Part shown: piece after piece, positions 1 through 64,000 of the stretch | How positions within the stretch are numbered: position 1 is the stretch's first letter | How the letters are laid out: the number at the start of each line of letters is the position of its first letter | Position numbers and translations under genes: made by a program | Assembly: GCA_000004985.1 (NCBI GenBank) | Contig: GG738900.1 | Origin: Naegleria gruberi | Taxonomy: Eukaryota | Length of the DNA: 64,000 nucleotides | Direction: 5' to 3' (one strand) | Notes under the pieces: generated by a model | What the model was told of the DNA's origin: nothing | What the model saw: the letters and a program-made list of their open reading frames with translations, nothing else | The model's database searches: none

Positions 1-3000
1 TCAGTGCCAAAATAGTTAATCGATGAGCAATTGCAAGTATTGAAATCTGAACAATTACCTCTCGATGTACAAACCTTAGAATTATTAGATTGAATAGAAC
101 CACATGTGGTCAATTCACATGTATCACCAAAGTAGTTATCTCTGCATGAACAATTGTTGAAAGAGGAACATTCACCTCTTGATGAACAAACTGTTGTTTC
201 CGTGTGGTTAACACCATTACAAGTAAAGTATTGACAATCATTTCCATTATAATGTTCTTCGCATTGGCATCTGTCAAATGAAGCACATTTACCAAAACCA
301 GAACAAACTGATGATGTGTTAGAGGACACTCCATTACATGTTGTAACTTCACATGTTGAACCGTAGTAGTTTGTATCACAATCACAATCATTTACATCAA
401 CACAAGAACCATGACCACTACAAACGCTGGAATCATTACTCAAAATACCATCACAAATGGTAACTTCGCACATTGGACCAAACATATTGGCCATACAAAC
501 ACATGTATTTCCATCAATACAATCACCACGACCAGAGCATGTTGAATTGGAGAATTTTGAAACACCGAAACAATTGAAATTTTCGCATTCACTTCCGTAG
601 TAACCAGCAGAACAATTACAAATATTGTAATCCATACAGGAACCCTTTGAAGAACAAACCTTAGAATCATTAGATTGAATTGAACCACATGTGGTCAATT
701 CACAATCGTTACCAAAGTAGTTGTCTCTACAAGTGCAATTGTTGTAGCTTGAACATTCACCTCTTGAAGAGCAAACTGTTGATTCAGTGTGATTGACACT
801 ATTGCAGGTGAAGAATTGACAATTATTTCCAAAGTAACCTTCATCACATTCACATTTTTCATAGCTTGTACAATGACCTCTTGAGGAACAAACAGATGAA
901 TTCAAATGTTCAATTCCATTACAATTAAAGTATTCACAATTATCACCATAATATCCTTCATCGCATGCACAAGAATCAAAATCTGCACATTGTCCCTTTC
1001 CAGAGCATACATTGGTATCGTTGGAAAGAATTGAATTACAACTAGTTAATTCGCATTCGTCTCCCAAATAATTAAGGAAACATGAACAATTATTGGTTGA
1101 CATGCATGAACCACGTGAATGACAAGCTGTCAAATTGACGTTTAAAATTTCAAAACATTTGAATTCAGAACAATCAGAACCAAATGAATTTTCAAAACAT
1201 TGACAGGAATTAAATTGAGCACAAACACCCTTTCCTGAACATGTCAAATCTGTTTGATTGGACGGAATTCCAAAACACGAAGTAACTTGACAGAATTGAC
1301 CATAATTATTTTCAGTACAATTGCAGTGATCTGTTTCAATGCATTGACCACGACCAGAACAAACAATTGATTCGTTGCTCAACGCTCCATTACATTTGTA
1401 CAATGAACAATCAGGACCATAAGCGTCTGGATCACAAATACAAGTATTCATATCAGAACATTGTCCTCTACCTGAACAAACTAATTGTGATTGATTTGAG
1501 GCAATTGAATAACAATTTGTCACTTGACAATAATCACCATAATAACCCTCTCTACATGAACATTGGTTTGGTGATAAACATTCACCTCTTCCAGAACAAA
1601 CCATTGTTTCATTACTTAAAACAGCATTACAAATAGTAACAGAACAGTTCAATCCAAAGTAATTTGAAGCACATTTACATTCATCTGTACGTGAGCAAAG
1701 ACCATGTCCAGAGCAAACTTTAGATTCTGTGTTATTCAAACCAAAACATGTATGATATTGACAATTATCTCCATAGTATCCTTCTGAACAATTACATTGA
1801 TTGTAATCAGAACAAAGACCTCTTCCAGAACAAACACTCTTATTAGCCATATCGACTCCATAACATGATGTTCTCTCACAGAATTTACCATAATATCCTT
1901 CTGTACAATTACAAGAATCTGTTCCAATACAGTGTCCCCTTGAACTACAAACAATATTGGTAAAATTACTAAATGTGCCATTACATTTAGATATGGAACA
2001 ATCATCACCATACGCATCTGAAAGACAAACACACGTATCGATATCTGAACAATTACCTCTTCCCGAACAAACAGCTTTTTCGGTATTCATTGTTCCACGA
2101 CATGAAAAGACAGAACAAATACTTCCAGAATAACCCAAATTACAAGTACAATTATTGTAAGTTGCACAGAACCCGTGACGGGAGCAAACTTGGTGACTAG
2201 TAGAGGAAACTCCGCCACAAGTTGTATTTTCACAATTTGATCCAAAATATCCTGTATCACAACTACAATGATCAGCTCCAGTACAAGAACCATGAGAACT
2301 ACAAACTGTAGAATTTACAGCTGGAATGCCGTTACAAATTGGAATTTCACAGTTTGAGCCTTCATATCCCAAGGTTTCATCACAATTACAAATGTCCAAA
2401 TGTGTACAGAAACCACGACCAGAACAAACACTAGGAATATTAGTTGGTACCCCAAAGCAACTGGTGATTTCACAGAAATCACCAGAGTAAGTGTTTGGAC
2501 AAACACAAATATCAAGATCAATGCAAGTACCTACACCATTACAGACCTCTGTAGAATTGGAAGAAATAGAATCACAGGATGTAAATTCACAACGTGGTCC
2601 ATAATAACCATCAAGACAAGAACAAACATCAAATCTGGAACAAGATCCTCTTCCTGAACACACCGTAGAATGGTTTGTTGCTTCAATACCAAAGCAAGTT
2701 GTAAGTTCACACCAAGGTCCATAATAGTTTTGAGTACAGTTGCAAGTATCTAGGCCGACACATTTACCATGACCACTGCAAGATTTGGTTTCATTACTAT
2801 AAATATCATTACATGATGTAACTTCACAATTGATTCCATAGAATTCAGGTTGACATACACATGTATCATAATTAACACATGAACCCTTGCCTGAACAAGT
2901 TTCGTTTGATAATCTAGAGATACCAAAACATTCAAAATCTTGGCAAGTATGTCCATAATAACCTTCTAAACATGAACACTTGTCAAAAGCAGTACAATTA

Positions 3001-6000
3001 CCCTTCTCTCCACAAACGGAAGAGTTGGTGGATTCAACACCATAACATGTTGTTATTTCACACCATTTACCATAATAACCATCAGCACAAGAACAATTGT
3101 TTGGTGAAATACAATCTCCTCTTCCTGCACCAGAACATAAACCAACTAATCCATTACATATTGGAATTTCACAATCTGGACCACCATATCCAAGAGTTAA
3201 ATTACAAGTACAGTTATTGTAGAATTCACAAACACCACGTTTGTTACAAGCAAGAGGTGAAGTATTGTTAATACCATTACAAGTTGTGAATTGACACATT
3301 TGTCCATAATAACCAAAATCACATACACACTTGTCTCTTCCAGCACAGTTACCATGTCCACTGCATACATATGTTTCATTACCATAAACACCATAACAAA
3401 TGGAGACAGAGCAGTCATCGCCATAGGAATCTTCCTTACAAATACATTTGTTGTAGTCAATACATTGACCTTTTCCTGCACATGTGAGATTAGAGTGATG
3501 ATCAATTAAATAGCATGAGAAAATATCCAAGCATTCAGAATTTACATAAGGCTCCTTTGGATCACAAGTGATTGGAGCATCAAATGAAGCTTCTTGGAGA
3601 GTAACTTGACCCAATTCCTCAGAATGAACCCAAACTGCACCGTGTATCTTACCTGCAACCCAAAATTCTTGACCATACTTTGCAATAACAGTTCCATGAA
3701 CATGATTGACAAAGACATTTCCGTGAAGTGTTGTACTTAAGATCCAATCAGAAACGGTATTGCCAAAGTAATAAGTAGACCAGAATACATTTCTATATGA
3801 GGCACATTTTTCATATTTGAATTCTGCACCATAATAATGGATATATGGTGCTCTGAACACTACAGGTTCAGTTCCGACAATTACAAACTTGTGACCTTCA
3901 ATTAGCCAACTGTCCCTCAAACAATAGACACCCCCAAATTCAACAATGATGAGTTTTCCTAAAGAATCTGGATTATTAATGATGAAATCACATGGGAGTG
4001 TATTCAATTCATCAACTCTTTTTCCAACCTCATCAACTAGATTTTTGCCAAATTCATCATATGTGTATGTAATTCCATAACTTCCATTTCCAACATAAGG
4101 ATAGACTGGATCAGGGAATAGGAAGGTTGGAGGAGTAATAACCTGAGAAGGAATAGCAATACTTGCTGTCAAGACAGAATTAGCTAGAGAGTTTTTAGCA
4201 AGCAAAGCAGGTTTGTTACTGATCATCTTGTAGCAAGCAAAAATATCACTTTCACATTCAGCACCAGCATAACCACCACGCAAGAACAATNNNNNNNNNN
4301 NNNNNNNNNNNNNNNNNNNNNNNNNNNNNNNNNNNNNNNNNNNNNNNNNNNNNNNNNNNNNNNNNNNNNNNNNNNNNNNNNNNNNNNNNNNNNNNNNNNN
4401 NNNNNNNNNNNNNNNNNNNNNNNNNNNNNNNNNNNNNNNNNNNNNNNNNNNNNNNNNNNNNNNNNNNNNNNNNNNNNNNNNNNNNNNNNNNNNNNNNNNN
4501 NNNNNNNNNNNNNNNNNNNNNNNNNNNNNNNNNNNNNNNNNNNNNNNNNNNNNNNNNNNNNNNNNNNNNNNNNNNNNNNNNNNNNNNNNNNNNNNNNNNN
4601 NNNNNNNNNNNNNNNNNNNNNNNNNNNNNNNNNNNNNNNNNNNNNNNNNNNNNNNNNNNNNNNNNNNNNNNNNNNNNNNNNNNNNNNNNNNNNNNNNNNN
4701 NNNNNNNNNNNNNNNNNNNNNNNNNNNNNNNNNNNNNNNNNNNNNNNNNNNNNNNNNNNNNNNNNNNNNNNNNNNNNNNNNNNNNNNNNNNNNNNNNNNN
4801 NNNNNNNNNNNNNNNNNNNNNNNNNNNNNNNNNNNNNNNNNNNNNNNNNNNNNNNNNNNNNNNNNNNNNNNNNNNNNNNNNNNNNNNNNNNNNNNNNNNN
4901 NNNNNNNNNNNNNNNNNNNNNNNNNNNNNNNNNNNNNNNNNNNNNNNNNNNNNNNNNNNNNNNNNNNNNNNNNNNNNNNNNNNNNNNNNNNNNNNNNNNN
5001 NNNNNNNNNNNNNNNNNNNNNNNNNNNNNNNNNNNNNNNNNNNNNNNNNNNNNNNNNNNNNNNNNNNNNNNNNNNNNNNNNNNNNNNNNNNNNNNNNNNN
5101 NNNNNNNNNNNNNNNNNNNNNNNNNNNNNNNNNNNNNNNNNNNNNNNNNNNNNNNNNNNNNNNNNNNNNNNNNNNNNNNNNNNNNNNNNNNNNNNNNNNN
5201 NNNNNNNNNNNNNNNNNNNNNNNNNNNNNNNNNNNNNNNNNNNNNNNNNNNNNNNNNNNNNNNNNNNNNNNNNNNNNNNNNNNNNNNNNNNNNNNNNNNN
5301 NNNNNNNNNNNNNNNNNNNNNNNNNNNNNNNNNNNNNNNNNNNNNNNNNNNNNNNNNNNNNNNNNNNNNNNNNNNNNNNNNNNNNNNNNNNNNNNNNNNN
5401 NNNNNNNNNNNNNNNNNNNNNNNNNNNNNNNNNNNNNNNNNNNNNNNNNNNNNNNNNNNNNNNNNNNNNNNNNNNNNNNNNNNNNNNNNNNNNNNNNNNN
5501 NNNNNNNNNNNNNNNNNNNNNNNNNNNNNNNNNNNNNNNNNNNNNNNNNNNNNNNNNNNNNNNNNNNNNNNNNNNNNNNNNNNNNNNNNNNNNNNNNNNN
5601 NNNNNNNNNNNNNNNNNNNNNNNNNNNNNNNNNNNNNNNNNNNNNNNNNNNNNNNNNNNNNNNNNNNNNNNNNNNNNNNNNNNNNNNNNNNNNNNNNNNN
5701 NNNNNNNNNNNNNNNNNNNNNNNNNNNNNNNNNNNNNNNNNNNNNNNNNNNNNNNNNNNNNNNNNNNNNNNNNNNNNNNNNNNNNNNNNNNNNNNNNNNN
5801 NNNNNNNNNNNNNNNNNNNNNNNNNNNNNNNNNNNNNNNNNNNNNNNNNNNNNNNNNNNNNNNNNNNNNNNNNNNNNNNNNNNNNNNNNNNNNNNNNNNN
5901 NNNNNNNNNNNNNNNNNNNNNNNNNNNNNNNNNNNNNNNNNNNNNNNNNNNNNNNNNNNNNNNNNNNNNNNNNNNNNNNNNNNNNNNNNNNNNNNNNNNN

Positions 6001-9000
6001 NNNNNNNNNNNNNNNNNNNNNNNNNNNNNNNNNNNNNNNNNNNNNNNNNNNNNNNNNNNNNNNNNNNNNNNNNNNNNNNNNNNNNNNNNNNNNNNNNNNN
6101 NNNNNNNNNNNNNNNNNNNNNNNNNNNNNNNNNNNNNNNNNNNNNNNNNNNNNNNNNNNNNNNNNNNNNNNNNNNNNNNNNNNNNNNNNNNNNNNNNNNN
6201 NNNNNNNNNNNNNNNNNNNNNNNNNNNNNNNNNNNNNNNNNNNNNNNNNNNNNNNNNNNNNNNNNNNNNNNNNNNNNNNNNNNNNNNNNNNNNNNNNNNN
6301 NNNNNNNNNNNNNNNNNNNNNNNNNNNNNNNNNNNNNNNNNNNNNNNNNNNNNNNNNNNNNNNNNNNNNNNNNNNNNNNNNNNNNNNNNNNNNNNNNNNN
6401 NNNNNNNNNNNNNNNNNNNNNNNNNNNNNNNNNNNNNNNNNNNNNNNNNNNNNNNNNNNNNNNNNNNNNNNNNNNNNNNNNNNNNNNNNNNNNNNNNNNN
6501 NNNNNNNNNNNNNNNNNNNNNNNNNNNNNNNNNNNNNNNNNNNNNNNNNNNNNNNNNNNNNNNNNNNNNNNNNNNNNNNNNNNNNNNNNNNNNNNNNNNN
6601 NNNNNNNNNNNNNNNNNNNNNNNNNNNNNNNNNNNNNNNNNNNNNNNNNNNNNNNNNNNNNNNNNNNNNNNNNNNNNNNNNNNNNNNNNNNNNNNNNNNN
6701 NNNNNNNNNNNNNNNNNNNNNNNNNNNNNNNNNNNNNNNNNNNNNNNNNNNNNNNNNNNNNNNNNNNNNNNNNNNNNNNNNNNNNNNNNNNNNNNNNNNN
6801 NNNNNNNNNNNNNNNNNNNNNNNNNNNNNNNNNNNNNNNNNNNNNNNNNNNNNNNNNNNNNNNNNNNNNNNNNNNNNNNNNNNNNNNNNNNNNNNNNNNN
6901 NNNNNNNNNNNNNNNNNNNNNNNNNNNNNNNNNNNNNNNNNNNNNNNNNNNNNNNNNNNNNNNNNNNNNNNNNNNNNNNNNNNNNNNNNNNNNNNNNNNN
7001 NNNNNNNNNNNNNNNNNNNNNNNNNNNNNNNNNNNNNNNNNNNNNNNNNNNNNNNNNNNNNNNNNNNNNNNNNNNNNNNNNNNNNNNNNNNNNNNNNNNN
7101 NNNNNNNNNNNNNNNNNNNNNNNNNNNNNNNNNNNNNNNNNNNNNNNNNNNNNNNNNNNNNNNNNNNNNNNNNNNNNNNNNNNNNNNNNNNNNNNNNNNN
7201 NNNNNNNNNNNNNNNNNNNNNNNNNNNNNNNNNNNNNNNNNNNNNNNNNNNNNNNNNNNNNNNNNNNNNNNNNNNNNNNNNNNNNNNNNNNNNNNNNNNN
7301 NNNNNNNNNNNNNNNNNNNNNNNNNNNNNNNNNNNNNNNNNNNNNNNNNNNNNNNNNNNNNNNNNNNNNNNNNNNNNNNNNNNNNNNNNNNNNNNNNNNN
7401 NNNNNNNNNNNNNNNNNNNNNNNNNNNNNNNNNNNNNNNNNNNNNNNNNNNNNNNNNNNNNNNNNNNNNNNNNNNNNNNNNNNNNNNNNNNNNNNNNNNN
7501 NNNNNNNNNNNNNNNNNNNNNNNNNNNNNNNNNNNNNNNNNNNNNNNNNNNNNNNNNNNNNNNNNNNNNNNNNNNNNNNNNNNNNNNNNNNNNNNNNNNN
7601 NNNNNNNNNNNNNNNNNNNNNNNNNNNNNNNNNNNNNNNNNNNNNNNNNNNNNNNNNNNNNNNNNNNNNNNNNNNNNNNNNNNNNNNNNNNNNNNNNNNN
7701 NNNNNNNNNNNNNNNNNNNNNNNNNNNNNNNNNNNNNNNNNNNNNNNNNNNNNNNNNNNNNNNNNNNNNNNNNNNNNNNNNNNNNNNNNNNNNNNNNNNN
7801 NNNNNNNNNNNNNNNNNNNNNNNNNNNNNNNNNNNNNNNNNNNNNNNNNNNNNNNNNNNNNNNNNNNNNNNNNNNNNNNNNNNNNNNNNNNNNNNNNNNN
7901 NNNNNNNNNNNNNNNNNNNNNNNNNNNNNNNNNNNNNNNNNNNNNNNNNNNNNNNNNNNNNNNNNNNNNNNNNNNNNNNNNNNNNNNNNNNNNNNNNNNN
8001 NNNNNNNNNNNNNNNNNNNNNNNNNNNNNNNNNNNNNNNNNNNNNNNNNNNNNNNNNNNNNNNNNNNNNNNNNNNNNNNNNNNNNNNNNNNNNNNNNNNN
8101 NNNNNNNNNNNNNNNNNNNNNNNNNNNNNNNNNNNNNNNNNNNNNNNNNNNNNNNNNNNNNNNNNNNNNNNNNNNNNNNNNNNNNNNNNNNNNNNNNNNN
8201 NNNNNNNNNNNNNNNNNNNNNNNNNNNNNNNNNNNNNNNNNNNNNNNNNNNNNNNNNNNNNNNNNNNNNNNNNNNNNNNNNNNNNNNNNNNNNNNNNNNN
8301 NNNNNNNNNNNNNNNNNNNNNNNNNNNNNNNNNNNNNNNNNNNNNNNNNNNNNNNNNNNNNNNNNNNNNNNNNNNNNNNNNNNNNNNNNNNNNNNNNNNN
8401 NNNNNNNNNNNNNNNNNNNNNNNNNNNNNNNNNNNNNNNNNNNNNNNNNNNNNNNNNNNNNNNNNNNNNNNNNNNNNNNNNNNNNNNNNNNNNNNNNNNN
8501 NNNNNNNNNNNNNNNNNNNNNNNNNNNNNNNNNNNNNNNNNNNNNNNNNNNNNNNNNNNNNNNNNNNNNNNNNNNNNNNNNNNNNNNNNNNNNNNNNNNN
8601 NNNNNNNNNNNNNNNNNNNNNNNNNNNNNNNNNNNNNNNNNNNNNNNNNNNNNNNNNNNNNNNNNNNNNNNNNNNNNNNNNNNNNNNNNNNNNNNNNNNN
8701 NNNNNNNNNNNNNNNNNNNNNNNNNNNNNNNNNNNNNNNNNNNNNNNNNNNNNNNNNNNNNNNNNNNNNNNNNNNNNNNNNNNNNNNNNNNNNNNNNNNN
8801 NNNNNNNNNNNNNNNNNNNNNNNNNNNNNNNNNNNNNNNNNNNNNNNNNNNNNNNNNNNNNNNNNNNNNNNNNNNNNNNNNNNNNNNNNNNNNNNNNNNN
8901 NNNNNNNNNNNNNNNNNNNNNNNNNNNNNNNNNNNNNNNNNNNNNNNNNNNNNNNNNNNNNNNNNNNNNNNNNNNNNNNNNNNNNNNNNNNNNNNNNNNN

Positions 9001-11789
9001 NNNNNNNNNNNNNNNNNNNNNNNNNNNNNNNNNNNNNNNNNNNNNNNNNNNNNNNNNNNNNNNNNNNNNNNNNNNNNNNNNNNNNNNNNNNNNNNNNNNN
9101 NNNNNNNNNNNNNNNNNNNNNNNNNNNNNNNNNNNNNNNNNNNNNNNNNNNNNNNNNNNNNNNNNNNNNNNNNNNNNNNNNNNNNNNNNNNNNNNNNNNN
9201 NNNNNNNNNNNNNNNNNNNNNNNNNNNNNNNNNNNCACCATAATAGTTTTCGGTACAATTACAAAGATCTGGACGGTAACAAATACCACGTCTATCCTTA
9301 GTACATACGCCAGTAAGTCCATTACAGATTGGAATTTCACAGTTAAAGCCTCCATATCCAAATGTACTATTACATGTGCAGTTATTATAAAAATCACAAG
9401 AACCACGTCCACTACAGACATCTGGAGAGTTGTATTCAATATCGGCGCAAGTTGTCCATTCACACCAAGTTCCATTATAATTAGGATAACAGCTACATGT
9501 ATCCTTTGCAATACAAGCGCCATGACCATTGCTACAAACTGATGATTCAGTACCTAGAGTACCGTTACACATGGCAATAGAACAATCTTGGCCGTATTGA
9601 TCTGGTAAACACAAGCAAGTATTGTTACCTATACAGTAACCATTATTTGAGCATCCATCTTCAACAATTGATTTGGAATTGAAACAGAATGTAAGTAAAC
9701 ATTGCTCATTAATGTATGGTTCGTATCCGTTGAATGTGATTGGAGGAGTGAATGTTACATCGAATAATAGCATCTGTGTACCACCCATAAACCATAAAGC
9801 GCCCTGAATAGTATCATAAATTTCAATTTGATGGTATGGAGCCATTCCTACCACTGTACCGTGAACATTTCCAGAGAAAAAATTACCATTTCTACCATAG
9901 TCCCAAGTCAACCAAAAGACATTTCTATAGGAGGCACATAACAGATAGTAAAAAACGGCATTATAATAATTGACGTATGGAGCCTTAAAAACAACAGGCT
10001 CAAGACCATGGATAATAAAAATATGATCCTTAATTGTGATACCATTAGGGAAACAATACACACCACCATGCTTGATAACAGTAATATTCTGTAATTCATC
10101 TTGACTATTAATGGTATGTGTACAATCCATGTACAATAATTCCATGGATTTCTTTTCCATTTCTTGAATAATCAACTCTGTCATCGGATCATTTTGAGGT
10201 TTTGAAATGACAACATCATTTCCACTTGGTTCGTACATGACTGGAGTTGTTGGTGAGTAGGCATGAGAAACCTGAATGTCAGGTAAGGCGAAACTTGCCT
10301 GTAATTCCTTTTTAGAGTTTCTGGCAATCATAATAGGTTTGGAACTGATAAGTTTGTAGCCAGCAAATATATCTACAGCACAAGCCTCACCAATGAAACC
10401 AGTTTGGCAAGTACAATTGTTGTATGAAATACAAGTACCGTGTCCAGAACAAACTAAAGGAGAATTAGAATCATCACTGAAACATTGTGTCAATTCACAA
10501 TTAGAGCCAAAATAATTATCTACACAAGAGCAAGAGTCAGGAGCAGTACAGTTACCTAGTGAGGTACAAACAGAAGCATTAGAGAAATGCACACCAGAAC
10601 AATTCCAATGTTGGCACTTATCACCATAATATCCATACAGACAATTACAGTTATCAGAACCAATACAGTCACCGTTACCAGAGCAAACAGTTGAATCGTT
10701 TGATCCTATACCATAACACCAATGAACGGTGAAAATCTCTTCATCACAATTGTTACCAGAGTATCCATCAGTGCACAAGCATTTGTCTAAGGCTGTGCAA
10801 TTTCCTTGGCCATTACATACCAGTGAGGAGTTTGACAATACACCAAAGCATTGAGTAACTTGGCAATCATTTCCAAAATAATTGGAACTACATTGACAAT
10901 TATTTAAATCTACACAAGCGCCATTACCAGAGCAAACAGTTGAATCGTTTGATCCTATACCATAACACCAATGAACGGTGAAAATCTCTTCATCACAATT
11001 GTTACCAGAGTATCCATCAGTGCACGAGCATTTATCTAAGGCTGTGCAATTTCCTTGGCCATTACATACCAGTGAGGAGTTTGACAATACACCAAAGCAT
11101 TGGGTAACTTGGCAATCATTTCCAAAATAATTGGAACTACATTGGCAATTATTTAAATCTACACAAGCGCCATTACCAGAGCAAACAGTTGAATCGTTTG
11201 ATCCTATACCATAACACCAATGAACGGTGAAAATCTCTTCATCACAATTGTTACCAGAGTATCCATCAGTGCACAAGCATTTGTCTAAGGCTGTGCAATT
11301 TCCTTGGCTACTACATACCAGTGAGGAGTTTGACAATACACCAAAGCATTGAGTAACTTGGCAATCATCTCCAAAATAATTGGAACTACATTGACAATTA
11401 TTTAAATCTACACAAGCGCCATTACCAGAGCAAACTCTAGAGTCATTACTTAGAAGTTCATTACATTCAAAAACAGAACATAAAGGACCATAATAACCAC
11501 TATCACACAAACAATTATCTGGTGATTGGCAACCATGTCCTGACAATATTAACGGATTGATTTGTGGATATTCCAAGCATTCTATATATTCACAATTGTT
11601 GCCTGAATATCCTGTAAGGCAACTACAAGTCTCATCAGCTATACAAGTTCCGTTACCTGAGCAAACCAATAGATCGGTTGAATCCAACGAATTACAGGTA
11701 AAGGCTTGTACACACTTAGTTGAAAAAACTACTAAGAGCGTTACTAACACAACACACTTAATAAATAATGAGGTGTTGATTCCGCTCAT
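1..11789 (-). CDS. Giant secreted EGF-like (tenascin-type) repeat protein. ATG at 11789 with a signal peptide; the 3' end continues off the window. The ORF is interrupted by the assembly gap. Architecture is SP - EGF modules - module X - EGF modules - [gap] - module X - at least 35 EGF modules.
   Basis: Minus-strand translation from 11789 gives MSGINTSLFIKCVVLVTLLVVFSTKCVQA, then CxSGxGxCxxxxxCxCxxGYYGxxCE repeats of ~32 aa. The same frame is continuous from 4289 down to 1 (translated by hand, no stops). The frame at 11789 and at 4289 is identical (7500 nt apart). The ORF track lacks it because the frame never terminates inside the window. Confidence 0.8.
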   Translation of the reverse strand, partial: MSGINTSLFIKCVVLVTLLVVFSTKCVQAFTCNSLDSTDLLVCSGNGTCIADETCSCLTGYSGNNCEYIECLEYPQINPLILSGHGCQSPDNCLCDSGYYGPLCSVFECNELLSNDSRVCSGNGACVDLNNCQCSSNYFGDDCQVTQCFGVLSNSSLVCSSQGNCTALDKCLCTDGYSGNNCDEEIFTVHWCYGIGSNDSTVCSGNGACVDLNNCQCSSNYFGNDCQVTQCFGVLSNSSLVCNGQGNCTALDKCSCTDGYSGNNCDEEIFTVHWCYGIGSNDSTVCSGNGACVDLNNCQCSSNYFGNDCQVTQCFGVLSNSSLVCNGQGNCTALDKCLCTDGYSGNNCDEEIFTVHWCYGIGSNDSTVCSGNGDCIGSDNCNCLYGYYGDKCQHWNCSGVHFSNASVCTSLGNCTAPDSCSCVDNYFGSNCELTQCFSDDSNSPLVCSGHGTCISYNNCTCQTGFIGEACAVDIFAGYKLISSKPIMIARNSKKELQASFALPDIQVSHAYSPTTPVMYEPSGNDVVISKPQNDPMTELIIQEMEKKSMELLYMDCTHTINSQDELQNITVIKHGGVYCFPNGITIKDHIFIIHGLEPVVFKAPYVNYYNAVFYYLLCASYRNVFWLTWDYGRNGNFFSGNVHGTVVGMAPYHQIEIYDTIQGALWFMGGTQMLLFDVTFTPPITFNGYEPYINEQCLLTFCFNSKSIVEDGCSNNGYCIGNNTCLCLPDQYGQDCSIAMCNGTLGTESSVCSNGHGACIAKDTCSCYPNYNGTWCEWTTCADIEYNSPDVCSGRGSCDFYNNCTCNSTFGYGGFNCEIPICNGLTGVCTKDRRGICYRPDLCNCTENYYGXXXXXXXXXXXXXXXXXXXXXXXXXXXXXXXXXXXXXXXXXXXXXXXXXXXXXXXXXXXXXXXXXXXXXXXXXXXXXXXXXXXXXXXXXXXXXXXXXXXXXXXXXXXXXXXXXXXXXXXXXXXXXXXXXXXXXXXXXXXXXXXXXXXXXXXXXXXXXXXXXXXXXXXXXXXXXXXXXXXXXXXXXXXXXXXXXXXXXXXXXXXXXXXXXXXXXXXXXXXXXXXXXXXXXXXXXXXXXXXXXXXXXXXXXXXXXXXXXXXXXXXXXXXXXXXXXXXXXXXXXXXXXXXXXXXXXXXXXXXXXXXXXXXXXXXXXXXXXXXXXXXXXXXXXXXXXXXXXXXXXXXXXXXXXXXXXXXXXXXXXXXXXXXXXXXXXXXXXXXXXXXXXXXXXXXXXXXXXXXXXXXXXXXXXXXXXXXXXXXXXXXXXXXXXXXXXXXXXXXXXXXXXXXXXXXXXXXXXXXXXXXXXXXXXXXXXXXXXXXXXXXXXXXXXXXXXXXXXXXXXXXXXXXXXXXXXXXXXXXXXXXXXXXXXXXXXXXXXXXXXXXXXXXXXXXXXXXXXXXXXXXXXXXXXXXXXXXXXXXXXXXXXXXXXXXXXXXXXXXXXXXXXXXXXXXXXXXXXXXXXXXXXXXXXXXXXXXXXXXXXXXXXXXXXXXXXXXXXXXXXXXXXXXXXXXXXXXXXXXXXXXXXXXXXXXXXXXXXXXXXXXXXXXXXXXXXXXXXXXXXXXXXXXXXXXXXXXXXXXXXXXXXXXXXXXXXXXXXXXXXXXXXXXXXXXXXXXXXXXXXXXXXXXXXXXXXXXXXXXXXXXXXXXXXXXXXXXXXXXXXXXXXXXXXXXXXXXXXXXXXXXXXXXXXXXXXXXXXXXXXXXXXXXXXXXXXXXXXXXXXXXXXXXXXXXXXXXXXXXXXXXXXXXXXXXXXXXXXXXXXXXXXXXXXXXXXXXXXXXXXXXXXXXXXXXXXXXXXXXXXXXXXXXXXXXXXXXXXXXXXXXXXXXXXXXXXXXXXXXXXXXXXXXXXXXXXXXXXXXXXXXXXXXXXXXXXXXXXXXXXXXXXXXXXXXXXXXXXXXXXXXXXXXXXXXXXXXXXXXXXXXXXXXXXXXXXXXXXXXXXXXXXXXXXXXXXXXXXXXXXXXXXXXXXXXXXXXXXXXXXXXXXXXXXXXXXXXXXXXXXXXXXXXXXXXXXXXXXXXXXXXXXXXXXXXXXXXXXXXXXXXXXXXXXXXXXXXXXXXXXXXXXXXXXXXXXXXXXXXXXXXXXXXXXXXXXXXXXXXXXXXXXXXXXXXXXXXXXXXXXXXXXXXXXXXXXXXXXXXXXXXXXXXXXXXXXXXXXXXXXXXXXXXXXXXXXXXXXXXXXXXXXXXXXXXXXXXXXXXXXXXXXXXXXXXXXXXXXXXXXXXXXXXXXXXXXXXXXXXXXXXXXXXXXXXXXXXXXXXXXXXXXXXXXXXXXXXXXXXXXXXXXXXXXXXXXXXXXXXXXXXXXXXXXXXXXXXXXXXXXXXXXXXXXXXXXXXXXXXXXXXXXXXXXXXXXXXXXXXXXXXXXXXXXXXXXXXXXXXXXXXXXXXXXXXXXXXXXXXXXXXXXXXXXXXXXXXXXXXXXXXXXXXXXXXXXXXXXXXXXXXXXXXXXXXXXXXXXXXXXXXXXXXXXXXXXXXXXXXXXXXXXXXXXLFLRGGYAGAECESDIFACYKMISNKPALLAKNSLANSVLTASIAIPSQVITPPTFLFPDPVYPYVGNGSYGITYTYDEFGKNLVDEVGKRVDELNTLPCDFIINNPDSLGKLIIVEFGGVYCLRDSWLIEGHKFVIVGTEPVVFRAPYIHYYGAEFKYEKCASYRNVFWSTYYFGNTVSDWILSTTLHGNVFVNHVHGTVIAKYGQEFWVAGKIHGAVWVHSEELGQVTLQEASFDAPITCDPKEPYVNSECLDIFSCYLIDHHSNLTCAGKGQCIDYNKCICKEDSYGDDCSVSICYGVYGNETYVCSGHGNCAGRDKCVCDFGYYGQMCQFTTCNGINNTSPLACNKRGVCEFYNNCTCNLTLGYGGPDCEIPICNGLVGLCSGAGRGDCISPNNCSCADGYYGKWCEITTCYGVESTNSSVCGEKGNCTAFDKCSCLEGYYGHTCQDFECFGISRLSNETCSGKGSCVNYDTCVCQPEFYGINCEVTSCNDIYSNETKSCSGHGKCVGLDTCNCTQNYYGPWCELTTCFGIEATNHSTVCSGRGSCSRFDVCSCLDGYYGPRCEFTSCDSISSNSTEVCNGVGTCIDLDICVCPNTYSGDFCEITSCFGVPTNIPSVCSGRGFCTHLDICNCDETLGYEGSNCEIPICNGIPAVNSTVCSSHGSCTGADHCSCDTGYFGSNCENTTCGGVSSTSHQVCSRHGFCATYNNCTCNLGYSGSICSVFSCRGTMNTEKAVCSGRGNCSDIDTCVCLSDAYGDDCSISKCNGTFSNFTNIVCSSRGHCIGTDSCNCTEGYYGKFCERTSCYGVDMANKSVCSGRGLCSDYNQCNCSEGYYGDNCQYHTCFGLNNTESKVCSGHGLCSRTDECKCASNYFGLNCSVTICNAVLSNETMVCSGRGECLSPNQCSCREGYYGDYCQVTNCYSIASNQSQLVCSGRGQCSDMNTCICDPDAYGPDCSLYKCNGALSNESIVCSGRGQCIETDHCNCTENNYGQFCQVTSCFGIPSNQTDLTCSGKGVCAQFNSCQCFENSFGSDCSEFKCFEILNVNLTACHSRGSCMSTNNCSCFLNYLGDECELTSCNSILSNDTNVCSGKGQCADFDSCACDEGYYGDNCEYFNCNGIEHLNSSVCSSRGHCTSYEKCECDEGYFGNNCQFFTCNSVNHTESTVCSSRGECSSYNNCTCRDNYFGNDCELTTCGSIQSNDSKVCSSKGSCMDYNICNCSAGYYGSECENFNCFGVSKFSNSTCSGRGDCIDGNTCVCMANMFGPMCEVTICDGILSNDSSVCSGHGSCVDVNDCDCDTNYYGSTCEVTTCNGVSSNTSSVCSGFGKCASFDRCQCEEHYNGNDCQYFTCNGVNHTETTVCSSRGECSSFNNCSCRDNYFGDTCELTTCGSIQSNNSKVCTSRGNCSDFNTCNCSSINYFGT
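3505..4240 (-). repeat. Non-EGF conserved module X, copy 1 (~235 aa), embedded between EGF runs
   Basis: Translation gives DIFACYKMISNKPALLAKNS...GGVYCLRDSWLIEGHKFVIVGTEPVVFRAPYIHYYGAEFKYEKCASYRNVFW...HGTVIA.... This is alignable to copy 2 through shared motifs DIFAxYKxISxKP, GGVYC, EPVVFxAPY, CASYRNVFW and HGTV. Confidence 0.7.
4291..9235. other. Assembly gap (4,945 N)
   Basis: An uninterrupted N run. ORFs 4223..9529 and 4258..9258 in the track are artefacts of translating N as X. Confidence 0.99.
9700..10385 (-). repeat. Non-EGF conserved module X, copy 2
   Basis: Translation gives DIFAGYKLISSKPIMIARNS...HGGVYCFPNGITIKDHIFIIHGLEPVVFKAPYVNYYNAVFYYLLCASYRNVFW...HGTVVG.... It is a diverged paralogue of copy 1 (roughly 40-45% identity by eye). 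Confidence 0.7.
10670..11440 (-). repeat. Near-identical tandem triplication of a 249-bp (83-aa, EGF-module) unit inside the giant gene
   Basis: The string 'agcaaacagttgaatcgtttgatcctataccataacaccaatgaacggtgaaaatctcttcatcacaattgttaccagagtatccatcagtgcac...' recurs at 10682, 10931 and 11180. The period is exactly 249 nt with only a few substitutions. A partial fourth copy starts at 11429. Confidence 0.9.
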
Positions 11790-12188
11790 TTTGAGTACGT
11801 TTTCTTAGTTATTGTTATTATTATTATTAGTATCGTTAATAAAATTAAGCGTTTTTTACGTTTCTACGTTGTTGCGTTTTTTGTTTTTTTGCAAGGGTCC
11901 TTAATTGTTGCACATTCAATCATGGCGGGCACGTATCTATTATTAAACCTAGCCTTATTCATGTGGAGTGTTCTTCATAAGAACCCTTAGATGAAACATG
12001 TTTCCATCTCCTTTTGGACAGCATCTTGTTTTGTTAACCGTTATTACCAAGACTTGGCAGTTGAACAATTTATGGGAATGAATACTAAAATCGGCCACTT
12101 TGATGCCATTTTAATTATTGTGAAATGTCTCTTTTGAATTTTTTATAATATTAATAAATATATGAAATTTAAAACTCATATTTTGTTA

Positions 12189-12326
12189 ACATAAACCTTT
12201 CAAAAGAACACAATCAATATAATTTTCTTCATCATCCTGGAAGATGGAGTTGAAGATATTCCGATAGTAATGCACACGCTCCACAATAGTATGAATTAAA
12301 TGACCAGTTTCACCAACGAGACTCAT
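12189..12326 (-). CDS. Possible small unannotated ORF or first exon (46 aa), upstream of the EGF gene promoter
   Basis: ATG at 12326 on the minus strand. It encodes MSLVGETGHLIHTIVERVHYYRNIFNSIFQDDEENYIDCVLLKGLC. Codon composition looks coding compared with the AT-rich surroundings. No recognisable family. Confidence 0.2.
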
Positions 12327-12362
12327 TTTCTTTTTTTTGAACCAATGATGCTTGAATATTAG

Positions 12363-14272
12363 TTGATCAACAGAAAAAATAAAAGCAACACAAAAGAAGA
12401 TTACAACATCATGTTCAACACAAGAGCAACTATTGTTGCTGCTGCTTCTCTAACAAGACTTGTCGTAAAATCCAAAGGTTCATTCTCCAACTCTACCAGA
12501 GCCTCACCAACAAAATTACTATTATTGAATGGAGGTTCTCAACAAACGACCAGTCGATCGGCTACTAATACAACCTCACCTGCGTCATCATCATCATCAT
12601 CGGAACAAACAATTCCATCTTCATGTCCTTATCATCAAAAGGATGCAACTTCCAACAAGGAAGAAGTAAAACCTCAACCATGGACTGAAGTGCCAGGACC
12701 AAAGCCATTGCCACTGATTGGTAATTTGATTCAAGTTCAAACCAATTCTAAAAACATGTCAGAATATTTAATGACACTATGTAAACAATATGGAGATTTA
12801 GTTAAATTGACTGTTTTTAATTTTAACATGTTGATGATTGCTAATCCACATTTATTAGGAGAATTATATAAAAAGGAAGAAAGAAGAAATGAAGTTGACA
12901 GTTTTAGACATTACAAATTGAAGAAGGGTCAAATTCTTACTCCAGTTGAAATGAGATATGATGAAGATTGGTATTCTATTCGTCAGCTTTATAACATTGC
13001 AATGAAACCAGAATATCAAGAAACCATTACACTTCCTCAATTATCTGAATTGAATGGAGACTTCATGAGAAGATTGATTAAGAGTTTGCAATCTGTCAAA
13101 GGAAGTGAAGCATTCAAATATGTCAACAGTTCAGAAACTAATTCAAGATATGCCTTTGATGTTGTCATGAAGGTCTTTCTTGTAAGTTCTATTCCAAAAT
13201 ATTTAAATATTTATATTTTAATACTAATTGAAATAATGTAGGGTGTGAAAATGACAGATGAAGTGACAAGCACTCTTCCATTCGATATTAATGAATTTGT
13301 CAATTATACTGTCCATGCCACTGATGTTGCTGTTAGATTGACAACCAAATTCCCAATGTACAAATATTACAGGACTCAAGAGTATAAAAGTTTTGAAAAT
13401 TTAATGGATAAATCATCAGAATATGCAAGATATTGCATTCAAAGATTCAAAACCAATCCATCTCAAAACGCCAGATTATTAGAATTGATTGAGGAAAGAG
13501 CTAAAGATCAAGATAGACCAGATGAAAGAGTTGAAAGCGTCTTGATGCAATTTTTACAAGGTGGTGTCGATATCACTGTTAGAATTATGAATAATTGCTT
13601 CCATAGATTAGCTCACCATCCTGAATGCCAAGAAAAGATTTATAAGGAATCTGTAGCAGTTTTTGGTGAACCATCATTGGAAGAAGTTACATCTGAAGAT
13701 GGACTTTCTATCAATTTGGAGCAGTACAAAAAGCTCAAGTATACCAAACACTTTATTGATGAGGTATTAAGATTGAATGCATTTGGTTATCTCACCATGG
13801 GAAGAAAATTGGATCAGGATACCGAAATTGGAGGATATATGATTCCAAAGGACACAATGATTCTTGCAATGCAAAGATGGGCAACTCTCAAAGATGAATT
13901 TGTTCCTCGTGGAGAAGAATTCATTCCAGAACGTCATGAAAAGGGTTCTCCATTAGCACCAGTCAATAATTTTGTTTCGCTACCGTAAGTAGTAGTTTGT
14001 TGTGGAATATCCCAATAATTTTCTAATATGAAAGATTTGGAGTTGGAGCTCGTAAGTGTCCTGGTTCACGTGTAGCAACCACAGAACTGCTCATTGGAAT
14101 TATCAATGCTGTCAGACATTTCCAGTTGTGCAACAATAATCTAGCATCATTCCCACCATCTTCTTTTGATCAATCCTTGCTTTATATTGATTCTGAAAAG
14201 TATCCACTTTATTTCACACCAAGAGATCATGTTAAGGAATTTGTAGAAAAGAACTCCAAGGTGTCTCAATAA
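12363..14272 (+). CDS. Cytochrome P450 monooxygenase, 3 exons: join(12363..13181, 13242..13984, 14035..14272). The N-terminus resembles a mitochondrial presequence.
   Basis: The last exon carries the heme-binding motif FGVGARKCPG. The introns are GTAAGT...TAG of 60 and 50 nt and restore the frame. The N-terminus is MFNTRATIVAAASLTRLVVKSKGSF. Confidence 0.85.
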
Positions 14273-14344
14273 CAAAGCAGCAAGGCCAAATAATCTAGTG
14301 TTCCCTCTTGTTGGTGGAATCAATCATTCGAACAATAAATGTGT

Positions 14345-16097
14345 TTATTTGTCAAGAATCTTTAAAGGAAGTTTGCCCTTCCATTCTGCAAACTTTTCCA
14401 GTAGCGGCATCATGTGAATAAGAATGAGAGAGAACATTCTAGTCTTCTTCCAAGCATCATGAGGATCCACCAAAATATCCTTCGAAATGTGTGGTTTCTT
14501 TGGTCTTGGGAAGTTGACACCAGTTGCAGCTCCTAAAATATCACCAACTGGATGTCTGGTCTTTTCTTGGTATTTGAGCAATTTAACAACCATATCACAA
14601 CTACTTGTAATTAAGCAACCTTAATAATAATCATATTAAGTATTAAATATTCATAAATACTTACCTGCACCATAACGTGGTTGACCCAATCCAATATAAA
14701 TCAAATTCTTTCTATTTGGAACAAAGATACCATGAATTAACTTTGGATATCCAAATTCAGTCTTTGTAACAAAATTATCCAACAATGGTACTGATGTAAA
14801 GTAACCAGTACAACAAACGATAACATCAAATTCCCTCTCTTCACCATTCTTGAATTCAACCTTATTTCCTCCTTTGAAACATTTGATATCTCCGTGTGGA
14901 TGAATTTCACCTAACTTTAAATATTGCAACAATTCAGAGTTAATAGTTGGGTGAGTTTCAAAGAGTCTGTGAGTTGGTGTTGGAATACCATAGTCCTTTT
15001 CATAGTCCAAACCAGTTGTAATTTTCAAAATCAATGTAAAGATTATTTGTTGAAGACGGAGTGGCAAATAAGGAATGATCAATTCAACAGATGGTTTACC
15101 AAATAAAGTTCTTGGTAAAAAGTAATAACCTCTTCTGATAGAAATGTGACTTTCCTTACCATATCTTGCAGCTTCAACAGCAACATCACAAGCACTGTTT
15201 CCTCCACCAATGACCAAAACACGTTTATCCTTAAAGATTGAAGGTTCCTTATAATCCTTACTGTGAATTAAGAGTCCAGTAAATTTGGATTGACCTTCAT
15301 AAGATGGCATTCTTCTACACCAATGGTGACCATTATTAATAATAACACCCTTATAGATACGTGTGAATTTTTGACCATTCTTTTCAAATTCAACCTTATA
15401 TTCAGAATCCTTATTCTCAACAGGTTCAATACTATTAACAGTAGTTTCCAATGATAATCTTTCAGCAATTCTGTAATGTTTACAATAATCATGGAAATAT
15501 TCCATCATTTGACGACAGGATGGGAATTGAGGGAATGAAGAAGGCATTGGATAATCTTTGAATTCAGTTGTCAATCTACTACTAATGATGTGTGTCGATT
15601 CATAAACTCCAACACTCCAATTACCTCCGATAACATTATTAGTATCTAATGAACAGAGTTAATTTTTCCATGAAATTTAAAAAGATTAACATTCGTGTGT
15701 GAATAAAATTATTCGATAATAATAATTAGAAACCTACCGACAATATCAAAAGGAATACCATAACGAGTCAATGTGGCACTACTTCCCAAACCACTGAATC
15801 CACAACCAACAATTAAAAATTTGTTTTCTAAATTAATTTAAATCATCAAATCATCAAATCATCATCGGATCATGAAAATATATTAATATTGATAAATTGA
15901 TTATAGTTTGAAAACATACCAGTCTTTTCGAATGGAGCATCACTGAAAATTTCATCATACTTGCTTCTATCGTAGTGGAATGGAAATTCAGTTGGAGGAC
16001 ATTTCACTGGATCTGACCAGTAGAAAATCAAATCACTCCAATAAAGCAAGTAGAGTCCCAATAGAGAGATGGCAATGCAGCCAAGAAGTATTAACAT
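14345..16097 (-). CDS. Flavin-containing monooxygenase (FMO), 4 exons: complement(join(14345..14619, 14665..15645, 15738..15827, 15920..16097)), ~507 aa. It has an N-terminal TM anchor.
   Basis: FAD motif LIVGCGFSGLG in exon 2. Motifs VLVIGGGNSACDVAVE and FxGxxxHxxxY-like are in exon 3. All donors are G|GTAAGT, G|GTAGGT or G|GTATGT in phase 1. Intron lengths are 92, 92 and 45 nt. Confidence 0.8.
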
Positions 16098-16497
16098 TTT
16101 TTTCTTTTGTGCAACAAAGCAACTTGAAAGATTGTGCCATCAACAACAGTTCAGTGTGTAATAAAGATGACACTTCTTGTGTGATGATGAAGCTTGTTTG
16201 AGGAAGGACCTCAACACCGTGGTCCTCTTTTTTGTGCGAAGGCATTATTGTTCACTTTTTTCCTTAGCCAATTTGTCAAATCACTTACCATACTTTCTAT
16301 TGAGTCCCTTAAAAGGAATTAAATTTGCCATACTTTACTGAAATACAGTTGTGAATTTTCCTGGATCTATTATGTCAATTCTAAACATTCATTATTGTGT
16401 TTAGATCTTCTAGAATAATAAATTATTCAAAACAGGTCAAGTTAATAATTAATAGTTTTTGTTTTTTTATGAAGAGTTAATACAGGTTTGTACAGGT

Positions 16498-19299
16498 TTA
16501 ATATTCATCATCATCAGATCCATAGATTTCGCCCAATTCCCACAAATTCAAACGACGGCTAATGGCAAAATCTTGTTCTTCGAGATAGGACTTGGCAACT
16601 GACTTGAATTCAGACAAAAGGAGCTTCTTATCAGCAAAAACTAATCCACTACGGATCATTTGCTTATTCAAGTTATCTTCTTGCTTGGCACCATTTTGGA
16701 CAAGGGTGACATAGTTTACACCTGCATCAGAATATTCAACAGTTAATTGCCATTCACCTTCCATCAAAGTTTCTCTCAAAAAGGTTTCCAATTCAAATCT
16801 AAGATTTTCGTGATCCTTAACGAAAGCCAAACGAGCCTTTTGAGCACATTCTGGAATAGTGAGGAGTTGATTACCGGCTGGAATAGTCTTGAGAGTTGAA
16901 ATGGCAACTTCTTCGCTGTTACCAAAATCAGAATATAAAACAACAGCATTAGCATTATTGACAGAAATAACCTTAGCTCTGTACCAAGAATTATCTTCAG
17001 TGAATTGGGCAAGACAGACTGAACCAACAGTTGCTGAAGCAAGAGCTTCAAGTTGAGCAACGTTAAGTTCAGCAATCAACTTTTCAACAGTCTTCAACTT
17101 TTCGACAACATCAGAACCTTGGTAGTAGAAAGTAATTGGATCTTCAAAATCGGTAACTCTGATAGTTTGTGTCTTTCTAGAGTGAGAAACAGAGAATGAT
17201 TGAGCAACTGGCTTGGATTTTTGTTCTTGTTCTGGTTGTTCTCTCTTCTTTCTTTCTGGGAAAGCAACAGTGTGATCTTCCAATTTCCAAACACCCTTCT
17301 TGGCCTTCTTAGCCTTACCTTCAGCTTCATTCAATTCTTCAAAGATCTTCAATCTCTTAGCATATGGTTGAACAATAGCAAGACCAGCTTCCAACAAAGT
17401 GTTAGTATAATTCTTACCATTGATCAACATTTGACCAGTGAGTGAGCTAGCCTTATCAACTTCAGCTTCAAGAACGAGTTCAACATCTCTGCATGAAGTA
17501 GAGATCAAAGTAAGTTGCTTAGCTTCTTCAGCCAAATCCTTACCGAGTGGTTTATCAGATGATGGAATAGCAATACCAGCCAATGAGAAAGTGACAACAG
17601 AGGCATCATTTGGAAGACTCAAAACGAATTTAGAAGCAGAAAGAATCTTTTCAACAACAGCCTTAGTGTTACCAGACTTACCAGTCAAAAGCTTGTTCAA
17701 TTTACCAGCAGCATCACCAGAAACAACAGTATATGGATGTTGTGGAGCTCTCTTCTTTCCGTGGAGACCCTTTTGTCTCTTGATGGCTTCATTTTCAGCC
17801 AAAATGAGACTATCAAAAGCAGATGATCTTTCTTCATCAGCCTTAAGCTTCATAACTTCAGCATAACCTTCTCTGACCAATTCAACAGCAACAGATTTCT
17901 TATTGACAAGAACAGTACAGAATCTTCTAAGTTCCTTCTTTTCAGTACCTAATTCTCTTCTATAGTCAACTTCAACTTGAATTTCCTTTCCAGCAACCTT
18001 GCTTCTCAACAATTCTCTAGCTTCCCAAGCCCATTGTTCAGATTCTGGCTTCTGTTCAGCTTGCTTGGAAGCTTCCTTCTTTTCTGGCTTCTTTGTGTAT
18101 GAAATGAATTTCTTGGTTCTAATGTTTGAGAGAGAAATCTTTTCTTCTTGTCCATCATTCTTGACAATCTTCAAAGTATCACCTGAAAGAACTTCCAAAA
18201 CTCTAGCAGTGAAACCAGTGTCAGATTGATGTAATGATTGTTTTGGTGGTTCATAATCAACCCACAAATTCTTTCTTTCATTCTTAGCTTTTTGTTCAGC
18301 ACTTCTGAATCTTGGAGCATACTTAGACTTTGGAGCGCTTCTTTCATCAACAGAAACATATCCGATCATCAAGAGTTCTTCTTGATAAGTGAATGGCTTG
18401 TCACTATTTTCATCAACAGAAATAATAATACTTCCGTGCAAATTGCTTGTCTTTTCCTTTTGTTCCTTAGCATCCTTGCCATCCTTTGATTTATCCTTCT
18501 TTGGAGTATCAATACCTTCGAACAAGACAGTAACATCTCTGTTCAACAAACGAACTTCAGTATGAGTCTTGGCTTCCTTTGAGAATGGTTGAGCAACCTT
18601 TTGTTGAGTTTCTTTACCCTTGGTTGTACTTGGGCAATAAACACCAGTCAAATTCATGAAAACAACTTCATTAGTTGGGAGTCTAACCTTCAAAGCAGTA
18701 CCGCTAATGACATATTCAACAATAACATCAACAGTCTTACCCTTGAATGATTTCAACAAAGCTTGTGGATCTTCAGTCTTGGCTTGTTTGGCATATTTCT
18801 CGCTATTTGACCAAACACCAATCTTTTGTTCTTCAGCAGCTTTTTGGAGAGCAATCAATTTCTTATAATCATCAGATTGATTCTTAATATCCTTGACTTT
18901 ACCCCAACCAGCTTCAACAACAGATTCATTAATATTTTCATCATCCAAGAAGATTGTAGCATAGTTCATTCCTGTTTCCTTGACAGTGTAATCGACTCTG
19001 AATCTAATGGTTTTACCAATGAGTTTCTTTCTCAAGAATTCTCTTGCTTCAAAAGCCCAAGGCTATTATTGTTGTAAAGTAAATTAAACACAACAAATGT
19101 GTGTGAATTAGATTATTGTTCTAGTTATCAATGATTTTCACAAAGAAATACTTACTTCATCTTCTCCATCTTTTGTACCTAAACGTGGTGCTTTAACATC
19201 AGCAAGGATTAAAGTCTTTTCTCTATCGTAGAATTGTGGATGGCAGATTTTAATAGTGTTACCACCAAGGACTGCTTTGACGATACCTTCCATAGACAT
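16498..19299 (-). CDS. SND1: Tudor-SN (staphylococcal nuclease domain-containing protein), 2 exons: complement(join(16498..19062, 19156..19299)), ~902 aa
   Basis: Repeated SN-like domains and a Tudor domain (…LAQFTEDNSWYRAKVISV…YSDFGNSEEV). Exon 1 (MSMEGIVKAVLGGNTIKICHPQFYDREKTLILADVKAPRLGTKDGEDE) splices to PWAFEAREFLRKKLIGK through a GTAAGT..TAG intron of 93 nt. Confidence 0.85.
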
Positions 19300-19878
19300 T
19301 TTTTTATAAACTTAAACACCGATTAAATAATGGTGGGATTTTTAAAACACAGTAATATACTTTGTAGCTAAAAAGCTAAATAGTATCAAAACAAAAGACT
19401 ACTAAACAGAAAAATAAAGAGTGATGATGAGATTCCACAAAGCAGATATACCTTATGGAGTCAAGGAGGGTTTTGGATTTTTTTTAAGAGTGAAAAATAA
19501 ATATTTTATTGTTGCTCCATCAATATGATCACAGGAGGTTTTTTCTTTGTGTTTTTGCCACGTATCGCAAAAAGCCTTCCGTCCAGCTCTGTTTACAATA
19601 TCCAACCACGAACCATAGCAACTTCTTCATTGACCTGTACACACAAAAATTAATTAGAAAGGACCTTTTTGCAACCATGTCGATTATCATAACTAATTAA
19701 TATTTTCATTCATCATCATGTATGAAGTATCATTAGCAACAATGAAGCTGCATACATTGATCAATTTGATTATTACATTTGGAAATTTAACGTGATTGAC
19801 CTGCCACATGCATTTCTTCTCAATCCATAAACCTAATATGAGTGAATAATAATATTACAAAGATCATCATGATACAAT

Positions 19879-21474
19879 TTATTTAGTCTTTTTAGATGGT
19901 TTTTCCGAATCTCCTGATGACTTCTTTCGTTTTCTTGTAGTTCCATCATCCTTAGCATCCAATCCAGCTTCCTTCAGAAGAGCAGCAGTTTCTGACTCCA
20001 AATCATCTTCATCTTCATCACTGGCATCTTCGTCTTCTTCATCAGATTTGCCAACAAAGTCTTCATCATCTTCTTCATCATCATCTCCCATAATTTGATC
20101 CATTTTAATCTTATCATCTCTGATATCTTTTTCTGTTTTGAGGTCCTTACTCTTTAAGAATTCTGACAATAGTTCACTTTCATTTTGATCAATATTCAAA
20201 AAGGTGTGACTCTTGCCATTCTTCAAAATAATTGACAAATCAAAGAATCTATTACCACTAGAAGCTCTAAGGAATTTGATTAATTTGATTTCATCATGTC
20301 TTATATAAATAACTGGTTTGTGTAAGAAAAAGACTGATTTTTCAAGGAAGAATAATTGACCTTCGTTGGCCTTAAGTGAACATTTCAATGCCTTATCATT
20401 TCCATGTGTAACATATTTACCAGATCCGATAAGTTTCTTCTTAGTTAGTGATCTCAAAACTTTAGCAAAAACTTCATAGATCTTTCCATTCATCTTAGGA
20501 GTCAAATCTCCCATTTCATTCTTTTCTAATTTAATAGAAAGTGGTTCATCCAATGTTTTGTGTTTTTCAATTTGGAATACAATGTGGAAGTGTGATTTTT
20601 GTCCTTGTCTGAATGGTGTATCTAAACTAATGACAAGGTACATGTGTTGGTCACCAGGTTTTGGAAGAAGGAAGAGTGTGGAAATTTGTTTGTATGTAAT
20701 CTTGTGTACATAGGTTCTACCATAGAGCCTGAGATGGCTCTTGAATAAGTCAACATTGTATTTACCTCTAGGAATGAGAACTGGCATTTGTGAAAATGAT
20801 GCAACAGGTGTTCCCAAATCTTTAGAAAGATCAGCTTTTTGTGAAATCTTTTCATGTAAAGCATCTGCTGTCATATCTTTGATTGCTAGATTCTTTTCTT
20901 CTTGTTCCTCTTCATCCTGATCTTCTGCTGGTTCGGATGTTTCAGGACAAACAAAACGAATTTCTGTCAATTGGATTGAATTCTTATCTGTATGTTCATC
21001 ATCTCTAAATTCCAAAAGTAATTCGGAGTTCTTTGGTATCTTTTGGCAATTTTTAATATCATCAGCAAGTGAAATTGAAAATAATTCCTTGTCTTCAAAG
21101 TACATCATCATATGACTACCTTTAATGACAGGTTTTCCCCAGTTAACACCCTTCATACAAGTTTCTACCTTGTTGAAAGGAATATCACTTTCGACTTGGA
21201 CTTGAACAATTTGTGATTCCAACTGTTCATAATCGGCTTCTTTGAATCCTAGGTAGCTAACAAAATCGTCATCAGCTTTCCAAAGTCTCAACTCGTATCC
21301 TCTAGGTGTGTATAACCAATCAATTGATGAAATTTCACTTTTTTTAACGGCTGAAATGATCGATTCGTTCCCAACAGATTTCCAAACAAACATTTCTTCA
21401 TTCTTTGCATCAACAATAATAGAACCTTGAGTGAAGGATCTACCGAGAAATATGTGAGAAAACTCCTTTGACAT
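19879..21474 (-). CDS. SSRP1: FACT complex subunit SSRP1/Pob3-like (no HMG box), 531 aa, single exon
   Basis: MSKEFSHIFLGRSFTQGSIIVD…; SSRP1/Pob3 N-terminal and middle (PH-like) domains; acidic Asp/Glu-rich C-terminal tail. Confidence 0.8.
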   Translation of the reverse strand: MSKEFSHIFLGRSFTQGSIIVDAKNEEMFVWKSVGNESIISAVKKSEISSIDWLYTPRGYELRLWKADDDFVSYLGFKEADYEQLESQIVQVQVESDIPFNKVETCMKGVNWGKPVIKGSHMMMYFEDKELFSISLADDIKNCQKIPKNSELLLEFRDDEHTDKNSIQLTEIRFVCPETSEPAEDQDEEEQEEKNLAIKDMTADALHEKISQKADLSKDLGTPVASFSQMPVLIPRGKYNVDLFKSHLRLYGRTYVHKITYKQISTLFLLPKPGDQHMYLVISLDTPFRQGQKSHFHIVFQIEKHKTLDEPLSIKLEKNEMGDLTPKMNGKIYEVFAKVLRSLTKKKLIGSGKYVTHGNDKALKCSLKANEGQLFFLEKSVFFLHKPVIYIRHDEIKLIKFLRASSGNRFFDLSIILKNGKSHTFLNIDQNESELLSEFLKSKDLKTEKDIRDDKIKMDQIMGDDDEEDDEDFVGKSDEEDEDASDEDEDDLESETAALLKEAGLDAKDDGTTRKRKKSSGDSEKPSKKTK

Positions 21475-21643
21475 TTTTTTTTAAATTTTTTTGAATTAGT
21501 TTTTTTGTATTGGCGGGAAAAGTGAAAGCCAAATTATTAGTTGTTCAACCAGATTATGGAAACACAATCCAGTTTCTGTGTGAGTTGAAGGGAGAAATGT
21601 TTATTCAATTTAATATTTAATTAGATAATACATTTATTTACAT

Positions 21644-22494
21644 TTAGAATTTCATACAATTGTAGAAAGCATATCCTAGGGCAGTATCTGGATCTTCAAC
21701 TGCAACCATAAACTCTTCATAGTCAATAGCTCCACTTCCATCCAAATCCATTCTATCGAAGGCAACTGACAAGTGCTTTTCGAGAGTATGCCATCTTTCA
21801 GAACTCAATCTATAACCGTTCATTTTAGCTTGACCAACATAGAATCTCTTAAAGAAGGATAATAATTCATTCTTTTCAACAGTTCCATCATTGTTGATAT
21901 CAATCAAGTTGTAAACGACTATAATGTACATGATCATTATTATGTAAAATTGAATGAACAAGATCATATTGATGAATCAATCGCAATCAATTAAAAGTTG
22001 TATAATAATTGAACAACTTACATTTCAATAATTCCTTCTTATCGGTAAAGAGAGTACCACTCAAACCAGTAGCTAATTCTACAAAATCTACGTAACCACT
22101 CTTATCAGCATCAAATACATCAAAGATCTTATCTATCGAAACTAAATCACTTTCGGAATGAGAACCTAGAGTTTTGACCACAACTTGTTCAAATTGTGGC
22201 TTGCTTAGTCTACCCTTACTATCACTGCTCTTTTTAAAACTTGCCAACAAAACCTTCATATTAGATGGAGTTACTATTGTTGGATGGAAAATTGGAAAAT
22301 TGGTTGATAATTAATTAAGAGAAATACAACTTACATTTCAAATTCCTTGATGATTCCTTGAGAACATTTCCACCATTTGATGTTTGGTTTGGAGAAGAGT
22401 TTTCCATATCAACACCCTTCACTGAGCCCAACCTTGGTCTGGCCTTCTTCTTACTATTCATCAATTCCTGCAAGAGTTCTTCTGCGTTACTCAT
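21644..22494 (-). CDS. EF-hand calcium-binding protein (calcineurin-B/NCS-like), 3 exons: complement(join(21644..21918, 22022..22273, 22335..22494)), 228 aa
   Basis: Three EF-hand loops (DADKSGYVDFVE, DINNDGTVEKNE, DLDGSGAIDYEE). Both introns are phase 1 at ...TTGAAAT|GTAAGTTG (61 and 103 nt). Confidence 0.7.
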
Positions 22495-22898
22495 TTTTTA
22501 TTTGTGTTTGTATCTCCAAGTTCCTTAGGACCAATCTTTTTGTTGGTGCCTCCTCTCTCTCAATAAGCACCACACAGTACAACATCAAGCCAGGTCAAAT
22601 AAAACATTTGAACGGGTTTAATGTGTTTATTTGAGACCAGGTGATTAGAGATTCAACTAGATTCAACTGTTAATTATGGATGTGCTTTGAACGGTATATT
22701 TACAACAGGTTCTGTCAATGGTCATTAAGTGGTTGCAAATAAATATTGGAGATTGGTTTCGAGATTCTTGGATGAGAATCAAGTTTGATACAAAGTACCC
22801 GATCTAAATGATTCACTCGACATCTAAATGTGGTAGATCTTCCTCGTATTCTTGTCTTATACTCAATAAATTCATTTCCAATAATGTTCTTGAAAAAG

Positions 22899-24773
22899 TT
22901 ATTTTATTCTTGGTGAGTTAACTGTTTTCCTAGGTGTAGTTGGTGATCTAATTGGGGAGATTTTATCAAAACTCTCATCCAAAGAATTATTCATTGATCT
23001 TCTGGGCGATTGAGCATCAAAACTTGGGAGAGTGACATCATTAGCTTGATTATGCTTATTGGCGCTCCTCTCTGCTCTCTGAATGACCTCTTTAACAAAT
23101 GTTTTCAGTTCTAGAATTTTGGTGAGAACTTCAGAGTCTCTCTCGAAATAGATCCCACCCAAAGTTACTAGGAGAGACTTTTCGAGGAGAAATATGGCCT
23201 TTTCAATTTGTTGCATGAGAGAAACGAGTCTATACCTCTCCTTGACAATTGACCCCTCACCAAATGAGCTTCTGTTTTGCAACAATTCGACTTGAGTTGT
23301 TAGTTTCATCTTCTCCTCTTGCCAAGCTTGCTTTTCCATTTGGAGATATCTGAGATCTTCCTCAATACTCTCCTTTTCCTTGTTGAGAGCAAGAACCTTA
23401 TCAGAAATGGTGTCGAGTACACTTTTTACCTTTTTACATTCGTCTTGACCTTCCACTAATGACTTTTGTAATCCTATATTCTTCTGCTGCAAGAGATCAA
23501 TATCGAACATTTTCTTTGAAAGTTCATTACTCACTCTATCATATTGCTCATTCATTTCTTCCAACTCCTCAGCTGTAATTTTGAGACTGTTGTCGAGCAA
23601 TTCTGATTTTTTTTGCAAAGCCAATTTTTCTTCTTCTATTTCCTGTCTCAAATTCAGAACTTGCTCAAGAGCCTCCTCAAGTTGCATGACAATGCCTTCT
23701 TTTTCTTTCAATTGAGAGAGTAATTTCTTCTTTTCCTCTGTTGAACCTTCCTTAGAGTTGGAAATTTCATGTTCAAGATCTGAAATTTTGATTCGTTCTG
23801 CCTCAAGTGTTTTTTCCAAGCCTGCTCTAACATCAGAAACTTGTTTCTCCTTCTCATCGAGAGAGTTTGATAAATTTTTAATGTCATCCAACAGTTTTAC
23901 TTCCTTCTCCTCAAACTTTTTAACAGTTTCCTTCTTATCTTCAATGAGGTGGTCTATTTCTCCTCTCAGGTTTTTTAAAGATCTCTTAGATAGGCACAAC
24001 AGGATGGAGCAAATTGCAAGTAAGAGTATGGAAACAGCCGATGTCAAACTCAAAACTACTGGAGTTTGAGCGGAAAACATTTGAGCCAGTGCAACTTGAC
24101 CTGCTCTTGGTTGCTCCACTGTAACGAGTGAGGAATGTATTGTTTGAACTTCAAAGAGTTCAGTCAATTCCAATTTGGATTCCTTATTAAGACCACTATC
24201 CAATTTTTTAAATATATCGACCGATAATTGTCCACATTTGTCCAGAGTTTCCTTAAGACTATTTCTCACTTTTGAATCCTTCGTTTGGAGTCTATTCTCG
24301 ACGAATGAAACAACTTGTTTTGCTATTATCATTTCAACAATTATATCGGAGCAGTGAGGCACTGCTTCTAATTCTTTGATTGCATTCTCCAGTGTTTCTC
24401 TCTTTTTCAATTCTTCAACTTCAGTACTAAATCTGACCTTGTATGCTTTGAGGTCACTAGGGTTAAACATTAATGGTATTCCAAAGCATTCCTTATTTAC
24501 ACTCGCAATTTGAAGCTCTAACAATTCTGTTATCTTGTCAGAGTTGTTCTCATTCCTATATAACGAAACCACCCTATCAAATATTATATTCTTTGCTAAT
24601 TGTCTGTGGCATTTGGCTAATTGTTTGTTGTTTTGATGTTGTGCTGAAATAAACCCTGAACATATTATCAACACTATTGATGCAACTGCTAGGGTTAATT
24701 TAAACATTGAGCCATTCCCCGAAACATTGTTTCTTCTATCATGATGAGCTGAAAAGTATCCTTTCATGGACAT
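22899..24773 (-). CDS. Hypothetical membrane-anchored coiled-coil protein, 624 aa
   Basis: Continuous ORF with ATG at 24773. There is an N-terminal hydrophobic segment, a second TM around aa 240-265, and a long heptad-rich E/K/L region. No recognisable catalytic domain. Confidence 0.6.
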   Translation of the reverse strand: MSMKGYFSAHHDRRNNVSGNGSMFKLTLAVASIVLIICSGFISAQHQNNKQLAKCHRQLAKNIIFDRVVSLYRNENNSDKITELLELQIASVNKECFGIPLMFNPSDLKAYKVRFSTEVEELKKRETLENAIKELEAVPHCSDIIVEMIIAKQVVSFVENRLQTKDSKVRNSLKETLDKCGQLSVDIFKKLDSGLNKESKLELTELFEVQTIHSSLVTVEQPRAGQVALAQMFSAQTPVVLSLTSAVSILLLAICSILLCLSKRSLKNLRGEIDHLIEDKKETVKKFEEKEVKLLDDIKNLSNSLDEKEKQVSDVRAGLEKTLEAERIKISDLEHEISNSKEGSTEEKKKLLSQLKEKEGIVMQLEEALEQVLNLRQEIEEEKLALQKKSELLDNSLKITAEELEEMNEQYDRVSNELSKKMFDIDLLQQKNIGLQKSLVEGQDECKKVKSVLDTISDKVLALNKEKESIEEDLRYLQMEKQAWQEEKMKLTTQVELLQNRSSFGEGSIVKERYRLVSLMQQIEKAIFLLEKSLLVTLGGIYFERDSEVLTKILELKTFVKEVIQRAERSANKHNQANDVTLPSFDAQSPRRSMNNSLDESFDKISPIRSPTTPRKTVNSPRIK

Positions 24774-25177
24774 TACCGTAAGAGAGTTATTATTGGGAGA
24801 TGGTGCTTGTGGGGTCTACACGAAAAACAGTAAGGGTTGTTGTTTTTGATTTTTTTTTCAAATTTTGGCGCCAACTTTAGTTGTCACTCAATGACCATTA
24901 ATCTTTCCATCATCATCATGATCTTTAAATATTATTATTAATATTATTGCATTAATAATCTGAATGTCATTACAAGTAGATCAATATTCCTAACCCCATA
25001 AGAACCTTCAAAACTTGTTCTTCTAATTTGAAGAAGCACTAAAGATTACAAAAAAATTGTTCGATTTAAAAGCCTCGGACAATAAACCATTACTCATCAC
25101 ACAATTAACATGTTATTTGGAGTTGTTTACACTTGATAGTGAAACACATGACGAATAGGAAGTTGATTCTCCGATAG

Positions 25178-27193
25178 TTGAAAAAAATGCAAGAAGAATC
25201 TTCACCACTCGTTACTTCATCATCATCAACATCAAATCAACATGCTGCTGCCGATCATGAGGAATCATCTTCTTATAATAATAACACGTCAACTCCCACC
25301 CTGATTGAGGAGGATTATGGAGTGTATAAGAAACAACGACATCCTATCATTGTCAAGTTTTTGCAATTTAAACAATTCTATCAATCGGAAAAGTTGAGAA
25401 AAGTTCGGAGATGGATTGCATTTGTTATTGGTGCTGCCATGATGATTGCTGCTGGAACACAGTATGCATTTTCATCGATTAGTCCTTCTTTGAAAAAGTA
25501 AGTTGTGTGAAAAAGATCAATATATTTACCTAGTAATAATTATTTTAATTATTAATCATTGGAATATTAAAATAGACGATTTGATTTGACTCAAACGGAG
25601 GTGAATACTATTGGAACAGCAGCAAATTTGGGAACTAATTTCAGTTTTCTCTTTTCTTTGGTGAATGATTTTCTTGGAGCTCGTTCTTGTAGTTTTGTTT
25701 CTGGTGCCTTCTTGTTTGGATCTTATTTTCTGATGGCATTGACAGTTTCTGGAGCTATTCCAGGAGCAGAGAATTATATTGCACTTTCTGCATTCATGTT
25801 TATTATGGGTAATAGTAGTGGTGGAGCTTATACAGGTAGGTTTCGTATTGAGCTTTTTGAATTTATTATTTGCAGCTGCCATGACAACAAGTGTGAAAAA
25901 TTTTCCTGAAAGAAATAGAGGATTAGTAGTTGGTGTTCTTGCCTCATTCTTTGGTATCAGTAGTGCCATTTATTCTGGCTCATATCAGTATATTTTCCAA
26001 TTGCAATTACAACCTTACATGATATTTTGTGCCGTTTTGGGAGGAATAGTTGTCTTGATTTTGGGAACTGTATTTTTGGATGGAAAGTCTTCAGCCGATA
26101 AAAATGATGCTGGGAAGAAGGTATCTACTGCCAATACCATTAATTCATCTCAACAAGAAGCCACCACCACCTCTGAGGAAGGAAAGCCAATAGTTGTGGA
26201 TCCAAGCACTGGTGAGCTACCTGCAGAACAAACTTTGGAATCTACAACAATGATGGAAGAGGATACTCAAACCTATGAAGAAGATGAACTCAGGGAAAAA
26301 TTACAACAATTGGAAATTCCAAATGTTAACTCTTTGAAGATGCTCATTTCACTTGATTTCTGGCTTGCTTTTTTGGTTATTTTCATTGTAAGTGTGTGAA
26401 ATTTTAGATTTAACAATATATTTTTATAATTTACCTCTAATATAATAGGTTGTTGGATCAGGAATTACTGTCATTAACAATTTAGGATCACTCGTATTGG
26501 CCTATGGTGGATACAATGGCCAACAAAACATGATGGTGATTGTCTTTTCAATTTGTAATTGTTTGGGAAGATTACTTTTTGGTATCTTGAGTGACAAGTT
26601 ACTTTCTCCAAAGAGAGGTATCACTAGAATTACATTCCTTTCCATTTGTATTGTCATGATGACAGTCATTCAATTCTTATTTGCCGTGATGCCTCTTGAA
26701 GGTTTTTATCCACTTATCATTTTCTTGGGTGTAAGTTTTACTAAATTTTACAAAAAATTGTAAATCAAACGTGAACACCAATCAATTCATTCAAATTTGT
26801 CTCATAACTTTCCAGATTTGTTATGGAGGAACATATGCACTGACACCAACATTCAACAGTGAAAGATTTGGAGCTAAATATTTTGGTATGAATTCTACAA
26901 TTCAATCAATGGCAGCAAGTTTAGGATCCTATGCATTCTCAACTGGATTGGCCGGCTATTTGTATCAAGTTAATATTGAAAAACCAAGAACTCTAACATG
27001 TCATGGTAGACCTTGCTATGAAGCAACTTTCTACATTTTATCTCTTCTTGGTTGTGTTGCCCTGATTATTTCCTTAATTTTACACAAGAGAACTTTGTGG
27101 TTATACAAGACATTGTATAAGAGAAGACATTATGCAACGCTATTGGATCGATTGATTTCAAATAATGGAAAGAGTACAACTAAAAACATATAA
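25178..27193 (+). CDS. Nodulin-like MFS transporter, 5 exons: join(25178..25497, 25576..25835, 25876..26387, 26449..26730, 26816..27193), 583 aa
   Basis: Nodulin-like N-terminus (RWIAFVIGAAMMIAAGTQYAFSSIS) and multiple TM segments. Intron lengths are 78, 40, 61 and 85 nt. All junctions restore the frame. Confidence 0.75.
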
Positions 27194-27546
27194 ACATGAT
27201 ATCTATTGAGAGGTTTATCTTTGATTGAGATTCGTATTGAACGTGCGGGAAAGTCCAATATAGGTTTCCAATATATCAACATGACGGTTATTGGAACATC
27301 TCTAGCAAATTAGAATACTACGGTTGCTTTTATTAGTTTTGAGGTTTCATGATGTTATTGACTGAAGTTTTGTTGTTAGCCGCACGACATTAAAAGACTT
27401 TTCAAAAAACAAAAGAAATCAAAAACCTCAATCGATTCTTATTCGGAATCACACATCTTTTGTATAAGGCACATTGAAGCAAAAATACTGTACAACATTT
27501 TTTATTAGAAACATAGAAGAAACTATCAGAAAACACAACAACAAGA

Positions 27547-30081
27547 ATGGTAGCTTCCATACATCCTGTAAACTCTGACGACCAAGATGACAACCCTCAC
27601 CAAGCAGTCAAATCAGAAACAGACTCAGTTTTATCCGATCACACCTCTTCCTTCAATGCTCAATCCATCAAATTCTGCCTAATCTTCCTAATTAGTGGAC
27701 TAGTTATCTTGAGTGTTCTCGTCCTCTCTGGCACATGGTTAGCAAGTTTTGCTCCAGCCATTACAAAATCATCCAATGCTGAAAGAGATTCCGAATTGAA
27801 ATCAATCATTAATTATATTGAAACAACTTTTAAAGAATTGGTCATGTCTTCGGTGAATATTAAACAGCAAATGGTTGGGGATGGGATTGATCCGTATGAT
27901 GAGAAGGTGACTCGACAAAAGACATTTAGTGGATATAAGGTTAGTATTTAATTGTAATCTTTTACAAAAATTGTAATATTGTAATATTTCCAAATATAGA
28001 GTGTTAAGAAAAATCATGATGGAATGATAATATCGAGCTATGTTGGTGATCCAAACAATTACTGTTTTGGAACAATCAATTGGGGCAATGGCTCTGCAAT
28101 CTTTAACATTACCAAAGTTGACCAAAAAATTTACTATTGCGACAATTGGGAAGAAACACTTTTTTGTAATTCAAGTTCAACTCCAGATGAGATTGCAGCT
28201 TCTTTTGATTTAAGTGTCATTATCGCTCAATGCAAGGACACGCCAACTGTCATTTCCTACACGCCAAGTTATGCTGACCCAGCCATGCCTCAATATGTCT
28301 TTATTTCATTGATTAATTGTGTGGCTAATCCAGTTACCAACAAATTTTGGTATTATTACGGAAATGATTTGACTACGGGTTCAATTTCTGAATTTTTACA
28401 AAAGAAAGTTGAAACTTTGGAAGGATCGAGAAGTTTCATTGTCGAAACTTCGTCTGATTATTTGATTGCAGTTGATAATTCAGTGTCTATTTCAAGATGG
28501 GGAAGTGATGGTGCATTGGTGAGAGAAACAGCTCTTACTGTATCAGATTCGTCTATTAATTCGATTACTGCCACTACACGAAACTTTCATCAAAAATGGA
28601 AAGATTTCAAATGCAATGAAATCGAAGTTTCAACCTCATCAACAGATTACATCTCTGTTTATAGACTATGTACAGATACAAACATTGATTGGATCATTGT
28701 CTTGTCCATTCCTCAATGGAAATACATTGGATCAACAATCATTGCTGTCATCACTTCCTTAATTGGAAGTTTACTAATCGTAACTATTGGAATCGTATTG
28801 GGAATTGTTGTGTCCATAAAGATTGTTAAGCCATTCAGAAATTTGATGGATCTATTCGAAAGTGTGGCCAATATGGATTTGGATAACATTGAAGTGATTC
28901 CAAGTTATTTCTCCGAAGTTAAATCTTTGCAGAAACATTTCGTCAACATGGTCAAACAGATTAAACTCTATCGATCTTTCATTCCTGCTCATATATTGTC
29001 AGAATTGGATTCAGGTAATGAGGAGGAGAAAGTTGGAGGAGTTAAAGCTGCTTCAGGAAAGGTGGAGGAAAGTATGAGATCTAGCTCTGAACGAAACTCG
29101 ATGGAAAGTGGAAATTCGAAAGAATCAAGGATGGGTGCTCATTCATCAAAGCACTCATCGAATCAATCGTCAAGAAAGAGATATTCGAAAGATATTAATC
29201 GATTTGCTCTTTATTTGGAAAAGAGAACTTTTACTGTTATTCAATTAAGGATAAAAGGCCTTAACGAATTGTTGGGAAATACAGAATACGAAAATGTTAC
29301 CAAGATTCTAAGTGAAATATTCGAAACTATTACTGTGAGCAGTAAGCTATATGGTGTTCATGTTTCTGGTTTGGAAAATGACAATATTTACATTTCCATT
29401 AACGCTTCATCCAATCAGACGAATCATGAAGAGAAGGCAGCTACTCTTTCTCGAGCCTTAGAAGAAAGATTACTCAAACTCAAGTATTCGAAATGGAAAA
29501 ATTTGGAAAGTTTCAAGAAGAAACCATTCTTACTGGAAGATTTGACCTTTCGAATGGCCATCCACTCTGTTCAAAGTCACGTTGGTAATATTGGAACGAA
29601 TGACAGTAAGGCCTTCACCATACTTGGAAGTGGCAAGACCAATCTATCCGAAATGATTGAACTTGCCGATTCTCTTGACATTTCAATTGTTTGTTCTGAC
29701 AAAATCAAGGAAAAGATTGACGTTTCATTCCAGACAAGATTTTTGGATTTCCAACAATTTCTCAATGATTCACTCGTCATGTCAAGCTCAGCCACTAATA
29801 GAAATAGTAACAATGATGAGATGGTTAATTGTATGACGAGAGGTTCTGTGCACGAGTTGGGAGTTTCCAATCATGTTCAAGATGATGAATGGTTATACGA
29901 ATTGCAAGAGAAGGAGAAGAAACAAAAGTGGACACTGTATAATCAGGGAGTTGAGCATTTCTTGGAAGGAGATTTCGAATTGGCTTTGGAAAAGTTTAGT
30001 CAACATGCGATGAAAGATCCTACAGATAAGGCAGCAATTCGAATGGTGGAAAAGTGCAAGGACGTTGGAAATAATTTCTAA
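27547..30081 (+). CDS. Receptor-like membrane protein with a degenerate adenylyl/guanylyl-cyclase homology domain, 2 exons: join(27547..27939, 28000..30081), ~824 aa
   Basis: N-terminal TM, a Cys-containing ectodomain, a second TM (IIAVITSLIGSLLIVTIGIVLGIVV), then a cyclase-like core. The second half, FRMAIHSVQSHVGNIGTNDSKAFTILGSGKTNLSEMIELA, aligns to (L/M)RIGIHSGxVxAGVVG…GDTVNxASRMES with key residues substituted. Confidence 0.6.
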
Positions 30082-30108
30082 TAAACATTATTATGGTGAA
30101 TACGAAGA

Positions 30109-33100
30109 TTAAATAACCAATTTACTAAACTTGAGGAAGAGTGCTTGTGTTAATGTTCTGGTTTTTTCATTCTTGCTCATAATCATGCTACAGAAGGACA
30201 CGTGGAGGATCTTCCAATGTTTTAGGAATTGTTCATCCTTTAGTTCAGTATATCTTTCCAAGAGAATATCGACAAGATCGTTAAAAGTTGTGAAATAGTA
30301 ATCGGATGGAGATTTCACAATGAGAGAGGAGTATTGTTGGAAGATGGTATTAATGGTGGAAATGAATCCTTCCTCCTTCTCATTGATGGAATGATAAATG
30401 GTAAAGTAGGATTCGAATACAAGTGTCAAGGATTGAATTTCTACATCAATACTGCAGTTTGTAGATTTTTCAACATTGTAGGAATGATAATCAGTATAAC
30501 ATGAGGTGAGACTATCAATCAAATGTTGAACAATAGAGTCAATCTTGTTGTTTTTGAGTAGATAATCCTTGATAGATTTGACAGTCTTGATTACTTCACT
30601 TCTACACAAATTGCTATCTGAAATCTCTCCACATAATGAGTTTACATTTTCTGTTAAAAGATTCTTGATTATTTCACAAACATTCATCCAGCATTCCTCA
30701 GTAAAATTTTCTCCAAACAAGTCAATGAATAAGAGTAAATTTGAACAGCCAACTGTAACTAATTTCAAGCTCTTGAATTCTTTGCTTTCCTTTCTGAAAC
30801 AGGTTGGTAAAATTTCAAAAATGGATTTCAAAGCTGCACTATTATCAGAAAAGTAAGAAGTAAAAGCTGTTATCAATAACTTGATAGAGTCATCACCAAC
30901 TCTTTGTACCCAAACATTATTGGTATTATCATCCTTGAATTGGTCGAATATTGGTAATAAAACTCCTTTGAAAATTACATTCCAATTCTCTTTTGACAAT
31001 TTAGAAGGAAGGGCAGTTTCGAGGAGAGCTGCATGCAAAGCTTTAAATGCTTTAATTTGTACTTCCTCTCTATTATCATTAGAGACAACAGTTGCATAGC
31101 TTGAAAGAATTTGGTACCACTGTCCCAAGAAATCAACCTCCTCCATCTTCTCGCTAGATTTCTGAATGAGTTCAATAGCTTCTACAGACAACTTGCAGGT
31201 TACTTCACTGGCAAATTGACTGAGGCAATTGATCAAGTTACTGAATGCATTATTCTTTTGAACATTTTCAAAATGTTCACCTTCTTGCACAATACAACGA
31301 AGGACATTGAAAGCTTCATTTTCAGTGGCTGCAAAGCCAGCTGTCATGGAGAGCATGCCGAACAATTCCTTCCAACCTGGTTTGATAAATGAAGATCTGA
31401 CAAGCACAATTTGATGAACGGATTGAGTGACTAATTTTCTAACTTCCTTATCCAAACAAGTTTGATAGATACGAGTGAATGGTTGCAAGAATTGTTGTTG
31501 GTAATCAATGATGGACTCTTGTTCTAAAAGTTTCATGCACAACTTGCACAATGAGTCAATACAATAAAGAGCAAGGGTGGTATTCTTGGAGCTGGCAATT
31601 TGTGAAATGAATGGACAAATATGACTCTCCCACAAGGTATCCAAAATGGTATTGATACGGTGCATGTTCAAATACAAGCTCTCAATAACTTTCTTCAAGT
31701 AAAAGATGAGATTGGTACTCTTCTTCTTACACAATCCTTCAATGTAGAAGGTAAGAGATTCCTCACTCAATTTTTCACAATTAAACACAATTCTATCGAC
31801 AATGTCAGGATCTATGGCTTTGAGCATTGGGGTTTTATCGACAGTATCAAAAATGTGCAATCTATCAATTTCTGCAATAATGTCAATGATATCACTCCAG
31901 GCATCTTTGATATTGTTTCCTTCTGTCTCTGCCAATTCTAACAAGAGTTTCAATGCTTCGACATGTCTTGCCCGTAATTGACTCTTGAGTCCAGTGCATT
32001 CAGTAAGACATCCAATCAATGCCTTTCTCAGTGGTGAATCAACATTGAAGGAGCATTTGGTGGCGTTGAGCAAAATCTTTAAAACAAGCTCATGCATCTC
32101 ACCACTCAACTTTTCATTATCGAAAACAGACTTGACCAAATTGATGATGGTTGAACTGAAGGATTCCAACATTAAGCTAATAATTGTATTATGTCCAAAA
32201 TCTTCTTCAATGATGAATGGTTCTGATGTGTACTTTTTCATGGACTTTATAATTCCTTGCTCTACAGCATCAATTTCAGCATCTGCCTCATCAAATATGG
32301 CCAAAGTATCTTCACTTAATTTGATTTCATTATCTTGCAAGTTTTTGTAAACTCTTTCCTGATATTCTCTGCTAATGCAACTAGCATCAGTGAGACTATT
32401 TCTCTCAACGAACGACTCTACAGTAGAATTACAAAGGGCCTTCATGGCAGCATTGTGTATTTCTGTATTGAGCATGACTACAGAAATGGTAAACACAAAG
32501 CAAGCTGATGGATTTTTAAATTCAGTTTCCAGCAAATCTGGGTTATCATTCTGATACTTTTCAGCAAAACATTCAATTACTCTGTTAATTTCTTGACTTT
32601 CCTTTGGAAGCATGAATAGATCAAGAGTTTTTCTGAGAGCCTTTTCAAATAAAATTCCAGAAAATGATTGCATATCAATGTACTTTTTCAAAACACCAAA
32701 ATTCTTTGGAGAAGCAAAATATTCACCAACTTTGTGTTTAGAAAATCCTGGTATAGTATTGAACAATGTTGCAAGTTCCAATTCATATTGAGTGATATCC
32801 AATGACTTGTCTGGTAGGCGCCCAATCTGGTGGAAATATTCCAATCCCTTCTTGAGATTTTCATTGAATAATTCAACACCCCTTTTGAGCTTTTTTCTTT
32901 CTGTAAGTGTTGTGTTTGGTTTGATGTTTTCTTTTTCTTTAACATTAACCAAAGAGCCAAGCATGGAATTGAAAATGGTCAAGGCAGATTTTTTGATAGC
33001 CATAGTTTGATTGACATCGTTTTGAATGGTATATTCTTGAACCATCCAAACAAGGGCATTCATTAATCTTTCCAAAATATTTCTCTTTTCAACCTTACAA

Positions 33101-34517
33101 TCAAAATTTACATATAATCTCATAATCAATTCGCCATTTGAGGTAATATTCTTCAAGAATGAAAGTACAAGATTCTTGAATGTTGGACTGAGGGTCTTAC
33201 TCTTGATCATTCTAATCAAATTGAAGAAGAGAATGTAAATTTCATATTGCATTTCTGCGAGGAAATTTTCCATTAATAATTGATAGAGACCCAATGCTGA
33301 AAGTACTATTTGAGTAGATTTACAATGCACCAAGTTAATTAATAATGTTTGGCAAACAATGGATTTGACTTGTTCAAAAACTCTTTGATGAGAGAGTAAC
33401 TTTCTTCCACAATTCTTAAAGACATCTGTTAATAAGTCAATATAGGTCAATTTTGCCTTTTCATCAAATGGGCTATTCCATCATAAATTAAAGTATTAGA
33501 TTTGATATTATTGAAATAAAAAACTCACCCATTTGTAAAATCTTTAGAAACTGATGCAGAAAGATATTTAAAAACAAGAATGGCATCTCTTTGTTTTTGA
33601 GTAAGTTCAGTCAATTCCTTATGAGTGTGACGATCTTCATCCTTTACATCTGAACCAGTTTCATTGGCAAATTCCAAAAGCATTGCATCAACCAAATCAC
33701 TGATATGAGCAATTGGATTCTCAGCTCCTTCATCCATTCTATTAATCACCATATGAAGTACTTGTTTCAAAACAGAGAAGGTATTAGTTTCATTCTTTGA
33801 AACAAAGTGAACACTCAAACAAACTTTAACTCCAATCAACAAACTCTTTCCACTCAAATGACATGAACTAATTGCAGTAAGAATAGTTTTCAAAAATTGC
33901 AATTGCAAACTTTCATCCTGATTAGAAATATCAACACATTCAGAGAGAGTTCTCATCATGACATCGGTAATCAACAAGTTTTCATCAAATTTTGTATAAA
34001 AATTGATATAATTCTTTTCCATGAATTGTTGTAATAAATCCAAGGCAATCATGATAATATTTGCTTGTTTTGTTTTACAACTCAAATTCAATACTTTAAA
34101 GTACATGTTCGGATTTTGAATTAAATCTCGTTCTACTTCAAAGTTATTCTCACAAACTTTCAAATGTTCTATTAATTTTCAATATTCCATATTCATTGTT
34201 ATTGTTGATGATGGTAATGATGATTTGAAATTCCGTAATATATTAAATAAATGATTATTTAAATATAATATTATTAATCAATGAAGATATAATAAATACA
34301 AACCAACTACTAATACACAAGCATCCTTCAACTCGATCAATTTCCGATTATTACCAACAAATTGCAAAATATTCTCAAATGATTGACGAATCGTTCCCTG
34401 TGGAGAGGAAACAGAGTTTGGAGAGGACATTAAACCTGAAAGTCTATTACTACTACCTCCTAAGGAAGTGGGACTGTTGATGGTGTTGGACACCATTGCA
34501 CGAAAGCTGGTGAACAT
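30109..34517 (-). CDS. Large Sec7-domain ARF guanine-nucleotide exchange factor (BIG/GBF1-like), at least 3 exons (about 34517-34300, 34170-33525, 33471-30109), ~1400 aa
   Basis: Sec7 motif ...LDLFMLPKESQEINRVIECFAEKYQNDNP... and long helical DCB/HUS/HDS-like flanks. Exon 2 to 3 join is phase 2: ..TNG|GTGAGT … AATAG|C. The exon 1/2 junction is not resolved and coordinates are ±1 nt. Confidence 0.7.
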
Positions 34518-34754
34518 TTTTTAATTAAAGAATTTCTTCCTTTTGATTATTATTTGAAAATTATCTGTTACGATGATGCGAATAATGATGAGGATGCAAT
34601 CTCGGAGTTTTAATATTTCCTCTATGATGAAAAATCTTCATGACATGGAAAGTGCGTCATCAAATGAAATTGTAATAAAATTTTAAAAAAATATTACCGT
34701 TAAGCTTGTTGATGATTTGATTAAGATAAATAGAAAAATAATATTTTGAAGAAG

Positions 34755-36422
34755 ATGAAGGAACCTTTTGATGCGATTTTGCCAGAGTTGTGGGAAGAAA
34801 TTTATCACTTTCTAGATGATGACAATGGCTTGGAATGTGATTGTAGTAAATTTGAAAGGGTTTGTCTCTCATTCCGAGAGCTTTGTATTCGGATGGAGAA
34901 GAGAAAGATTAGAGAACAATTAGAGTTGGAATCTAAATATTTGAAACATCCTTTATTCTTGTCCTCATCATCTTCACAGGGTGTCAGAGAGGAAGATATT
35001 CAGTTGGTAGAGGAGAGAATGGGCCAGAAATTTCCTTTTCATTTACGAGAATTTATCAAGATTATTGATGGAAGACCTGCCCATTCACAAGATTTGACAA
35101 ATTTACATTATACAAATTCATTGAGACCATTCAAATCGTGGAGTCTTGGTCTTTTTGGAAAAGTAATTATTGGTGGAGTCTTCGATGATTATGAGCCAAC
35201 ACAAATTTACATAAATTTGGAACAGGGTTGGATGGCTATGGATATTTCAACCTATGGAACTACTGATACGATAGATGGAGGATGGAAGGGCTATTTGAAA
35301 ATGACTAGCAACATGTATGAATCCTATAATCCATTCGACATGGAAAAATTGAGTGAGAATTTTTCTGACCTAGTGAAAATCTCCAGATATCATAGCGATA
35401 TTCTTTCGTGCTTACCTGATAAATTCAAGAATGATTTGGAATTGATGAAAAAGCTTGTTGTTGCCAATCCTGAAGCATTTGGATATATGCCTGAGATTAT
35501 ACGTGATGATATTAATTTTATCAGAGAACTAATCATGAGGAGACCACGTATTTACAGAAGTGTGTCTGATCGTTTGAAAAAAGATAAGGAATTATTTGAT
35601 TTGGCATGTTCGTTGGATATTACCAATTTTTATCATGCGCATCACTCTTTAAAAGATAAAGAGCTGGCTTTGAAATATTGCAAACTCTCACGATATCTTA
35701 GCGCAAATGATTTTCCAGACGAGCTAGTTGATAGCGAATTAGTTCATTATTTCAAACATTTTTGGAATGTGCCAGAAGAATTGAGAACACCAGAGCTTGC
35801 CATCCATTTTCTCGAAAATAATTATGATGTTAAACAAGAAATTAAGGGAGATTCCAATCTACAGACTCCACAAGTTCTCGAAGCCATCTTTCGGCTATGT
35901 CCAGCATTTTTATTTAATTTGAAAAAGGAACACCTTTTCACATTTGATTCGAAGGAGGTAGCTTTGAAGCTATTCAATGGACACCAAATTGACGCTTTAA
36001 AGGCCTTTAATGTGCTTCCAGAACACTTGAAAAAAGATATAGATGTAATCAAGGCTGCTATTAAAAAGAGATTTAACATTTTCAAGATTTTGAGTGAGGA
36101 ATTGAAACAAGATAGGGATTTTATATTATACTGCTGGAAGGAATCAGAATCAACAAATTTCATCTTGGATTCAGACTTTTCTCCCTATAACCAAGATTTG
36201 GAGTTTTTGGAAATTGCTTGTAATAACACCCCTGGGTTAGTTTTCTCATTAGACAGAGAATTAGTAACTGAGGACTTTTTAAACTCATTACAACGTTATT
36301 TCTATAAGGGATCCCTTGTTGGTGATTTGCTGAATATGACAAGATTTGAACATTATCAAAATTATAAAGAGAAGGAACGAGATGGGTTCAATGAGAATAT
36401 ATATTACGGAGAAACCGATTAA
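34755..36422 (+). CDS. F-box-like / DUF4116-repeat protein (~555 aa)
   Basis: N-terminal PELWEEIYHFL F-box-like motif. C-terminal repeats of the form LKKDIDVIKAAIKKRFNIFKILSEELKQDRDFILYC are typical of DUF4116. Confidence 0.65.
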   Translation: MKEPFDAILPELWEEIYHFLDDDNGLECDCSKFERVCLSFRELCIRMEKRKIREQLELESKYLKHPLFLSSSSSQGVREEDIQLVEERMGQKFPFHLREFIKIIDGRPAHSQDLTNLHYTNSLRPFKSWSLGLFGKVIIGGVFDDYEPTQIYINLEQGWMAMDISTYGTTDTIDGGWKGYLKMTSNMYESYNPFDMEKLSENFSDLVKISRYHSDILSCLPDKFKNDLELMKKLVVANPEAFGYMPEIIRDDINFIRELIMRRPRIYRSVSDRLKKDKELFDLACSLDITNFYHAHHSLKDKELALKYCKLSRYLSANDFPDELVDSELVHYFKHFWNVPEELRTPELAIHFLENNYDVKQEIKGDSNLQTPQVLEAIFRLCPAFLFNLKKEHLFTFDSKEVALKLFNGHQIDALKAFNVLPEHLKKDIDVIKAAIKKRFNIFKILSEELKQDRDFILYCWKESESTNFILDSDFSPYNQDLEFLEIACNNTPGLVFSLDRELVTEDFLNSLQRYFYKGSLVGDLLNMTRFEHYQNYKEKERDGFNENIYYGETD

Positions 36423-36430
36423 TAAGTTAA

Positions 36431-37702
36431 TCAGTACCTGTCATAGGACCTTCGCTGATAAACAATTTCACCTGTTTTCTTGGTATATTTTATGGCATCA
36501 ATGTACGAAGAGGATGGTGCAATAATGTACAAGTACTTTAAATTATTTAAAACTTCACTTTCAGCAATTGCCTGTCTTCCTTCATATCCAAACAAATTAC
36601 AAGATACATCCAGATAGGTCAGATTTGTCATATTTTGACTTTTGGCAAGTGAATTGATACCTCGAAATCCTAAACAATTTACAGATAGGTCAAGAAATGT
36701 CAAATTTTTCACATAAGAGGAAGAACTCAACTCTATTAGGTCCTCTTCCTTCACTCCTGAAGAACTCAAATTCAAATAGGTCAAATTCTTCATTGAAGAG
36801 CTATTGGATATTGCTTTCAAAATTCTGGTTAGCATTGTTTTGTTGTTGGCAAAGTTCAAACTTGTTAATTTGGCCAAACATGCAACGAATTTTGCAACAT
36901 CACTGGAGAGATTAACATCAGTTGGATTAGTGCAATACATCCACTTTAAGGTGAGGTGAGTAAGATTTGTAAATCTGCTTAGTAATTTCAAAACTGGACC
37001 AGAAAATTCACTTCCAGAAAGATTTAACTTTCTCAAACTGTGATTCAAGGTTTCATTGGCTGCTATTAATTCAACATGCTGCAAACTAAAGCTATTCATT
37101 GATAAATCCAAACATGTCAATTGTGATTTACATTCCGATATTTGTTGAATGATGGAAGGTGAATGTAAATTGTTGCATCTCAAATGTAATTCCTTTAATT
37201 TTGTAAAATATTCCAACTCTAACATTTCAATATCATTGTCATTTAAGTTCAACACTCTAATCTTTTTTTCATGACCTTTCAGAAAAGATGTTGATCTAAT
37301 ATTTTGTGATTCCAAGTGCCATTCTTCCACATTCTCAAAAGCTCCACAGTTAAATAATGCAGCAACACCTTCAGAATTTAATCTCTCTTGGGAAGGTAGC
37401 TCCTGTCCATATAATTTTACAATTTTCAAATTTTCAAAAGGTTTTGTAATTTTTTGTAAAGCTACTCCAACTCTATTTGATGTATAACCACACACCAATG
37501 AATGTGATGATGATAAACATGTATTAAACCATCGTCTGCATTCCATCCACCGATCGATCATTAATCTGGAGCTAAACTTTAACTGTCTCACCTCTATGCA
37601 TTCATGCCAACATCTACAGACCGCTGTAAAGTGAATAATTTCATACTGATCACAAAATTCCATGATCAGATTGATGAGCTCTGCTGGGAGATGTTGTGCC
37701 AT
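36431..37702 (-). CDS. F-box / leucine-rich-repeat (RNI-like) protein, 423 aa
   Basis: N-terminus LPAELINLIMEFCD (F-box) followed by LxxLxLxxN LRRs (LNLSGS, LTYLNLSSSGV, LTFLDLSVNCLG). Confidence 0.7.
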   Translation of the reverse strand: MAQHLPAELINLIMEFCDQYEIIHFTAVCRCWHECIEVRQLKFSSRLMIDRWMECRRWFNTCLSSSHSLVCGYTSNRVGVALQKITKPFENLKIVKLYGQELPSQERLNSEGVAALFNCGAFENVEEWHLESQNIRSTSFLKGHEKKIRVLNLNDNDIEMLELEYFTKLKELHLRCNNLHSPSIIQQISECKSQLTCLDLSMNSFSLQHVELIAANETLNHSLRKLNLSGSEFSGPVLKLLSRFTNLTHLTLKWMYCTNPTDVNLSSDVAKFVACLAKLTSLNFANNKTMLTRILKAISNSSSMKNLTYLNLSSSGVKEEDLIELSSSSYVKNLTFLDLSVNCLGFRGINSLAKSQNMTNLTYLDVSCNLFGYEGRQAIAESEVLNNLKYLYIIAPSSSYIDAIKYTKKTGEIVYQRRSYDRY

Positions 37703-37761
37703 TTTTTTTTGTCTTCAAATTGAAGTGCAAGTTCCGAGTTTCATTTGTTTATTTTTCAACT

Positions 37762-39441
37762 TTACAATAGCAAACATGTGTTGGATTTGTTTGTTGGGGT
37801 ATTAGATTTTGTCAATATTTTGTCAATTTCTTTTGAACTGGAACTGGAATCTGAAACAACAAGCTTTACAATCTTGTAATCTCTATTTTCAAATTTGAGA
37901 AATTTCTGCACAGCAAGTTTTGTAAAATTATTGCCAGTAATGGAAAGTTGAATTTCTGTTGTGAATTTTGATTTATACTTTGCAGCAGTTGAGATAAATT
38001 CTGAAATTGCATAATCACCAATTTCACAATTATTTGCCAGTAATTCTGTTAATTGTTTCAACAATGGAAAATGAGAAAATCCATCACCAATTGGATTGTC
38101 TGAAATATGCAAAATTTTCACATGTGAAGAAAGTTGGCAAAACTCAATGACCGCTTGGGCATTGATATGATTCGCACAAATAGAGAGCCGATCCAAGGAT
38201 TCACAAGCAGAGAGGTATTTCAACCCGTTTCTAATATTATTACCATTCAAATTGAGAATTCTTAATTTACGTAAAGTTCCATAATTTTTCAAACCTTCCT
38301 CTCCAATTAAATTATACGAAAGAATTAACTGTTCAATATTGATATTAGATGATAGATAATTAGCACCAATATTGCCAATATTGTTACCATTCAAATCCAA
38401 GTATGTTAGATTGATGAGCTTGTTGAAATCCATTAAGAAACTATCACCAATTGAATTATTCGAAAGATTCAAGTATTTCAAAGTTGTAATTGAGCTCAAA
38501 TAACATCCACCATCGAAAATATCATTATCACTCAAAATTAAACTTGTCAGATTTTTCAAATTCCCCAGCCGATCCAACTCTCCTTTTATATTATTATGTC
38601 TAACAGACAAATATTCCAATTTTGGTAAATGTACATCAATTTCCTCAATTGAGCGACCATGTACACCATGTAATGTTAATCTCTTCAATGCACCAATTTT
38701 GAAGAGTTCCTTCAATCCCTGTTCAATCTCCACAGCACCACATTCCAATTCAATCAAAGATTCCAAATTTCCAAATAATTCCAAAACTGAATTTTCAATT
38801 TTTGTTTTTGAAGGGACAAGTCTTAAACTCTTCAAAGTTTTAGAAAATTTGCTATTCAATATTGAAATCCATGAATCAAAACTGAGGCCACCAATTACCA
38901 ATCTTTCCAATGGCCAATCAACATTAAAATTCAATTCACCTCGATAATCTCTAAAGGAAATGGTGAATGATTTGATTTTTGATTGACAGCATTTCATAAA
39001 TTCAACCACCTGAGTATATTCTAAACATTGTAGGTCAACAATTTCTAAAGTTTTCATATTAGAAAAGTAACTAATCAAAGATTTTTCAGAAAAATCTGCT
39101 AATATCAATTCTTTCAAGTTGGTCAATCTAGAAATAAATTGACTTTCTATTTCTAAATAATTAGGAGAAAGCTTTCTCTTGATTACATGTGGAATGTAGA
39201 ATAAACTCGTTATTTTATCTAGCTCTTCGGAATGATCATTTAATATTAATTCTAAACCTTTCGAATCTCCTGTATATTTGATCGGAAAGTGAAATGTTTT
39301 AATTGACTTGTAATTTAAATTCCAATATTTGCAAACTAATCTTGCCGTGTTCAATACCCATTTATATTCGAAATATGGAAGAATTTGATGAAAAATAACT
39401 TCGTTGGGAAGATGTGAAAGGCAAATAGTTTGGTCCTGCAT
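37762..39441 (-). CDS. F-box-like / leucine-rich-repeat protein, 559 aa
   Basis: N-terminus LPNEVIFHQILPYF followed by RNI-type LRRs (LNLSNNSIGD, LDLNGNNIGNIG, LNLNGNNIRNG, LHISDNPIGDG). Confidence 0.7.
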   Translation of the reverse strand: MQDQTICLSHLPNEVIFHQILPYFEYKWVLNTARLVCKYWNLNYKSIKTFHFPIKYTGDSKGLELILNDHSEELDKITSLFYIPHVIKRKLSPNYLEIESQFISRLTNLKELILADFSEKSLISYFSNMKTLEIVDLQCLEYTQVVEFMKCCQSKIKSFTISFRDYRGELNFNVDWPLERLVIGGLSFDSWISILNSKFSKTLKSLRLVPSKTKIENSVLELFGNLESLIELECGAVEIEQGLKELFKIGALKRLTLHGVHGRSIEEIDVHLPKLEYLSVRHNNIKGELDRLGNLKNLTSLILSDNDIFDGGCYLSSITTLKYLNLSNNSIGDSFLMDFNKLINLTYLDLNGNNIGNIGANYLSSNINIEQLILSYNLIGEEGLKNYGTLRKLRILNLNGNNIRNGLKYLSACESLDRLSICANHINAQAVIEFCQLSSHVKILHISDNPIGDGFSHFPLLKQLTELLANNCEIGDYAISEFISTAAKYKSKFTTEIQLSITGNNFTKLAVQKFLKFENRDYKIVKLVVSDSSSSSKEIDKILTKSNTPTNKSNTCLLL

Positions 39442-39621
39442 TTAGTTTCGTTTAAAATGTGAAGGAATTTTTTTAATATTGATATTTATTGAGATGGCTC
39501 GTGAGATAACCTTTTTTAAAATAAGGCCCTGATCATTGTAAGATTCCCATGTAATCCAATACATATATTGGCACAAATATCAAGGGAATTGAAAGAAATT
39601 TCACATTTTGCAATAGTTAAT

Positions 39622-39740
39622 GGCTACGGCCATATCACGATTCATGCACCTCATCCCGTCCGATTTGAGAAGTTAAGTATCGTCGAGCCACATCAGTACT
39701 GAGGTTGGAGACAACTTGGGAACCTGTGGTGCTGTAGTCT
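39622..39740 (+). rRNA. 5S ribosomal RNA gene (dispersed copy)
   Basis: GGCTACGGCCATATCACG…CATCCCGTCCGATTTGAGAAGTTAAGT…CAGTACTGAGGTTGGAGACAACTTGGGAACCTGTGGTGCTGTAGTC matches the universal 5S helices and loop C/E. It is very close to Dictyostelium 5S as recalled from memory. A T-run follows. Confidence 0.9.
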
Positions 39741-39744
39741 TTTT
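39740..39744 (+). terminator. Pol III terminator T-run after the 5S gene
   Basis: TTTTT immediately follows the 3' end of the 5S gene. Confidence 0.5.
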
Positions 39745-40000
39745 ATTTCACTTACCCAATGGAGGATTGTTATACAACCTCTTTATGGAGTCCCCTAGAG
39801 GATGCAATATTACTATTAACTCAATTTTTTGTAGGGTCCAGAGTTGTGCTTAATTGCACACTTTTGTTAGTTTCAATCTGACATTGCACTGTCCGTCAGA
39901 AATGGAGCTATCCCACTTCATTGAAAAGTGAAAAATTACAAGAGTCTCTTATTATTTCAATCCAGTAAGATTATTGTGAAATAATTGAATGAAAATGAAA

Positions 40001-40074
40001 GCAGCGATAGATCAGTTGGTTAGATCGTAAGCCTAACACGCTTAAGGTCGCGGGTTCAAGCCCCGCTCGCTGTA
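40001..40074 (+). tRNA. tRNA-Val (anticodon AAC)
   Basis: Cloverleaf folded by hand: acceptor GCAGCGA/TCGCTGT (G1-U72), D-arm GATC…GATC, anticodon stem TAAGC/GCTTA with loop CTAACAC, T-arm GCGGG-TTCAAGC-CCCGC, discriminator A. It is followed by TTTT at 40078. Confidence 0.9.
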
Positions 40075-40324
40075 ACCTTTTATATTCTTTAAGAAGCATA
40101 TGATTTTAAGGAAAAAAAATTACAAGATGTACATCACGTTCCATCCAATTCAACATTTCATCGCGTTGTTTGAGATGGATTGAATTTTTTAAACTAATTA
40201 AAATCTAAAATTAGGAACAATTAAAAAATAGGTCAACTTTCTTCAAAGAATTATTACATCAATAGAAACAAAAGAAACCGATTTCAATTTTGTTCGATTT
40301 TTATCAACTTTTAACCGATAAAAG

Positions 40325-42157
40325 ATGTTCCGAGCACACGATGAAGAAGAAACACCATCACCATCATTATCAAATATTATTATTGTTACCGATCAACAAC
40401 AACAACAAACAAGGCTCTATCCTAACTTGAATTTGGAATCAACTGTGAATGCTATGGCTACTAATAACTTGGGTGCCAGTGTATTGTTGATTCGTGATGA
40501 GGGATTTCATCCAGTAATTATGGAAGACAATGATGAAGAAGAGGAAGAAGAAGAATTGACACTTGGTCAACAATCATCTCCGAAACTTGTTGATCAACAA
40601 GCAATTCATACTACTGGTTTTCAATCACCTATTGTGGAAAGAATACAAGGTTTTAGTACTGGAACTCCTACTAGTAATCAGAATCTGGATGGATTGAATG
40701 AGGTTGTGCTCACACCTCGATCATCAGCTCATGGTTATTCATCGAATAGATCCAGTCGATCCAATAGTAATGTCTCAACAAATAAGAGAATAGTTAGCAC
40801 TGGATACTATTATGGTTCATCACCTAATGAAGATGCATTGTCTGGATTGACTACTCCTCGTTGGAATTTGAATGGGGAGGATGATATTGATATTGAATAT
40901 GCAACAGGTGGCGGTGGCAGTAGCTCATTTGAATATAATAACCAGAATCACCACCTATTTAATAATGAATATAATGAACATAGAGATCATGATTTTGAAG
41001 AATTTGAACTTGGAGTTGCTGCTTGTAGAGAAGAGATCACCTCTTGGCAAAGGTTCATAGAGTTGAGAGTGTTACTTGCTGAGGTCCCAATACTCAACAG
41101 GGTTATTTCATTTGTATATTATCCAAACTTGTTAAATACCACTAATGATATGAAAACTAACGATATTGCTAACATGCTAAAATCAATTTTGAGATTGAGA
41201 CTTGTAAATAAGAAATGGAAACAATCAATTGATAATCCAACAGGAGTTCTCTATCACTATTTGTTAGAGTATTCATCGATTCAAAAATCTATTTCTCTGA
41301 AAAATCTCAAACTGGCTCATTCAGAATTTAACTTTTTCTCAATTCCTGGCATATACATGGTTGGTATTGGTAAAATTATTGGACAGACCTCGTTGATCCC
41401 TCTCGAAATGGGAACCAGAGCCTACACCAAGATGGAACAAGATTATGGCAGTGCAACTGCTAACACTATTTTGGCCCTTGGCGCTGGAATTACAATTGCA
41501 TCAGGTAGTTTTGCTCTGTTCATGCTTTCTGGCGCCTTTTACCTGATGCCTATTGCAGCAGGAGGTTATGTCCTCGACAAGGCAATAGAATTTGGTCTGG
41601 ATTATTCCAATAAGAAAAGTGCAGAGAAGGAAATTATTCAAACTGTAGAAGAGAAGGAGAAGGCACTTGATTCTTTCAGAATGAAAATGAGGAAAATAAC
41701 CCAATTTGAAAATATGGTTATTGAGAAGTATGAAGGTATTCAAGCGCAAGGTAATGATGCCTCCTGGACTGGTTATATTTTTTCTTTTGCCTCAATGGAA
41801 AACAAGCACTCTGTCTATTATTTGATTGATATTACCATGAAGATTGAAGAATCTACATATACCTACACACTCAAGAAGAGATATTCCCAATTTGAAAAGC
41901 TTTTCCAGAGAATGTGTGCTGTTAGAAAGACTGATAAGATTGTGGGTAAAAATGGTGAAGTTTTAATATTTCCATACAAGGAAATAATTGATTCACTGTT
42001 AGGAACTAGAAGTAAGGACATTATTGAGAAAAGAAAAGAATTGTTTAATAAGATTCTTTTTGAACTTGTAAATAATTTGGACGAATATAAGGATGATGAA
42101 GAGATTATGGTCTTTTTCACTGACTCTGAACAATACAATAGTAGTAGCAGTAAATAA
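40325..42157 (+). CDS. PX-domain protein with internal hydrophobic/Gly-zipper segment, 610 aa
   Basis: C-terminal region YTLKKRYSQFEKLFQRM…FPYKEIIDSLLG…IEKRKELFNKILFEL matches the PX consensus (R[RY]S[DE]F…P…R…LExYL). The N-terminus is low-complexity Q/N/S/E. Confidence 0.6.
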   Translation: MFRAHDEEETPSPSLSNIIIVTDQQQQQTRLYPNLNLESTVNAMATNNLGASVLLIRDEGFHPVIMEDNDEEEEEEELTLGQQSSPKLVDQQAIHTTGFQSPIVERIQGFSTGTPTSNQNLDGLNEVVLTPRSSAHGYSSNRSSRSNSNVSTNKRIVSTGYYYGSSPNEDALSGLTTPRWNLNGEDDIDIEYATGGGGSSSFEYNNQNHHLFNNEYNEHRDHDFEEFELGVAACREEITSWQRFIELRVLLAEVPILNRVISFVYYPNLLNTTNDMKTNDIANMLKSILRLRLVNKKWKQSIDNPTGVLYHYLLEYSSIQKSISLKNLKLAHSEFNFFSIPGIYMVGIGKIIGQTSLIPLEMGTRAYTKMEQDYGSATANTILALGAGITIASGSFALFMLSGAFYLMPIAAGGYVLDKAIEFGLDYSNKKSAEKEIIQTVEEKEKALDSFRMKMRKITQFENMVIEKYEGIQAQGNDASWTGYIFSFASMENKHSVYYLIDITMKIEESTYTYTLKKRYSQFEKLFQRMCAVRKTDKIVGKNGEVLIFPYKEIIDSLLGTRSKDIIEKRKELFNKILFELVNNLDEYKDDEEIMVFFTDSEQYNSSSSK

Positions 42158-42512
42158 TTCTTCATATTCATGAATTACAATTATATTCTGCATTGATTAT
42201 CTAGCGCTGCTGTAGATCTGATGTCACTAGCTACTTAAATGTGTTCCAACTTCATTTTTACATGTATTACTATTAACTATTAATATCCTTGTTGGGAATT
42301 GGAATTTTAATATTTAATTAATATTTTAATAACTGTATGTGCCCACCAGTACATAGGTGGTGACCTCCACCAATGATCAAAATGATCTCATGTGAAATCT
42401 CTGTTCCAAGTTTTCATCGACTTGGAAGCTATTTCCCACACCAAGTCAACACTCAAAATATTAATAAATATTCATTGCACATTTCTAGTAAACAAGACCA
42501 ATCAAGAAAAAA

Positions 42513-43667
42513 ATGTGTAAACATACTAATATGAGTGTTTTAATGATGATCAGCATCACTCTGATGATGGTGGTCATTTTCATGCTAATTTCATCCACTC
42601 AATGCCAAAAATCCTATTCGATTGCTTCCATTGTTTCGAATATGACATTAACCACCAACAATGATGGATGTACATCCATGAAAATTGTTGAAGATCTTGA
42701 ATATTTGTTTAATGGAAGTTTCTCAAGAGTTGGAAGAGCATTTCCATACAATGTGCTTTCCAAAATTGATTCCTCATCATGGAAAATTGAAGTTTTGAAT
42801 TCTGGCTATTCGATTTCGTCTCAATTAGAATTAGGAAGCATCTCTTCCTTTATTGTTTCTACTTTGAGTCCTGCAACACCTTCGAATAGCATTACCAAAT
42901 TATCTATTCGAATGTCATTTTCTGCATTCCCAAAACTTGAAGTGATTAATTCCAATTCCCAATTGAGATATCACTACAAAGACAATGCTCCAATCTCTTT
43001 CATTTCGACAACCATTCTATTCGATTCTTCATTTAATTCCTATCCTTTGAATTCTTCAAATGGTCAACTCTATATTCAAAATAATTCCATGCCAATTGTA
43101 ACATTTAACATGAGCAACTTGTCTCCCAATACTGAATTTCAACCAATGGTTTCTATCAACAGTTTCGTCTCAAAAGATTGTGATTCTTCTCATAATACTA
43201 ATGAGAATCAATATGACAAGATGGACTCATCATTTACATATGGAATGGTTGGTGGTATAGTGGGTTTTTTTGTTTTGTTAATTGTTGTAACGGCGGCAAG
43301 TTTAGTTTGCGTCCATTTTTGCATGAAAAAACAATTCTTTAAGGAGAAGAAAAAACCAAAAGATAGAGAAAATCCAGATGAGGTACCTGTTTCGTCTAAT
43401 AAGGAAGAAACACAAAGAAACAAACCTATCTCAGAGTCTAAACCAAAAGTCAAATACGAAAATCCAACAAGCTATATTTCCAGCTATGAAGAGCCAACCA
43501 GTACAAATTATTATTCCAGTGATATTGACTATAGTGGTGGAGGTGGTGGATGGGATTCGAATACTGGAGGTGGGTGTGATTATGGTGGAGGTGGTGGTGG
43601 TGGATGTGACTATGGTGGCGGAGGCGGTGGATGTGATTATGGAGGTAGTTCTGGATTTGCTGATTAA
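42513..43667 (+). CDS. Type I membrane protein with a Gly-rich (GGGGG-CDYGG)x3 cytoplasmic tail, 384 aa
   Basis: Signal peptide MCKHTNMSVLMMISITLMMVVIFMLISSTQC, N-glycosylation-rich ectodomain, TM GMVGGIVGFFVLLIVVTAASLVCV, basic stop-transfer, then the tail. Confidence 0.6.
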   Translation: MCKHTNMSVLMMISITLMMVVIFMLISSTQCQKSYSIASIVSNMTLTTNNDGCTSMKIVEDLEYLFNGSFSRVGRAFPYNVLSKIDSSSWKIEVLNSGYSISSQLELGSISSFIVSTLSPATPSNSITKLSIRMSFSAFPKLEVINSNSQLRYHYKDNAPISFISTTILFDSSFNSYPLNSSNGQLYIQNNSMPIVTFNMSNLSPNTEFQPMVSINSFVSKDCDSSHNTNENQYDKMDSSFTYGMVGGIVGFFVLLIVVTAASLVCVHFCMKKQFFKEKKKPKDRENPDEVPVSSNKEETQRNKPISESKPKVKYENPTSYISSYEEPTSTNYYSSDIDYSGGGGGWDSNTGGGCDYGGGGGGGCDYGGGGGGCDYGGSSGFAD

Positions 43668-43869
43668 GGCAATAACTTATTGAGATAATTCATCACCAAT
43701 TGATGAATATATTGTAAATAATACTTTCTCACAAAATTAGATTTGTTGAGATTTATCAATTATCTGAACTTTAATATTTAGTAAGGGAATAATTTCTTCT
43801 TTATTGAATATAATACAAATTAATAAATTAATGATTGAATGAAATTATTCCTCCATATGGATATCTACA

Positions 43870-45327
43870 TTAATTCTTATTGTTGTGATTAATTAATGGA
43901 TACTTTTCCTTCTCTTCCTCATCTTGTTGATTATCCAAATTATTAGTATTATTGCTGGTGATACCTTCATTGTCATTGTAAACAATATCATCACTCTGAT
44001 GATAAATAATTGGTTCAATAACTTCTGAAGAATCATTAATTGAAACATTCGAATGGGGTTCGCCTCCTTTCGTTTGATTCTTCTCCTCACTAACCTCATG
44101 TCTCAAGTGATTCCAGGGTAAAAACTTGGGATCCATCTCATAAAGTGGCTTTCGAGCGAATACTTCATATCCAATATTTCCCAATGTAATAATAATCAAT
44201 GAAACAATAATCCACCAAGTTGGTTGACTAGAAAATTGTCCAACTAATGGTTTAATCCAAAAGCAAACAGCAGTCAATGGATACAACAAGGCATTCAAAT
44301 TGGCCAAAACATTGGATCCAAACTTTTCAATCAGATAAGATCCACTCACGAAATAAACATAGTATCCAGCCACGAATATACATGTCCACAATGTGGCTTG
44401 CCAACCACCACAACATGAAGACACATCATAATTCCCAAAAAAGCATTGGAATGCTTCTCCCTGTTGCTCAAATACCTGAGTGGCAGAACATGTGGTTGCA
44501 TTCATGGAACACATGGAGAGTGGAGTGTGAGCTGGAACATTACATGAGCCAAAGTTTGGAACCATGGTCATGAACATCCATGCAGCATAGACAATCAATG
44601 AGAATAGATTGTAATAGACCAAGACGATGAAGGTAGGTGCCTTGTAGGAATCATAGGCCACCTCTTGATAGATAGTTTCAAAAGCTGTTGGAATGGCAGA
44701 ACAAATGGAAATGATGAGCCAGAAGGCAGAGTTTGAGAAGGTGGTTTCTGAGCCAGTTCCATTCATATAGGAGTAGATGGAACCAAAGAGGAGTCCGGAG
44801 AGAATGAGCAGGAAACAGCCAATTTGACCCAAATCATATTTCTTTCTCAAAATCAATGGATACATGATCCATGTGAGAGGAGCAGAAACTTGAGTCAAAA
44901 TGGCAGTCAATTCTGGATCAACAAATGGAATGGCACTCTGTGCGAAAATTCCATTGAAAGCAGTAAAGAAACCAAGTGCCAAAACACAAATGATCAACTT
45001 CTTGTTATAGTACAAACACCATCTTTCCTTGATTTGCTTGAATGAATGTTTCTGAACAACAATGGAAAGGAAAATTTCAGTTACAATAAAGAAGGAGGTG
45101 TACATGAAGGTAGTTCCATACAATAAGAAACCAGAATTGTACAATGGCATGTAGTAGCCCATAATTTGCACTCCCAAATTATTCATCATTCCTCCCATCA
45201 AGTAAATGATGACCAAAACGATGAATAAGAGATTTCTCTTTGAGAACATGGAGTTTGCCATTTGGGAGAGTCGTTGTCTAAGACCTCGACCAGTTGCTGA
45301 ATTGTTGTTGAAAAGTTTGATTTGCAT
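43870..45327 (-). CDS. Multi-pass membrane protein, putative transporter (possibly CRT-like/DMT superfamily), ~485 aa; probable ATG at 45327 (the track ORF starts from an upstream GTG at 45573)
   Basis: About 10 predicted hydrophobic helices, a Cys-rich loop (CSMNATTCSATQ…CFFGNYDVSSCCGGW) and an acidic N/D-rich tail. The family assignment is tentative. Confidence 0.45.
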   Translation of the reverse strand: MQIKLFNNNSATGRGLRQRLSQMANSMFSKRNLLFIVLVIIYLMGGMMNNLGVQIMGYYMPLYNSGFLLYGTTFMYTSFFIVTEIFLSIVVQKHSFKQIKERWCLYYNKKLIICVLALGFFTAFNGIFAQSAIPFVDPELTAILTQVSAPLTWIMYPLILRKKYDLGQIGCFLLILSGLLFGSIYSYMNGTGSETTFSNSAFWLIISICSAIPTAFETIYQEVAYDSYKAPTFIVLVYYNLFSLIVYAAWMFMTMVPNFGSCNVPAHTPLSMCSMNATTCSATQVFEQQGEAFQCFFGNYDVSSCCGGWQATLWTCIFVAGYYVYFVSGSYLIEKFGSNVLANLNALLYPLTAVCFWIKPLVGQFSSQPTWWIIVSLIIITLGNIGYEVFARKPLYEMDPKFLPWNHLRHEVSEEKNQTKGGEPHSNVSINDSSEVIEPIIYHQSDDIVYNDNEGITSNNTNNLDNQQDEEEKEKYPLINHNNKN

Positions 45328-45714
45328 GTTGAGTGAATATGAGCTTGTTGTTGCTATTAAGTAAAAATCTTGTGTTGATATGATAAAGAAAAATGGTTGT
45401 GATCTCTGGGATGACAGATAATAATGTGTGCTTGTGTTTGAGAATAATATAATTGAGAATACTGCTAACTTGAACAAATTCTTGAGTGAGATTAAGACTG
45501 TAGAGTTGTAAAGTGTGTGTGAAGGGCCTTTAATAGAAAATATCCAGACGCAAGAAAGTGAATATTGAAACACAACTAATAATTAACTAGTTTTTTTCTT
45601 TTAATTCAAGTGTTAATGCTGCTGCTGTTGTGCAATGATAAATATAGAAAACTTGAGAAAATCTTTCAAGAAACTTGCCTGATGATTTGCTGCACAGAAT
45701 GTTTGTGTCATCTC

Positions 45715-45982
45715 GCTTATTAAACTCTAGTTTACAATGACACTTGTGTCCGAATGAAAATATTCCAATTCCTGTACGAACAACTCCTCTAGCTCCATTT
45801 GTTTCGTCTTCCATAATAGTTCAATTGACCTTGTTCTGTTTGTGAAAGAAAGCGAAAATCTTGGGTCTCTTGAAAAACTGTTTTTTCGCGTGTTTGTCAG
45901 TTGTGATTTATTTGGTTGGATTTCTGTTTTGGTTTTTTACAGCTCCCAAGATTTTCGCTTTTGTAAACTCGAGTTTAATGAA
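45715..45982. repeat. Nested inverted repeats in the divergent intergenic region: outer 22/24-bp imperfect IR (45715-45738 vs 45961-45982) and inner 17-bp perfect IR (45849-45865 vs 45945-45961)
   Basis: Reverse complement of cccaagattttcgcttt is aaagcgaaaatcttggg (perfect match). Reverse complement of cgcttattaaactctagtttacaa is ttgtaaactagagtttaataagcg, against the observed ttgtaaactcgagtttaatgaa. Confidence 0.7.
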
Positions 45983-46163
45983 ATCCCCGGAAGACAAGGC
46001 TGGAAATGCACTATAGACTCTTCATGTACAGTTTGTATATTACAATATTAATCTACAGTATTAACTATTTAACCGTACATAATTAAATATTAAATACTAC
46101 ACATTCAATATTAAATTAATCAAAAAAAAATAATAAAAAAAATATTCAAATTTAAAAAAAAAT

Positions 46164-47756
46164 ATGCCAAACATACCGCCACCTTCCGGGCTCTATCGTC
46201 AGGACAATTCTTCTTCTTACAATAACAATAGAAATAACAATAATTATTCTTCATCATCATCGTCATCAACGGCATCGCGAGGAATTTCAGCCTTTCAACG
46301 ACAACATAACGCCGATCAACCTTCATCATCATACAATAATAATAATAATAGAAGAGGTGTTGGTGATAGAGGAGAGAGAGGAGATAGAGGTGGTGAAAGA
46401 GGATCTTATCAATCCTATGATTCGCATAAGAGAAATTATAATGAATATAATGATGATCATCATCAACATGATTCGTATTCTTCATCTTCGTATAAAAAGA
46501 ATAAGATGGATCATCATTATTCGTCATCTTCATATGAAAATCAATCATCACAATCATATAACAAACCAAATTCTAATGGATTTTCACTAGGCAATTCAAA
46601 TGTATCATTTCCGACTATTTTACCAAGTTTTTTGAGTAAGGATGCTATCAATGCTTTAATGGCTCGTATTCGTCTTAATGAAATTAATGAACAAGGAGTT
46701 CAAAATAATGGATTTTCCTCTCTAGAACAATATGAAAAACACAAATTATATACAGAAGTTCAAAAACTAGTTGCACTCGCAAAACTAATTAATCCTCTCT
46801 TTTCCTTTGAAAATCATTTTGTTTATGTGAAACAATTCATCTCAGAGTGTGAAATGTCAATGGCTGATTCATTGGATCAAGATGGAACTGATGGAAAACA
46901 AATTAATAGAAAGATTTACATTCCAGTAGATGAATATCCTGACTATAATTTCATTGGTTTGATTATCGGACCTGGAGGTTTAACACAAAAGAAACTTGAA
47001 AAGGAGAGTGGAGCCAAGATTGCTGTTCGTGGTAAAGGAAGTGTAAAACCAGGTAAAATACCAACAAAATCATTTGCAGATGAAGAAAACTTGCACGTTC
47101 TCATCACTGCTGATGATGAAGATTCTGTGGAAAAGGCAGCTGAAATGATCAAGAGATTATTGATTCCTGTTGAAGAAGGAAGCAATGAACTCAAGAAGGA
47201 ACAACTTAGAGAATTAGCAAGACAACGAGGTTTTACCATTGAAGGTATGAGTGATGCTGAACTAGGTGTTGTGGCAGAAGAAGGTGGTGAATCTGCTTTC
47301 CTTGCCAAACTTCAATCATATGGACTAAATCAACACATGCCAGATCAACCAACAATACCTGGTGTGACATCAAATGTTGAAATTCCAGGTATTACTGACA
47401 ATAAGAAATATAACAAGAATATGGAAAGTGCAATGGATAAACTTAAAAGAGATTTATTGGGTGGAGAGGATAATGAAAATAAGCAAGAAGAAGAAAATGA
47501 GGAAATTGTGATAGAAGCTCCAAAACTTACCACTCCTTCATCTGCTCCATTTGATGATGCCTATCAACAAACCTATGACTTGTACTATGATTATTATAAG
47601 CAATTCTTTGCAAGACAAGTTGAAACATTCCAAAAGTTTGAAGATATACTGAGAGGATATGATGGTCAGCTCCCTAAAAATGATATGAATACAGCTTTCC
47701 AAGTTGTTGTGATGGCAGTTAATGACATTGTTCCTCCAATTCCAGGAGAAAAATAA
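46164..47756 (+). CDS. SF1: Splicing factor 1 / branchpoint-binding-protein-like STAR-KH domain protein, 530 aa
   Basis: KIYIPVDEYPDYNFIGLIIGPGGLTQKKLEKESGAKIAVRGKGSVK…ENLHVLITADD is the canonical SF1/BBP KH-QUA2 core. The N-terminus is low-complexity N/S/R-rich. Confidence 0.75.
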   Translation: MPNIPPPSGLYRQDNSSSYNNNRNNNNYSSSSSSSTASRGISAFQRQHNADQPSSSYNNNNNRRGVGDRGERGDRGGERGSYQSYDSHKRNYNEYNDDHHQHDSYSSSSYKKNKMDHHYSSSSYENQSSQSYNKPNSNGFSLGNSNVSFPTILPSFLSKDAINALMARIRLNEINEQGVQNNGFSSLEQYEKHKLYTEVQKLVALAKLINPLFSFENHFVYVKQFISECEMSMADSLDQDGTDGKQINRKIYIPVDEYPDYNFIGLIIGPGGLTQKKLEKESGAKIAVRGKGSVKPGKIPTKSFADEENLHVLITADDEDSVEKAAEMIKRLLIPVEEGSNELKKEQLRELARQRGFTIEGMSDAELGVVAEEGGESAFLAKLQSYGLNQHMPDQPTIPGVTSNVEIPGITDNKKYNKNMESAMDKLKRDLLGGEDNENKQEEENEEIVIEAPKLTTPSSAPFDDAYQQTYDLYYDYYKQFFARQVETFQKFEDILRGYDGQLPKNDMNTAFQVVVMAVNDIVPPIPGEK

Positions 47757-47817
47757 TAATAATTATTTTTTTAAATTTTTTATTTTTATTTCCAAAATTA
47801 CAAAATTATTAGAGAAT

Positions 47818-48957
47818 TTACTTTTCTTCTTCTTCAATATCTTCAACAATGGTAACAGGTTCAGGTAAAGAAGTTGTCAATTTAGGATCAATATTTTCAA
47901 CAGCCTTCATGATAGTTTCAACATTTTCAGCAGCTTCTGTAGAAAAGAGAACTCTAGCCCACATTTCTCGTCCTTCTGGTGAGAAGGCTTCTTCCAAAGA
48001 TTCTAAACTAGCATAAAGAGTATGCATATCATTAGCAGCGGATTCAGTCATGTATTTAGCAAATGTTCCCTTTCCGTTTGCTTGTTCATATTCTTCAACT
48101 TGCTTTTCAAGTTGCTTTAAAGCAATCAATTCATGCATAAATGGACCAATTGGTTCAGCATCAGGGTCCAAACGAGAATCATATGTCAAACTATGGATAC
48201 TTTGGAAAGTTGTACCTTCTGGATCAATGATTCTATCAATAATTCTTGATGAGTCATCAGACATTGTTGATGTCATATCCTTTACATCGCTCTTCTTAGC
48301 TTCGGAAGCTGGAAGACTATTAGCCAAATCAGTGAAAGCAGAAGAGAAGGCCACTCGGGAATTAATTTCATCTCTTTGGGCACTTTCCAAATCATCCTTC
48401 TTGATTAAATACTTCTTATACTCTTGAATATCCTTTTGGTAATCCATATCAATTTTTTGCATTTGTTGAAGAACCTTCTTGAACATGTATTGGTTTTCAT
48501 CATCCTCTTGCAATTGTGTTAAATCTTGTTTGATTTCGCTTCTTTTAGTAGCGTATTGTGTAGGTTTAGAGAAGGTTTCAGCCTTTGGTAAATTATCATG
48601 TGAAATTTGATATAAACTCTTCTCATAGTATTTGTGAATGTGGTTATGTTTACGAGCATCCTCAATAGCACCCAAAATTTGATTTTGTAATTTCTTAATA
48701 TCAATTTGGTCCTTTCCAATCATTGGTACTTCGCTTTTATCGAGTTGTAACTTTATATCGTATTTTCCAGAGTAAAAAGCAGTTGCGGCTCCATTTCTAC
48801 CAACAGCTTCAAGAGAAGACAATTTGCTATAATAGCTAAATTGGTTCCAAACTTTAGATGGAAATCCCTTCATTTGCTCTGGGATGTTCAACATTTTGGC
48901 CACCAAATTCTTTGCCTTTCTTCCGGTTCTAATGTATGACTGTGGGACAACGTTCAT
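47818..48957 (-). CDS. Hypothetical protein, 379 aa
   Basis: Continuous ORF with ATG at 48957 and an acidic C-terminus. No family recognised by eye. Confidence 0.5.
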   Translation of the reverse strand: MNVVPQSYIRTGRKAKNLVAKMLNIPEQMKGFPSKVWNQFSYYSKLSSLEAVGRNGAATAFYSGKYDIKLQLDKSEVPMIGKDQIDIKKLQNQILGAIEDARKHNHIHKYYEKSLYQISHDNLPKAETFSKPTQYATKRSEIKQDLTQLQEDDENQYMFKKVLQQMQKIDMDYQKDIQEYKKYLIKKDDLESAQRDEINSRVAFSSAFTDLANSLPASEAKKSDVKDMTSTMSDDSSRIIDRIIDPEGTTFQSIHSLTYDSRLDPDAEPIGPFMHELIALKQLEKQVEEYEQANGKGTFAKYMTESAANDMHTLYASLESLEEAFSPEGREMWARVLFSTEAAENVETIMKAVENIDPKLTTSLPEPVTIVEDIEEEEK

Positions 48958-49339
48958 TTTTGCAATTTTTTTAAAAAAATTTCATCAAGAATTTTTAATT
49001 TTTAAATTTTCAAAAAATTATGATTGTTGGTGAAAGGGATGAAGAACAGATCTAGAACAACACTAGTAATTGGTTGAGATCATGATAACGAGTGGAGGAT
49101 ATTAAGTGATGGAAATGTAGTAGAGATTTTATTTTCTTGTTGTGTTATCTTGATGTTGTACAAATGTTTTTTAAAAACTTCAGCAAGGCTTGCCAGTAAA
49201 TTAACAAATGAAGTATAATAGGTTTAAATTCATGAAGAGTGAGGCAACGTTTCGGGAGATGAATTGAATTTGATTACGAATAACATGATAGTATTTTCAA
49301 CCACGTTGGCCGAAGGAGTTTATCACAGATGAAATTGGG

Positions 49340-49618
49340 AAAGCAATCCTTCAGAACATTTGCAGAATAATAAAGAATTTATTCTTGAACATGTGAGGAG
49401 AGATGGAATGTTTCTTGTTAGATTTACCTCTAAGGAATTACAAGGAAACAGCGAAGTAGTTGTTGAAAGTGTTAAACAAAGAGGAATTTCATTACAATTT
49501 GCCTCAGCAGAGTTGAGAAATAACAAGTAAATTGTTAAAATTGCTATTTCACAAGCTCTGGAATATGTAAGTGATTCCATTAGAAATGATGAGGAGATTA
49601 TATTGAAAGCAGAGTAAT
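49340..49618 (+). pseudogene. DUF4116-repeat gene fragment (pseudogene)
   Basis: + frame gives …NNKEFILEHVRRDGMFLVRFTSKELQGNSEVVVESVKQRGISLQFASAELRNNK*IVKIAISQALEYVSDSIRNDEEIILKAE*. This is about 3 DUF4116 repeat units with an in-frame TAA and an upstream frameshift. There is no ATG and no splice sites to rescue it. Confidence 0.6.
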
Positions 49619-50020
49619 TAGAAAATTTTCTGAAATTGACTGAACATTAGTCCAATAAGTATTTGATAATGGAAAGTGTTGAGTTTGCACCACAACATTG
49701 AGGACAAATTGAGCAAAGTAATGGGAACTTCTCACACAGGTTGAAGAACCTTTTACAAATTTCTTGCTCGCCTTAAAACAATAATTTTGAGTCTAAAAAT
49801 AAAAAATTTCCAATTTCCGAAACAATTCCGTGCAAATGAGGATGAACTCGTTTCTCTCTTTTCCAAAGGTTACACTCAATTATTTGTTTTTTTGCAACTG
49901 AGGACAAATCTATTTTTATATAAATAGCTCAAACTAAGCAAAATATTCTCAACAACAATTTGAAAAAAAACAATCAAAATACTAACTGTGTATTCTGTTT
50001 ACTTACTAAATAATAAGAAA

Positions 50021-51271
50021 ATGAGCTTTTTGTTTAATCCTTTGGTTTTTGAATCAACTCCAACTAGAAATAACATTCCTGTTTATGCCCAACAAGGAAC
50101 CATTCCAAGATATTTGAACCAACAAGTTTATGTTCCTACTCAAGTCACTTATCAAGAACCATCTCTTCAATTCAAAGTTTTTGCTTTCGACAAGTTGAAT
50201 GGTAATAGTAGATTGAATTTTGGTGAGGCATCAAATGTTTACAGATTCGAATTATTTCAAAATAGATCCCTTCAAGGATTTTTGAATGTTTTGAAGAGTA
50301 ATGGTATTTCTGCTCAATCTCACAAGTTTTATTATGTTGATGATGAACAAGATTTGGTTGTCTTGTCTACTGAGTATGATTTCAAGTACATGTTAAAGAT
50401 TTTAAAGGGAAATGCTATTAAGATTGTTTGTGAAAAGATTCCACAACCACAACCTGTATGCCAAAGATCTCATCCAAGAACTAATTGTGCAGCTGGATTT
50501 AGAAATCTTCCATTCTTTATGAAACCAATTTTTGAAAAGGAAGAAGAAAAAGAAGAGCATTTAATTGAACAAGCTTTGGATTCAGTTTTTTCTGGAATTT
50601 TTGAAAAGAAACAAGAAAGACCTCAACCAAATAACTCACAATTCAATACTCAAAGAGTGAGAACCATTAGATTGTCTGAGTTGTTGAAGAATGCTCAAAA
50701 GGAAAAGCAAGAAAAGAAGGAAGAAAAGCAAACAAGATCATTTGAGGATTATCTTGCTGAATTGTTTGGAAAGAAACTTGCCGAAAGAAGAAATCAAGAA
50801 GGAGAGCAAGCCAAGAAGGAAGAGTCAAAGGTTGAAGAAAAGAGTGTTCCACAACAACAACAAGAATCAACTGTTGAAGAAAAGAAAGAAGAGCTGAAGG
50901 AAGAATCTCAACCTGAAGAAAAGAAGGACACACCATTCTTGTCCACTTCACAAATTATTTCAAATTATTTAATTGAAGATGAGGAAGAAGATATTGTTAC
51001 AGATGAAGATGATTACGACTCTGATGATCAATCATCAGTTGCTTCTGAACAAGTCAACCAAACTGAAGTTCAATATCCAACTATTTCAGCAGAAGAAGAA
51101 TCATCAAATACAATTCCAGAAACTTCCAATGAAGAACAACCATCCTACGAAAATGAATTGAAATTACTCTCAGATATGGGATTCACCAATACAAGTGAAA
51201 ATCTCACATTATTGAACAAGTACTCTGGTGATGTTCAAAGAACAGTCTCTGAATTAGTTTACTACTATTAA
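50021..51271 (+). CDS. PB1- and UBA-domain protein (p62/NBR1-like), ~416 aa; ATG at 50021 (the track ORF starts at an upstream GTG)
   Basis: N-terminal PB1-like fold (LQFKVFAFDK…YYVDDEQDLVVLSTEYDFKYMLK), a K/E-rich linker, and a C-terminal UBA (YENELKLLSDMGFTNTSENLTLLNKYSGDVQRTVSELV). Confidence 0.65.
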   Translation: MSFLFNPLVFESTPTRNNIPVYAQQGTIPRYLNQQVYVPTQVTYQEPSLQFKVFAFDKLNGNSRLNFGEASNVYRFELFQNRSLQGFLNVLKSNGISAQSHKFYYVDDEQDLVVLSTEYDFKYMLKILKGNAIKIVCEKIPQPQPVCQRSHPRTNCAAGFRNLPFFMKPIFEKEEEKEEHLIEQALDSVFSGIFEKKQERPQPNNSQFNTQRVRTIRLSELLKNAQKEKQEKKEEKQTRSFEDYLAELFGKKLAERRNQEGEQAKKEESKVEEKSVPQQQQESTVEEKKEELKEESQPEEKKDTPFLSTSQIISNYLIEDEEEDIVTDEDDYDSDDQSSVASEQVNQTEVQYPTISAEEESSNTIPETSNEEQPSYENELKLLSDMGFTNTSENLTLLNKYSGDVQRTVSELVYYY

Positions 51272-51397
51272 TCTCAATAACCTTAAACATGCACTCTGTA
51301 AATATGTAAATAATAAATGAAAAAGCTCAGAAAGTCATTGAAATCCAATATCTATTATTTTTGGCGCCAAATATTTAATCAATTTTTTAATTAAAAA

Positions 51398-53656
51398 ATG
51401 TACAACGCTCAAGGTGGTGGAAATCATTCAACCGCCTCATCCACACCATCAACACAACAACAACCAACATCGGGTGGTGGTATTGGTGGACAACAGCAGC
51501 CTCTCTATTATGGATCGCCTTCTTTTAGTGCTGTGTCCTCTGGTAACCAGGGAATGACTTCACCAAGTAAAGGAATTTCATCGAATAGCACTGCCTTCTA
51601 TCCAAAGTTTTTCAATCCGTCCTCCTCTTCTCCCAATATGAATAATACCAACATCACCAATAATAATAATAGCAGTGTTGTTGCTAATAATAATATCGCT
51701 GCTAATAACAATAATAATACTACTATTCAATCATCACCTAAATTATCTTCATCATCATTTGTTTTTCAACCTAAGGGACAGAATTATAATGAAAATAGTG
51801 GACAACAAATTAATTTATCTTCCAATTCAACAACACCATCCTTTACTGCTGTACATGTAAGTGTAAATATGTGATCGATAATATTATAATGGCGATCAAC
51901 AAACAATAATATTTTGATTAACTTTGCTCTTTAACAATCAAATCTACTTTCATCACAATAATAACAGCAACAAAATCAACAGACATTCAATAACAAAAAG
52001 CTCCAATCCAAGTTACAATATGATCTCTACCAACAACATCTCCAACATAAAAGAAATACTCCTGTAACATCATCACCACATTATCATCATCATAATAATG
52101 TTAATGATAATAACAATAACGGATCATATATTTTCACACCTGCTGACATGTCAACCGATCCAAAATCTGCTTATCGTGGTATTCACAACTTTTTTGTTAA
52201 TGATTCACTGAGGAACATTTTGTTAAATAGAGGACTCATGAATTATGTACAAAGTTTGGATGATATTGATGAAGAAACTATGAATCAAGGAGATATTGCT
52301 GAGAGAATTTCACAAATTCCAAGATATATCGATCAATATCACTCATTCTATCCATTAGATCAAAACTTTTGGAGCGACAATAGTATCCAAGAAATTGATT
52401 TTGCCTTTGGTCAATCATTTAGAGTAATAGACTCTGCTAGTGCTTCCCCATGTTGTTTGAGACGTATTAGTGAACATCAAATTCTTTCAATTGAACAAGC
52501 TTTGACTAGTGCCGATCCATGGTTCAAGATCAAACATCCAAATATTGTCTCTTTGAAACAAGTCATCTCTACTGATCAATTCGGAAATGATAATGATTTA
52601 TTGTTTATTTATGACTATAGTCCTGGAGCAGAAACTTTGGAAGAACACTTCTTTATTGAGACCTCTAGAGCTCCTGCAGAATCTACATTGTGGAGTCTTA
52701 TTTGCCAATGTCTCAGTGCTCTAAGAGAAATTCACTCTAAGAATTTGGCCTACAGAACCTTTTACACCAACAAGATTATTATTCTTCCAGGGTTAACAAA
52801 CAAGAGATTCAAGTTGAATTGTTCTGGTATGCTTGATATTTTGGAAAATACTGAAGAGGCTGATATTGCTGCACAACAAAAGGAAGATTTTAAACATTTT
52901 GGTATTTTACTTGTAGAATTAATGTGCACATTTAGAGAATTGAGCGATGCTCCACATGCTTTGTCAGTTTTGAACAATAGTGAGGTAGGTTTTTTATTTT
53001 AAAATTTCTAATTAATTTAAATTATTTATATTAATATATTAATTTATAATTAATAATATTCTTATTTACTATTATATTAAATAATTTGAAATTACAGAGT
53101 ATTTCTTGTAAATACTCTACAGAACTTGTTGACTTTGTAAAGACCCTCCTCCAAGATGACATTGACTTGAACAAACTCATCTCAAACATTGCTTTGAGAT
53201 ATGTCGATGAATTGTCTACCATGTACAATTATGTAGATACTATTGAAAATGAATTAGCTAAGGAATTAGAAAATGGACGTTTGTTTAGATTGTTGGTCAA
53301 ATTGAACTTTGTTGCCCAACACGAAGAGTAAGTATTTCTCACATGTTTCCATTATTTAATTTACATTTTCACATAACAGCTTTGAATTTAGCACCAAAAA
53401 CAAGCAAGGAGTAACAGATAGACAAATGCTCAAACTCTTCTGTGATTATTTATTCGTTCAAGTCTCAGATACCAATCAATGCATTCTTGATTTTGGACAT
53501 ATTGTTGAAACTTTGAACAAACTAGATGCTGGAACCAATGAAAAGGTACTACTTATGAGCAGAGATGAACAATCGCTCATCGTAGTGACCTACAAGGATT
53601 TGAAGAATTCCATCAAGACTCAATTCGCCAATCTCCTTCGTAAAAATAAAGTATAA
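51398..53656 (+). CDS. PAN3: PAN3 (PAN2-PAN3 deadenylase regulatory subunit, pseudokinase), 4 exons: join(51398..51856, 51968..52984, 53098..53327, 53380|53392..53656), ~660 aa
   Basis: Pseudokinase core HPNIVSLKQVISTDQFGNDNDLLFIYDYSPGAETLEEHF…WSLICQCLSALREIHSKNLAYRTFYTNKIIILPG, then a coiled-coil and a C-terminal knob. The introns are GTAAGT/GTAGGT. The last acceptor is ambiguous; both candidates are in frame. Confidence 0.7.
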
Positions 53657-53671
53657 AAAAACAATTAAAAA

Positions 53672-56239
53672 TTAAACTCCCTTTCTTGGTTTTAATGTGA
53701 ACTTTAAGGCAATGTAAGCAATGATTCTCATTCCAACTGAGATACCCAAAACTATTCCCAAATTAACCCAAGTATTCATCAGGCCATTGTTCATTCCATA
53801 ATAATCGAGAATAAAGTCGAGATTTGGATATGGACACGATTCGTCTTGATCAGTTGGACAGTCTATTGTTCTTCCACCAAATTCATTTACAATGAGAGCT
53901 TTAAATCCATAATTGAATGGTGAAAAGTAGGTGAACCAAGCCAAGTAAACTGGAATTTGATCGATATTTCTATAAAATCCAGAAAAGACATGGAAAGTTG
54001 TTGAAATGGGAGGTAAAAGCATGGTGGCAATTTCTACACGCCTCACTAGAATGGCCAAAACCATTCCAAAACTATGAGCTGCCTGTGAAAGTACCAAAAT
54101 AATCAAAATGAACATTAAAAATCTATCAATAGTTAAGGTCAATCCTGCCAACAAGTAAACTATCGTTCCAAAAAACACTGGATGAGGAATAATCAACAAC
54201 ATATCCGCAAAGAACTTTCCAAAATAATAACTACTTATTGAAAAACATTTAGCACCTCGTTCTCTTAAAAAGTACAATCTCTCTCCTCTGAAAATTGAGA
54301 TTGGAGTACCAAATGAATTCGACCACTGATTAGTAACCACAAAGAAGAGCAAACCAAGCTTATTCTGAACTGAATTTTGATCATTCTTTGTCTGAAAGTA
54401 AATAAATCCAACTAAAATTGCATAAATAATTTGTTGAATAACTCGAATTTTTGTAAATTTGAAATCTCTGTACTGATTGAGGAAACTTCTTAAAAACATG
54501 ACAAGGAATTGAGTCCACCATGTTGATTTCTCCACTTTTGGTAAAGTACATTCTCGTAATTCGAAAGTGTCATGCACAGATGGAATAATCTGTTGCTTAA
54601 TCTTTTCAAAACTGTCAACAATCTTATTAATCCTTTCCATTTCACTTTCATGTGTCTTTTCATGAGCAAATATAGCATGTGAATCCTCTGTTATCATATC
54701 CATCACAAAATCTGCTGGATTGTAATTGTCATTCATTGCAAAACCAATCTTTTTAAAATACTTTACAACTTTGCTAGTTGATCCAAAGTATGCAATTTTA
54801 CCACTTGCTAACAGGAGTAAATTATCCAGATAATCCAAAATATCAGATCTAGGTTGGTGAATTGTCATAATCACTGTAATATTATGAGTTTTGGCAACGT
54901 GTGAAATTGTTTGAACCACGTCGAGGGCTGTCTTTGAATCAAGGGATGTACTTGGTTCGTCTAGAATCAAAATTGGAGGATTGGTGAGTAGAGCAATCGC
55001 AATGCCCAATCTCTTTCTTTCACCTCCACTAATTCCTTTGGAAAGTCCAACTTCACCAATTAAGGTATCAGCACACTTTTCCAATTTGAGTAATTGAAGA
55101 ACGTAATCAACTTTTTTCATCTTTTCTTGATAAGAAGTCGTTGAAGGAAGTTTCAACATGGCAGAATATCGTAAAGTTTCTCTAACTGTCAAATTTCCCA
55201 TCAATAAATCATCTTGATAGACATATCCCACTAATGATTTCAATCTATTTTTCACAACCATTCCATTTATAATAATTTCACCACTCGTACATTTCGTCTG
55301 TCCAGCTAAAATATTTAAAAGTGAAGTTTTTCCTGCTCCACTAGGTGCCTAAATTAATTTCCAAAATTGGTAATATAACATTTACACTCTCTCCAACAAT
55401 TCAAATCATTTCCAACTTACCATGATAGCCAATATCGATCCTGGATATGCAATACCATCAATTCCATTCAAAATTTGAATAAATTTACTTGGTTTTTCCA
55501 TTTTTGAATCGCCTTCCTTTTTTAAACTTTTTGAAATGATATCATTGAGGAAACTAGTTTCTCTTTTGACCTGATAACAAATATTTCTCCATGAAATAAT
55601 TGCTCCAGTTTCATGTTTTTCATTTTTCCAATCTTGGAATTGATCCAGATAAATTTCACTATACGAAACTACGTCCGATTTACGAAATGAACCTTTTGTG
55701 GGAGAAACTAGCTTTTTCACAACATCTACTAAAGTTTCTGTTGGAGTTTTTGCGGAATCTTTTGAATTCATCTTTCGAATAGAATAAGACGAACCAGTTT
55801 TCTTCATTGAATGTTCCTCAATTTGTTTTTCATGTGTTCGAATGATTTTTGACAAATCCAGAGATATGTTATAATCATCTTCCACTAGAATGTGAGTTTC
55901 GTCTGAAGAAGTTGAAGAATTCGGTGAAGGAATCTCAATATTCGAAAGACTATTCGAATAGTAAACTTTGTGATGATTATCAACATTATTATCAATGGCA
56001 TATAATAAATTTGGCGTATTCGGTGATATTTCATAAATTTCTGGCGTTCCAAAATTTACAGTTTTCGTCTTGGTATGCTCCCGAGCTGTTGTTGGTATTT
56101 CTAATGTTTGTTTAGTTTCGTTTTGTTTCGTTTCATCCAATATGATGATGTTTTCTTCGTCTGCATGTACGATTGCTGTACGTCGACGAGTCATGGATGA
56201 TTGCTCCACATCTCGCCTTGTATTTGAAGATTCGTCCAT
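53672..56239 (-). CDS. ABC transporter, G-family half-transporter (NBD-TMD), 2 exons: complement(join(53672..55348, 55421..56239)), ~831 aa with a Ser/Thr-rich N-terminal extension
   Basis: …ISWRNICYQVK…GSILAIM|GTAAGT…TAG|APSGAGKTSLLNILAG (Walker A split by a 72-nt intron). ABC signature ISGGERKRLGIA, Walker B ILILDEPSTSLD, and six C-terminal TM helices. Confidence 0.8.
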
Positions 56240-56758
56240 ATTATTTCAGTTTCTAATAGAGACGATTTTTTTAAAGTTTGTAATACACTTACATTTTCAT
56301 TAGAATAGCATGCAAATGCTCCCAAAAGTGCATCCACAAGAACATTTTCTCTGACAGTAACGTTTTTTACCTCATGATAGGAACCTTTAATGTCAACTGT
56401 CAAGCCATTTTCTTTCATTTTTGCCAAGTTGCAATGTAATTGGATATAATGCCGCACCATACAACAGGAAATGAACAAACATTAATAAAATTTACCTTAC
56501 ATTCATGAAAGTCACATTAGAAATCATTAGTTTACTTTAGTTTTGCAAGTAAAAGAAAAGTTTACAAAAAATTTTACAATTTATTAAAGTACATTCAAGG
56601 CAATAAACTCTTAAATAATTCGTTGCATTGGCCAAATACATAAACAACCCGGTTTTGACCTTTCGTCAGTGAAAAAACTCTTTCTTGACTATGAATCGTC
56701 CACTTTCTAATTTTCATTCGAATAGCCTTCATTGGAAAGCAATCGAATTTGATGAGAA

Positions 56759-58277
56759 ATGCATTTTACAATTTTCGCAGTATTTCAACTACAGTTTTTG
56801 AAAGGTCCTGAAAAAAATACAAACTCTCAAAAAGAGAAAGATAATTCACCAAATAGAAATTTTTTTTTTATTTCTTTATTTGGTAACATTAGGTATGTGG
56901 ATAATGAATTTATTCTAAACTTGTCGAATATTCATCAATTCTTTAATAATTTTTGAAATTCCATTTTCGAATCAAAAATGATTCATCAAATCAGAAAAGT
57001 ATATCGGGCGGAAAAGTAACACTGAACAACTGGTTGTAGTTACGGCTGCACTTGTAGACAACTCGAATATTCATCAATTTTACGCAAAATTATTTGCGTC
57101 CTTATTAAAGCAAGCAAAAGCAAGGGAAGAAGATTTGGATTTTGGCGGGAAAAATGTGGTTTGCTCACCTGTTTCTGTGGTTGTGGCCCTTTCGATGGTT
57201 TTGGTGGGTGCGAGTGGAAAAACATTTATAGAGATGGTGAGAGGCATGTTTGGAAGTGAATTGGAAGAGCAGGGATTGGATTACTTTGGAATCATTGAGA
57301 AAGATGTCAAGCCAATGATGGAACAAATGATGAAGAGTTTCAATATTGAGAATGATGATGATTGTGGAACGACCCTTAGTATGGTGAATTCTATTTTCCT
57401 ATCTGATCAATTTACGTTGTTAGAGAGCTATCACTCATTGGTCAATCAAACGTTTAATGCTAAAGTTGATTCGTGTGATTTTGTGAATAATCAAGAAGGA
57501 GAAATTGCAAAGATTAATAAGTTTGTTTCAGATTTTACAAAGGGAATGATTCAAAACATTGTAGATTGTAATTTCATTCAGAAAACAACTCGAATTGTTT
57601 CACTGAATGGGATTTATTTTGCAGCTCAATGGAAAGATCAGTTTGATCCATCCGAAACTAAAAAGAAACCATTCTTCACTTGTGATGGCTCAGATTCCGT
57701 TTCAATAGAAATGATGATCAAGAAGGATACAAGAGTTCTCTACGGTAATGATGATCCTGATGAGGATGAAAATCCTCAATATCACTGGATTAAACTTCCC
57801 TACAGAAGTGAACATTCAATGATAATCATCATGCCAATGGACAAAACTGAAGAAAATGATGTGTTTGACAAGTGGATTGTGGAAAAATTGGAAAGAATGT
57901 ATTACTTCTCAACTGAAAGTATTACCATGGACAGACTTTCACTTCCCAAAATGAAAATCAAGGAAAAGGTCAACCTGAACGATGTCTTTAAATCTGAACC
58001 ATTCAATATGAAAAGCATGTTTTCAGAGAATGCCAACTTTGAAAGAATGATTCAAAATGATCATCTTCCAATCACTGATATTTTCCACGAATGTGTTATT
58101 GAAATCAATGAAGAGGGAACCAAAGCGTCTGCCATCACTATCAAAGGAAGAGGAAAATCAGCTAAAAGCAAATTCTACTTTGATGTGAATCGACCTTTTG
58201 TAATGCTCATTACAGAAAATTGCACTCAACAAGTTCTATTCATATCGAAAATTAACAATCTTTCCAGTAGTGAATAA
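56759..58277 (+). CDS. Serpin (serine protease inhibitor). The main exon from ~57040 to 58277 is secure. The 5' exon (56759..56882, MHFTIFAVFQLQFLKG…) is a tentative assignment.
   Basis: …FYAKLFASLLKQ…NVVCSPVSVVVALSMVLVGASGKT… (serpin N-terminal helix motifs), NGIYFAAQWKDQF, and the C-terminal FYFDVNRPFVMLITE signature. The in-frame region upstream of 57135 has no ATG, so a spliced 5' exon is required (donor G|GTAACA at 56883). Confidence 0.65.
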
Positions 58278-58715
58278 TAACTAACACCAACAATTTTATT
58301 AATTGTTTCTTCAATTTTGTAACGATTACCAAGTTCCAAAAAATGTTAACAAATCATCAGGCAAAAAGTTAGTTTTCTTCAATGTTGCGAATTTTTATAA
58401 GAATAATAATAATTGCTTGTTTATGATCATTACCATCATCATGATGAACGAATACTGATACTAATAATAATAATAATAATAATTTAATTTTTATATTACT
58501 GAATTGATTGATGAACAATTGATGAATAATTAATTATAGGGAAGGGAGAAAATAATTCCTTGTGCAACCGATCAAGATCGGGTCGTGAATTTGAAGGTTG
58601 TACAGTGAATCGTATCTTTGCAAGCTTTTCTCATACATTTTCCAGTACAAATCCAAAGTTTCAAGACAATTATACTCCTCTCGATCATAGTAAATATGAA
58701 TTATACGAGTGGAAA

Positions 58716-59915
58716 ATGTCGACCAATCAGCCACAAATTGTCATTAAGGAAGTTAGTACTGGAAAGGACTATATGACATTATTAACCATGGATGGTCGAT
58801 TGTTGTTTATGGGACAAAATACATTTGCATTGGGTTCTGTATTGAGTGGAGAAAAGCTTCCTGATTATGTAACATGTCTGGAGGAGGCTTGTGTAAAGGT
58901 AGTCAGTGGGAGAGGTGATAATGGTGTAGGAGAAACCTTTTTAGAATTGGGTAAGAAGGAGACGAGGAATTTTCTTCATGTTGGAAGTGGAATGTACTTT
59001 ATGGTAGTTCTTACGTCAGATTATAGATTGATTTCTTCTGGATCTAATGAGTGTGGACAGACAGGTGTTGGTCAAAATGCTAGTAGCATGGGAGGTTTTT
59101 CTGAATGTGTTTTCAATAAGGATTTACAAGATTCAAAGAATGAAATATTGAGAGGAATTGTTAAAATTGCATGTGGATACCAACATTGTATGATATTGAC
59201 TAGAGATGGAACAATGATTGGAACTGGGTGTTCCTACCAACGTCAATTAGGTCCAATTGAAAATGATATATCCTATGAATTTACAAAATTAGTATCTCCT
59301 GAAACGACTACTCCAATAGTAGATATTCAATGTGGATACTTTAGTAGTTCATGTATTGACGCTAATGGAATGGTATATGTAGTTGGACAAGAGAGTTACA
59401 CTCGACTCGTCGCTGCAGAGAAATGGACCAAATTACAAACTTTTATTTATGATCCAGTTCAATACATGACAATGAGTTGTTCCAATTCATTCTTTCGAAC
59501 AACAAGTGGATTAGTCTATCACAATTGGGGAAGTAATGATGACAATGAAAACAAACCATTTGAGAATTTGCAAAAATTAAGTGAGATACCTAATGTGGAA
59601 TATATATTTGGAAAGGAAAATTTCTTAGCTGTAACGGAATCTAAGGATATCTATCTCTCCACAAACTCTTCTTGTTCTGGAATTATTAAACCACCAACAT
59701 CTGATACTCGTTGGTTTGAATACAATGGCCTCAAACAACACATTCCTAAAAATGGAAGATATCAACTATTCATCGCCGATGCATTCAGCTTTTACATGTA
59801 CTTTATTCTATCCTCCAATAAGGAAGGTCACTTGAAGGATAATCTGAAAATTACACTCCAAAAAGGACAAACAGATTTTGAAAAGAATTATTTCATGGAC
59901 ATTATCATCAAGTAG
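58716..59915 (+). CDS. RCC1-repeat (beta-propeller) protein, ~400 aa; ATG at 58716
   Basis: Repeated …ACGYQHCMILTRDGTMIGTGCSYQRQLG… / …SSGSNECGQTGVG… motifs typical of RCC1 blades. Confidence 0.6.
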   Translation: MSTNQPQIVIKEVSTGKDYMTLLTMDGRLLFMGQNTFALGSVLSGEKLPDYVTCLEEACVKVVSGRGDNGVGETFLELGKKETRNFLHVGSGMYFMVVLTSDYRLISSGSNECGQTGVGQNASSMGGFSECVFNKDLQDSKNEILRGIVKIACGYQHCMILTRDGTMIGTGCSYQRQLGPIENDISYEFTKLVSPETTTPIVDIQCGYFSSSCIDANGMVYVVGQESYTRLVAAEKWTKLQTFIYDPVQYMTMSCSNSFFRTTSGLVYHNWGSNDDNENKPFENLQKLSEIPNVEYIFGKENFLAVTESKDIYLSTNSSCSGIIKPPTSDTRWFEYNGLKQHIPKNGRYQLFIADAFSFYMYFILSSNKEGHLKDNLKITLQKGQTDFEKNYFMDIIIK

Positions 59916-60120
59916 TAATCATACGAATTATTATACTTGTAAATATTAAACTTGTTAAAGATCATCCTTCACCATATATGATTACTACTACTTCAAAACC
60001 AAGTACAGACCTCATGACCATATACCATCACATTTACAAATAAATTCAGTGAAAATCCTGCAACTGTAACTCTTTAAAAAAAAACGGCGCACTATTTTTT
60101 GTGAATATTTTAAAAAAAAA

Positions 60121-60946
60121 ATGAAAAATTCCTTTACTGCCTCCGTCGTGATGACCATTTTCATGGTTGTTGTGTTGATGAGTTTATTGGCGCTTGATGT
60201 TGTTGAAGGTATTATGGAATCTCGTGTTCGTTTAATTGACTCCAACTCACAATTAAATCGTTTCCTCTTCCGTGGTAATACTCCAATTGAACATGGAAAT
60301 TTTGCGATTGGAAAGTTGAGAGATTTAGTCAGAGAGGTTGGAAAGAATAATAATGTTCAAGTGCCTGATGAATTCTATTTGATTGATGTATCATTCTTGA
60401 ATATGTTTGAAGAAGATTTGAAGGATGAAACAGAATATTTCAAAGCTAATCCACATATTGGTGAATTGGTTCATTGGACTATTATTGGTAATCCAATCAA
60501 TGGTACTGATTTACCTGAATGGTTGAGAAAGGATCTTGCTATTTATGAAAAGAAATGGGATAGAGAAGATAAATTGATCGATAGAGTCGATCAGCTCTAT
60601 AACTGGATTCACACTCAAGATAGCATTCATAATTTGAATCAAGATGCTCAATCTGCCAAAGCTTTGGTTTTCTACATCCATTGTGAGGCTGGAATGGATA
60701 GGTATGTAGAGTTTCATATTATTTAAAGTTGTTAACAAGTGGAATAGAACTGGTGAAGTTTCAGGTTCATATTATTTAAAGTATAACAAGTGGACATATA
60801 TGCAGACTTTGGAATATGATTATCATGTCGAAAATAGACCAATTGAGTTCATGTCACAAAATGCATTGAACTGGTTCTGTTGGCATCAATTTTACACTCT
60901 TGGTTATCCAACTGATTGTAACTTGTCACCAAGCAGAAACAAATGA
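60121..60946 (+). CDS. Secreted protein-tyrosine-phosphatase-like enzyme (Y_phosphatase3-type HCxxGxxRTG P-loop), 2 exons: join(60121..60701, 60748..60946)
   Basis: Signal peptide MKNSFTASVVMTIFMVVVLMSLLALDVVEG. The P-loop VFYIHCEAGMDR|TGE is completed only after removing a 46-nt GTATGT…ATAG intron (phase 2). Confidence 0.65.
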
Positions 60947-60989
60947 ATTTAATTTTTTGTGTCAATTTTGTTTATTAATATGAGGAGGA

Positions 60990-61610
60990 TTATTCAAGAC
61001 TTTGAATCAGATCATAATGTTGTTTCTTTTCATCGTAGGATAACCAAACTTCCTTATTCACATTTTTCACATGTTCTGGATTGACTTCAATCACTTCAGA
61101 TTGAATAATCTTCCCAGAGACAATCAAAATTCTAAAGGCAACATTCGGATACACTCTACTAGCTGCCACAACACTTGTAAAATCACCAAAAGTTCCACTC
61201 TTACTCAAACTATTCAAATATTCATCAAAACTTTGTCCTTCCTCAACAAATAGAGCATGTTTCAACTCTAATCCATCAATTTTAGTTTCCAAATTATTTC
61301 GCATCCAACCAACAATTTCCTCTCTCAATTTTTGATGATTCTTTCCATTATTAATTCCTTTCGAAAGACTATCATAGAGACAATTGCCATCCGATACGGA
61401 GGGAATAATTTTGAAATGATCAGTTAGTAATTTTCCTCGGAGTGATGATGATGATGAAATATTGTTATCAGCAAAAGAAAATCTTGATGCAGAGAAATTA
61501 CGCAAATAATTAATTTTTCTATTATTACTTGAAAAATTGGTGAATTGTTTTCTGCTTATAGATTTAATCATTTTTTTTTGATTTTTAAAAATTGTAATGG
61601 AATTGAGCAT
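60990..61610 (-). CDS. OTU-domain cysteine protease (deubiquitinase-like), 206 aa, with an N-terminal presequence-like region
   Basis: IPSVSDGNCLYDSLS (catalytic Cys box) … HYDLI (His box). The N-terminus is MIKSISRKQFTNFSSNNRKINYLRNFSASRFS. Confidence 0.7.
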   Translation of the reverse strand: MLNSITIFKNQKKMIKSISRKQFTNFSSNNRKINYLRNFSASRFSFADNNISSSSSLRGKLLTDHFKIIPSVSDGNCLYDSLSKGINNGKNHQKLREEIVGWMRNNLETKIDGLELKHALFVEEGQSFDEYLNSLSKSGTFGDFTSVVAASRVYPNVAFRILIVSGKIIQSEVIEVNPEHVKNVNKEVWLSYDEKKQHYDLIQSLE

Positions 61611-61650
61611 ATTTGGTAATTGTTAATAAATTGTTAATAATAAATTCATT

Positions 61651-63320
61651 TTACTGTATTCCAGCAAGTTGTTTCAATGTAGCATCATTGATTCCCTCCT
61701 TTCGAATATCTTCTCTGCATTTCATATCGGTGGCTGATAAGTTCCATAAGGATTTGGCTGCGAATGAGCTCACTTGCTTATCCTTTCCATTGGCAAATCG
61801 AATTAGTTGTGGAACAATTGCATGAGAGAGGAGAATCTTTTGATTTTCTGCATTCTTGGTCATGTTAAATAAGGCAGCATTATACGATTCCAAATTTGGT
61901 TGTGGAATTGGACATGGAGATTTGGAAAACCATTCAGCAATGAGTTTTACAAAACCACTCTCTCTAAATGCCTCAATATTTTCTCTCATATTGGTCAATT
62001 TGACCAACAAACTTGTGGCCATATTGAAACAAGATGGTTTTTGAGAGGCAATGCTAATTTCATCTCTCAAAAAATTGGTCAAAATAATTAAACCTCCCTT
62101 AGATTGTGAAAATTCGAGGCACATTTCTGGACTAGCATAGCATAGGGAAACTACTGAGGAGAGGACATGTTCGAGAGCTGTCTTGTTTTTTGAAGAGAAC
62201 TTTTTGAAGGCCGACACCAAATTGGACATGATGAATGTGTGTTCGTGGAGTTGAGCGGAAATTTCTGGATTTTGGACAATGTTTCCAACTGCTCCTGCAG
62301 CACTTTGAGCAATTGAATCAACTGCATGAGTGAGGAAATTGCTTACCACTTTCAATGCCCTAACAAGTTGAATTTCAGAACATTGTCCCTTCTTTTCACA
62401 TACAAATGAGAGTGACATTAGACAGTTAGCAAGTCATTCATTATTTTCACTGTTTGGATTCTCTAAAACGGAAACCATCTTTTCCACAAATCCTTCCTTT
62501 ACCAATAATTTCTGAATGGAACCACTCTCATCATCACTGACAATTAAATTGTAAACACAAAAGACAGTTTTCGATCTGATTTGTTCCAATTGTGTTAAAT
62601 CTATTTGTTTCACTAAAATCCTGAGAAGTGATTGATCATTGGCTGAGTTTTGTAATTTCTGAGCCATGTATTTTCCAGTGGTTGCACTTGTAGAGCTAGT
62701 TGTGGTGGAATTTGAACTTGCTTTTACAATTTTTGTAATAAATGTTGGTTCCAAACTCAGGAATGAAATCAGTGATAACACATTTCGTTTCATTTCTTCT
62801 GTAAATTTGGCATCTTTCAATATTTCTGAAAAAACTTTGATTGAATTTTCCTGATTGACCATTTCTTTTCGTATTGAGGCATCATTATCCTCACATAAAT
62901 TAACCAATGCACCAATTCCATACTCTATAATCGCCAACTCACTTGAATGATTCTCCAAAACCTTGAAAATCATTGAAATTCCACTCTTAATTTCATTTCT
63001 ACATTTATCCAACGTTGCCAAATTCAGTAAAATTCCCAAAACATTCTTTACAATTCTCTTATCATTCTGTTGATCATTTAATAATGAAATTATTATCGGA
63101 ATCCCTCCCAATCTATGAATTTCAAACAAATTGGCATCTTCACTTGTCATGTTAAAAACATCTCCAATGGCGGACAATTTAACTAACGAATTTCCTGTTT
63201 TGATCTTGTTCAATAATTGACCTAAATCTTGTGGTTGGGAAGGAGTAGCTTGTGCTGTGAAAAGTTGGTGTTGTGATCTAATAAAACCGCACAGAAAAAG
63301 TACCTACTCATGTTTGACAT
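61651..63320 (-). CDS. Armadillo/HEAT-repeat protein. Structure is complement(join(61651..62418, [in-frame TGA at 62434-62436], 62437..63254, 63308..63320)). A tiny first exon (MSNM) is spliced via a 53-nt GTAGGT…CAG intron.
   Basis: Two long same-frame ORFs (259 aa + 255 aa) are separated by a single TGA. Repeat-helical ARM-like sequence runs throughout. The in-frame region upstream of 63213 has no ATG; the donor at 63307 and acceptor at 63255 restore a start. Confidence 0.55.
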
Positions 63321-63498
63321 TTTTTTTTAATATTTATTTTGAATAGTGACATGACAACCATTACAAATCATCACATTATTGACTTCCTTTTAGAGACATT
63401 ATGCAGTAGTATTTACAGTTTTTCACCTTCACAATTCTTCATCATTTTCAACTTCCTTACAAAATTTTAAATATTGAATTTAATCTTTACAAAAAAAA

Positions 63499-64000
63499 AT
63501 GTCTCAACATCAAGATGATGAATTTACAGAACAAGATACCGTTCCGGATTGCTCTTTAGAATCCCTCTCCATTGTCTTTAATTATGATCAATTAATAAAA
63601 GATCGGAGTAAGATGCACAAAATAACCAGAAAATCAAACTCTAAATTTAATAATAATAATAATCGTGATGATCATGATGATCGTGATGATAACAATTCGA
63701 GTAATGGAGAGAATCATTCTGATGAAACGTACTATGTTGGTGCTTCCAATAATTTTGTTCGTGTTTTTACGTTGAATGGAAGAAAATACTGGATAGCCCA
63801 AGCCTTGTGTTATCATAGAGCACCCGATATGAAGATTCACTTCTCTGTAAAGAGGAAGGATGTCCCGAAGGCTTTTAATGTGATTGGAAAGTACTTTTTC
63901 GAGAGTGGTATGAAATTTGGAATGAAATCTATAATGATTGATGAAGAGACTGAGGTGAAGAGCAAGAATTCTGGAAAGTTGGATTTGAATTGGAATACGG
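63499..64000 (+). CDS. 5' part of an unidentified protein-coding gene (runs off the window end)
   Basis: ATG at 63499. It encodes MSQHQDDEFTEQDTVPDCSLESLSIVFNYDQLIKDRSKMHKITRKS…RDDHDDRDDNN…WIAQALCYHRAPDMKIHF…. It is open to the window end and divergent from the ARM gene (178 bp apart). Confidence 0.45.
   Translation, partial: MSQHQDDEFTEQDTVPDCSLESLSIVFNYDQLIKDRSKMHKITRKSNSKFNNNNNRDDHDDRDDNNSSNGENHSDETYYVGASNNFVRVFTLNGRKYWIAQALCYHRAPDMKIHFSVKRKDVPKAFNVIGKYFFESGMKFGMKSIMIDEETEVKSKNSGKLDLNWNT

Follow-up and report, generated by a model that had tools for sequence, protein, structure and literature searches.

The 64,000-nt window of Naegleria gruberi NEG-M analyzed here (GenBank GCA_000004985.1, contig GG738900.1) probably carries, on its minus strand, a single giant gene for a surface protein in which EGF arrays are combined with cassettes of the DUF3494 fold, and the product is more plausibly involved in adhesion or sensing than in ice binding. 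The window would hold the 5' and central parts of this gene. Its assignment to NEG-M agrees with four ORFs nearby that match proteins of this strain exactly, all encoded on one scaffold of 312,004 bp. The repeated ~240-residue module of the cassettes, called module X, is no longer a candidate novel domain but belongs, in diverged form, to the DUF3494 fold family, and the locus is an unusual combination of known parts, not a new domain. The following features were identified:

11703..11789, minus strand: start codon with an N-terminus resembling a signal peptide, residues 1-29 (MSGINTSLFIKCVVLVTLLVVFSTKCVQA), recognized by eye
10380..11696, minus strand: first EGF run, residues 32-470, with 10 canonical six-Cys modules and 1 degenerate five-Cys module (Pfam EGF_Teneurin, EGF_2 and EGF_TEN, plus pattern)
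10675..11435, minus strand: tandem duplication in the first EGF run (Tandem Repeats Finder, score 1473)
9687..10379, minus strand: module X copy 1, residues 471-701 of the N piece, 39% identical to copy 2
9237..9686, minus strand: four-EGF cassette after module X copy 1, the fourth EGF cut by the gap (block comparison)
4291..9235, no strand: assembly gap of 4,945 N
3516..4253, minus strand: module X copy 2, residues 13-258 of the C piece, 39% identical to copy 1
3060..3515, minus strand: four-EGF cassette after module X copy 2, sharing 52.5% identity with its counterpart after copy 1 (173 bits)
3..3059, minus strand: distal EGF run of about 26 further modules, open at the window edge (frame, Pfam and pattern)

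The first visible part of the gene (the N piece) lies in an open frame that runs from 11804 to 9237 and into the gap, with its first Met at 11789 and an in-frame stop upstream at 11805-11807. Judged by eye, the putative signal peptide, which is followed by FTC, begins with a basic n-region, continues in a hydrophobic core of 11 residues and carries V-x-A at -3/-1. In a metagenome relative (P0002), the matching place is also hydrophobic and lies directly before the same FTCN...VCSGNGTCIAD EGF module. Beyond the gap, the minus-strand frame is open again from 4289 to 3 (the C piece) with no stop at either end; because this second stretch is stop-free to base 3, the gene extends past the window, and the C-terminus lies outside it. 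These observations bear out a sequence-only reading of the same DNA, which had reported the gap, the signal-peptide-like Met and the continuation past the window. Its description of a gene of over 11.8 kb holds as a span, but 4.9 kb of that span is Ns, which mask about 40% of the putative gene, and the real sequence amounts to 6,840 nt (2,280 codons). The interval between the codons flanking the gap (4290-9236) is 4,947 nt, or 3 x 1,649, so that the frame is kept, an outcome with a one-in-three probability by chance for gap sizes that are themselves estimates. If the nominal gap size is correct, the gene spans about 3,900 codons inside the window.

No gene model for the locus was retrieved from protein collections, where a query with the C piece gave no self-hit, and we flag this giant gene as unannotated or unresolved in the reference assembly. 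The missing model, together with a gap and near-identical internal repeats, which are the usual trouble spots of Sanger-era assemblies, would fit a pseudogene in decay or the false joining of two unrelated EGF-gene fragments during scaffolding. We consider this highly improbable, as the two frames are uninterrupted over 856 and 1,429 codons at about 35% G+C, far beyond chance, the six-Cys pattern is intact in 42 modules, and the two fragments lie on the same strand, colinear with the two ends of a paralogue.

Both pieces consist largely of tandem six-Cys modules of the tenascin/teneurin EGF type, arranged head to tail with four-residue linkers. Pfam matched EGF_TEN and EGF_Teneurin at E 1e-46 and 2.5e-44 in the N piece and at E 5.7e-101 and 6.9e-75 in the C piece; EGF_2 was also matched, and EGF-type matches overall ranged from E 1e-46 to 6e-101. 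Counted by the six-cysteine pattern on visible sequence, there are about 46 EGF modules, comprising 13 + 29 complete ones (n = 42), 1 degenerate five-Cys module and 3 cut by the gap or the window edge. The earlier figure of at least 70 is too high for the visible sequence and could be reached only by extrapolating over Ns. The likeness to tenascins and teneurins, which share these three Pfam EGF types, is confined to the module level: fibronectin III, fibrinogen, YD-repeat and other domains that define those proteins were not seen in the window or in the paralogues.

The two copies of module X are 39% identical (BLASTP, E 5e-49), and the motifs DIFAxYK, GGVYC, EPVVF, CASYRNVFW and HGTV are all invariant between them. 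Thus the two diverged copies and the motifs quoted for them were correctly recognized from the sequence, with boundaries now at 9687-10379 and 3516-4253 rather than 9700-10385 and 3505-4240. The family assignment runs through the more diverged paralogous copies. Scanned against Pfam, neither window copy had a match at E<=10, and to this extent the earlier statement that the module belongs to no named family is accurate; it fails once paralogous copies or structure are taken into account. The only recurrent Pfam match was PF11999 (DUF3494 / Ice_binding-like), found in 3 of 13 copies. The module of the paralogue P0026 scored 28.5 bits over profile positions 6-204 of 208, and copies from P0003 and P0004 scored 23.0 and 18.7 bits; no copy scored reached the Pfam gathering score of 28.7 bits, the paralogues falling just under it. 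In NCBIfam, one of the 13 copies gave a marginal match to IBP_CFB (E 0.028). Neither Pfam nor NCBIfam returned choice-of-anchor A / pAdhesive_15 (PF20597, TIGR04215) at E<=10 for any of the 13 copies, and by sequence module X appears closer to PF11999 than to PF20597.

Searches of the PDB (177,635 sequences) pointed the same way. A profile of the 13 copies matched four ice-binding-protein chains at E 2.4e-4 to 5.9e-3 (including 6a8k at 2.4e-4, 7bwx at 5.5e-4 and 6bg8 at 5.9e-3), and the sole unrelated chain matched was 6akz at E 0.81. A profile of the five closest copies had no match at E<=10, so that profile-level similarity to solved PF11999 members is found with the 13-copy profile and not with the five closest copies. 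The similarity to ice-binding proteins is weak but specific, located around a GVY...VF...A..NVFW...G.l.A core. An AlphaFold model of module X, built on only 13 sequences, predicts the IBP-1 fold, in which a long alpha-helix braces a beta-solenoid (an earlier model from two sequences, a side check only, was poor, with pLDDT 49.9). The close structural neighbours of the 13-sequence model are all experimentally studied ice-binding proteins; among them is 6bg8, the SfIBP_1 DUF3494 domain. These neighbours contradict the lectin or jelly-roll fold that had been guessed from the sequence. Together, profile and model indicate that module X is a diverged DUF3494 / Ice_binding-like (PF11999) beta-solenoid that forms a formally sub-threshold subfamily, and this match to a well-known domain removes the novelty that had been claimed for it.

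Solved PF11999 members for comparison include IBPv (5uyt), AnpIBP (7bwx), ColAFP (3wp9), SfIBP_1 (6bg8), FfIBP (4nu2) and TisAFP (3vn3). Multi-domain or tandem forms occur there too, as 5uyt has two domains and SfIBP_1 carries its domain on extender domains. Unlike these proteins, module X has conserved Cys and aromatic positions, lacks the ice-binding tetrapeptide in the window copies, sits up to five times in eukaryotic EGF arrays whose paralogous forms have a REJ domain and a membrane span, and belongs to a mesophilic heterolobosean amoeba.

The habitat of N. gruberi is soil and fresh water, which can freeze. The modules might then be true ice-binding domains of an ice adhesin or a freeze-protection coat resembling SfIBP_1; the structural neighbours agree with this, as does a multi-module, extender-borne layout suited to binding a surface. 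We nevertheless regard ice as an unlikely ligand of module X, and the ice-adhesin or coat reading as improbable; NEG-M is a mesophilic laboratory strain, which counts against it. Neither window copy has the motif T-A/G-x-T/N, which is missing in 10 of the 13 copies, although this is a weak test, since ice-binding sites are poorly conserved in sequence. Thr makes up only about 6% of the window copies, and aromatic or bulky residues (Y, F, W, H, R) occupy their conserved positions, whereas ice-binding proteins, to which module X is only 10-18% identical, have flat faces of small residues. According to the model, the same fold is also found in ComZ, a protein of a thermophile. A role as ice adhesin has been suggested for SfIBP_1 (Vance et al. 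2018, cited in PMC10796529), and the algal DUF3494 ice-binding proteins are reported from cold-adapted species only (PMC10796529). The best functional analogy for module X is provided by choice-of-anchor A / pAdhesive_15 (PF20597), which includes diatom Trailins and bacterial surface proteins. In Trailins, an ice-binding-protein-like beta-helix is found in extracellular adhesives of organisms that do not dwell in ice, and the same fold is there adhesive and predicted to be non-ice-binding (bioRxiv 10.1101/2023.03.06.531300). Trailins are secreted and have Pro/Thr/Ser-rich regions instead of EGF arrays.

An exhaustive HMM search with both window copies returned only N. gruberi paralogues and one metagenome contig (P0001, EFC41344, E 1.8e-227; P0002, 1.4e-60; P0003, 1.3e-10; P0004, 7.8e-9), and a local search added a copy in P0026 (E 4e-43). 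There are five modules in P0001, three in P0004, two in P0003 and one in P0026. Word-indexed protein searches with one module X or with the 13-copy alignment gave no match; as that alignment held exact segments of four proteins in the collection, the word-indexed retrieval missed the family. With the C piece as query, the same kind of search gave only generic EGF proteins and P0026, and not P0001. With an alignment of five copies, no relative was recovered from JGI metagenomes or from genomes of bacteria and archaea, which argues against recent transfer from a sampled prokaryote.

The paralogue P0001 is a protein of 4,968 aa whose single predicted gene model contains five modules and, behind them, a REJ domain and one membrane span. 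In alignments, the N piece corresponds to its residues 2-492 and the C piece to its residues 2660-3653, both with 48-49% identity, and the 2,168 aa between these regions contain three modules. Copy 1 is 54% identical to the first P0001 module. In a tree of module X copies, the first window copy grouped with the first P0001 module in 474 of 500 bootstraps and the second window copy with the fifth in 380 of 500, while the two window copies never paired (0/500). Because the two window modules have their counterparts in the first and the fifth module of P0001, one gene with more modules inside the gap is favoured, and by this analogy the gap may hold further cassettes of module X and EGF modules. 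The sequence-only reading had left the choice between one gene and two tandem paralogues undecided, and the five-cassette paralogue now favours one, the junction itself falling within the gap.

The alternative of two paralogous genes in tandem on one strand, with the first ending and the second beginning within the gap, is in our judgement unlikely. The first would consist of a signal peptide, an EGF run, one module X and a few EGF modules, and its junction with the second would be hidden by the gap. Family members with few modules are indeed known (one in P0026, two in P0003, three in P0004), and the metagenome relative P0002 was called as a protein of 554 aa with one module of the first-module type. 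However, the P0002 frame stops in the middle of an EGF module and abuts a convergent gene, and it looks truncated or chimeric rather than naturally ended. Neither visible piece of the window has a stop or a new start adjoining the gap; the stalk, REJ domain and membrane span with which every complete paralogue ends are missing from the N piece, the C piece lacks an N-terminus, and the modules match the first and last of a five-module paralogue, not each other.

For a single gene, the paralogues suggest how the protein may end. P0001, P0003, P0004 and P0026 have Asn/Ser/Thr-rich tracts ahead of a C-terminal region, followed by one membrane span and a cytoplasmic tail. A REJ domain was identified by Pfam in P0001 and P0003 (E 1.8e-17 and 3e-18) and by a precomputed PF02010 match in P0026; P0004 has the homologous C-terminal region with no REJ match recorded, and P0020 combines an EGF array with a Pfam REJ domain. 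EGF arrays joined to REJ in P0001, P0003, P0026 and P0020 recall the REJ/GPS receptors (sea-urchin REJ and the polycystin-1 family), as does a Cys-rich motif right ahead of the single membrane span in the inspected paralogues. This motif, seen by eye in P0001, P0003 and P0004, reads C-x-C-S-K-[FL]-T-N-V-F, compared with C-x-C-x-H-L-T-x-F-A in the canonical GPS. Unlike the polycystin-1 family, the N. gruberi paralogues have no 11-span channel-like region. The C-terminus of the window gene is probably like that of its paralogues and membrane-anchored.

Comparison of EGF blocks defined the duplicated unit more closely. The best match in the C piece for the four-EGF block after copy 1 was the block directly behind copy 2. 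In P0001, its best matches were the five blocks directly behind the five modules (162-184 bits), and other EGF blocks of that protein scored 135 bits or less. The duplicated unit thus consists of module X and the particular set of four EGF modules always found behind it, which refines the earlier proposal of a giant secreted or surface EGF protein formed by segmental duplication of an EGF run plus module X. A simple collapse of the two visible cassettes in the gap was rejected, because these are only about 52% identical.

Together, these features suggest that the product would enter the secretory pathway and reach the surface as a heavily N-glycosylatable protein, most likely an adhesion or sensing receptor. 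Behind the signal peptide, long arrays of 39-residue, three-disulfide EGF modules would serve as stiff spacers, with the cassettes (a ~240-residue beta-solenoid plus four particular EGF modules) inserted among them. These EGF rods could keep several beta-helix modules with flat faces at a distance from the membrane, in position to bind substratum, prey, polysaccharide or another surface or ligand. To our knowledge, heterolobosean adhesion molecules are poorly defined, and the protein is a candidate for substrate or prey adhesion in this group. A literature search found no paper linking Naegleria to a DUF3494 domain. This family has mainly been discussed for ice binding; its occurrence in a mesophilic amoeba, with as many as five copies in one protein, strengthens the view, already gaining ground, of the DUF3494 fold as a general surface-binding device. 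More speculatively, an ice-binding-type beta-solenoid, perhaps acquired by gene transfer, may have become, in N. gruberi or its close lineage, a lineage-specific ligand-binding module that was multiplied up to five times within the EGF rods of REJ/GPS-type single-pass receptors, giving an undescribed class of amoeboid adhesion or prey-sensing proteins. No such class appeared among the annotated proteins of N. fowleri, N. lovaniensis and Acrasis that the searches returned.

The cassettes would have been made by segmental duplication earlier than the duplication of the whole gene. The tandem duplication within the first EGF run is recent: its 249-nt unit (83 aa, two EGF modules) is present in 3.1 copies that are 97% identical, and the EGF arrays are probably still lengthening.

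The EGF gene of Naegleria gruberi NEG-M is transcribed from the minus strand and leaves the window at its low-coordinate edge, and a base composition scan located an assembly gap in this region; outside this run of N, G+C is about 34%. Open reading frames, tandem-repeat detection, and BLASTP matches between the two copies of module X, a module of about 240 residues, gave the following layout:

11804 to 9237, minus strand: open frame before the gap (N piece), first Met at 11789
10675-11435, minus strand: two-EGF unit of 249 nt in 3.1 tandem copies, 97% identity, within the first EGF run
9687-10379, minus strand: module X copy 1
4291-9235: assembly gap, a single run of 4,945 N
4289 to 3, minus strand: open stretch after the gap (C piece), without a stop at either end
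3516-4253, minus strand: module X copy 2

Judged by eye, MSGINTSLFIKCVVLVTLLVVFSTKCVQA/FTC at the N-terminus resembles a signal peptide. Both pieces matched tenascin/teneurin-type EGF families in Pfam (E 1e-46 to 6e-101), and by a six-cysteine pattern the N piece has 13 complete EGF modules and the C piece 29; a degenerate module and three others truncated at the gap or window edge bring the total to about 46. The sequence-only reading had described 70 or more modules over 11.8 kb; only 6,840 of these positions are real bases, and 70 modules would require a gap filled with EGF. N-x-S/T sequons number 23 in the N piece and 47 in the C piece. The near-identity of the 249-nt copies indicates that the EGF arrays were recently expanded or homogenised, and these repeats probably explain why the assembly broke here.

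The two window copies of module X are 39% identical (BLASTP E 5e-49) and share every motif that had been listed for the module. With both copies as query, HMMER was run exhaustively against 1.84 billion representative proteins and matched four of them:

P0001, N. gruberi EFC41344: 4,968 aa, 5 modules, E 1.8e-227
P0002, from a 3.9-kb ENA metagenome contig: 554 aa, 1 module, E 1.4e-60
P0003, N. gruberi EFC36178: 1,832 aa, 2 modules, E 1.3e-10
P0004, N. gruberi EFC36341: 2,641 aa, 3 modules, E 7.8e-9

A profile built without P0026 matched this protein as well (E 4e-43), adding a fifth member, again from N. gruberi. Searches by conserved peptides found no relative in JGI metagenomes, nor in any of 185,579 genomes of bacteria and archaea; within the data covered by these searches and by HMMER, the subfamily is limited to N. 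gruberi and a single environmental contig. Among the proteins that similarity search returned from N. lovaniensis, N. fowleri, and Acrasis, none contained module X. A word-indexed protein search missed P0001-P0004 even when their exact segments were in the query, and with the C piece it missed P0001 (49% identical over 1,016 residues), so its negatives are no proof of absence for module X proteins.

We considered whether the two pieces belong to one gene, as in the segmental duplication proposed by the sequence-only reading, or to two tandem genes with their boundary inside the gap, its other proposal. Neither piece contains a gap-adjacent stop or start. The nominal distance spanning the gap, 4,947 nt, preserves the frame, which is weak evidence for continuity. 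In P0001, all five modules lie in a single gene model, in which residues 2-492 align with the N piece and 2660-3653 with the C piece at 48-49% identity; the segment between them holds three more modules in 2,168 residues, and the nominal gap has a capacity of 1,649 codons. In a neighbour-joining tree of the modules (500 bootstraps), window module 1 paired with P0001 module 1 (474/500) and also grouped with the P0002 module (488/500), window module 2 paired with P0001 module 5 (380/500), and the two window modules never paired together (0/500). These pairings indicate that module multiplication preceded the split of the two genes and that both ends of a gene resembling P0001 lie in the window. 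The set of four EGF modules behind window module 1 was closest to the set behind window module 2 (173 bits), and within P0001 it was closest to the five blocks that directly follow the five modules (162-184 bits); the remaining EGF blocks reached at most 135 bits. On these sequence matches, the duplicated unit can be defined as module X plus the four EGF modules that follow it.

The short P0002 model might be taken as a precedent for two genes. Its hydrophobic N-terminus precedes four EGF modules, a single module X of the first-module type, and a further three EGF modules. The contig (ENA ERZ929261 contig k127_130209, G+C 36%) is laid out as follows:

565-2229, plus strand: P0002 frame
2116-3840, minus strand: second gene, convergent and unrelated

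The P0002 frame ends mid-EGF module, exactly at the convergent gene, and therefore lends no support to two genes; the P0002 gene may be truncated, or its contig chimeric. Overall, the large EGF-repeat locus described by the sequence-only reading is real; we consider two genes with a boundary inside the gap unlikely, and favour one gene, with its junction inside the gap, on the basis of the lack of a gap-adjacent stop or start, the tree, and the colinearity with P0001.

The window copies had no match in a plain Pfam scan. A profile of 13 copies (window and P0001-P0004) searched against 177,635 PDB sequences matched four ice-binding-protein chains (6a8k, E 2.4e-4; 7bwx and 7bwy, E about 6e-4; 6bg8, E 5.9e-3), with alignments covering the GVY...VF...A..NVFW...G core, and one unrelated chain (6akz, E 0.81). 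When single copies were scanned, PF11999 (Ice_binding-like, DUF3494, the beta-solenoid of ice-binding proteins) was the sole recurrent Pfam match, in 3 of the 13, and the P0026 copy aligned to positions 6-204 of its 208 at 28.5 bits against a cut-off of 28.7. A profile of the five closest copies matched nothing in the PDB, indicating that the sequence link passes via the more diverged paralogues. The AlphaFold2 model of copy 2, built from a shallow alignment of the 13 copies (pLDDT 84.5, pTM 0.83), shows a single long helix and then many short strands. All 26 Foldseek matches in the PDB at E<=1e-3 were DUF3494 ice-binding proteins, and the next match was at E 0.098. The related choice-of-anchor A family was unmatched by the 13 copies in Pfam and NCBIfam. 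Two of the checks that had been suggested, an HMM search and a structure prediction, lead to ice-binding proteins. The sequence-only reading had named a match to a well-known domain as what would remove the novelty of the module, and on that criterion the novelty falls away. From sequence and model, module X is a diverged subfamily of DUF3494, restricted to one lineage and embedded in an unusual eukaryotic architecture. No paper linking Naegleria to DUF3494 was found in the literature searched.

Ice binding by the window modules is unlikely, since they lack the T-A/G-x-T/N motif, the conserved module X positions are bulky and aromatic, and NEG-M is mesophilic. The literature supports a wider role for the DUF3494-type fold: in diatom Trailins, a structurally equivalent domain is adhesive and predicted to be non-ice-binding (bioRxiv 10.1101/2023.03.06.531300). 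In algae, DUF3494 ice-binding proteins have been reported from cold-adapted species only (PMC10796529).

The four N. gruberi paralogues P0001, P0003, P0004, and P0026 have a common C-terminal region, preceded by Asn/Ser/Thr-rich tracts and including a single membrane span and cytoplasmic tail. Three carry a REJ domain in Pfam (P0003, E 3e-18; P0001, E 1.8e-17; P0026, precomputed PF02010 match); P0004 had no REJ match at E<=0.01. By eye, C-x-C-x-[KR]-[FL]-T-N-V-F lies just before the span in P0001, P0003, and P0004, and a GPS/GAIN region that is diverged and possibly non-cleaving may follow the REJ domain in the Naegleria proteins. At the equivalent site, the canonical GPS sequence C-D-C-T-H-L-T-S-F-A-V is present in P0012, a JGI protein. 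In other large EGF proteins of Naegleria, the EGF scaffold is joined to NHL, RGS, jacalin, or lectin-like domains. By analogy with its paralogues, we infer that the window gene would encode a giant type-I surface glycoprotein; as to its function, which we likewise infer, EGF rods would present several beta-helix binding modules.

Four neighbouring ORFs exactly matched proteins of N. gruberi NEG-M encoded on a single 312,004-bp scaffold: SSRP1 (EFC39409), EFC39411, a PX-domain protein (EFC39358), and the branchpoint-binding protein (EFC39360). A cytochrome P450, a flavin monooxygenase, Tudor-SN, and a Sec7 exchange factor are further ordinary eukaryotic neighbours. Other features are:

12363-13988, plus strand: cytochrome P450 gene, as two ORFs (12363-13241 and 13245-13988)
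28024-30081, plus strand: 685-aa ORF
36431-37702 and 37762-39441, minus strand: two adjacent genes
39622-39740, plus strand: 5S rRNA gene (98.6 bits)
40001-40074, plus strand: tRNA-Val(AAC) gene

The 685-aa ORF had no Pfam match at E<=1e-5, and its exact sequence was absent from the protein collection searched; by eye, it has a hydrophobic stretch that is a possible membrane span. The products of the two adjacent genes, which may form a small tandem family, are apparently leucine-rich-repeat-rich with F-box-like N-termini (by eye). The P450 gene and the EGF gene are divergently transcribed; the P450 ORFs match Pfam p450 positions 2-160 and 175-399, and the split could reflect either a frame break or an intron of very small size. 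The 5S rRNA gene lies 260 bp upstream of tRNA-Val(AAC), amid protein-coding genes on a nuclear scaffold.

What the first reader, a model, noticed from the sequence alone, without database searches (positions are those of the whole stretch)
10670..11440. Near-identical 3 x 249-bp tandem repeat inside the coding sequence
Three consecutive 83-aa EGF-module units differ by only a few nucleotides, whereas neighbouring EGF modules are highly diverged at DNA level. This implies a very recent in-frame expansion or ongoing gene conversion. It also makes copy-number collapse in the assembly likely, so the true number may be larger.
Basis: seen in the sequence. Interest (0 to 1): 0.5.

Follow-up and report, generated by a model that had tools for sequence, protein, structure and literature searches.

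The report
Young EGF-module triplication in Naegleria gene
A giant cell-surface-type protein gene of the amoeba Naegleria gruberi carries three almost identical head-to-tail copies of a 249-bp piece encoding two EGF modules, which is a real but ordinary example of a recent in-frame duplication inside a modular gene.

Summary
Window 10675-11435 holds 3.06 head-to-tail copies of a 249-bp unit with no indels and only 7 variable sites; copies are 97.2-98.8% identical pairwise. The coding strand is minus. Each unit encodes 83 aa, which is two six-cysteine teneurin/tenascin-type EGF modules. All other EGF modules visible in the same gene are only 66-78% identical at DNA level.

The host gene is a giant ORF of more than 3,900 codons with a signal peptide. 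It alternates EGF arrays with a ~240-aa non-EGF module, and it belongs to Naegleria gruberi NEG-M. A 4,945-N run interrupts it and it runs off the window.

The array is bounded by an exact 14-nt motif, GTTTGCTCTGGTAA (VCSGN), which occurs only at each unit start and just after the last unit. This is the footprint of misaligned recombination or slippage between two in-phase EGF modules, followed by a second expansion.

Copy divergence (dS 0-0.06) is far below that to the nearest other Naegleria lineage (dS 0.31).

Copy-number collapse or instability could not be tested, because no reads or second assembly were reachable.

Verdict: a real, young, in-frame triplication of a known kind, of low to moderate interest.

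The parts
10675..11435 (-). Near-identical tandem array: 3 x 249 bp plus a 14-nt partial fourth copy, in frame. It encodes aa 119-372 of the protein.
   Evidence: TRF; lag-249 self-comparison; BLASTN of the unit.
11187..11435 (-). Unit U1 (5'-most in the gene). It has 3 private changes, all non-synonymous (N->D, N->S, G->S relative to the consensus).
10938..11186 (-). Unit U2 (middle). It has 4 private changes: 3 synonymous plus L->S.
10689..10937 (-). Unit U3 (3'-most). It is identical to the three-copy consensus.
10675..10688 (-). 14-nt motif GTTTGCTCTGGTAA (VCSGN) directly after U3. The same motif starts U1, U2 and U3 (11422-11435, 11173-11186, 10924-10937). It is the inferred microhomology at the duplication breakpoints.
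   Evidence: Junction alignment. The pattern search finds exactly 4 exact copies in the 64 kb, with 0 expected.
3..11789 (-). Host gene (partial). It has an ATG at 11789 and one open frame of 3,929 codons counting the N run, and it continues beyond the left end of the window.
   Evidence: Six-frame translation; Pfam EGF_Teneurin/EGF_2/EGF_TEN.
11703..11789 (-). Predicted signal peptide (MSGINTSLFIKCVVLVTLLVVFSTKCVQA). This was read by eye; no predictor was run.
   Evidence: Sequence. The paralogue-like P0009 has a hydrophobic stretch at the same place before 'FTCN'.
10380..11696 (-). N-terminal EGF array of 11 modules (aa 32-470). Module 2 has lost one cysteine. Modules 3-9 are built from the triplicated unit.
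   Evidence: Module parsing; Pfam.
9681..10373 (-). Non-EGF module, copy 1 (231 aa). It has no Pfam or NCBIfam match, and its predicted fold is DUF3494 ice-binding-protein-like.
3513..4247 (-). Non-EGF module, second visible copy (245 aa, 43% identical to copy 1).
4291..9235 (.). Run of 4,945 N inside the gene. The reading frame is the same on both sides.

Best explanation
This is a genuine, evolutionarily young, in-frame tandem triplication of a 249-bp segment encoding two EGF modules. It lies in the N-terminal EGF array of a giant secreted or membrane-type protein of Naegleria gruberi NEG-M. Inferred mechanism: the ancestral gene had one unit whose first 14 nt (GTTTGCTCTGGTAA, the conserved VCSGN of an EGF module) recurred exactly 249 nt downstream in the in-phase module two positions along. 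Misalignment at this microhomology, by unequal sister-chromatid or homologue exchange or by replication slippage, produced two copies. The resulting 249-bp homology then allowed a further unequal exchange to give three. Because the period is 83 codons and the breakpoints lie at the same position of two EGF modules, every junction recreates an intact six-cysteine module. The protein simply gained four more EGF modules (166 aa, with 3 N-glycosylation sequons per unit). A few point substitutions have accumulated since. What is shown: the array, its boundaries, the intact frame and the low divergence. What is inferred: the order of events and the recombination mechanism.
For: There are three gap-free copies at 97.2-98.8% identity with no indels. 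Every other module pair in the gene is 66-78% identical. Identity drops abruptly at both edges, and both edges lie in the same exact 14-mer. That 14-mer occurs only at the three unit starts and just after U3 in the whole window. Frame and all cysteines are preserved, and the other two frames are full of stops. Pairwise dS between copies is 0-0.06. At the flanking Tudor-SN gene, dS is 0.008 to a conspecific metagenome contig and 0.31 to the nearest other Naegleria lineage. The homologues P0241 (NAEGRDRAFT_51207) and P0009 have only 3 EGF modules before the first non-EGF module, against 11 here. The three N. gruberi paralogues contain no internal repeat above 62-71% amino-acid identity, so this is a local, recent event rather than a family trait.
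Against: No second strain, haplotype or read set could be examined, so neither the copy number nor the age is independently confirmed. The seven variants form a star pattern: U3 has none, and the private sites of U1 and U2 are interleaved. The order of the two duplication steps therefore cannot be reconstructed. A simple model in which the middle copy is a crossover hybrid is not what is seen. With 0-3 synonymous differences, the dS estimates have very wide error. An N run in the same gene shows that this gene may have been hard to assemble.
Confidence: 0.75

Rival explanations
1. Concerted evolution. The three units are old paralogous module pairs kept nearly identical by ongoing gene conversion or repeated unequal exchange, and are not a recent duplication.
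For: High identity alone cannot separate the two models. All three copies keep an intact frame and cysteines, and U3 equals the consensus. The gene clearly has a long history of internal duplication: super-repeats of module plus EGFs at about 43% amino-acid identity, and a 252-nt block at 78% identity at lag 585.
Against: The homogeneous tract is exactly 3 units plus 14 nt, with both ends in the same 14-mer. Conversion tracts would not be expected to stop at unit boundaries, and there is no identity gradient into the flanking homologous modules. No other modules in the visible gene or in three paralogues show any homogenisation. No variant is shared in a tract-like pattern.
Confidence: 0.12
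2. The assembly misstates the copy number. Either a longer near-identical array was collapsed to three, or allelic haplotypes were stacked into a false tandem duplication.
For: Near-identical 249-bp repeats are a classic assembly hazard. A 4,945-N run lies 1.4 kb away in the same gene. Naegleria is described as mainly a heterozygous diploid (PMC9928731).
Against: The three copies carry different private variants and join without gaps, in frame, at module-phase-preserving junctions with a microhomology footprint. A haplotype artefact would not produce this. The array is only 761 bp, comparable to one Sanger read (from memory, this genome was Sanger-sequenced). No read data were available, so neither direction is tested.
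Confidence: 0.13
3. This is a functionally selected hypervariable site. The array would be a contingency-type coding minisatellite whose copy number changes frequently to vary the length or epitopes of a surface protein.
For: The protein looks extracellular: it has a signal peptide, EGF arrays and N-glycosylation sequons. The paralogue P0241 has a REJ domain, a GPS-like motif and a TM segment. All three private changes in U1 are non-synonymous.
Against: There are no population data. Four non-synonymous against three synonymous changes is compatible with neutrality or mild constraint. Three copies is the minimum for an array, and no similar array exists in the paralogues.
Confidence: 0.07

Closest known systems
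Teneurin/tenascin-type EGF-like repeat arrays (Pfam PF23106 EGF_Teneurin, PF07974 EGF_2, PF25024 EGF_TEN)
   Same: The modules have six cysteines, are about 39 aa long and are packed head to tail. Pfam scores are far above the cut-offs (157 bits against 24.3).
   Different: The visible protein has no FN3, fibrinogen, YD-repeat or other tenascin/teneurin hallmark. The organism is a heterolobosean amoeba. The resemblance is at the level of the EGF module only.
Naegleria gruberi paralogues NAEGRDRAFT_51207 (P0241, 4,968 aa), NAEGRDRAFT_76139 and NAEGRDRAFT_75960
   Same: They share the architecture of EGF arrays alternating with the ~240-aa non-EGF module. P0241 is collinear with the window gene at 40-48% amino-acid identity.
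   Different: P0241 and P0243 have only 2-3 EGF modules before their first non-EGF module (the P0242 gene model starts inside an EGF module), and all three have no internal repeat above 62-71% amino-acid identity. The near-identical triplication is specific to the window gene.
Intragenic coding tandem repeats (coding minisatellites) in surface and secreted proteins, e.g. yeast FLO/ALS adhesins, human LPA kringle IV-2, and the EGF/DPY and PIGSFEAST arrays of Drosophila dumpy (recalled from memory, not tested here)
   Same: They are in-frame, head-to-tail, near-identical units that each encode whole protein modules. They arise and change by unequal recombination or slippage and alter the length of an extracellular protein.
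   Different: Those examples have documented copy-number polymorphism and usually many copies. Here only three copies are seen in one assembly, and no polymorphism data exist.
DUF3494 / type-1 ice-binding-protein beta-solenoid fold (PDB 3wp9, 5uyt, 7bwx, 6bg8). This applies to the neighbouring non-EGF module, not to the repeat.
   Different: There is no sequence-level match to any Pfam or NCBIfam model even at E = 10. The model is of low confidence (pLDDT 56, pTM 0.62), and ice binding is not implied.

Membership tests
EGF-like domain (teneurin/tenascin type; PF23106, PF07974, PF25024) | Profile match above the curated cut-off | tested here: met
   EGF_Teneurin scores 157.1 bits (cut-off 24.3), EGF_2 154.5 (22.1) and EGF_TEN 152.1 (65) for aa 1-851. 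The C-terminal part gives similar or stronger scores.
EGF-like domain (teneurin/tenascin type; PF23106, PF07974, PF25024) | Six-cysteine pattern C-x-C-x-C-x-CxC-x-C in every module of the repeated unit | tested here: met
   Both modules of each of the three units match the pattern.
Tenascin or teneurin proteins (as whole-protein families) | EGF array combined with FN3 plus a fibrinogen globe (tenascin), or with a TM segment plus NHL/YD-repeat shell (teneurin) | tested here: not met
   No such domains are found in the 2,280 visible residues. The paralogue P0241 instead ends in a REJ domain, a GPS-like motif and a TM segment. The C-terminus of the window gene lies off the window.
Young intragenic tandem duplication / coding minisatellite | Head-to-tail copies with a period that is a multiple of 3, an intact frame, and identity far above that of paralogous neighbours | tested here: met
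   The period is 249 (83 codons), with 3.06 copies at 97-99% against a 66-78% background.
Young intragenic tandem duplication / coding minisatellite | Breakpoint footprint: a partial extra copy or microhomology at the array edge | tested here: met
   The exact 14-mer GTTTGCTCTGGTAA sits at each unit start and after U3, and nowhere else in the 64 kb.
Young intragenic tandem duplication / coding minisatellite | Copy-number polymorphism between individuals or strains | not testable with these tools
   No second copy of the locus was found. The exact 32-mer scan of JGI metagenomes gave 0 hits, the related-locus scan gave 0, and exact-protein look-ups of neighbours were not on record.
Concerted evolution by gene conversion | Homogenised tracts whose ends are independent of unit boundaries, or mosaic sharing of variants between copies | tested here: not met
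   The tract ends coincide with unit boundaries. All seven variants are private to one copy and interleaved, with no mosaic blocks. The test has low power with only 7 sites.
REJ/GPS-type receptor (polycystin-1/PKDREJ-like ectodomain), as in paralogue P0241 | REJ domain, GPS motif and a TM segment C-terminal to the repeats | not testable with these tools
   The 3' end of the gene lies outside the window. In P0241 the REJ domain (PF02010) scores E = 1.8e-17, and a 'CQCSKFTNVFVIETT' motif plus a TM segment is visible.
DUF3494 ice-binding-like domain (for the flanking non-EGF module) | Sequence match to PF11999 or related profiles | tested here: not met
   No Pfam or NCBIfam families match at E <= 10, and there are no significant PDB sequence hits.
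DUF3494 ice-binding-like domain (for the flanking non-EGF module) | Beta-solenoid with a flanking long helix (fold level) | tested here: inconclusive
   [not shown]

The most novel reading that the evidence does not exclude
The three-copy array is only the assembled tip of an unstable, homogenised EGF array. The true locus, possibly including part of what the 4,945-N run stands for, would hold more near-identical units. Copy number would vary between N. gruberi clones or haplotypes, giving this free-living amoeba a length-variable surface receptor analogous to the coding-minisatellite adhesins of yeasts and parasites.
Probability: 0.1. Interest if true: 0.45.

Novelty: new member of a known kind. 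Interest (0 to 1): 0.2.

Why it matters
This is a clean, datable snapshot of how EGF arrays grow. A 14-nt identity between two in-phase modules is enough to seed a duplication that adds whole, correctly folded modules. It also marks a place in the N. gruberi reference where copy number should be verified before the gene model is trusted. Beyond that it is an ordinary event. It changes no concept and opens no long-standing question. The more unusual material is the host gene family: giant proteins that alternate EGF arrays with a module seen only in N. gruberi proteins and one metagenome sequence. That is context, not the finding.

Tried and rejected
1. Bacterial-code ORF listing showed no ORF over the repeat. 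The cause was the N run and the ORF running off the window end, not a lack of coding. Six-frame translation resolved it.

2. I looked for the same locus elsewhere to compare copy number, without success.
- Exact-protein look-ups of five window ORFs and of P0241 and P0244 were all not on record.
- An exact 32-mer of the unit in JGI metagenomes gave 0 hits.
- A related-locus scan with the module-1 region gave 0 relatives.
- The word-index protein search with the N-terminal 851 aa found nothing above 50% identity.
- The ENA metagenome that holds a 99.2% identical neighbour contig (L001) yielded only a divergent homologue of the EGF gene (L003, 65-75% DNA identity).

3. I tested whether the modules just downstream (EGF9-10) are an older copy of the same unit. 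EGF10 is 51% identical to the first EGF module of the unit, no better than several distant modules, so the idea was rejected.

4. I tested whether U3 is a simple recombinant of U1 and U2. The private sites are interleaved, so it was rejected.

5. Literature searches for Naegleria EGF-repeat proteins returned nothing relevant. The pangenome paper confirms that only one N. gruberi genome (NEG-M) is in general use.

6. The word-index search with the non-EGF module found nothing. Only the full HMMER scan found its 4 relatives.

Full report
**Observation**

Tandem Repeats Finder reports a single long-period array in the whole window. It lies at 10675-11435, with period 249, 3.1 copies, 97% matches, no indels and score 1473. 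Comparing each base with the base 249 nt further on gives an almost unbroken run of identity from 10675 to 11186. There are 4 mismatches between the two lower copies and 7 between the two upper ones, and identity falls abruptly to background on both sides.

**Coding strand and units**

The plus strand and two of the minus-strand frames are full of stops. One minus-strand frame is open from 11804 down to the left end of the window. In that frame the units are:
- U1: 11435-11187
- U2: 11186-10938
- U3: 10937-10689
- a 14-nt start of a fourth unit: 10688-10675

Each unit is 83 codons and encodes two six-cysteine EGF modules: CFGVLSNSSLVC..NC plus the linker DEEIFTVHW, and CYGIGSNDSTVC..DC. Seven of 249 positions vary:
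- U1 has three private changes, all non-synonymous.
- U2 has four private changes, three synonymous and one L/S.
- U3 has none.

Every cysteine codon is intact. One unit also carries three N-x-S/T sequons.

**Contrast with the neighbours**

BLASTN of one unit against the window gives 100, 98.8 and 98.4% for the three copies. After that, nothing exceeds 77% over a stretch of at least 40 nt; a few shorter hits of 11-29 nt score up to 100%. A self-BLAST of all visible parts of the gene gives 66-78% (median 69%) for every other module pair of at least 100 nt. The runner-up is a 252-nt block at 78% (25-276 against 610-861). At protein level, background module-to-module identity has a median of 42% and a 99th percentile of 59%.

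**The host gene**

- The ATG is at 11789. It is followed by a signal-peptide-like N-terminus (MSGINTSLFIKCVVLVTLLVVFSTKCVQA, judged by eye) and then 11 EGF modules (aa 32-470).
- Next comes a 231-aa cysteine-poor non-EGF module (9681-10373), followed by more EGF modules.
- A run of 4,945 N (4291-9235) follows, and the same frame resumes beyond it.
- After the N run there is a second copy of the non-EGF module (3513-4247, 43% identical to the first) and at least 29 further EGF modules, which run off the window.
- Pfam assigns the EGF modules to EGF_Teneurin, EGF_2 and EGF_TEN with scores far above the cut-offs.

**Organism**

- The closest EGF-array proteins are from Naegleria, Acrasis and Percolomonas.
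- The flanking Tudor-SN gene is 59% identical to the N. fowleri protein and 46% to the Willaertia protein.
- N. gruberi NEG-M protein XP_002672152.1 maps onto window 19299-16501 with zero mismatches and one 31-codon intron gap. The window is therefore N. gruberi NEG-M sequence.
- The other genes nearby are ordinary: P450, FMO, SSRP1, a Sec7 GEF and F-box/LRR proteins.

**Gene family**

- The non-EGF module has no Pfam or NCBIfam match even at E = 10, and the word-index search found nothing.
- An exhaustive HMMER profile search of 1.84 billion representatives found only four proteins.
- Three are N. gruberi paralogues: NAEGRDRAFT_51207 (4,968 aa, five modules), NAEGRDRAFT_76139 and NAEGRDRAFT_75960. 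The fourth is a metagenome protein.
- NAEGRDRAFT_51207 is collinear with the window gene at 40-48% identity. It ends in an S/T/N-rich stalk, a REJ domain (E = 1.8e-17), a GPS-like motif, a TM helix and a cytoplasmic tail. By analogy the window gene is probably a giant type-I surface protein, but its 3' end is off the window.
- NAEGRDRAFT_51207 and the metagenome protein P0009 have only three EGF modules ahead of the first non-EGF module, against 11 here.
- None of the three paralogues has an internal repeat above 62-71% amino-acid identity. The near-identical triplication is a local peculiarity of this gene.

**Mechanism**

Aligning the four junction contexts shows that the 14-mer GTTTGCTCTGGTAA (VCSGN) begins U1, U2 and U3 and recurs immediately after U3. 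The sequence outside it is unrelated on both sides. This 14-mer occurs exactly four times in 64 kb, at those four places only, with 0 expected by chance. One 1-mismatch copy lies in EGF module 1.

The simplest reading is as follows:
- The ancestor had one 249-bp unit bounded by this 14-nt direct repeat, sitting in two in-phase EGF modules.
- Misalignment there, by unequal exchange or replication slippage, gave two units.
- The 249-bp homology then allowed a third unit.

Because the breakpoints are at equivalent module positions, every junction regenerates an intact module. This step is inferred, not shown. The seven variants form a star pattern, so the order of events cannot be recovered. The simple model in which the middle copy is a crossover hybrid is not what is seen.

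**Age**

| Comparison | dS | dN |
|---|---|---|
| Between repeat copies (0-3 synonymous differences over about 51 sites) | 0-0.06 | 0.005-0.02 |
| Tudor-SN gene, window against conspecific ENA metagenome contig L001 (99.2% DNA identity) | 0.008 | 0 |
| Tudor-SN gene, window against nearest other lineage (Logan SRR30197293, 89% DNA identity) | 0.31 | 0.07 |

The copies therefore separated, or were last homogenised, long after that lineage split. The separation is possibly several-fold older than within-species variation. The counts are tiny and the errors wide.

**Duplication or gene conversion**

The homogeneous tract is exactly three units plus 14 nt and ends in the same motif on both sides. 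There is no identity gradient into the flanking homologous modules, no mosaic sharing of variants, and no homogenisation of any other modules. This favours recent duplication. Conversion among the three copies since then cannot be excluded.

**Assembly issue**

I could not reach reads or any second assembly of this locus. Against a false duplication:
- the junctions are in frame and preserve module phase;
- the array edges carry a microhomology footprint;
- the three copies carry different private variants.

Against a strong expectation of collapse, the array is only 761 bp and the three copies are distinguishable. In favour of caution, the 4,945-N run lies in the same gene. It preserves the reading frame, which has a one-in-three chance for an arbitrary gap length, so it may be either a sized scaffold gap or a mask. 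Collapse therefore remains possible but is not indicated.

**Comparison with known systems, and verdict**

The modules are members of the EGF-like superfamily (tested, met). The protein is not a tenascin or teneurin, because their hallmark domains are absent. As a phenomenon, this is a young coding tandem duplication of the kind known from modular extracellular proteins such as yeast adhesins, LPA kringle IV-2 and Drosophila dumpy. Those comparisons are from memory. Their defining property, copy-number polymorphism, is untested here.

This is a new member of a known kind, real and neatly interpretable, but unsurprising. Interest is 0.2.

The most novel reading not excluded is that this is the visible part of an unstable, longer homogenised array that gives a length-variable surface receptor. 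I put its probability at about 0.1.

Noticed in passing
window 4291-9235: A run of 4,945 N lies inside the giant EGF gene, and the reading frame is the same on both sides. It may be a sized scaffold gap of the NEG-M assembly or a mask. By comparison with the paralogue P0241, it probably hides further non-EGF modules and EGF arrays.
   Followed up: partly
[not shown]
   Followed up: partly
window 10764-10790 and equivalents in U1 and U2 (aa 'CDEEIFTVHW'): The first EGF module of each repeated unit ends in an unusually long linker, CDEEIFTVHW. Ordinary module junctions have 4 residues here; this one has 9. The linker resembles the 'C-E-x-D-I-F-A-G-Y-K' motif that starts every non-EGF module. It may be a relic of a deleted module. 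This is inference only.
   Followed up: no
window 11478-11579 (aa 71-104, EGF module 2): The second EGF module has lost its second cysteine: 'LILSGHGCQSPDNC' here against 'VCSRHGQCSSPDNC' in the paralogue P0241. That leaves five cysteines and one unpaired. It could be a degenerate module or a sequence error.
   Followed up: no
window 25-293 vs 610-878: An older intragenic duplication: about 250-270 nt (two EGF modules) at 77-78% DNA identity, at a spacing of 585 nt (five modules). This is the second most similar pair in the visible gene and shows that block duplication has recurred in this gene.
   Followed up: partly
L001 (ENA ERZ929261 / ERR1078381, contig k127_16943) vs window 15204-19550: A public metagenome assembly contains a contig 99.2% identical to this N. 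gruberi region (12 mismatches and 4 gaps in 4.36 kb; Tudor-SN protein 100% identical). A conspecific N. gruberi strain is therefore present in that sample. Its raw reads could be mined for the repeat's copy number.
   Followed up: partly
L003 (same metagenome, contig k127_130209), protein P0009: This is the N-terminal fragment of a homologue of the EGF/non-EGF-module gene family. It has a signal peptide, three EGF modules and one module, and is 45% identical at amino-acid level and 65-75% at DNA level to the window gene. It is either an unannotated paralogue or comes from another Naegleria in the sample.
   Followed up: partly
window 43565-43642 (ORF 42513-43667, plus strand): A short imperfect coding tandem repeat (period 30/15) encodes CDYGGGGGG-type Gly/Cys-rich repeats at the C-terminus of a signal-peptide-bearing ORF that has no Pfam match.
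   Followed up: no
window 36431-39441 (minus strand): Two adjacent F-box plus leucine-rich-repeat genes sit in tandem and are probably local paralogues.
   Followed up: no

Follow-up and report, generated by a model that had tools for sequence, protein, structure and literature searches.

A solitary chromosomal 5S rRNA gene beside a tRNA-Val(AAC) gene and a U2-like fragment in Naegleria gruberi: a locus of a known kind

Why should a single 5S rRNA gene lie on a chromosome, 260 bp upstream of a tRNA-Val gene on the same (+) strand, with both genes housed in an 883-bp intergenic region between two genes transcribed by RNA polymerase II (Pol II)? In Dictyostelium discoideum the 5S gene sits on the extrachromosomal rDNA element, and a preliminary description of this locus had used that comparison to argue that a chromosomal, tRNA-linked copy is notable, possibly reflecting a different 5S organization or a captured copy. 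The question is addressed here over the whole stretch of DNA that was analysed, 64,000 nucleotides of contig GG738900.1, hereafter the window.

A search of the entire 64-kb window with Rfam cmscan returned two RNAs above the curated thresholds, namely 5S_rRNA and tRNA (Table 1). The 5S gene is full length, as had been described, since the match runs over the entire model, and the downstream gene, a tRNA by Rfam, is called tRNA-Val(AAC) by ARAGORN. The latter combines a cloverleaf scoring above the gathering score, the anticodon AAC, internal A and B boxes, and a T-run. A T-run likewise follows the 5S gene, and the domain matches place an F-box/LRR gene on one side of the pair and a PX gene on the other. 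All coordinates of the preliminary description are accurate, and its descriptive picture of a small RNA polymerase III (Pol III) cluster wedged between Pol II genes holds.

Table 1. Features of the 5S/tRNA-Val locus and its neighbours, with positions in the window.
Feature	Position	Strand	Basis
ORF adjoining the upstream LRR gene	36431-37702	-	F-box match 22.3 bits, cut-off 20.5
Upstream neighbour ORF	37762-39441	-	LRR repeats; weak N-terminal F-box-like match 19.9 bits, cut-off 24.3
5S rRNA gene, 119 nt	39622-39740	+	RF00001, 98.6 bits vs gathering score 38, E=2.8e-20, model 1-120 of 120
Imperfect repeat TCTTTTTATTTCA / TCTTATTATTTCA, 12/13 match	39738-39750 / 39947-39959	+	Brackets the U2-like piece
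TTTT run, presumed Pol III terminator of 5S	39741-39744	+	Five T counting the last 5S base; read from sequence
U2 snRNA-like fragment, 3' domain only	39777-39915	+	RF00004, 27.2 bits, below gathering score 46
Stem-loop IIb-like hairpin	CCTCT 39778-39782 / AGAGG 39797-39801	+	U2 alignment
Sm-site-like AATTTTTTG (AAUUUUUUG as RNA)	39823-39831	+	Aligns to U2 consensus AUUUUUgg, high posterior probability
Stem-loop III	39845-39860	+	U2 alignment, high posterior probabilities
Stem-loop IV	6-bp stem 39877-39882 / 39895-39900; loop opens ATTGCAC 39883-39889	+	U2 alignment
Exact 13-bp direct repeat AAAAATTACAAGA, copy 1	39931-39943	+	Repeat search
tRNA-Val(AAC) gene	40001-40074	+	RF00005, 66.9 bits vs gathering score 29; ARAGORN: tRNA-Val, anticodon AAC
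tRNA-Val internal A box TAGATCAGTTGG and B box GGTTCAAGCCC	Within 40001-40074	+	Read against textbook consensus
TTTT run, presumed Pol III terminator of tRNA-Val	40078-40081	+	3 nt past the tRNA discriminator base; read from sequence
Exact 13-bp direct repeat AAAAATTACAAGA, copy 2	40115-40127	+	Repeat search; with 1-nt insertion in environmental strain L016
Downstream neighbour ORF	40325-42157	+	PX domain 24.1 bits, cut-off 21.6; NCBI name 'PX-domain-containing protein'

The comparison with Dictyostelium depends on whose DNA this is, and the flanking proteins give a clear answer. The PX ORF (40325-42154) agrees exactly, from end to end, with protein XP_002672102.1 (EFC39358.1) of Naegleria gruberi NEG-M; over the aligned part, identity to N. 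gruberi predicted proteins is likewise 100% for the CRT-like transporter ORF (43870-45573, minus strand) and for the LRR ORF. After N. gruberi, the next-best protein matches are environmental sequences and Acrasis kona, a member, as is Naegleria, of the Heterolobosea. The AT-rich composition of the window (~33% GC), together with its F-box/LRR and PX genes, which superficially resemble those of social-amoeba genomes, might suggest a dictyostelid genome, where 5S would normally lie on the rDNA palindrome and a chromosomal copy would mean capture or a lineage-specific reorganization. However, no protein search of the window ORFs gave a dictyostelid match and all best protein matches are to N. 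gruberi at 100% identity, so that a dictyostelid origin is rejected, its probability being practically negligible.

In N. gruberi, the rRNAs encoded by the extrachromosomal rDNA circle are 18S, 5.8S and 28S only (PMC5805870). This circle, of ~14 kb, is the sole carrier of those three genes. Naegleria is thus like D. discoideum in having extrachromosomal, multicopy genes for its large rRNAs, but unlike it in having 5S genes that are chromosomal rather than carried on the extrachromosomal element. With N. gruberi proteins on its flanks and a Naegleria circle that encodes no 5S, the Dictyostelium-based case for regarding this copy as notable falls away. The idea of a captured copy also has no basis, because there is no 5S on the Naegleria element from which it could have been captured (PMC5805870).

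The family to which such a copy would belong has been described. A study from 2012 reported 279 putative 5S genes in the N. gruberi genome, located away from the rDNA units and equipped with an internal control region, a TATA box and T-run terminators, in an organism that has TFIIIB and TFIIIC and no recognisable TFIIIA (PMC3369914). The summary table of that study scores N. gruberi 5S as 'tandem: yes', a label that is not borne out by the study's own coordinates. In our re-analysis of its Table S1, the 279 entries are spread over 117 scaffolds, and the 162 gaps between 5S genes on the same scaffold have a median of 33.9 kb, with 32 of them shorter than 5 kb and a single one shorter than 1 kb. 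The family is therefore dispersed, with some loose clustering.

The window agrees with this distribution. It contains one 5S gene, even at E<=1, where a tandem array, with its head-to-tail units of typically 0.2-1 kb, would show several, and the Rfam search found no 18S, 5.8S or 28S in its 64 kb; the copy is thus a solitary nuclear one away from an rDNA unit, as is the rule for the dispersed N. gruberi family. It also resembles the family (117-120 nt in Table S1) in its length of 119 nt and in its T-run, and one gene in a 64-kb window, set against a median spacing of 34 kb, is as the family distribution predicts. A difference is that a TATA box has been reported for the family, whereas no TATAAA occurs within 60 bp upstream of the window 5S. 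It had been allowed beforehand that the arrangement would be the standard one if 5S genes in this lineage were normally dispersed beside tRNA genes. The first half of that proviso stands, because the family consists of 279 scattered chromosomal copies; tight tRNA linkage, on the other hand, is not the rule, as judged from a Naegleria-like 5S locus without a tRNA (L005, discussed below). Overall, dispersed chromosomal 5S in N. gruberi has been published since 2012, and the present locus is known in kind and ordinary in its lineage.

Whether this particular copy is intact can be judged from its fold and from its nearest relative. RNAfold gives the canonical three-way junction (Y shape) at -38.2 kcal/mol. 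Helices I to V are all present, and every helix pair is standard except U21·U57, the last pair of helix II at its loop-B end (cmscan alignment). The preliminary description had named helix-breaking substitutions as the mark of a pseudogene, and beyond this one terminal pair none is seen. A metagenome scan for 5S loci yielded 13 contigs (L001-L013), among which only L005 is Naegleria-like; this JGI metagenome contig, on which 5S has as its neighbour a gene for a hydrolase sharing 86% identity with N. gruberi XP_002676052.1, carries the closest Naegleria copy retrieved, from another species, and serves as the reference for comparison.

The window 5S and that of L005 are identical at 115 of 119 positions, and differ at 21 (G>T), 22 (A>C), 24 (A>T) and 57 (C>T). 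As a result, the 21-57 pair is G-C in L005 and U·U in the window copy, loop B positions 21-24 read UCAU in the window copy vs GAAA in L005, and the Rfam scores are 98.6 bits vs 106.3 bits, respectively. The box A consensus NSYYAANC (PMC3369914) is matched by L005 at position 50 and is missed by the window copy through C57T, while box C carries two mismatches to the published consensus in both copies alike; both consensus strings are vertebrate-derived and may not suit Naegleria, given that no TFIIIA was found in N. gruberi. The intermediate-element pattern of the same study is too loose to be informative for the window 5S. The similarity between the two genes begins at +1 and stops at the T-run, with unrelated flanks, so that the repeated unit is the transcribed region alone. 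Directly 3' of the 5S gene, TTT or TTTT is found in those of the L001-L012 copies that have their 3' flank present, and not in L013.

These differences could be taken to mean that the window copy is an inactive or decaying pseudogene, which would have kept its fold and lost determinants for its promoter or for protein binding. The replacement of a G-C pair by U·U, the loss through C57T of a box A match that L005 keeps, the fall in Rfam score from 106.3 to 98.6 bits and the lack of a canonical TATA in the upstream 60 bp all point in that direction, as do the four changed positions themselves (21, 22, 24 and 57). However, 115 positions agree with a copy belonging to another Naegleria species, the remaining helices are intact, and a copy that had been dead for long should show scattered changes rather than four clustered ones. 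In addition, box C is off by two in both copies, which makes the consensus a loose guide for Naegleria, and the four differences may be strain- or species-typical. We therefore regard a pseudogene as unlikely, if by no means negligible, judging from the sequence. To the same limited degree, U21·U57, the lost box A match and the absence of TATAAA leave room for a copy that may be weakened or silent.

The second feature that might call for an explanation is the proximity of the tRNA gene. The sole 5S and the sole tRNA of the window are only 260 bp apart, roughly a 1-5% event for a given 5S gene; the chance that one given 5S gene has a tRNA within 400 bp is ~2-5%. The N. gruberi genome is ~41 Mb in size. 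It contains 924 tDNAs (PMC2888827). The number of adjacencies expected by chance over the whole genome was estimated as 279 x 924 x 800 bp / 41 Mb, that is, counting tRNAs up to 400 bp away from each 5S gene in both directions. About 5 chance adjacencies are expected under uniform placement in a genome of ~41 Mb, and about 13 if both kinds of gene are confined to the ~40% of the genome assumed to be non-coding. The linkage of 5S and tRNA-Val is thus within the genome-wide chance expectation, and there is nothing remarkable in one such case noticed by eye, although such figures leave a place for a non-random 5S/tRNA association.

Related loci speak to the same point. No tRNA lies within 538 bp downstream of the L005 5S gene or elsewhere on its 1964-bp contig. 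The other 12 contigs of the scan (L001-L004 and L006-L013), with 5S genes that are not Naegleria-like, have a single 5S each and no tRNA, and a Naegleria-specific 24-mer gave no match in the genome-contig and viral-contig collections. The only syntenic relative returned by a search with the PX protein is a contig from an environmental strain, L016, whose PX protein is 99% identical and in which tRNA-Val has kept its position ahead of the PX gene, with an apparent 4-bp deletion (CGCT) in the tRNA gene; only 5 nt of this contig precede the tRNA, and it covers neither the 5S gene nor the U2-like piece in the spacer. Loci of CRT-like homologues (L014 and L015, 53% identity) are not syntenic and have no 5S and no tRNA, and the search with the F-box/LRR protein found no orthologue outside NEG-M. 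Taken together with the size and distribution of the 5S family, this is very probably ordinary N. gruberi nuclear DNA, in which one 5S gene of a dispersed family happens to share an 883-bp intergenic region with one of ~924 tRNA genes.

The 260-bp spacer is not featureless. The best sub-threshold Rfam match in the window, found in a permissive search, is to U2 snRNA, and its E-value depends on the scope of the search: 0.00082 for 311 nt, 0.0066 for 2.5 kb and 0.17 for the whole window against all 4227 families. The match begins with a IIb-like hairpin, 36 nt from the 5S gene, and continues in the order of a U2 3' domain, with an Sm site—lying within UAUUAACUCAAUUUUUUG in the RF00004 alignment—followed by stem-loops III and IV, the latter with an AUUGCA-type loop. 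Such an AUUGCAC loop is a hallmark of binding by U2B''/U1A. A pattern chosen post hoc, an Sm site followed after 50-80 nt by CATTGCAC, has a single match in the window and is absent from all 100 shuffles. A scan for bacterial-type promoters and terminators, which is irrelevant in a eukaryote, only re-found the stem-loop III hairpin.

The other half of U2 is absent. The U2 5' end, stem-loop I and the branch-point-binding sequence GUAGUA are lacking from the fragment, the alignment shows a deletion where the model has UCAAGUGUAGUAUCUGUUCU, and no GTAGTA occurs in 39741-39830. Since the branch-point-binding half is missing, the fragment cannot act as U2. As far as the sequence indicates, the most likely identity of the fragment is that of a U2 pseudogene truncated at its 5' end. 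An A-rich stretch, CTTCATTGAAAAGTGAAAAATTACAAGAG, follows the fragment, and this stretch, the missing 5' half and a bracketing repeat matching at 12 of 13 positions are features shared with the 5'-truncated snRNA retropseudogenes generated by LINEs. The likeness is incomplete, in that the tail falls short of a clean poly(A) and the bracketing repeat is not statistically significant.

Two other origins were considered for parts of the spacer and set aside. That the 5S gene had inserted into a U2 gene and split it had seemed conceivable, as CCTTTTTT...GGCCCTGATCATTGTAAGATTCC upstream of 5S resembled the U2 5' end by eye; local alignment of the 5' 70 nt of human U2 to the 185 nt upstream of 5S gave a score of 21 vs a window background maximum of 28, and the idea was rejected. 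A U1 snRNA, suggested by ACUUACC at 39750-39756, was rejected as the main reading: no U1 model matches at E<10, and the elements stand in the order of U2.

The same heptamer enters a further reading, in which the spacer would hold a working and so far undescribed Sm-class snRNA gene, with a U2-like 3' domain joined to a U1-like 5' ACUUACC. This motif lies near the 5' end of the spacer and resembles the end of U1 that binds the 5' splice site. Also in its favour are the Sm site and the pair of well-formed hairpins 3' of it, of which one has a U1A/U2B''-type loop AUUGCAC, and the region 39741-39925 folds better than its shuffles (z = -2.45). Against these features, the 7-mer match is weak and post hoc, and no Rfam model of U1, U11, U12 or any other snRNA matches at E<10. 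Furthermore, an Sm site before the AUUGCAC hairpin is the order of U2 and not of U1, and the functional core of U2 (GUAGUA, stem-loop I) is missing. A start ~10-36 nt from the 5S terminator would also leave no room for an upstream snRNA promoter. A working snRNA gene is thus very improbable, and the truncated U2 pseudogene remains the preferred interpretation of the spacer.

The presence of 5S near a tRNA and a snRNA-derived sequence, all on one strand, resembles the linkage of 5S to other small-RNA genes in protists and animals. The classical linkages of 5S with genes for tRNA, snRNA or spliced-leader RNA recur through a tandem repeat unit, and in Euglena a linkage of U3, U5 and tRNA genes has reportedly been described. 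Unlike the classical cases, the present one involves just one locus, where each component occurs once, its snRNA part is truncated, and its frequency is within chance.

Both the A-rich stretch and the repeats might lead one to think of retroposition as the source of the arrangement. An exact 13-bp direct repeat, AAAAATTACAAGA, brackets the tRNA-Val gene; when the 1.1-kb region was dinucleotide-shuffled 200 times, 2% of the shuffles had an exact repeat of at least 13 nt, which is borderline. The TCTTTTTATTTCA/TCTTATTATTTCA pair around the U2-like piece is not significant, as 41% of shuffles contain a 13-mer repeat that lies within 400 nt and has no more than one mismatch. Because the two pairs interleave, they cannot both be simple target-site duplications.

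On a retroposition reading by analogy, the 5S copy and the U2 fragment would have been inserted by events aimed ~50 bp upstream of the tRNA, and this would also be how 5S spread in Naegleria. Integration targeted to Pol III genes is a known phenomenon among retrotransposons, as exemplified by TRE5-A of Dictyostelium and Ty3 of yeast. The 5S copies at non-orthologous places share the stretch from +1 to the T-run, so that the mobile unit would be the transcript. The U2 piece is 5'-truncated, is followed by the A-rich stretch CTTCATTGAAAAGTGAAAAATTACAAGAG and is bracketed by the 12/13 repeat, and without a 209-bp segment the 5S terminator would lie ~50 bp upstream of the tRNA. Retroposed copies would, if this were true, stay active because the 5S promoter is internal. 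However, a putative target-site duplication of this quality arises in 41% of shuffles and its copies alternate with those of the exact 13-mer that flanks the tRNA, the L005 5S gene has no tRNA in the 538 bp downstream, and one case is already covered by the adjacencies expected from chance. Targeted retroposition as the origin of the 5S copy and the U2 fragment is accordingly considered quite improbable. The broader proposition, that 5S, the U2 copy and tRNA-Val in 883 bp record repeated insertions ~50 bp upstream of the tRNA and that the ~279 5S genes were dispersed by targeted retroposition, seems slightly less probable still.

We thus return to an ordinary nuclear locus of N. gruberi in which two unrelated genes share a spacer. 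The two genes have the identities given above, their folds are intact and the 5S family is dispersed. The 5S and tRNA-Val genes would each be an independent Pol III unit: 5S would be transcribed from its internal control region (a type 1 promoter) and tRNA-Val from its internal A and B boxes (a type 2 promoter), and each would terminate at its own T-run. The 18S, 5.8S and 28S rRNAs would be made from the extrachromosomal circle, and because this circle is without 5S, 5S rRNA normally comes from the chromosomal copies and from nowhere else. The U2 piece in the spacer would be inert, probably a decayed, 5'-truncated copy.

Finally, it should be noted that a solitary chromosomal 5S gene is what the published description of the N. 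gruberi genome predicts, so that the locus matters little in this respect, and that a single locus does not make a case for how the 5S family spreads. The U2 fragment and the 5S variant at four positions are new, small observations at the level of annotation. To annotators, two points may be of minor use: the 'tandem' label published for N. gruberi 5S finds no support in the coordinates of the same study, which show a dispersed family, and an unannotated U2-derived fragment lies between two Pol III genes.

The 5S rRNA genes of N. gruberi have been scored as 'tandem arrangement: yes' (PMC3369914, Table 1), a score that the coordinates in the same paper's Table S1 show to be at odds with its own data: the 279 5S copies listed there occupy 117 scaffolds, their median spacing is 34 kb, and a single pair lies less than 1 kb apart. 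Twelve further metagenome contigs carrying a 5S gene (L001-L004 and L006-L013, with accessions mostly VFQM01... and VFQO01...) were compared; eleven of these represent a single eukaryote, whereas the twelfth, L013 (LLBY01...), shows greater divergence. Every one of the twelve holds one 5S gene within unrelated flanks, and none carries a tRNA. A 26-nt helix III/loop C sequence is common to these contigs and Naegleria, the 5S sequences otherwise being different, and in most of the contigs a pyrimidine-rich (T)TTC directly precedes +1.

The spacer between the 5S and tRNA-Val genes contains a piece resembling the 3' domain of U2 snRNA, which is the top sub-threshold Rfam match of the entire window. 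It comprises an Sm site and stem-loops III and IV, the latter bearing an AUUGCAC loop, and is without the branch-point-binding 5' half. Two pairs of direct repeats surround this piece and the tRNA-Val gene, respectively; because the pairs interleave, simple nested insertions do not account for them.

Features of the 5S/tRNA-Val locus and its flank
Feature	Position	Strand	Remark
U2 snRNA 3'-domain-like fragment, unannotated	39777-39915 (possibly 39746-39946)	+	sub-threshold Rfam match
Exact 13-bp direct repeat AAAAATTACAAGA, flanking tRNA-Val gene	39931-39943 and 40115-40127		2% of shuffles
12/13 repeat TCTT(T/A)TTATTTCA, flanking U2-like piece	39738-39750 and 39947-39959		not significant
Two adjacent F-box/LRR genes in tandem	36431-39441	-	

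In an environmental strain (L016; ENA metagenome ERZ929261, contig k127_497168) whose PX protein is 99% identical, tRNA-Val occupies the same position. Alignment of L016 1-75 with window 39996-40090 revealed a 4-bp deletion of one CGCT of CGCTCGCT, which leaves the T-stem and acceptor stem incomplete, as well as an 11-bp indel closely downstream. ARAGORN called no tRNA in this version; the gene could be genuinely inactivated, or the deletion could stem from faulty assembly.

For the second F-box/LRR gene, the annotated protein P0016 (431 aa) spans only 77% of a 559-aa ORF, and the public model may therefore miss an N-terminal F-box-like part. Elsewhere in the window, the composition profile gives a GC of 0.000 at 6001-8000 and strongly lowered values in neighbouring 2-kb bins; an assembly gap, a run of N, extends from roughly 4300 to 9400.

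Follow-up and report, generated by a model that had tools for sequence, protein, structure and literature searches.

Long palindromes in DNA are unstable, and they are often stabilised by asymmetric changes. Transposons of the piggyBac group duplicate TTAA at the target site, and have termini of the form 5'-CCC...GGG-3'. Their terminal and sub-terminal repeats are nested, with spacers of unequal length. For Kolobok elements, a TTAA duplication and termini of the form 5'-RR...YY-3' have been described (PMC9587614). DNA transposons of both of these TTAA-specific groups are present in Naegleria, piggyBac having been reported in N. lovaniensis and Kolobok in Naegleria (PMC6125883; PMC9587614), and the repeat content of N. 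gruberi is 5.1% (PMC6125883). Perfect reverse-complement repeats and hairpins that form within a few hundred base pairs have also been documented as products of replication template switching (PMC5453318; PMC8794818). The template-switch mutations described by Loytynoja & Goldman 2017 (PMC5453318) and by Monttinen & Loytynoja 2022 (PMC8794818) are near-perfect reverse-complement copies of a neighbouring template. They have sharp borders, give Watson-Crick stems in a single step, and do not need transposition machinery.

Here we describe a nested inverted repeat of Naegleria gruberi that likewise has the form of a near-perfect reverse-complement copy of neighbouring sequence, with sharp borders and Watson-Crick stems. 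It lies in the 836-bp spacer between two divergent genes, on a stretch of 64,000 nt of contig GG738900.1 that is referred to as the window. Like MITEs and foldback elements, including those derived from piggyBac and Kolobok, it is about 260 bp long and non-coding, has a terminal inverted repeat of 19 nt and TTAA edges, and is situated beside gene starts. Like the palindromic sites bound by dimeric factors in bidirectional promoters, it has two 14-bp palindromes, the half-site of which recurs in the orthologous promoters of two congeners. The account that we tentatively favour, giving it somewhat less than an even chance, is that of a lineage-specific, single-locus, non-mobile reverse-complement duplication in the divergent promoter region shared by the two genes.

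Anatomy of the nested repeats

The features of the locus and of its two neighbours are as follows.

43870–45327, minus strand: NAEGRDRAFT_52481, CRT-like transporter (485 aa), with 391 nt between its ATG and arm A
45587–45814, minus strand: 75-aa open reading frame, which starts within the 111-nt segment and reads through arm A; not annotated
45719–45737: outer left arm A, ATTAAACTCTAGTTTACAA, with a 14-bp imperfect palindrome, TAAACTCTAGTTTA, at 45721–45734 and TTAA at 45720–45723
45738–45848: segment of 111 nt between A and B, on the left side only; it was either inserted here or lost from the right copy
45849–45878: inner left arm B, composed of AAAGCGAAAATCTTGGG at 45849–45865 and then a less well matched extension of 13 nt (7/13, mainly AAAAAC)
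45866–45944: spacer between the perfect inner arms, 79 nt and T/G-rich; 53 nt when the extended arms are counted
45945–45979: right block B'A', composed of CCCAAGATTTTCGCTTT and TGTAAACTCGAGTTTAAT, with the palindrome TAAACTCGAGTTTA at 45964–45977 and TTAA at 45975–45978
46164–47756, plus strand: NAEGRDRAFT_52482, SF1 / branchpoint-bridging protein (530 aa), with 184 nt between its ATG and arm A'

When the region was run through a repeat finder, the inner inverted repeat was recovered as a perfect 17-mer (45849–45865 against 45945–45961), in agreement with the sequence-only reading from which this work started. On extension it reached 30 nt at 80% complementarity. The same reading had described an outer repeat of 22 bp with two mismatches, beginning at 45715. 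The outer repeat is real, but this start was one base out of register: the 22-nt pair is 45716–45737 / 45961–45982 and contains three mismatches, and the core of the repeat is 19 nt long with 18/19 complementary positions (45719–45737 against TTGTAAACTCGAGTTTAAT, 45961–45979). It had also been stated that the inner right arm abuts the outer right arm. This is exactly the case, T45961 being common to both arms.

On the right side the two arms, inner and outer, run together without interruption as a block of 35 nt (45945–45979). This block is the reverse complement, at 34 of its 35 positions, of the left arms A and B, which are now split by 111 nt. The right outer arm holds a perfect 14-bp palindrome (14/14), and its left counterpart is matched at 12/14. 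TTAA forms the outermost repeat bases on both sides. Inside TTAA the ends read ACTCTAG...CTCGAGT, i.e., 5'-AC...GT-3'. Both stems are purely Watson-Crick, with neither G-U pairs nor compensatory changes.

Similarity stops sharply where the blocks end, and the templates of the right block are 80–260 nt away. A gapped alignment of the flanks beyond the blocks gave a score of 61 against a shuffle maximum of 60, which is not significant. No priming microhomology was seen beside the inner arm; the 17-mer is followed by five mismatches, and then by AAAAAC/GTTTTT. The 111-nt segment shows no target duplication and a junction microhomology of 1 nt (T), and it has no significant similarity to other parts of the window. 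It was also considered as an intron or as a mobile insert, and both were rejected, the segment being without GT...AG borders, a duplication, or further copies in the window.

It may be noted that a third copy of TTTTCGC occurs at 45883–45889, in the spacer of the inner arms, and that its context (GTTTTTTCGCGTGTTTGT) is loosely like that in the right block (GATTTTCGCTTTTGT). There are six copies of TTTTCGC in the whole window, three of them within this element. Neither TTTTCGC nor CCCAAGA gave any pattern as a general promoter motif across the window.

The 75-aa open reading frame was absent from the protein collection and had no Pfam match. Its codon score of 0.17 was intermediate, real genes scoring 0.37 and off-frame sequence 0.01. 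The HMMER matches were to bacterial surface proteins only, and were artefacts of summation over repeats. The open reading frame is probably not a gene, and it was treated as non-coding. In one of these matches, a phmmer E-value of 5.6e-19 arose from a 30-residue stretch of 35% identity, the 12 near-identical repeats of the target adding up (P0134, P0135). Short queries run against repeat proteins can give inflated phmmer scores, and call for caution.

An arrangement of this kind might be put down to short repeats, unrelated to each other, that happen to lie together in intergenic DNA; the region is AT-rich indeed (31% GC), and the window has many short palindromes. However, apart from the inner repeat the window has no perfect inverted repeat of at least 15 nt with a spacer of at most 300 nt, and the inner repeat ranks top among all inverted repeats of the window. 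When the 59 kb of non-N sequence were simulated 150 times under a first-order Markov model, a perfect inverted repeat of at least 17 nt was found in 0.7% of the simulations, and a 19-nt inverted repeat with at most one mismatch in 2%. That the two should abut exactly is much rarer still than either repeat alone, and with the abutment the joint probability is well below 1e-4. Uniqueness, rank and simulations effectively refute a chance arrangement, and we regard its probability as negligible.

Perfect palindromes of at least 14 bp number 13 in the window, as compared with 6.2 ± 2.2 in the simulations, and are found in coding as well as non-coding DNA. This roughly twofold excess would fit a mutation process that actively forms palindromes. 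In the same window, an assembly gap (4,945 N, 4291–9235) sets the composition profiles to zero along its length. Near the window start, a 12-bp palindrome (ACCACATGTGGT) occurs twice, at 99–110 and 684–695 (585 nt apart), and a perfect 14-nt inverted repeat (897–910 / 1154–1167) lies near these palindromes, which suggests an internally repetitive gene or a repeat at the window start.

Gene context and comparison with other Naegleria

The SF1 open reading frame was 100% identical to N. gruberi XP_002672104 (NAEGRDRAFT_52482), and the minus-strand neighbour (ATG 45327) was 100% identical to N. gruberi XP_002672159 (NAEGRDRAFT_52481). The latter matched the Pfam CRT-like family with E = 1.9e-20. 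Both flanking genes had been called correctly from the letters of the DNA. As the locus tags 52481 and 52482 are consecutive, nothing is annotated in the 836-bp spacer. The length of the spacer is typical, other divergent pairs in the window being separated by ~650 to 1060 bp.

The SF1 loci of N. fowleri (L001–L003), N. lovaniensis (L004) and an uncultured Naegleria (L078) were compared with that of N. gruberi. The nearest SF1 relative had 57–58% protein identity. The order in which SF1 is followed by a minus-strand gene of ~380 aa and then by a Pan3-like kinase was kept in four Naegleria. The gene upstream of SF1 is a DUF5765 gene in N. fowleri, an unassigned 195-aa gene in N. lovaniensis, and the CRT-like gene in N. 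gruberi. Since this upstream neighbour differs between the species, the N. gruberi spacer is a synteny breakpoint. The N. fowleri CRT-like orthologue adjoins a tubulin gene (L077).

No comparable repeat was found in the regions upstream of the SF1 and CRT-like orthologues of N. fowleri, N. lovaniensis and the uncultured Naegleria (L001–L004, L076–L078), and when the N. gruberi spacer was aligned with these upstream regions no alignment rose above the shuffled controls. Conservation across related species had been proposed as a check on the element; in these three Naegleria the outcome was negative, with no homologous sequence. A tblastn match between the region upstream of N. fowleri SF1 and 45908–45985 (E = 0.004) was one among ~100 queries; it failed on inspection of the DNA and was rejected.

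Two further differences between the species were seen in the neighbouring genes. The region from SF1 to Pan3 (46164–53641) is ~3 kb longer in N. gruberi (48957–52010), with a 416-aa open reading frame at 50021–51271. The N. fowleri CRT-like orthologue has an apparent intron of ~160 nt (L077, ~2582–2745; gtgagt...ccag) after ...FNGVFAQ, and the N. gruberi gene is uninterrupted there (window ~44700–44800); this looks like a presence/absence difference of an intron.

Mobile-element, RNA and regulatory readings

The size of the element and its terminal inverted repeats had been compared with those of a MITE or foldback element. Such an element would be a non-autonomous DNA transposon of ~251–261 bp with the outer repeat as its terminal inverted repeats. 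The inner repeat would then be sub-terminal, or the remnant of a ~48-bp terminal repeat interrupted by 111 nt on the left. The fit in size (261 bp) and in the terminal repeat (18/19 over 19 nt) stands. TTAA is present at both outer edges, the location is intergenic and near gene 5' ends, and credible coding capacity is lacking, the 75-aa open reading frame having neither a Pfam match nor a real homologue. The TTAA-specific transposons known from Naegleria, the repeat content of the genome, and the position of the element at a synteny break with other Naegleria also agree with an insertion. The statement that there is no target-site duplication holds only for non-palindromic ones, as no non-palindromic direct repeat flanks the terminal repeats. 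The outermost repeat bases at both edges could conceal a palindromic duplication of TTAA (or TA), but TTAA or the inner TA is indistinguishable from the repeat itself, i.e., from its plain extension.

Several points speak against a MITE, which we consider possible but doubtful. The termini inside TTAA, AC...GT, follow neither the piggyBac nor the Kolobok pattern. Self-palindromic terminal repeats are unusual, and inner and outer repeats that abut on one side only are not the usual layout of a MITE. No second copy of the arms or of the body was found in the 59-kb readable window (arm patterns with at most three mismatches; blastn with word size 7), in ~60 kb of other Naegleria DNA, or in the collection scans; the search of the window covered 59 kb of the 41-Mb N. 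gruberi genome, and a low-copy MITE family would be missed by it. When metagenomes were scanned with the outer arm, 65 loci were obtained; each was a bare seed match of 18–20 nt with neither a partner arm nor an extension, and their number is a chance number. Viral scans, and a scan of prokaryote genomes with the junction 22-mer, gave nothing relevant. In the literature we found nothing specific on MITEs or hairpin RNAs of Naegleria.

A structured ncRNA had been offered as another possibility, on the strength of a CCCAAGA box at 45944 that was compared with the dictyostelid promoter element DUSE. The box begins at 45945, and the inner right arm simply opens with these 7 nt. What is shared with the DUSE-dependent ncRNA genes of dictyostelids (Class I RNAs, snRNAs), where DUSE lies about 60 nt ahead of an ncRNA of a known class, is only a loose CCCA-containing heptamer; the organism is another one, the heptamer lies within a repeat arm, and there is no ncRNA family match downstream. 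A dictyostelid ncRNA promoter of the DUSE type was rejected on the identity of the host, which is Naegleria gruberi (Heterolobosea, Discoba) by the 100% identity of the flanking proteins. When 44800–46800 was searched against Rfam 15 at E ≤ 10, only a spurious CRISPR-DR54 match (17 bits, E = 5.3) fell in the element. Rfam at the gathering threshold, together with ARAGORN, gave nothing in the element, the window having only 5S rRNA and tRNA elsewhere. These are a 5S rRNA (39622–39740, plus strand, 98.6 bits) and a tRNA-Val(AAC) (40001–40074, plus strand), 260 nt apart. The pair sits in another divergent intergenic region, between open reading frames ending at 39441 (minus strand) and starting at 40325 (plus strand).

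A young hairpin RNA gene, be it a miRNA-like/hpRNA precursor or a structured UTR element with its 17-bp stem processed by Naegleria RNAi, would be an RNA reading free of DUSE. Template switching has been proposed as an origin of new hairpin RNAs (PMC8794818; 10.1101/2023.04.19.537475). Folding, which had been suggested as a check, did give a stable hairpin: for the 131-nt fold the values were –36.8 kcal/mol and z = –4.6 (plus strand) and –28.6 kcal/mol and z = –4.5 (minus strand), and for the whole 281 nt z was –4.9. However, the DNA fold was equally extreme (z = –4.7), and such z-scores come with any inverted repeat. The stem lacks the G-U pairs and bulges that are seen in selected stems, and the loop is long (79 nt). 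There is no Rfam match, no homologues were found in N. fowleri, N. lovaniensis and the uncultured Naegleria from which covariation could be read, and an argument from a DUSE promoter does not hold for Naegleria. A hairpin RNA gene is, in our estimate, very unlikely. Pure Watson-Crick stems with no G-U pairs are what is expected from copying at the DNA level. The capacity to fold into a hairpin or a cruciform is a consequence of the origin of the element, and there is no sign so far of a selected RNA or of a mobile element.

The possibility of a bidirectional regulatory palindrome had been raised as well, and weak support was obtained for the outer arms only. These would be putative cis-regulatory sites, two 14-bp palindromes (TAAACTC|GAGTTTA) 243 bp apart and bound by a dimeric factor, which would regulate the CRT-like gene, or perhaps both divergent genes. 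On this view the inner repeat is either a further site or incidental. Both outer arms are palindromic (14/14 on the right, 12/14 on the left), and from the frequency observed in the window the chance of a perfect 14-bp palindrome in a given 19-mer is ~1e-3. In the uncultured Naegleria (L076), TAAACTC is found 51 nt upstream of the CRT-like ATG, inside a palindrome (ATTGTAAATTTAAACTCACAAT). N. fowleri (L077) has two copies, as GGAGTTTAC, which lie 177 and 197 nt ahead of the CRT-like ATG. These are three matches in 906 nt, where 0.05–0.2 would be expected (P = 1.5e-5 to 1.4e-3 before correction for the choice of motif). No TAAACTC was found upstream of any SF1 orthologue, nor in 27 kb of further DNA from N. 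fowleri and N. lovaniensis.

It may be noted that the N. fowleri copies form a direct repeat upstream of the CRT-like gene, GGAGTTTAC-N11-GGAGTTTAC, at L077 1869–1897. The palindrome of the uncultured Naegleria is 22 nt long and lies 40–60 nt before the CRT-like ATG (L076 270–291).

When the motif was fixed beforehand and the promoters of four distant CRT-like homologues were examined, there was a single match, at –586, roughly as many as would be expected. The signal within Naegleria is marginal once it is corrected for ~30 candidate 7-mers, and 15 of the 7-mers of the N. gruberi spacer recur in both orthologous promoters. The TAAACTC lead, a weak one, holds within the genus only, and marginally so after correction for motif choice. 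The motif is unenriched in the non-coding DNA of the window. In N. gruberi the sites lie 391–650 nt away from the CRT-like ATG; in the other Naegleria this distance is 51–197 nt. The match of 18/19, which includes non-palindromic flanks, together with the adjoining perfect 17-mer, exceeds what a binding site needs and points to duplication; the copying of flanks and 17-mer together with the site sets the locus apart from ordinary dimeric-factor sites. We regard a regulatory explanation of the outer arms as unlikely. A combined version, in which the outer arms are an operator-like element of several Naegleria CRT-like promoters that was duplicated here by template switching, appears to us quite improbable.

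A proposed local copying event and its significance

The right side of the element is contiguous and the left side is split, and the two agree at 34/35 positions with one gap; one copy plus one indel accounts for this better than independent repeats or conventional terminal inverted repeats do. This asymmetry points to local reverse-complement copying, which was absent from the explanations offered before. One-sided contiguity, sharp borders, near-perfect identity and the lack of relatives together favour a local copying event with a 111-nt indel. Among the marks of a template switch, a nearby reverse-complement template, near-perfect identity (34/35) and sharp borders were found at this locus.

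The history that needs the fewest steps has two. In the first, a single copying event at the DNA level would yield the inverted copy. The route might be replication template switching, snap-back synthesis, which would give a perfect hairpin stem in one step, or an ordinary inverted duplication. In the second, a 111-nt indel would turn the palindrome asymmetric. A single four-point switch copies one contiguous template, and the model thus requires the extra 111-nt indel or a second switch; two template switches in succession would be an alternative history. In this the locus differs from the template-switch mutations described so far, since two templates are involved that are now 111 nt apart, and its 35 nt are at the long end of the described events.

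What is shown is the anatomy, its departure from randomness, the lack of detectable relatives, and the organism with its gene context; how the copy was made, in which order the steps came, and its neutrality are inferred. The duplication itself may well be neutral. The palindromic outer arms, and the recurrence of TAAACTC in the CRT-like promoters of two congeners, hint at a function rather than a neutral scar. Functional readings are compatible with either origin, a duplication or a MITE.

As it stands, the element is a real and probably neutral hairpin-forming duplication in a promoter region. Duplications of such kinds arise in many genomes, and by itself this one matters little. Comparable structures elsewhere are products of replication template switching or decayed foldback insertions. 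Should it be a true member of a Naegleria MITE family, that family would be previously undescribed, and would be of help in annotating the repeats of this genome, which make up 5% of it. Expression of the hairpin, if it occurs, would make the locus a case of de novo hairpin RNA birth. If the operator and template-switch reading is true, the locus would be a caught example of switching that multiplies a regulatory site or gives birth to a hairpin RNA. A TAAACTC palindrome that is a true Naegleria promoter element would be useful in a lineage where transcriptional control is little known and transgenic tools are still emerging, and the operator-like element would then be among the first sequence-defined promoter elements in Heterolobosea.

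What the first reader, a model, noticed from the sequence alone, without database searches (positions are those of the whole stretch)
60702..60805. The intron splitting the PTP P-loop looks like a diverged tandem duplicate of the adjacent exon, a candidate recent intron gain
Intron 60702-60747 (gtatgtagaGTTTCAtattatttaaagtTGTtaacaagtggaATAG) is followed immediately by exon sequence …gaaGTTTCAggttcatattatttaaagtataacaagtgga…. About 30 nt (tattatttaaagt[tg/a]taacaagtgga) are shared nearly verbatim. This is the pattern expected from intron creation by internal tandem duplication of an exonic segment carrying cryptic AG|GT sites. The canonical HCEAGMDR|TGE motif is restored only when the upstream copy is spliced out.
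Basis: seen in the sequence. Interest (0 to 1): 0.55.

Follow-up and report, generated by a model that had tools for sequence, protein, structure and literature searches.

The report
Young intron copied from neighbouring exon
A 46-base intron that splits the catalytic loop of a Naegleria gruberi phosphatase-like gene is a recent, slightly decayed copy of the coding sequence next to it and is missing from every related species, which makes it a clear but not unprecedented example of how new introns arise.

Summary
The window is Naegleria gruberi. Bases 60702-60747 have the form of a 46-nt GT-AG intron. Removing them restores HCEAGMDR|TGE and gives a 259-aa protein that aligns end to end with its orthologues.

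The intron core matches the exon just downstream at 19/20 and 11/11 bases. None of 20,000 dinucleotide shuffles reached that alignment score, and only one other place in the 64-kb window, a simple GGT-rich repeat, comes close.

The genes of N. lovaniensis and N. fowleri, a 63%-identical metagenomic relative and more distant homologues are all intron-less and single-copy at this site. The intron copy carries N. gruberi-specific codons, so it was copied within this lineage. A second N. gruberi-type haplotype, 98.4% identical, carries the identical intron, so it is not an assembly artefact.

The best single-event model is a 51-nt, 17-codon tandem duplication whose junction GTGGA|ATAG is still intact. 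The 5' splice-site region has been heavily remodelled, and the AGGT inside the repeat unit is not the site used today. A staggered break repaired with locally templated filler DNA explains the data about as well.

No RNA evidence was available. The mechanism class is already known, so this is a new member of a known kind. The public gene model of 201 aa is truncated.

The parts
60121..60701 (+). Exon 1 of the phosphatase-like gene (NAEGRDRAFT_72862). It runs from the start codon to the second base of the P-loop Arg codon. The P-loop codons H-C-E-A-G-M-D-R begin at 60679.
   Evidence: ORF list, spliced translation, identity to P0001 and alignment with orthologues.
60702..60747 (+). 46-nt phase-2 spliceosomal-type intron, GTATGT...TTAAC...ATAG. 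It carries an in-frame TAA at 60724-60726 if it is retained.
   Evidence: Its size and signals fall within those of other short ORF-joining GT-AG candidates in the window. It is absent from all orthologues and identical in a second haplotype.
60748..60946 (+). Exon 2, including the stop codon. It encodes the third base of the Arg codon and then TGEVSGSYYLKYNKWTYMQTLEYDYHVEN...SRNK.
   Evidence: It aligns with the C-terminal part of the orthologues, with 15 invariant columns. It shows no differences from haplotype L004.
60698..60743 (+). Upstream, decayed copy of the repeat. It consists of the last 4 nt of exon 1 (ATAG) and the intron up to GTGGA. It is now 46 nt and was 51 nt under the best model.
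   Evidence: Edit-distance scan over all simple tandem duplications and global alignment.
60744..60794 (+). Downstream, intact copy of the 51-nt unit, ATAG|AACTGGTGAAGTTTCAGGTTCATATTATTTAAAGTATAACAAGTGGA. Its first 4 nt supply the acceptor ATAG and the rest is coding.
60710..60743 (+). Well-preserved core of the intron copy, AGTTTCATATTATTTAAAGT-tg-TAACAAGTGGA.
   Evidence: Matches of 19/20 and 11/11 to 60763-60794. Identity is 30/32 to the N. gruberi exon, against 20-21 of 25-28 for three orthologues and 10 of 11 over a much shorter alignable stretch for the fourth.
60732..60736 (+). Candidate branch-point motif TTAAC, with the branch A 12 nt upstream of the acceptor. The exon copy reads ATAAC here.
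   Evidence: Read from the sequence. Similar CTAAT, TTAAT and ATAAC motifs lie about 5-20 nt before the acceptors of other introns in the window. Its function is inferred.
60761..60766 (+). The only AG|GT inside the duplicated unit (TCAG|GTTC). It is not used as a splice site today. Its counterpart in the intron copy reads AGTT (G to T).

Best explanation
Bases 60702-60747 are a genuine, evolutionarily young spliceosomal intron of a Naegleria gruberi gene for a divergent Cys-based (CX5R) phosphatase-fold protein with a hydrophobic N-terminus. The intron was created in the N. gruberi lineage when about 50 nt of the gene's own coding sequence were copied in tandem. The best-fitting single event is a 51-nt, 17-codon duplication of ATAGAACTGG...AAGTGGA. 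The downstream copy stayed coding, and its first four bases (ATAG) serve as the acceptor. The upstream copy became the intron. Its 3' 30 nt are almost unchanged. Its 5' part was shortened by 5-7 nt and mutated into a strong GTATGT donor that sits directly after the exon-1 ATAG. That donor GT possibly descends from the GT of the Gly codon in ACT GGT GAA. Splicing removes the upstream copy exactly and restores HCEAGMDRTGE, so the protein is unchanged. Shown here: the repeat, its statistical significance, the absence of the intron from orthologues, the lineage-specific origin of the copy, and its presence in two haplotypes. Inferred: actual splicing, the order of events, and the descent of the donor.
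For: The organism and gene were identified. The repeat is real and far beyond chance. Removing exactly 46 nt restores the frame and a motif that is nearly invariant across the seven homologues, with 15 invariant columns downstream of the junction. The gene length equals the CDS length, and the P-loop is contiguous in DNA, in N. lovaniensis, an ENA relative, a Logan relative, N. fowleri in three records and five distant metagenomic homologues. The neighbour-joining tree puts intron-less lineages both beside and outside N. gruberi. The intron core matches the N. gruberi exon at 30/32, including the Asn codon AAC seen only in N. gruberi among the aligned orthologues, against 20-21 of 25-28 for three orthologues. 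An independent 98.4%-identical haplotype has the identical intron and an intact 259-aa spliced CDS. It shows 0 changes in the 245 nt of intron plus exon 2, against 8 events in 325 nt of upstream intergenic DNA (Fisher p = 0.012). The best tandem-duplication model (51 nt, exact junction) needs 14 edits, against 18-24 for shuffled introns. The intron's size, donor type and branch-like motif resemble other short candidate introns in the same window. The mechanism class is documented and has been reproduced experimentally (PMC3265369, PMC3443670, PMC4974935).
Against: No transcript evidence was available, and the spliced 259-aa product is not in the protein collection. The public annotation treats the gene as an unspliced 201-aa ORF. 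The present splice sites are not at an AGGT of the unit. The first 8 nt of the intron cannot be aligned convincingly to the exon. Eleven of the 14 edits cluster in the first 23 nt or so (p = 0.002), so a simple duplication followed by uniform neutral decay does not fit, and remodelling or a complex initial event must be assumed. The margin of the duplication model over shuffled introns in edit distance is modest. No relative between 63% and 98% identity was found, so the date of the gain is only loosely bracketed. Orthology rests on best hits and single-copy status, because synteny with the other Naegleria species is not conserved around the gene.
Confidence: 0.78

Rival explanations
1. The result is the same, a young intron copied from the neighbouring exon, but it was made in one step by error-prone repair of a staggered double-strand break. 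A 4-nt overhang (ATAG) was filled in on both sides, which produced the ATAG direct repeat at exon-1 end and intron end. The gap was filled with about 42 nt synthesised from a template that starts 5 nt downstream (GTGAAG...GTGGA), possibly with template jumps.
For: The ATAG at 60698-60701 is repeated at 60744-60747. Direct repeats of 4-12 bp between an exon end and the opposite intron end are the reported footprint of new Daphnia introns (PMC4202315). A hypothetical filler, the exon from GTGAAG to GTGGA plus ATAG, is exactly 46 nt and aligns with the present intron in 39 of 48 columns. The mosaic look of the copy, with segments of 20 and 11 nt separated by small indels, fits a polymerase switching templates.
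Against: Two of the four repeated bases (AG) are obligatory for any acceptor, so the direct repeat carries little information. The same ATAG junction is predicted exactly by a plain 51-nt tandem duplication. The match in length requires compensating -2 and +2 indels. This mechanism has no in vivo demonstration, according to the 2012 review.
Confidence: 0.3
2. The 46 nt are not spliced. The gene is a pseudogene, or encodes a truncated 201-aa product as annotated, and was disrupted by a small frameshifting duplication.
For: The public model is the unspliced 201-aa ORF. There is no RNA evidence. The N. gruberi branch is somewhat longer than those of its relatives.
Against: The insertion begins with GTATGT, ends with AG and has a TTAAC 12 nt upstream of the acceptor. 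Removing it restores the frame and the conserved motif exactly. Exon 2 stays open for 66 codons in a 33% G+C genome and aligns with the orthologues. Two haplotypes that differ by 1.6% overall show no change in intron plus exon 2 and no disabling change anywhere in the CDS. The 201-aa product would lack the helix that follows the P-loop in the fold model.
Confidence: 0.06
3. The intron is ancient and was lost independently in all other sampled lineages. Its similarity to the exon is maintained by some function or by gene conversion.
For: Intron loss is common in intron-poor protists, and only a handful of lineages were sampled.
Against: It needs at least two or three independent precise losses against one gain. 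It cannot explain why the intron shares N. gruberi-specific synonymous states and the Asn codon seen only in N. gruberi. No function for such a similarity is known.
Confidence: 0.03
4. The intron is a copy of a mobile intron-generating element (introner-like), and its similarity to the exon is coincidental.
For: Introner-like elements are a documented source of new introns in several protists and fungi (listed in PMC4974935).
Against: Nothing else in the 64-kb window resembles the intron beyond 9-15 nt chance words. The only meaningful match is the adjacent exon. The similarity to the exon is far beyond chance.
Confidence: 0.01

Closest known systems
[quoted passage not shown] 2011, PMC3265369; fission-yeast 24-bp AGGT repeats cited in PMC4974935)
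   Same: An exonic segment is duplicated in tandem and one copy is spliced out. The coding sequence is unchanged, which makes it a 'precise' gain. The acceptor AG is a copy of the exonic AG that precedes the donor. The intron is absent from orthologues.
   Different: The donor GT is not the partner of a duplicated AGGT. The downstream copy has AA after its AG, and the unit's real AGGT (TCAG|GTTC) is unused. The 5' end of the upstream copy was shortened and rewritten into GTATGT. The host is a heterolobosean, a group not named in the 2012 review's table and for which my literature searches found no such case.
Potato RdRp intron gain (Ma, Lan and Niu 2016, PMC4974935)
   Same: It is a recent, lineage-specific tandem duplication in which the splice signals do not all come from a duplicated AGGT. 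The donor comes from a formerly exonic cryptic site. The authors argue that the duplication model is diverse in how signals are obtained.
   Different: In potato the duplication spanned an existing intron-exon boundary and inherited the branch site, polypyrimidine tract and acceptor from an old intron. Here the whole unit is exonic and the gene had no other intron.
New introns from staggered double-strand-break repair in Daphnia pulex (Li et al. 2009; PMC4202315)
   Same: [quoted passage not shown] The intron is very young and has a mosaic internal structure.
   Different: The source of most Daphnia neointrons is unknown, whereas here it is the adjacent exon. The 4-nt repeat is at the lower limit of the range reported for Daphnia, and two of its bases are obligatory for an acceptor.

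Membership tests
Intron gained by tandem genomic duplication | The intron is absent from the homologous position in orthologues and outgroups (derived state). | tested here: met
   The gene is intron-less in N. lovaniensis, N. fowleri (three records), an ENA relative, a Logan relative and five distant metagenomic homologues. Tree.
Intron gained by tandem genomic duplication | The intron sequence is homologous to the directly adjacent exon sequence (a tandem direct repeat) beyond chance. | tested here: met
   Matches of 19/20 and 11/11. None of 20,000 shuffles reaches the score. A 51-nt duplication with an exact junction is the best model.
Intron gained by tandem genomic duplication | Strict Rogers form: the donor GT and acceptor AG are the two halves of a duplicated AGGT at equivalent positions in the two copies. 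| tested here: not met
   ATAG is duplicated (60698-60701 and 60744-60747), but it is followed by GT in the upstream copy and by AA in the downstream copy. The unit's AGGT at 60761-60766 is not used.
Intron gained by tandem genomic duplication | The gain is precise, so the spliced coding sequence equals the ancestral one. | tested here: met
   The spliced product aligns with the orthologues without any gap at the junction, and HCEAGMDRTGEVSGSYYLKY is restored.
Intron gained by tandem genomic duplication | The intron is actually removed from the transcript. | not testable with these tools
   No RNA data could be reached. The spliced protein is absent from the protein collection and no paper mentions the locus tag.
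U2-type spliceosomal intron of N. gruberi | GT-AG ends, a branch-like YTRAY motif shortly before the acceptor, and a length within the organism's range. | tested here: met
   The intron reads GTATGT...TTAAC(12 nt)...ATAG and is 46 nt long. Other ORF-joining candidates in the window are 45-85 nt long with GTAAGT or GTATGT donors and CTAAT, TTAAT or ATAAC motifs. That comparison set is small and was derived heuristically.
Intron gain during staggered double-strand-break repair | [quoted passage not shown] | tested here: inconclusive
   An ATAG/ATAG repeat is present. Only 2 of its 4 bases are free to vary, and the same repeat is predicted by the duplication model.
Introner-like or transposon-derived intron | There are many near-identical copies elsewhere in the genome. 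| tested here: inconclusive
   There is no other copy in this 64-kb window. The rest of the genome could not be searched.
Cys-based protein tyrosine / dual-specificity phosphatase superfamily (host gene) | An HCX5R(S/T) P-loop lies between a beta-strand and an alpha-helix of a PTP fold. | tested here: met
   HC-EAG-DRTGE is invariant in the seven homologues, with only the fifth loop residue varying (M or V). In the AlphaFold model of orthologue P0002 (pLDDT 80.5) a strand at 149-155 is followed by the loop and a helix at 162-172. All the best PDB fold matches listed (50 shown) are DUSP, RNA 5'-phosphatase, PTEN or other PTP-fold chains, but the matches are weak (E about 1e-3, TM 0.4-0.6).
Cys-based protein tyrosine / dual-specificity phosphatase superfamily (host gene) | The protein scores above the curated Pfam threshold for a PTP or DSP family. 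| tested here: not met
   DSPc scores 24.9 bits against a cut-off of 33.5. Y_phosphatase3 scores 19.6 against 22.2. PDB profile hits have E of 0.02 or worse. The protein is a divergent member, and membership of any named family is not shown.

The most novel reading that the evidence does not exclude
The intron was born in a single repair event: a staggered break plus filler DNA templated from 5 nt downstream. The product was spliceable at once. On this reading, wild N. gruberi-complex populations still hold intron-less or intermediate alleles, which would make Naegleria a tractable protist system in which intron birth can be seen with its source sequence intact and re-enacted experimentally.
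Probability: 0.15. Interest if true: 0.6.

Novelty: new member of a known kind. Interest (0 to 1): 0.4.

Why it matters
Recently gained introns whose source sequence can still be read are scarce. The literature stresses that most reported gains leave no trace of their origin (PMC4974935). This case has three lines of evidence in a single-intron gene: polarity (intron-less relatives), source (the adjacent exon, with lineage-specific codons) and fixation (two haplotypes). I found no comparable case reported for a free-living heterolobosean.

It also shows a departure from the textbook AGGT model. The acceptor is inherited from the duplication, but the donor was built or repositioned afterwards.

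In practice, the public model NAEGRDRAFT_72862 (XP_002672109.1, 201 aa) is truncated and should be a two-exon gene of 259 aa. The case does not reveal a new mechanism class.

Tried and rejected
- Tandem Repeats Finder found nothing at the locus. The array has fewer than two copies and they differ by indels.
- Exact look-ups of P0001 and P0003 returned no contigs. Cluster members P0008, P0009 and P0010 gave the DNA instead.
- The spliced 259-aa product is not in the protein collection, so there is no transcript-derived support.
Orthologue P0002 was modelled instead.
- The one metagenome scan gave only distant homologues of 41% identity or less. None lies between N. gruberi and the 63% relative, so the gain cannot be dated more finely.
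- Searches for the intron's first 13 nt and for the whole intron elsewhere in the window found only chance words. A dispersed-element origin was therefore set aside, as far as this window can show.
- A literature search for the locus tag found nothing.
- Bootstrap values are unreliable because of a rooting mismatch in my script. I use only the distance matrix and the topology. The position of the ENA relative with respect to N. gruberi is unresolved.
- The 'ancient intron' and 'pseudogene' readings were considered and rejected, for the reasons given under rival explanations.

Full report
**Identity of the locus**

The window is AT-rich (about 33% G+C). The ORF at 60121-60726 is the Naegleria gruberi 'predicted protein' EFC39365.1 / XP_002672109.1 (NAEGRDRAFT_72862, 201 aa). 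That public model is simply the unspliced reading frame, which ends at a TAA eight codons after the P-loop arginine.

**The observation**

Removing 60702-60747 (46 nt, GTATGT...ATAG) joins GAT AG|A ACT GGT GAA in frame. This yields a 259-aa protein with HCEAGMDRTGEVSGSYYLKY.

The intron core is a direct repeat of the exon that follows. Bases 60710-60729 match 60763-60782 at 19/20, and 60733-60743 match 60784-60794 at 11/11. The two blocks are separated by TGT in one copy and A in the other. A local alignment of the intron with the next 70 nt scores 49. Twenty thousand dinucleotide-preserving shuffles gave a mean of 16 and a maximum of 37. When every 46-nt stretch of the window was compared with its own downstream neighbour, only this locus reached 49, and the one other place scoring 40 or more was a GGT-rich simple repeat. 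The intron has no other meaningful match in the window.

**Is the splice real?**

No RNA evidence could be reached. The spliced product is not in the 15-billion-protein collection and no paper cites the locus tag. The case therefore rests on four indirect lines.

1. Six homologues carry HCEAG(M/V)DRTGEV(S/A)G uninterrupted. These include N. fowleri, N. lovaniensis and a 63%-identical metagenomic relative. They align with the spliced N. gruberi protein from end to end with no gap at the junction, and 15 invariant columns lie downstream of it.
2. The insert has a consensus-like donor, a TTAAC 12 nt before the acceptor, and a length typical of the other short ORF-joining GT-AG candidates in this window. 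Those are 45-85 nt long with CTAAT, TTAAT or ATAAC motifs. That set is small and was derived heuristically.
3. An independent N. gruberi-type haplotype from an ENA metagenome (L004, 98.4% identical over 1418 nt) has the identical intron and exon 2 and an intact 259-aa spliced CDS. The 325 nt of upstream intergenic DNA carry 8 substitution or indel events, against 0 in the 245 nt of intron plus exon 2 (Fisher p = 0.012). This also excludes an assembly artefact.
4. In an AlphaFold model of orthologue P0002 (pLDDT 80.5) the motif lies between strand 149-155 and helix 162-172. All the best PDB fold matches listed are DUSP, RNA 5'-phosphatase, PTEN or other PTP-fold proteins, although the matches are weak. 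A 201-aa product would end inside the catalytic loop.

The Pfam scores are below the curated thresholds. The host protein is therefore a divergent member of the Cys-based phosphatase fold, not a demonstrated member of a named family.

**Polarity: gain, not loss**

The gene length equals the CDS length in N. lovaniensis (831 nt for 276 aa), the ENA relative (684 nt), a Logan relative (792 nt) and N. fowleri. Six-frame translation shows the P-loop and the following helix contiguous in these loci and in five more distant metagenomic homologues.

A distance tree places intron-less lineages both next to and outside N. gruberi (my bootstrap values there are unreliable). One gain is thus opposed to at least two or three precise losses.

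More decisive is the sequence of the intron copy. It matches the N. gruberi version of the exon at 30/32 positions, including N. gruberi-specific synonymous states and the Asn codon AAC, where the other species have Leu or Phe. It matches three of the four orthologous exons at only 20-21 of 25-28 alignable positions; the fourth (L003) aligns over only 11 nt. The copy was therefore made within the N. gruberi lineage, after it separated from all sampled relatives and before the two haplotypes split. No relative of intermediate distance was found.

**Anatomy of the event**

I compared the present sequence with every possible simple tandem duplication of the spliced (ancestral) sequence. The best is a 51-nt unit, ATAGAACTGG...AACAAGTGGA. 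That is 17 codons, so the duplication would have been in frame. Its predicted junction GTGGA|ATAG is present unchanged. The intron's last four bases, including the acceptor AG, are therefore a copy of the last four bases of exon 1. This part follows the logic of the Rogers model.

The model needs 14 further edits, against 18-24 for shuffled introns. Eleven of those edits fall in the first 23 nt or so after ATAG (Fisher p = 0.002). There, AACTGGTGAAGTTTCAGGTTCA (22 nt) has become GTATGTAGAGTTTCA (15 nt).

The unit's only AGGT (TCAG|GTTC, 60761-60766) is not used, and its counterpart in the intron reads AGTT. A global alignment suggests that the present donor GT corresponds to the GT of the Gly codon in ACT GGT GAA. 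That is a cryptic GTGAAG donor brought next to ATAG by loss of AACTG. A hypothetical proto-intron built this way is also 46 nt and matches the present intron in 39 of 48 columns. This step is inference, because the first 8 nt cannot be aligned with confidence.

**Mechanism and rivals**

The favoured reading is a local tandem duplication followed by remodelling of the donor region. A staggered break (giving the ATAG direct repeat) filled with DNA templated from 5 nt downstream fits about equally well. It resembles the footprints reported for Daphnia neointrons (PMC4202315). The two models differ only in whether a clean 51-nt duplication ever existed.

The pseudogene, ancient-intron and mobile-element readings are each contradicted by specific results, as set out above and under the rival explanations.

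**Comparison with what is known**

Intron gain by tandem duplication was proposed by Rogers in 1989 and was re-enacted for ATP2A1 (PMC3265369). A 2012 review counts it as the mechanism with the most identified cases (PMC3443670). Variants in which the signals do not all come from an AGGT are documented (PMC4974935).

This locus is a new, well-supported member of that kind in a heterolobosean, with a non-AGGT donor. It is not a new kind of system. I set interest at 0.4. It is a clean teaching-grade example, a corrected gene model and a possible entry point for experiments on intron birth, but the mechanism itself would not surprise a specialist.

Noticed in passing
window 60121-60946: The public N. 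gruberi gene model (XP_002672109.1 / NAEGRDRAFT_72862, 201 aa) is the unspliced ORF and is truncated inside the catalytic loop. The two-exon model gives 259 aa. N. fowleri records of the orthologue also disagree on the start codon (191, 253 and 284 aa).
   Followed up: yes
window 60121-60210, and P0004 and P0005: The protein and several orthologues begin with a hydrophobic, signal-peptide-like stretch and have invariant Cys residues near the C-terminus (WFCW and DC). The family may be secreted or lumenal. It falls below the Pfam thresholds and has few homologues (7 at E<=1e-3 among 5.8 billion proteins).
   Followed up: partly
L014 about 560-640: In a distant marine metagenomic homologue the motif reads HCEAGVDRTG, then 24 unrelated in-frame codons, then GEMSGNYMM. 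The 72-nt insert starts GC and ends CAG, with CAGGC at both ends. It may be an independent GC-AG intron or an in-frame insertion two codons downstream of the N. gruberi intron site.
   Followed up: partly
window 10675-11435: A tandem array with a 249-nt (83-codon) unit, 3.1 copies at 97% identity, lies inside a long minus-strand ORF. A CTGGTATGTAATG motif recurs at the 249-nt spacing. This is another recent internal duplication in a gene of this genome.
   Followed up: partly
window 4291-9235: A run of 4945 N, which is an assembly gap.
   Followed up: no
window 43521-43640: A GGT/GGA-rich simple repeat. It is the only other place in the window where a 46-nt stretch resembles its downstream neighbour (score 40-44).
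   Followed up: no
window 13182-13241, 13985-14034, 26388-26448, 53328-53379 (+); 14620-14664, 55349-55420 (-): Short (45-72 nt) GTAAGT...AG segments join long ORFs. They are probably introns of neighbouring genes and were used here only as a rough reference for intron size and branch-like motifs.
   Followed up: partly
window 58560-63213 compared with L001 and L007: The gene's neighbours in N. gruberi are an RCC1-like ORF upstream and OTU-like and ARM-repeat-like ORFs downstream. In N. fowleri and N. lovaniensis the neighbours are NUDIX upstream and NIF or protein kinase downstream. Local synteny is not conserved.
   Followed up: no
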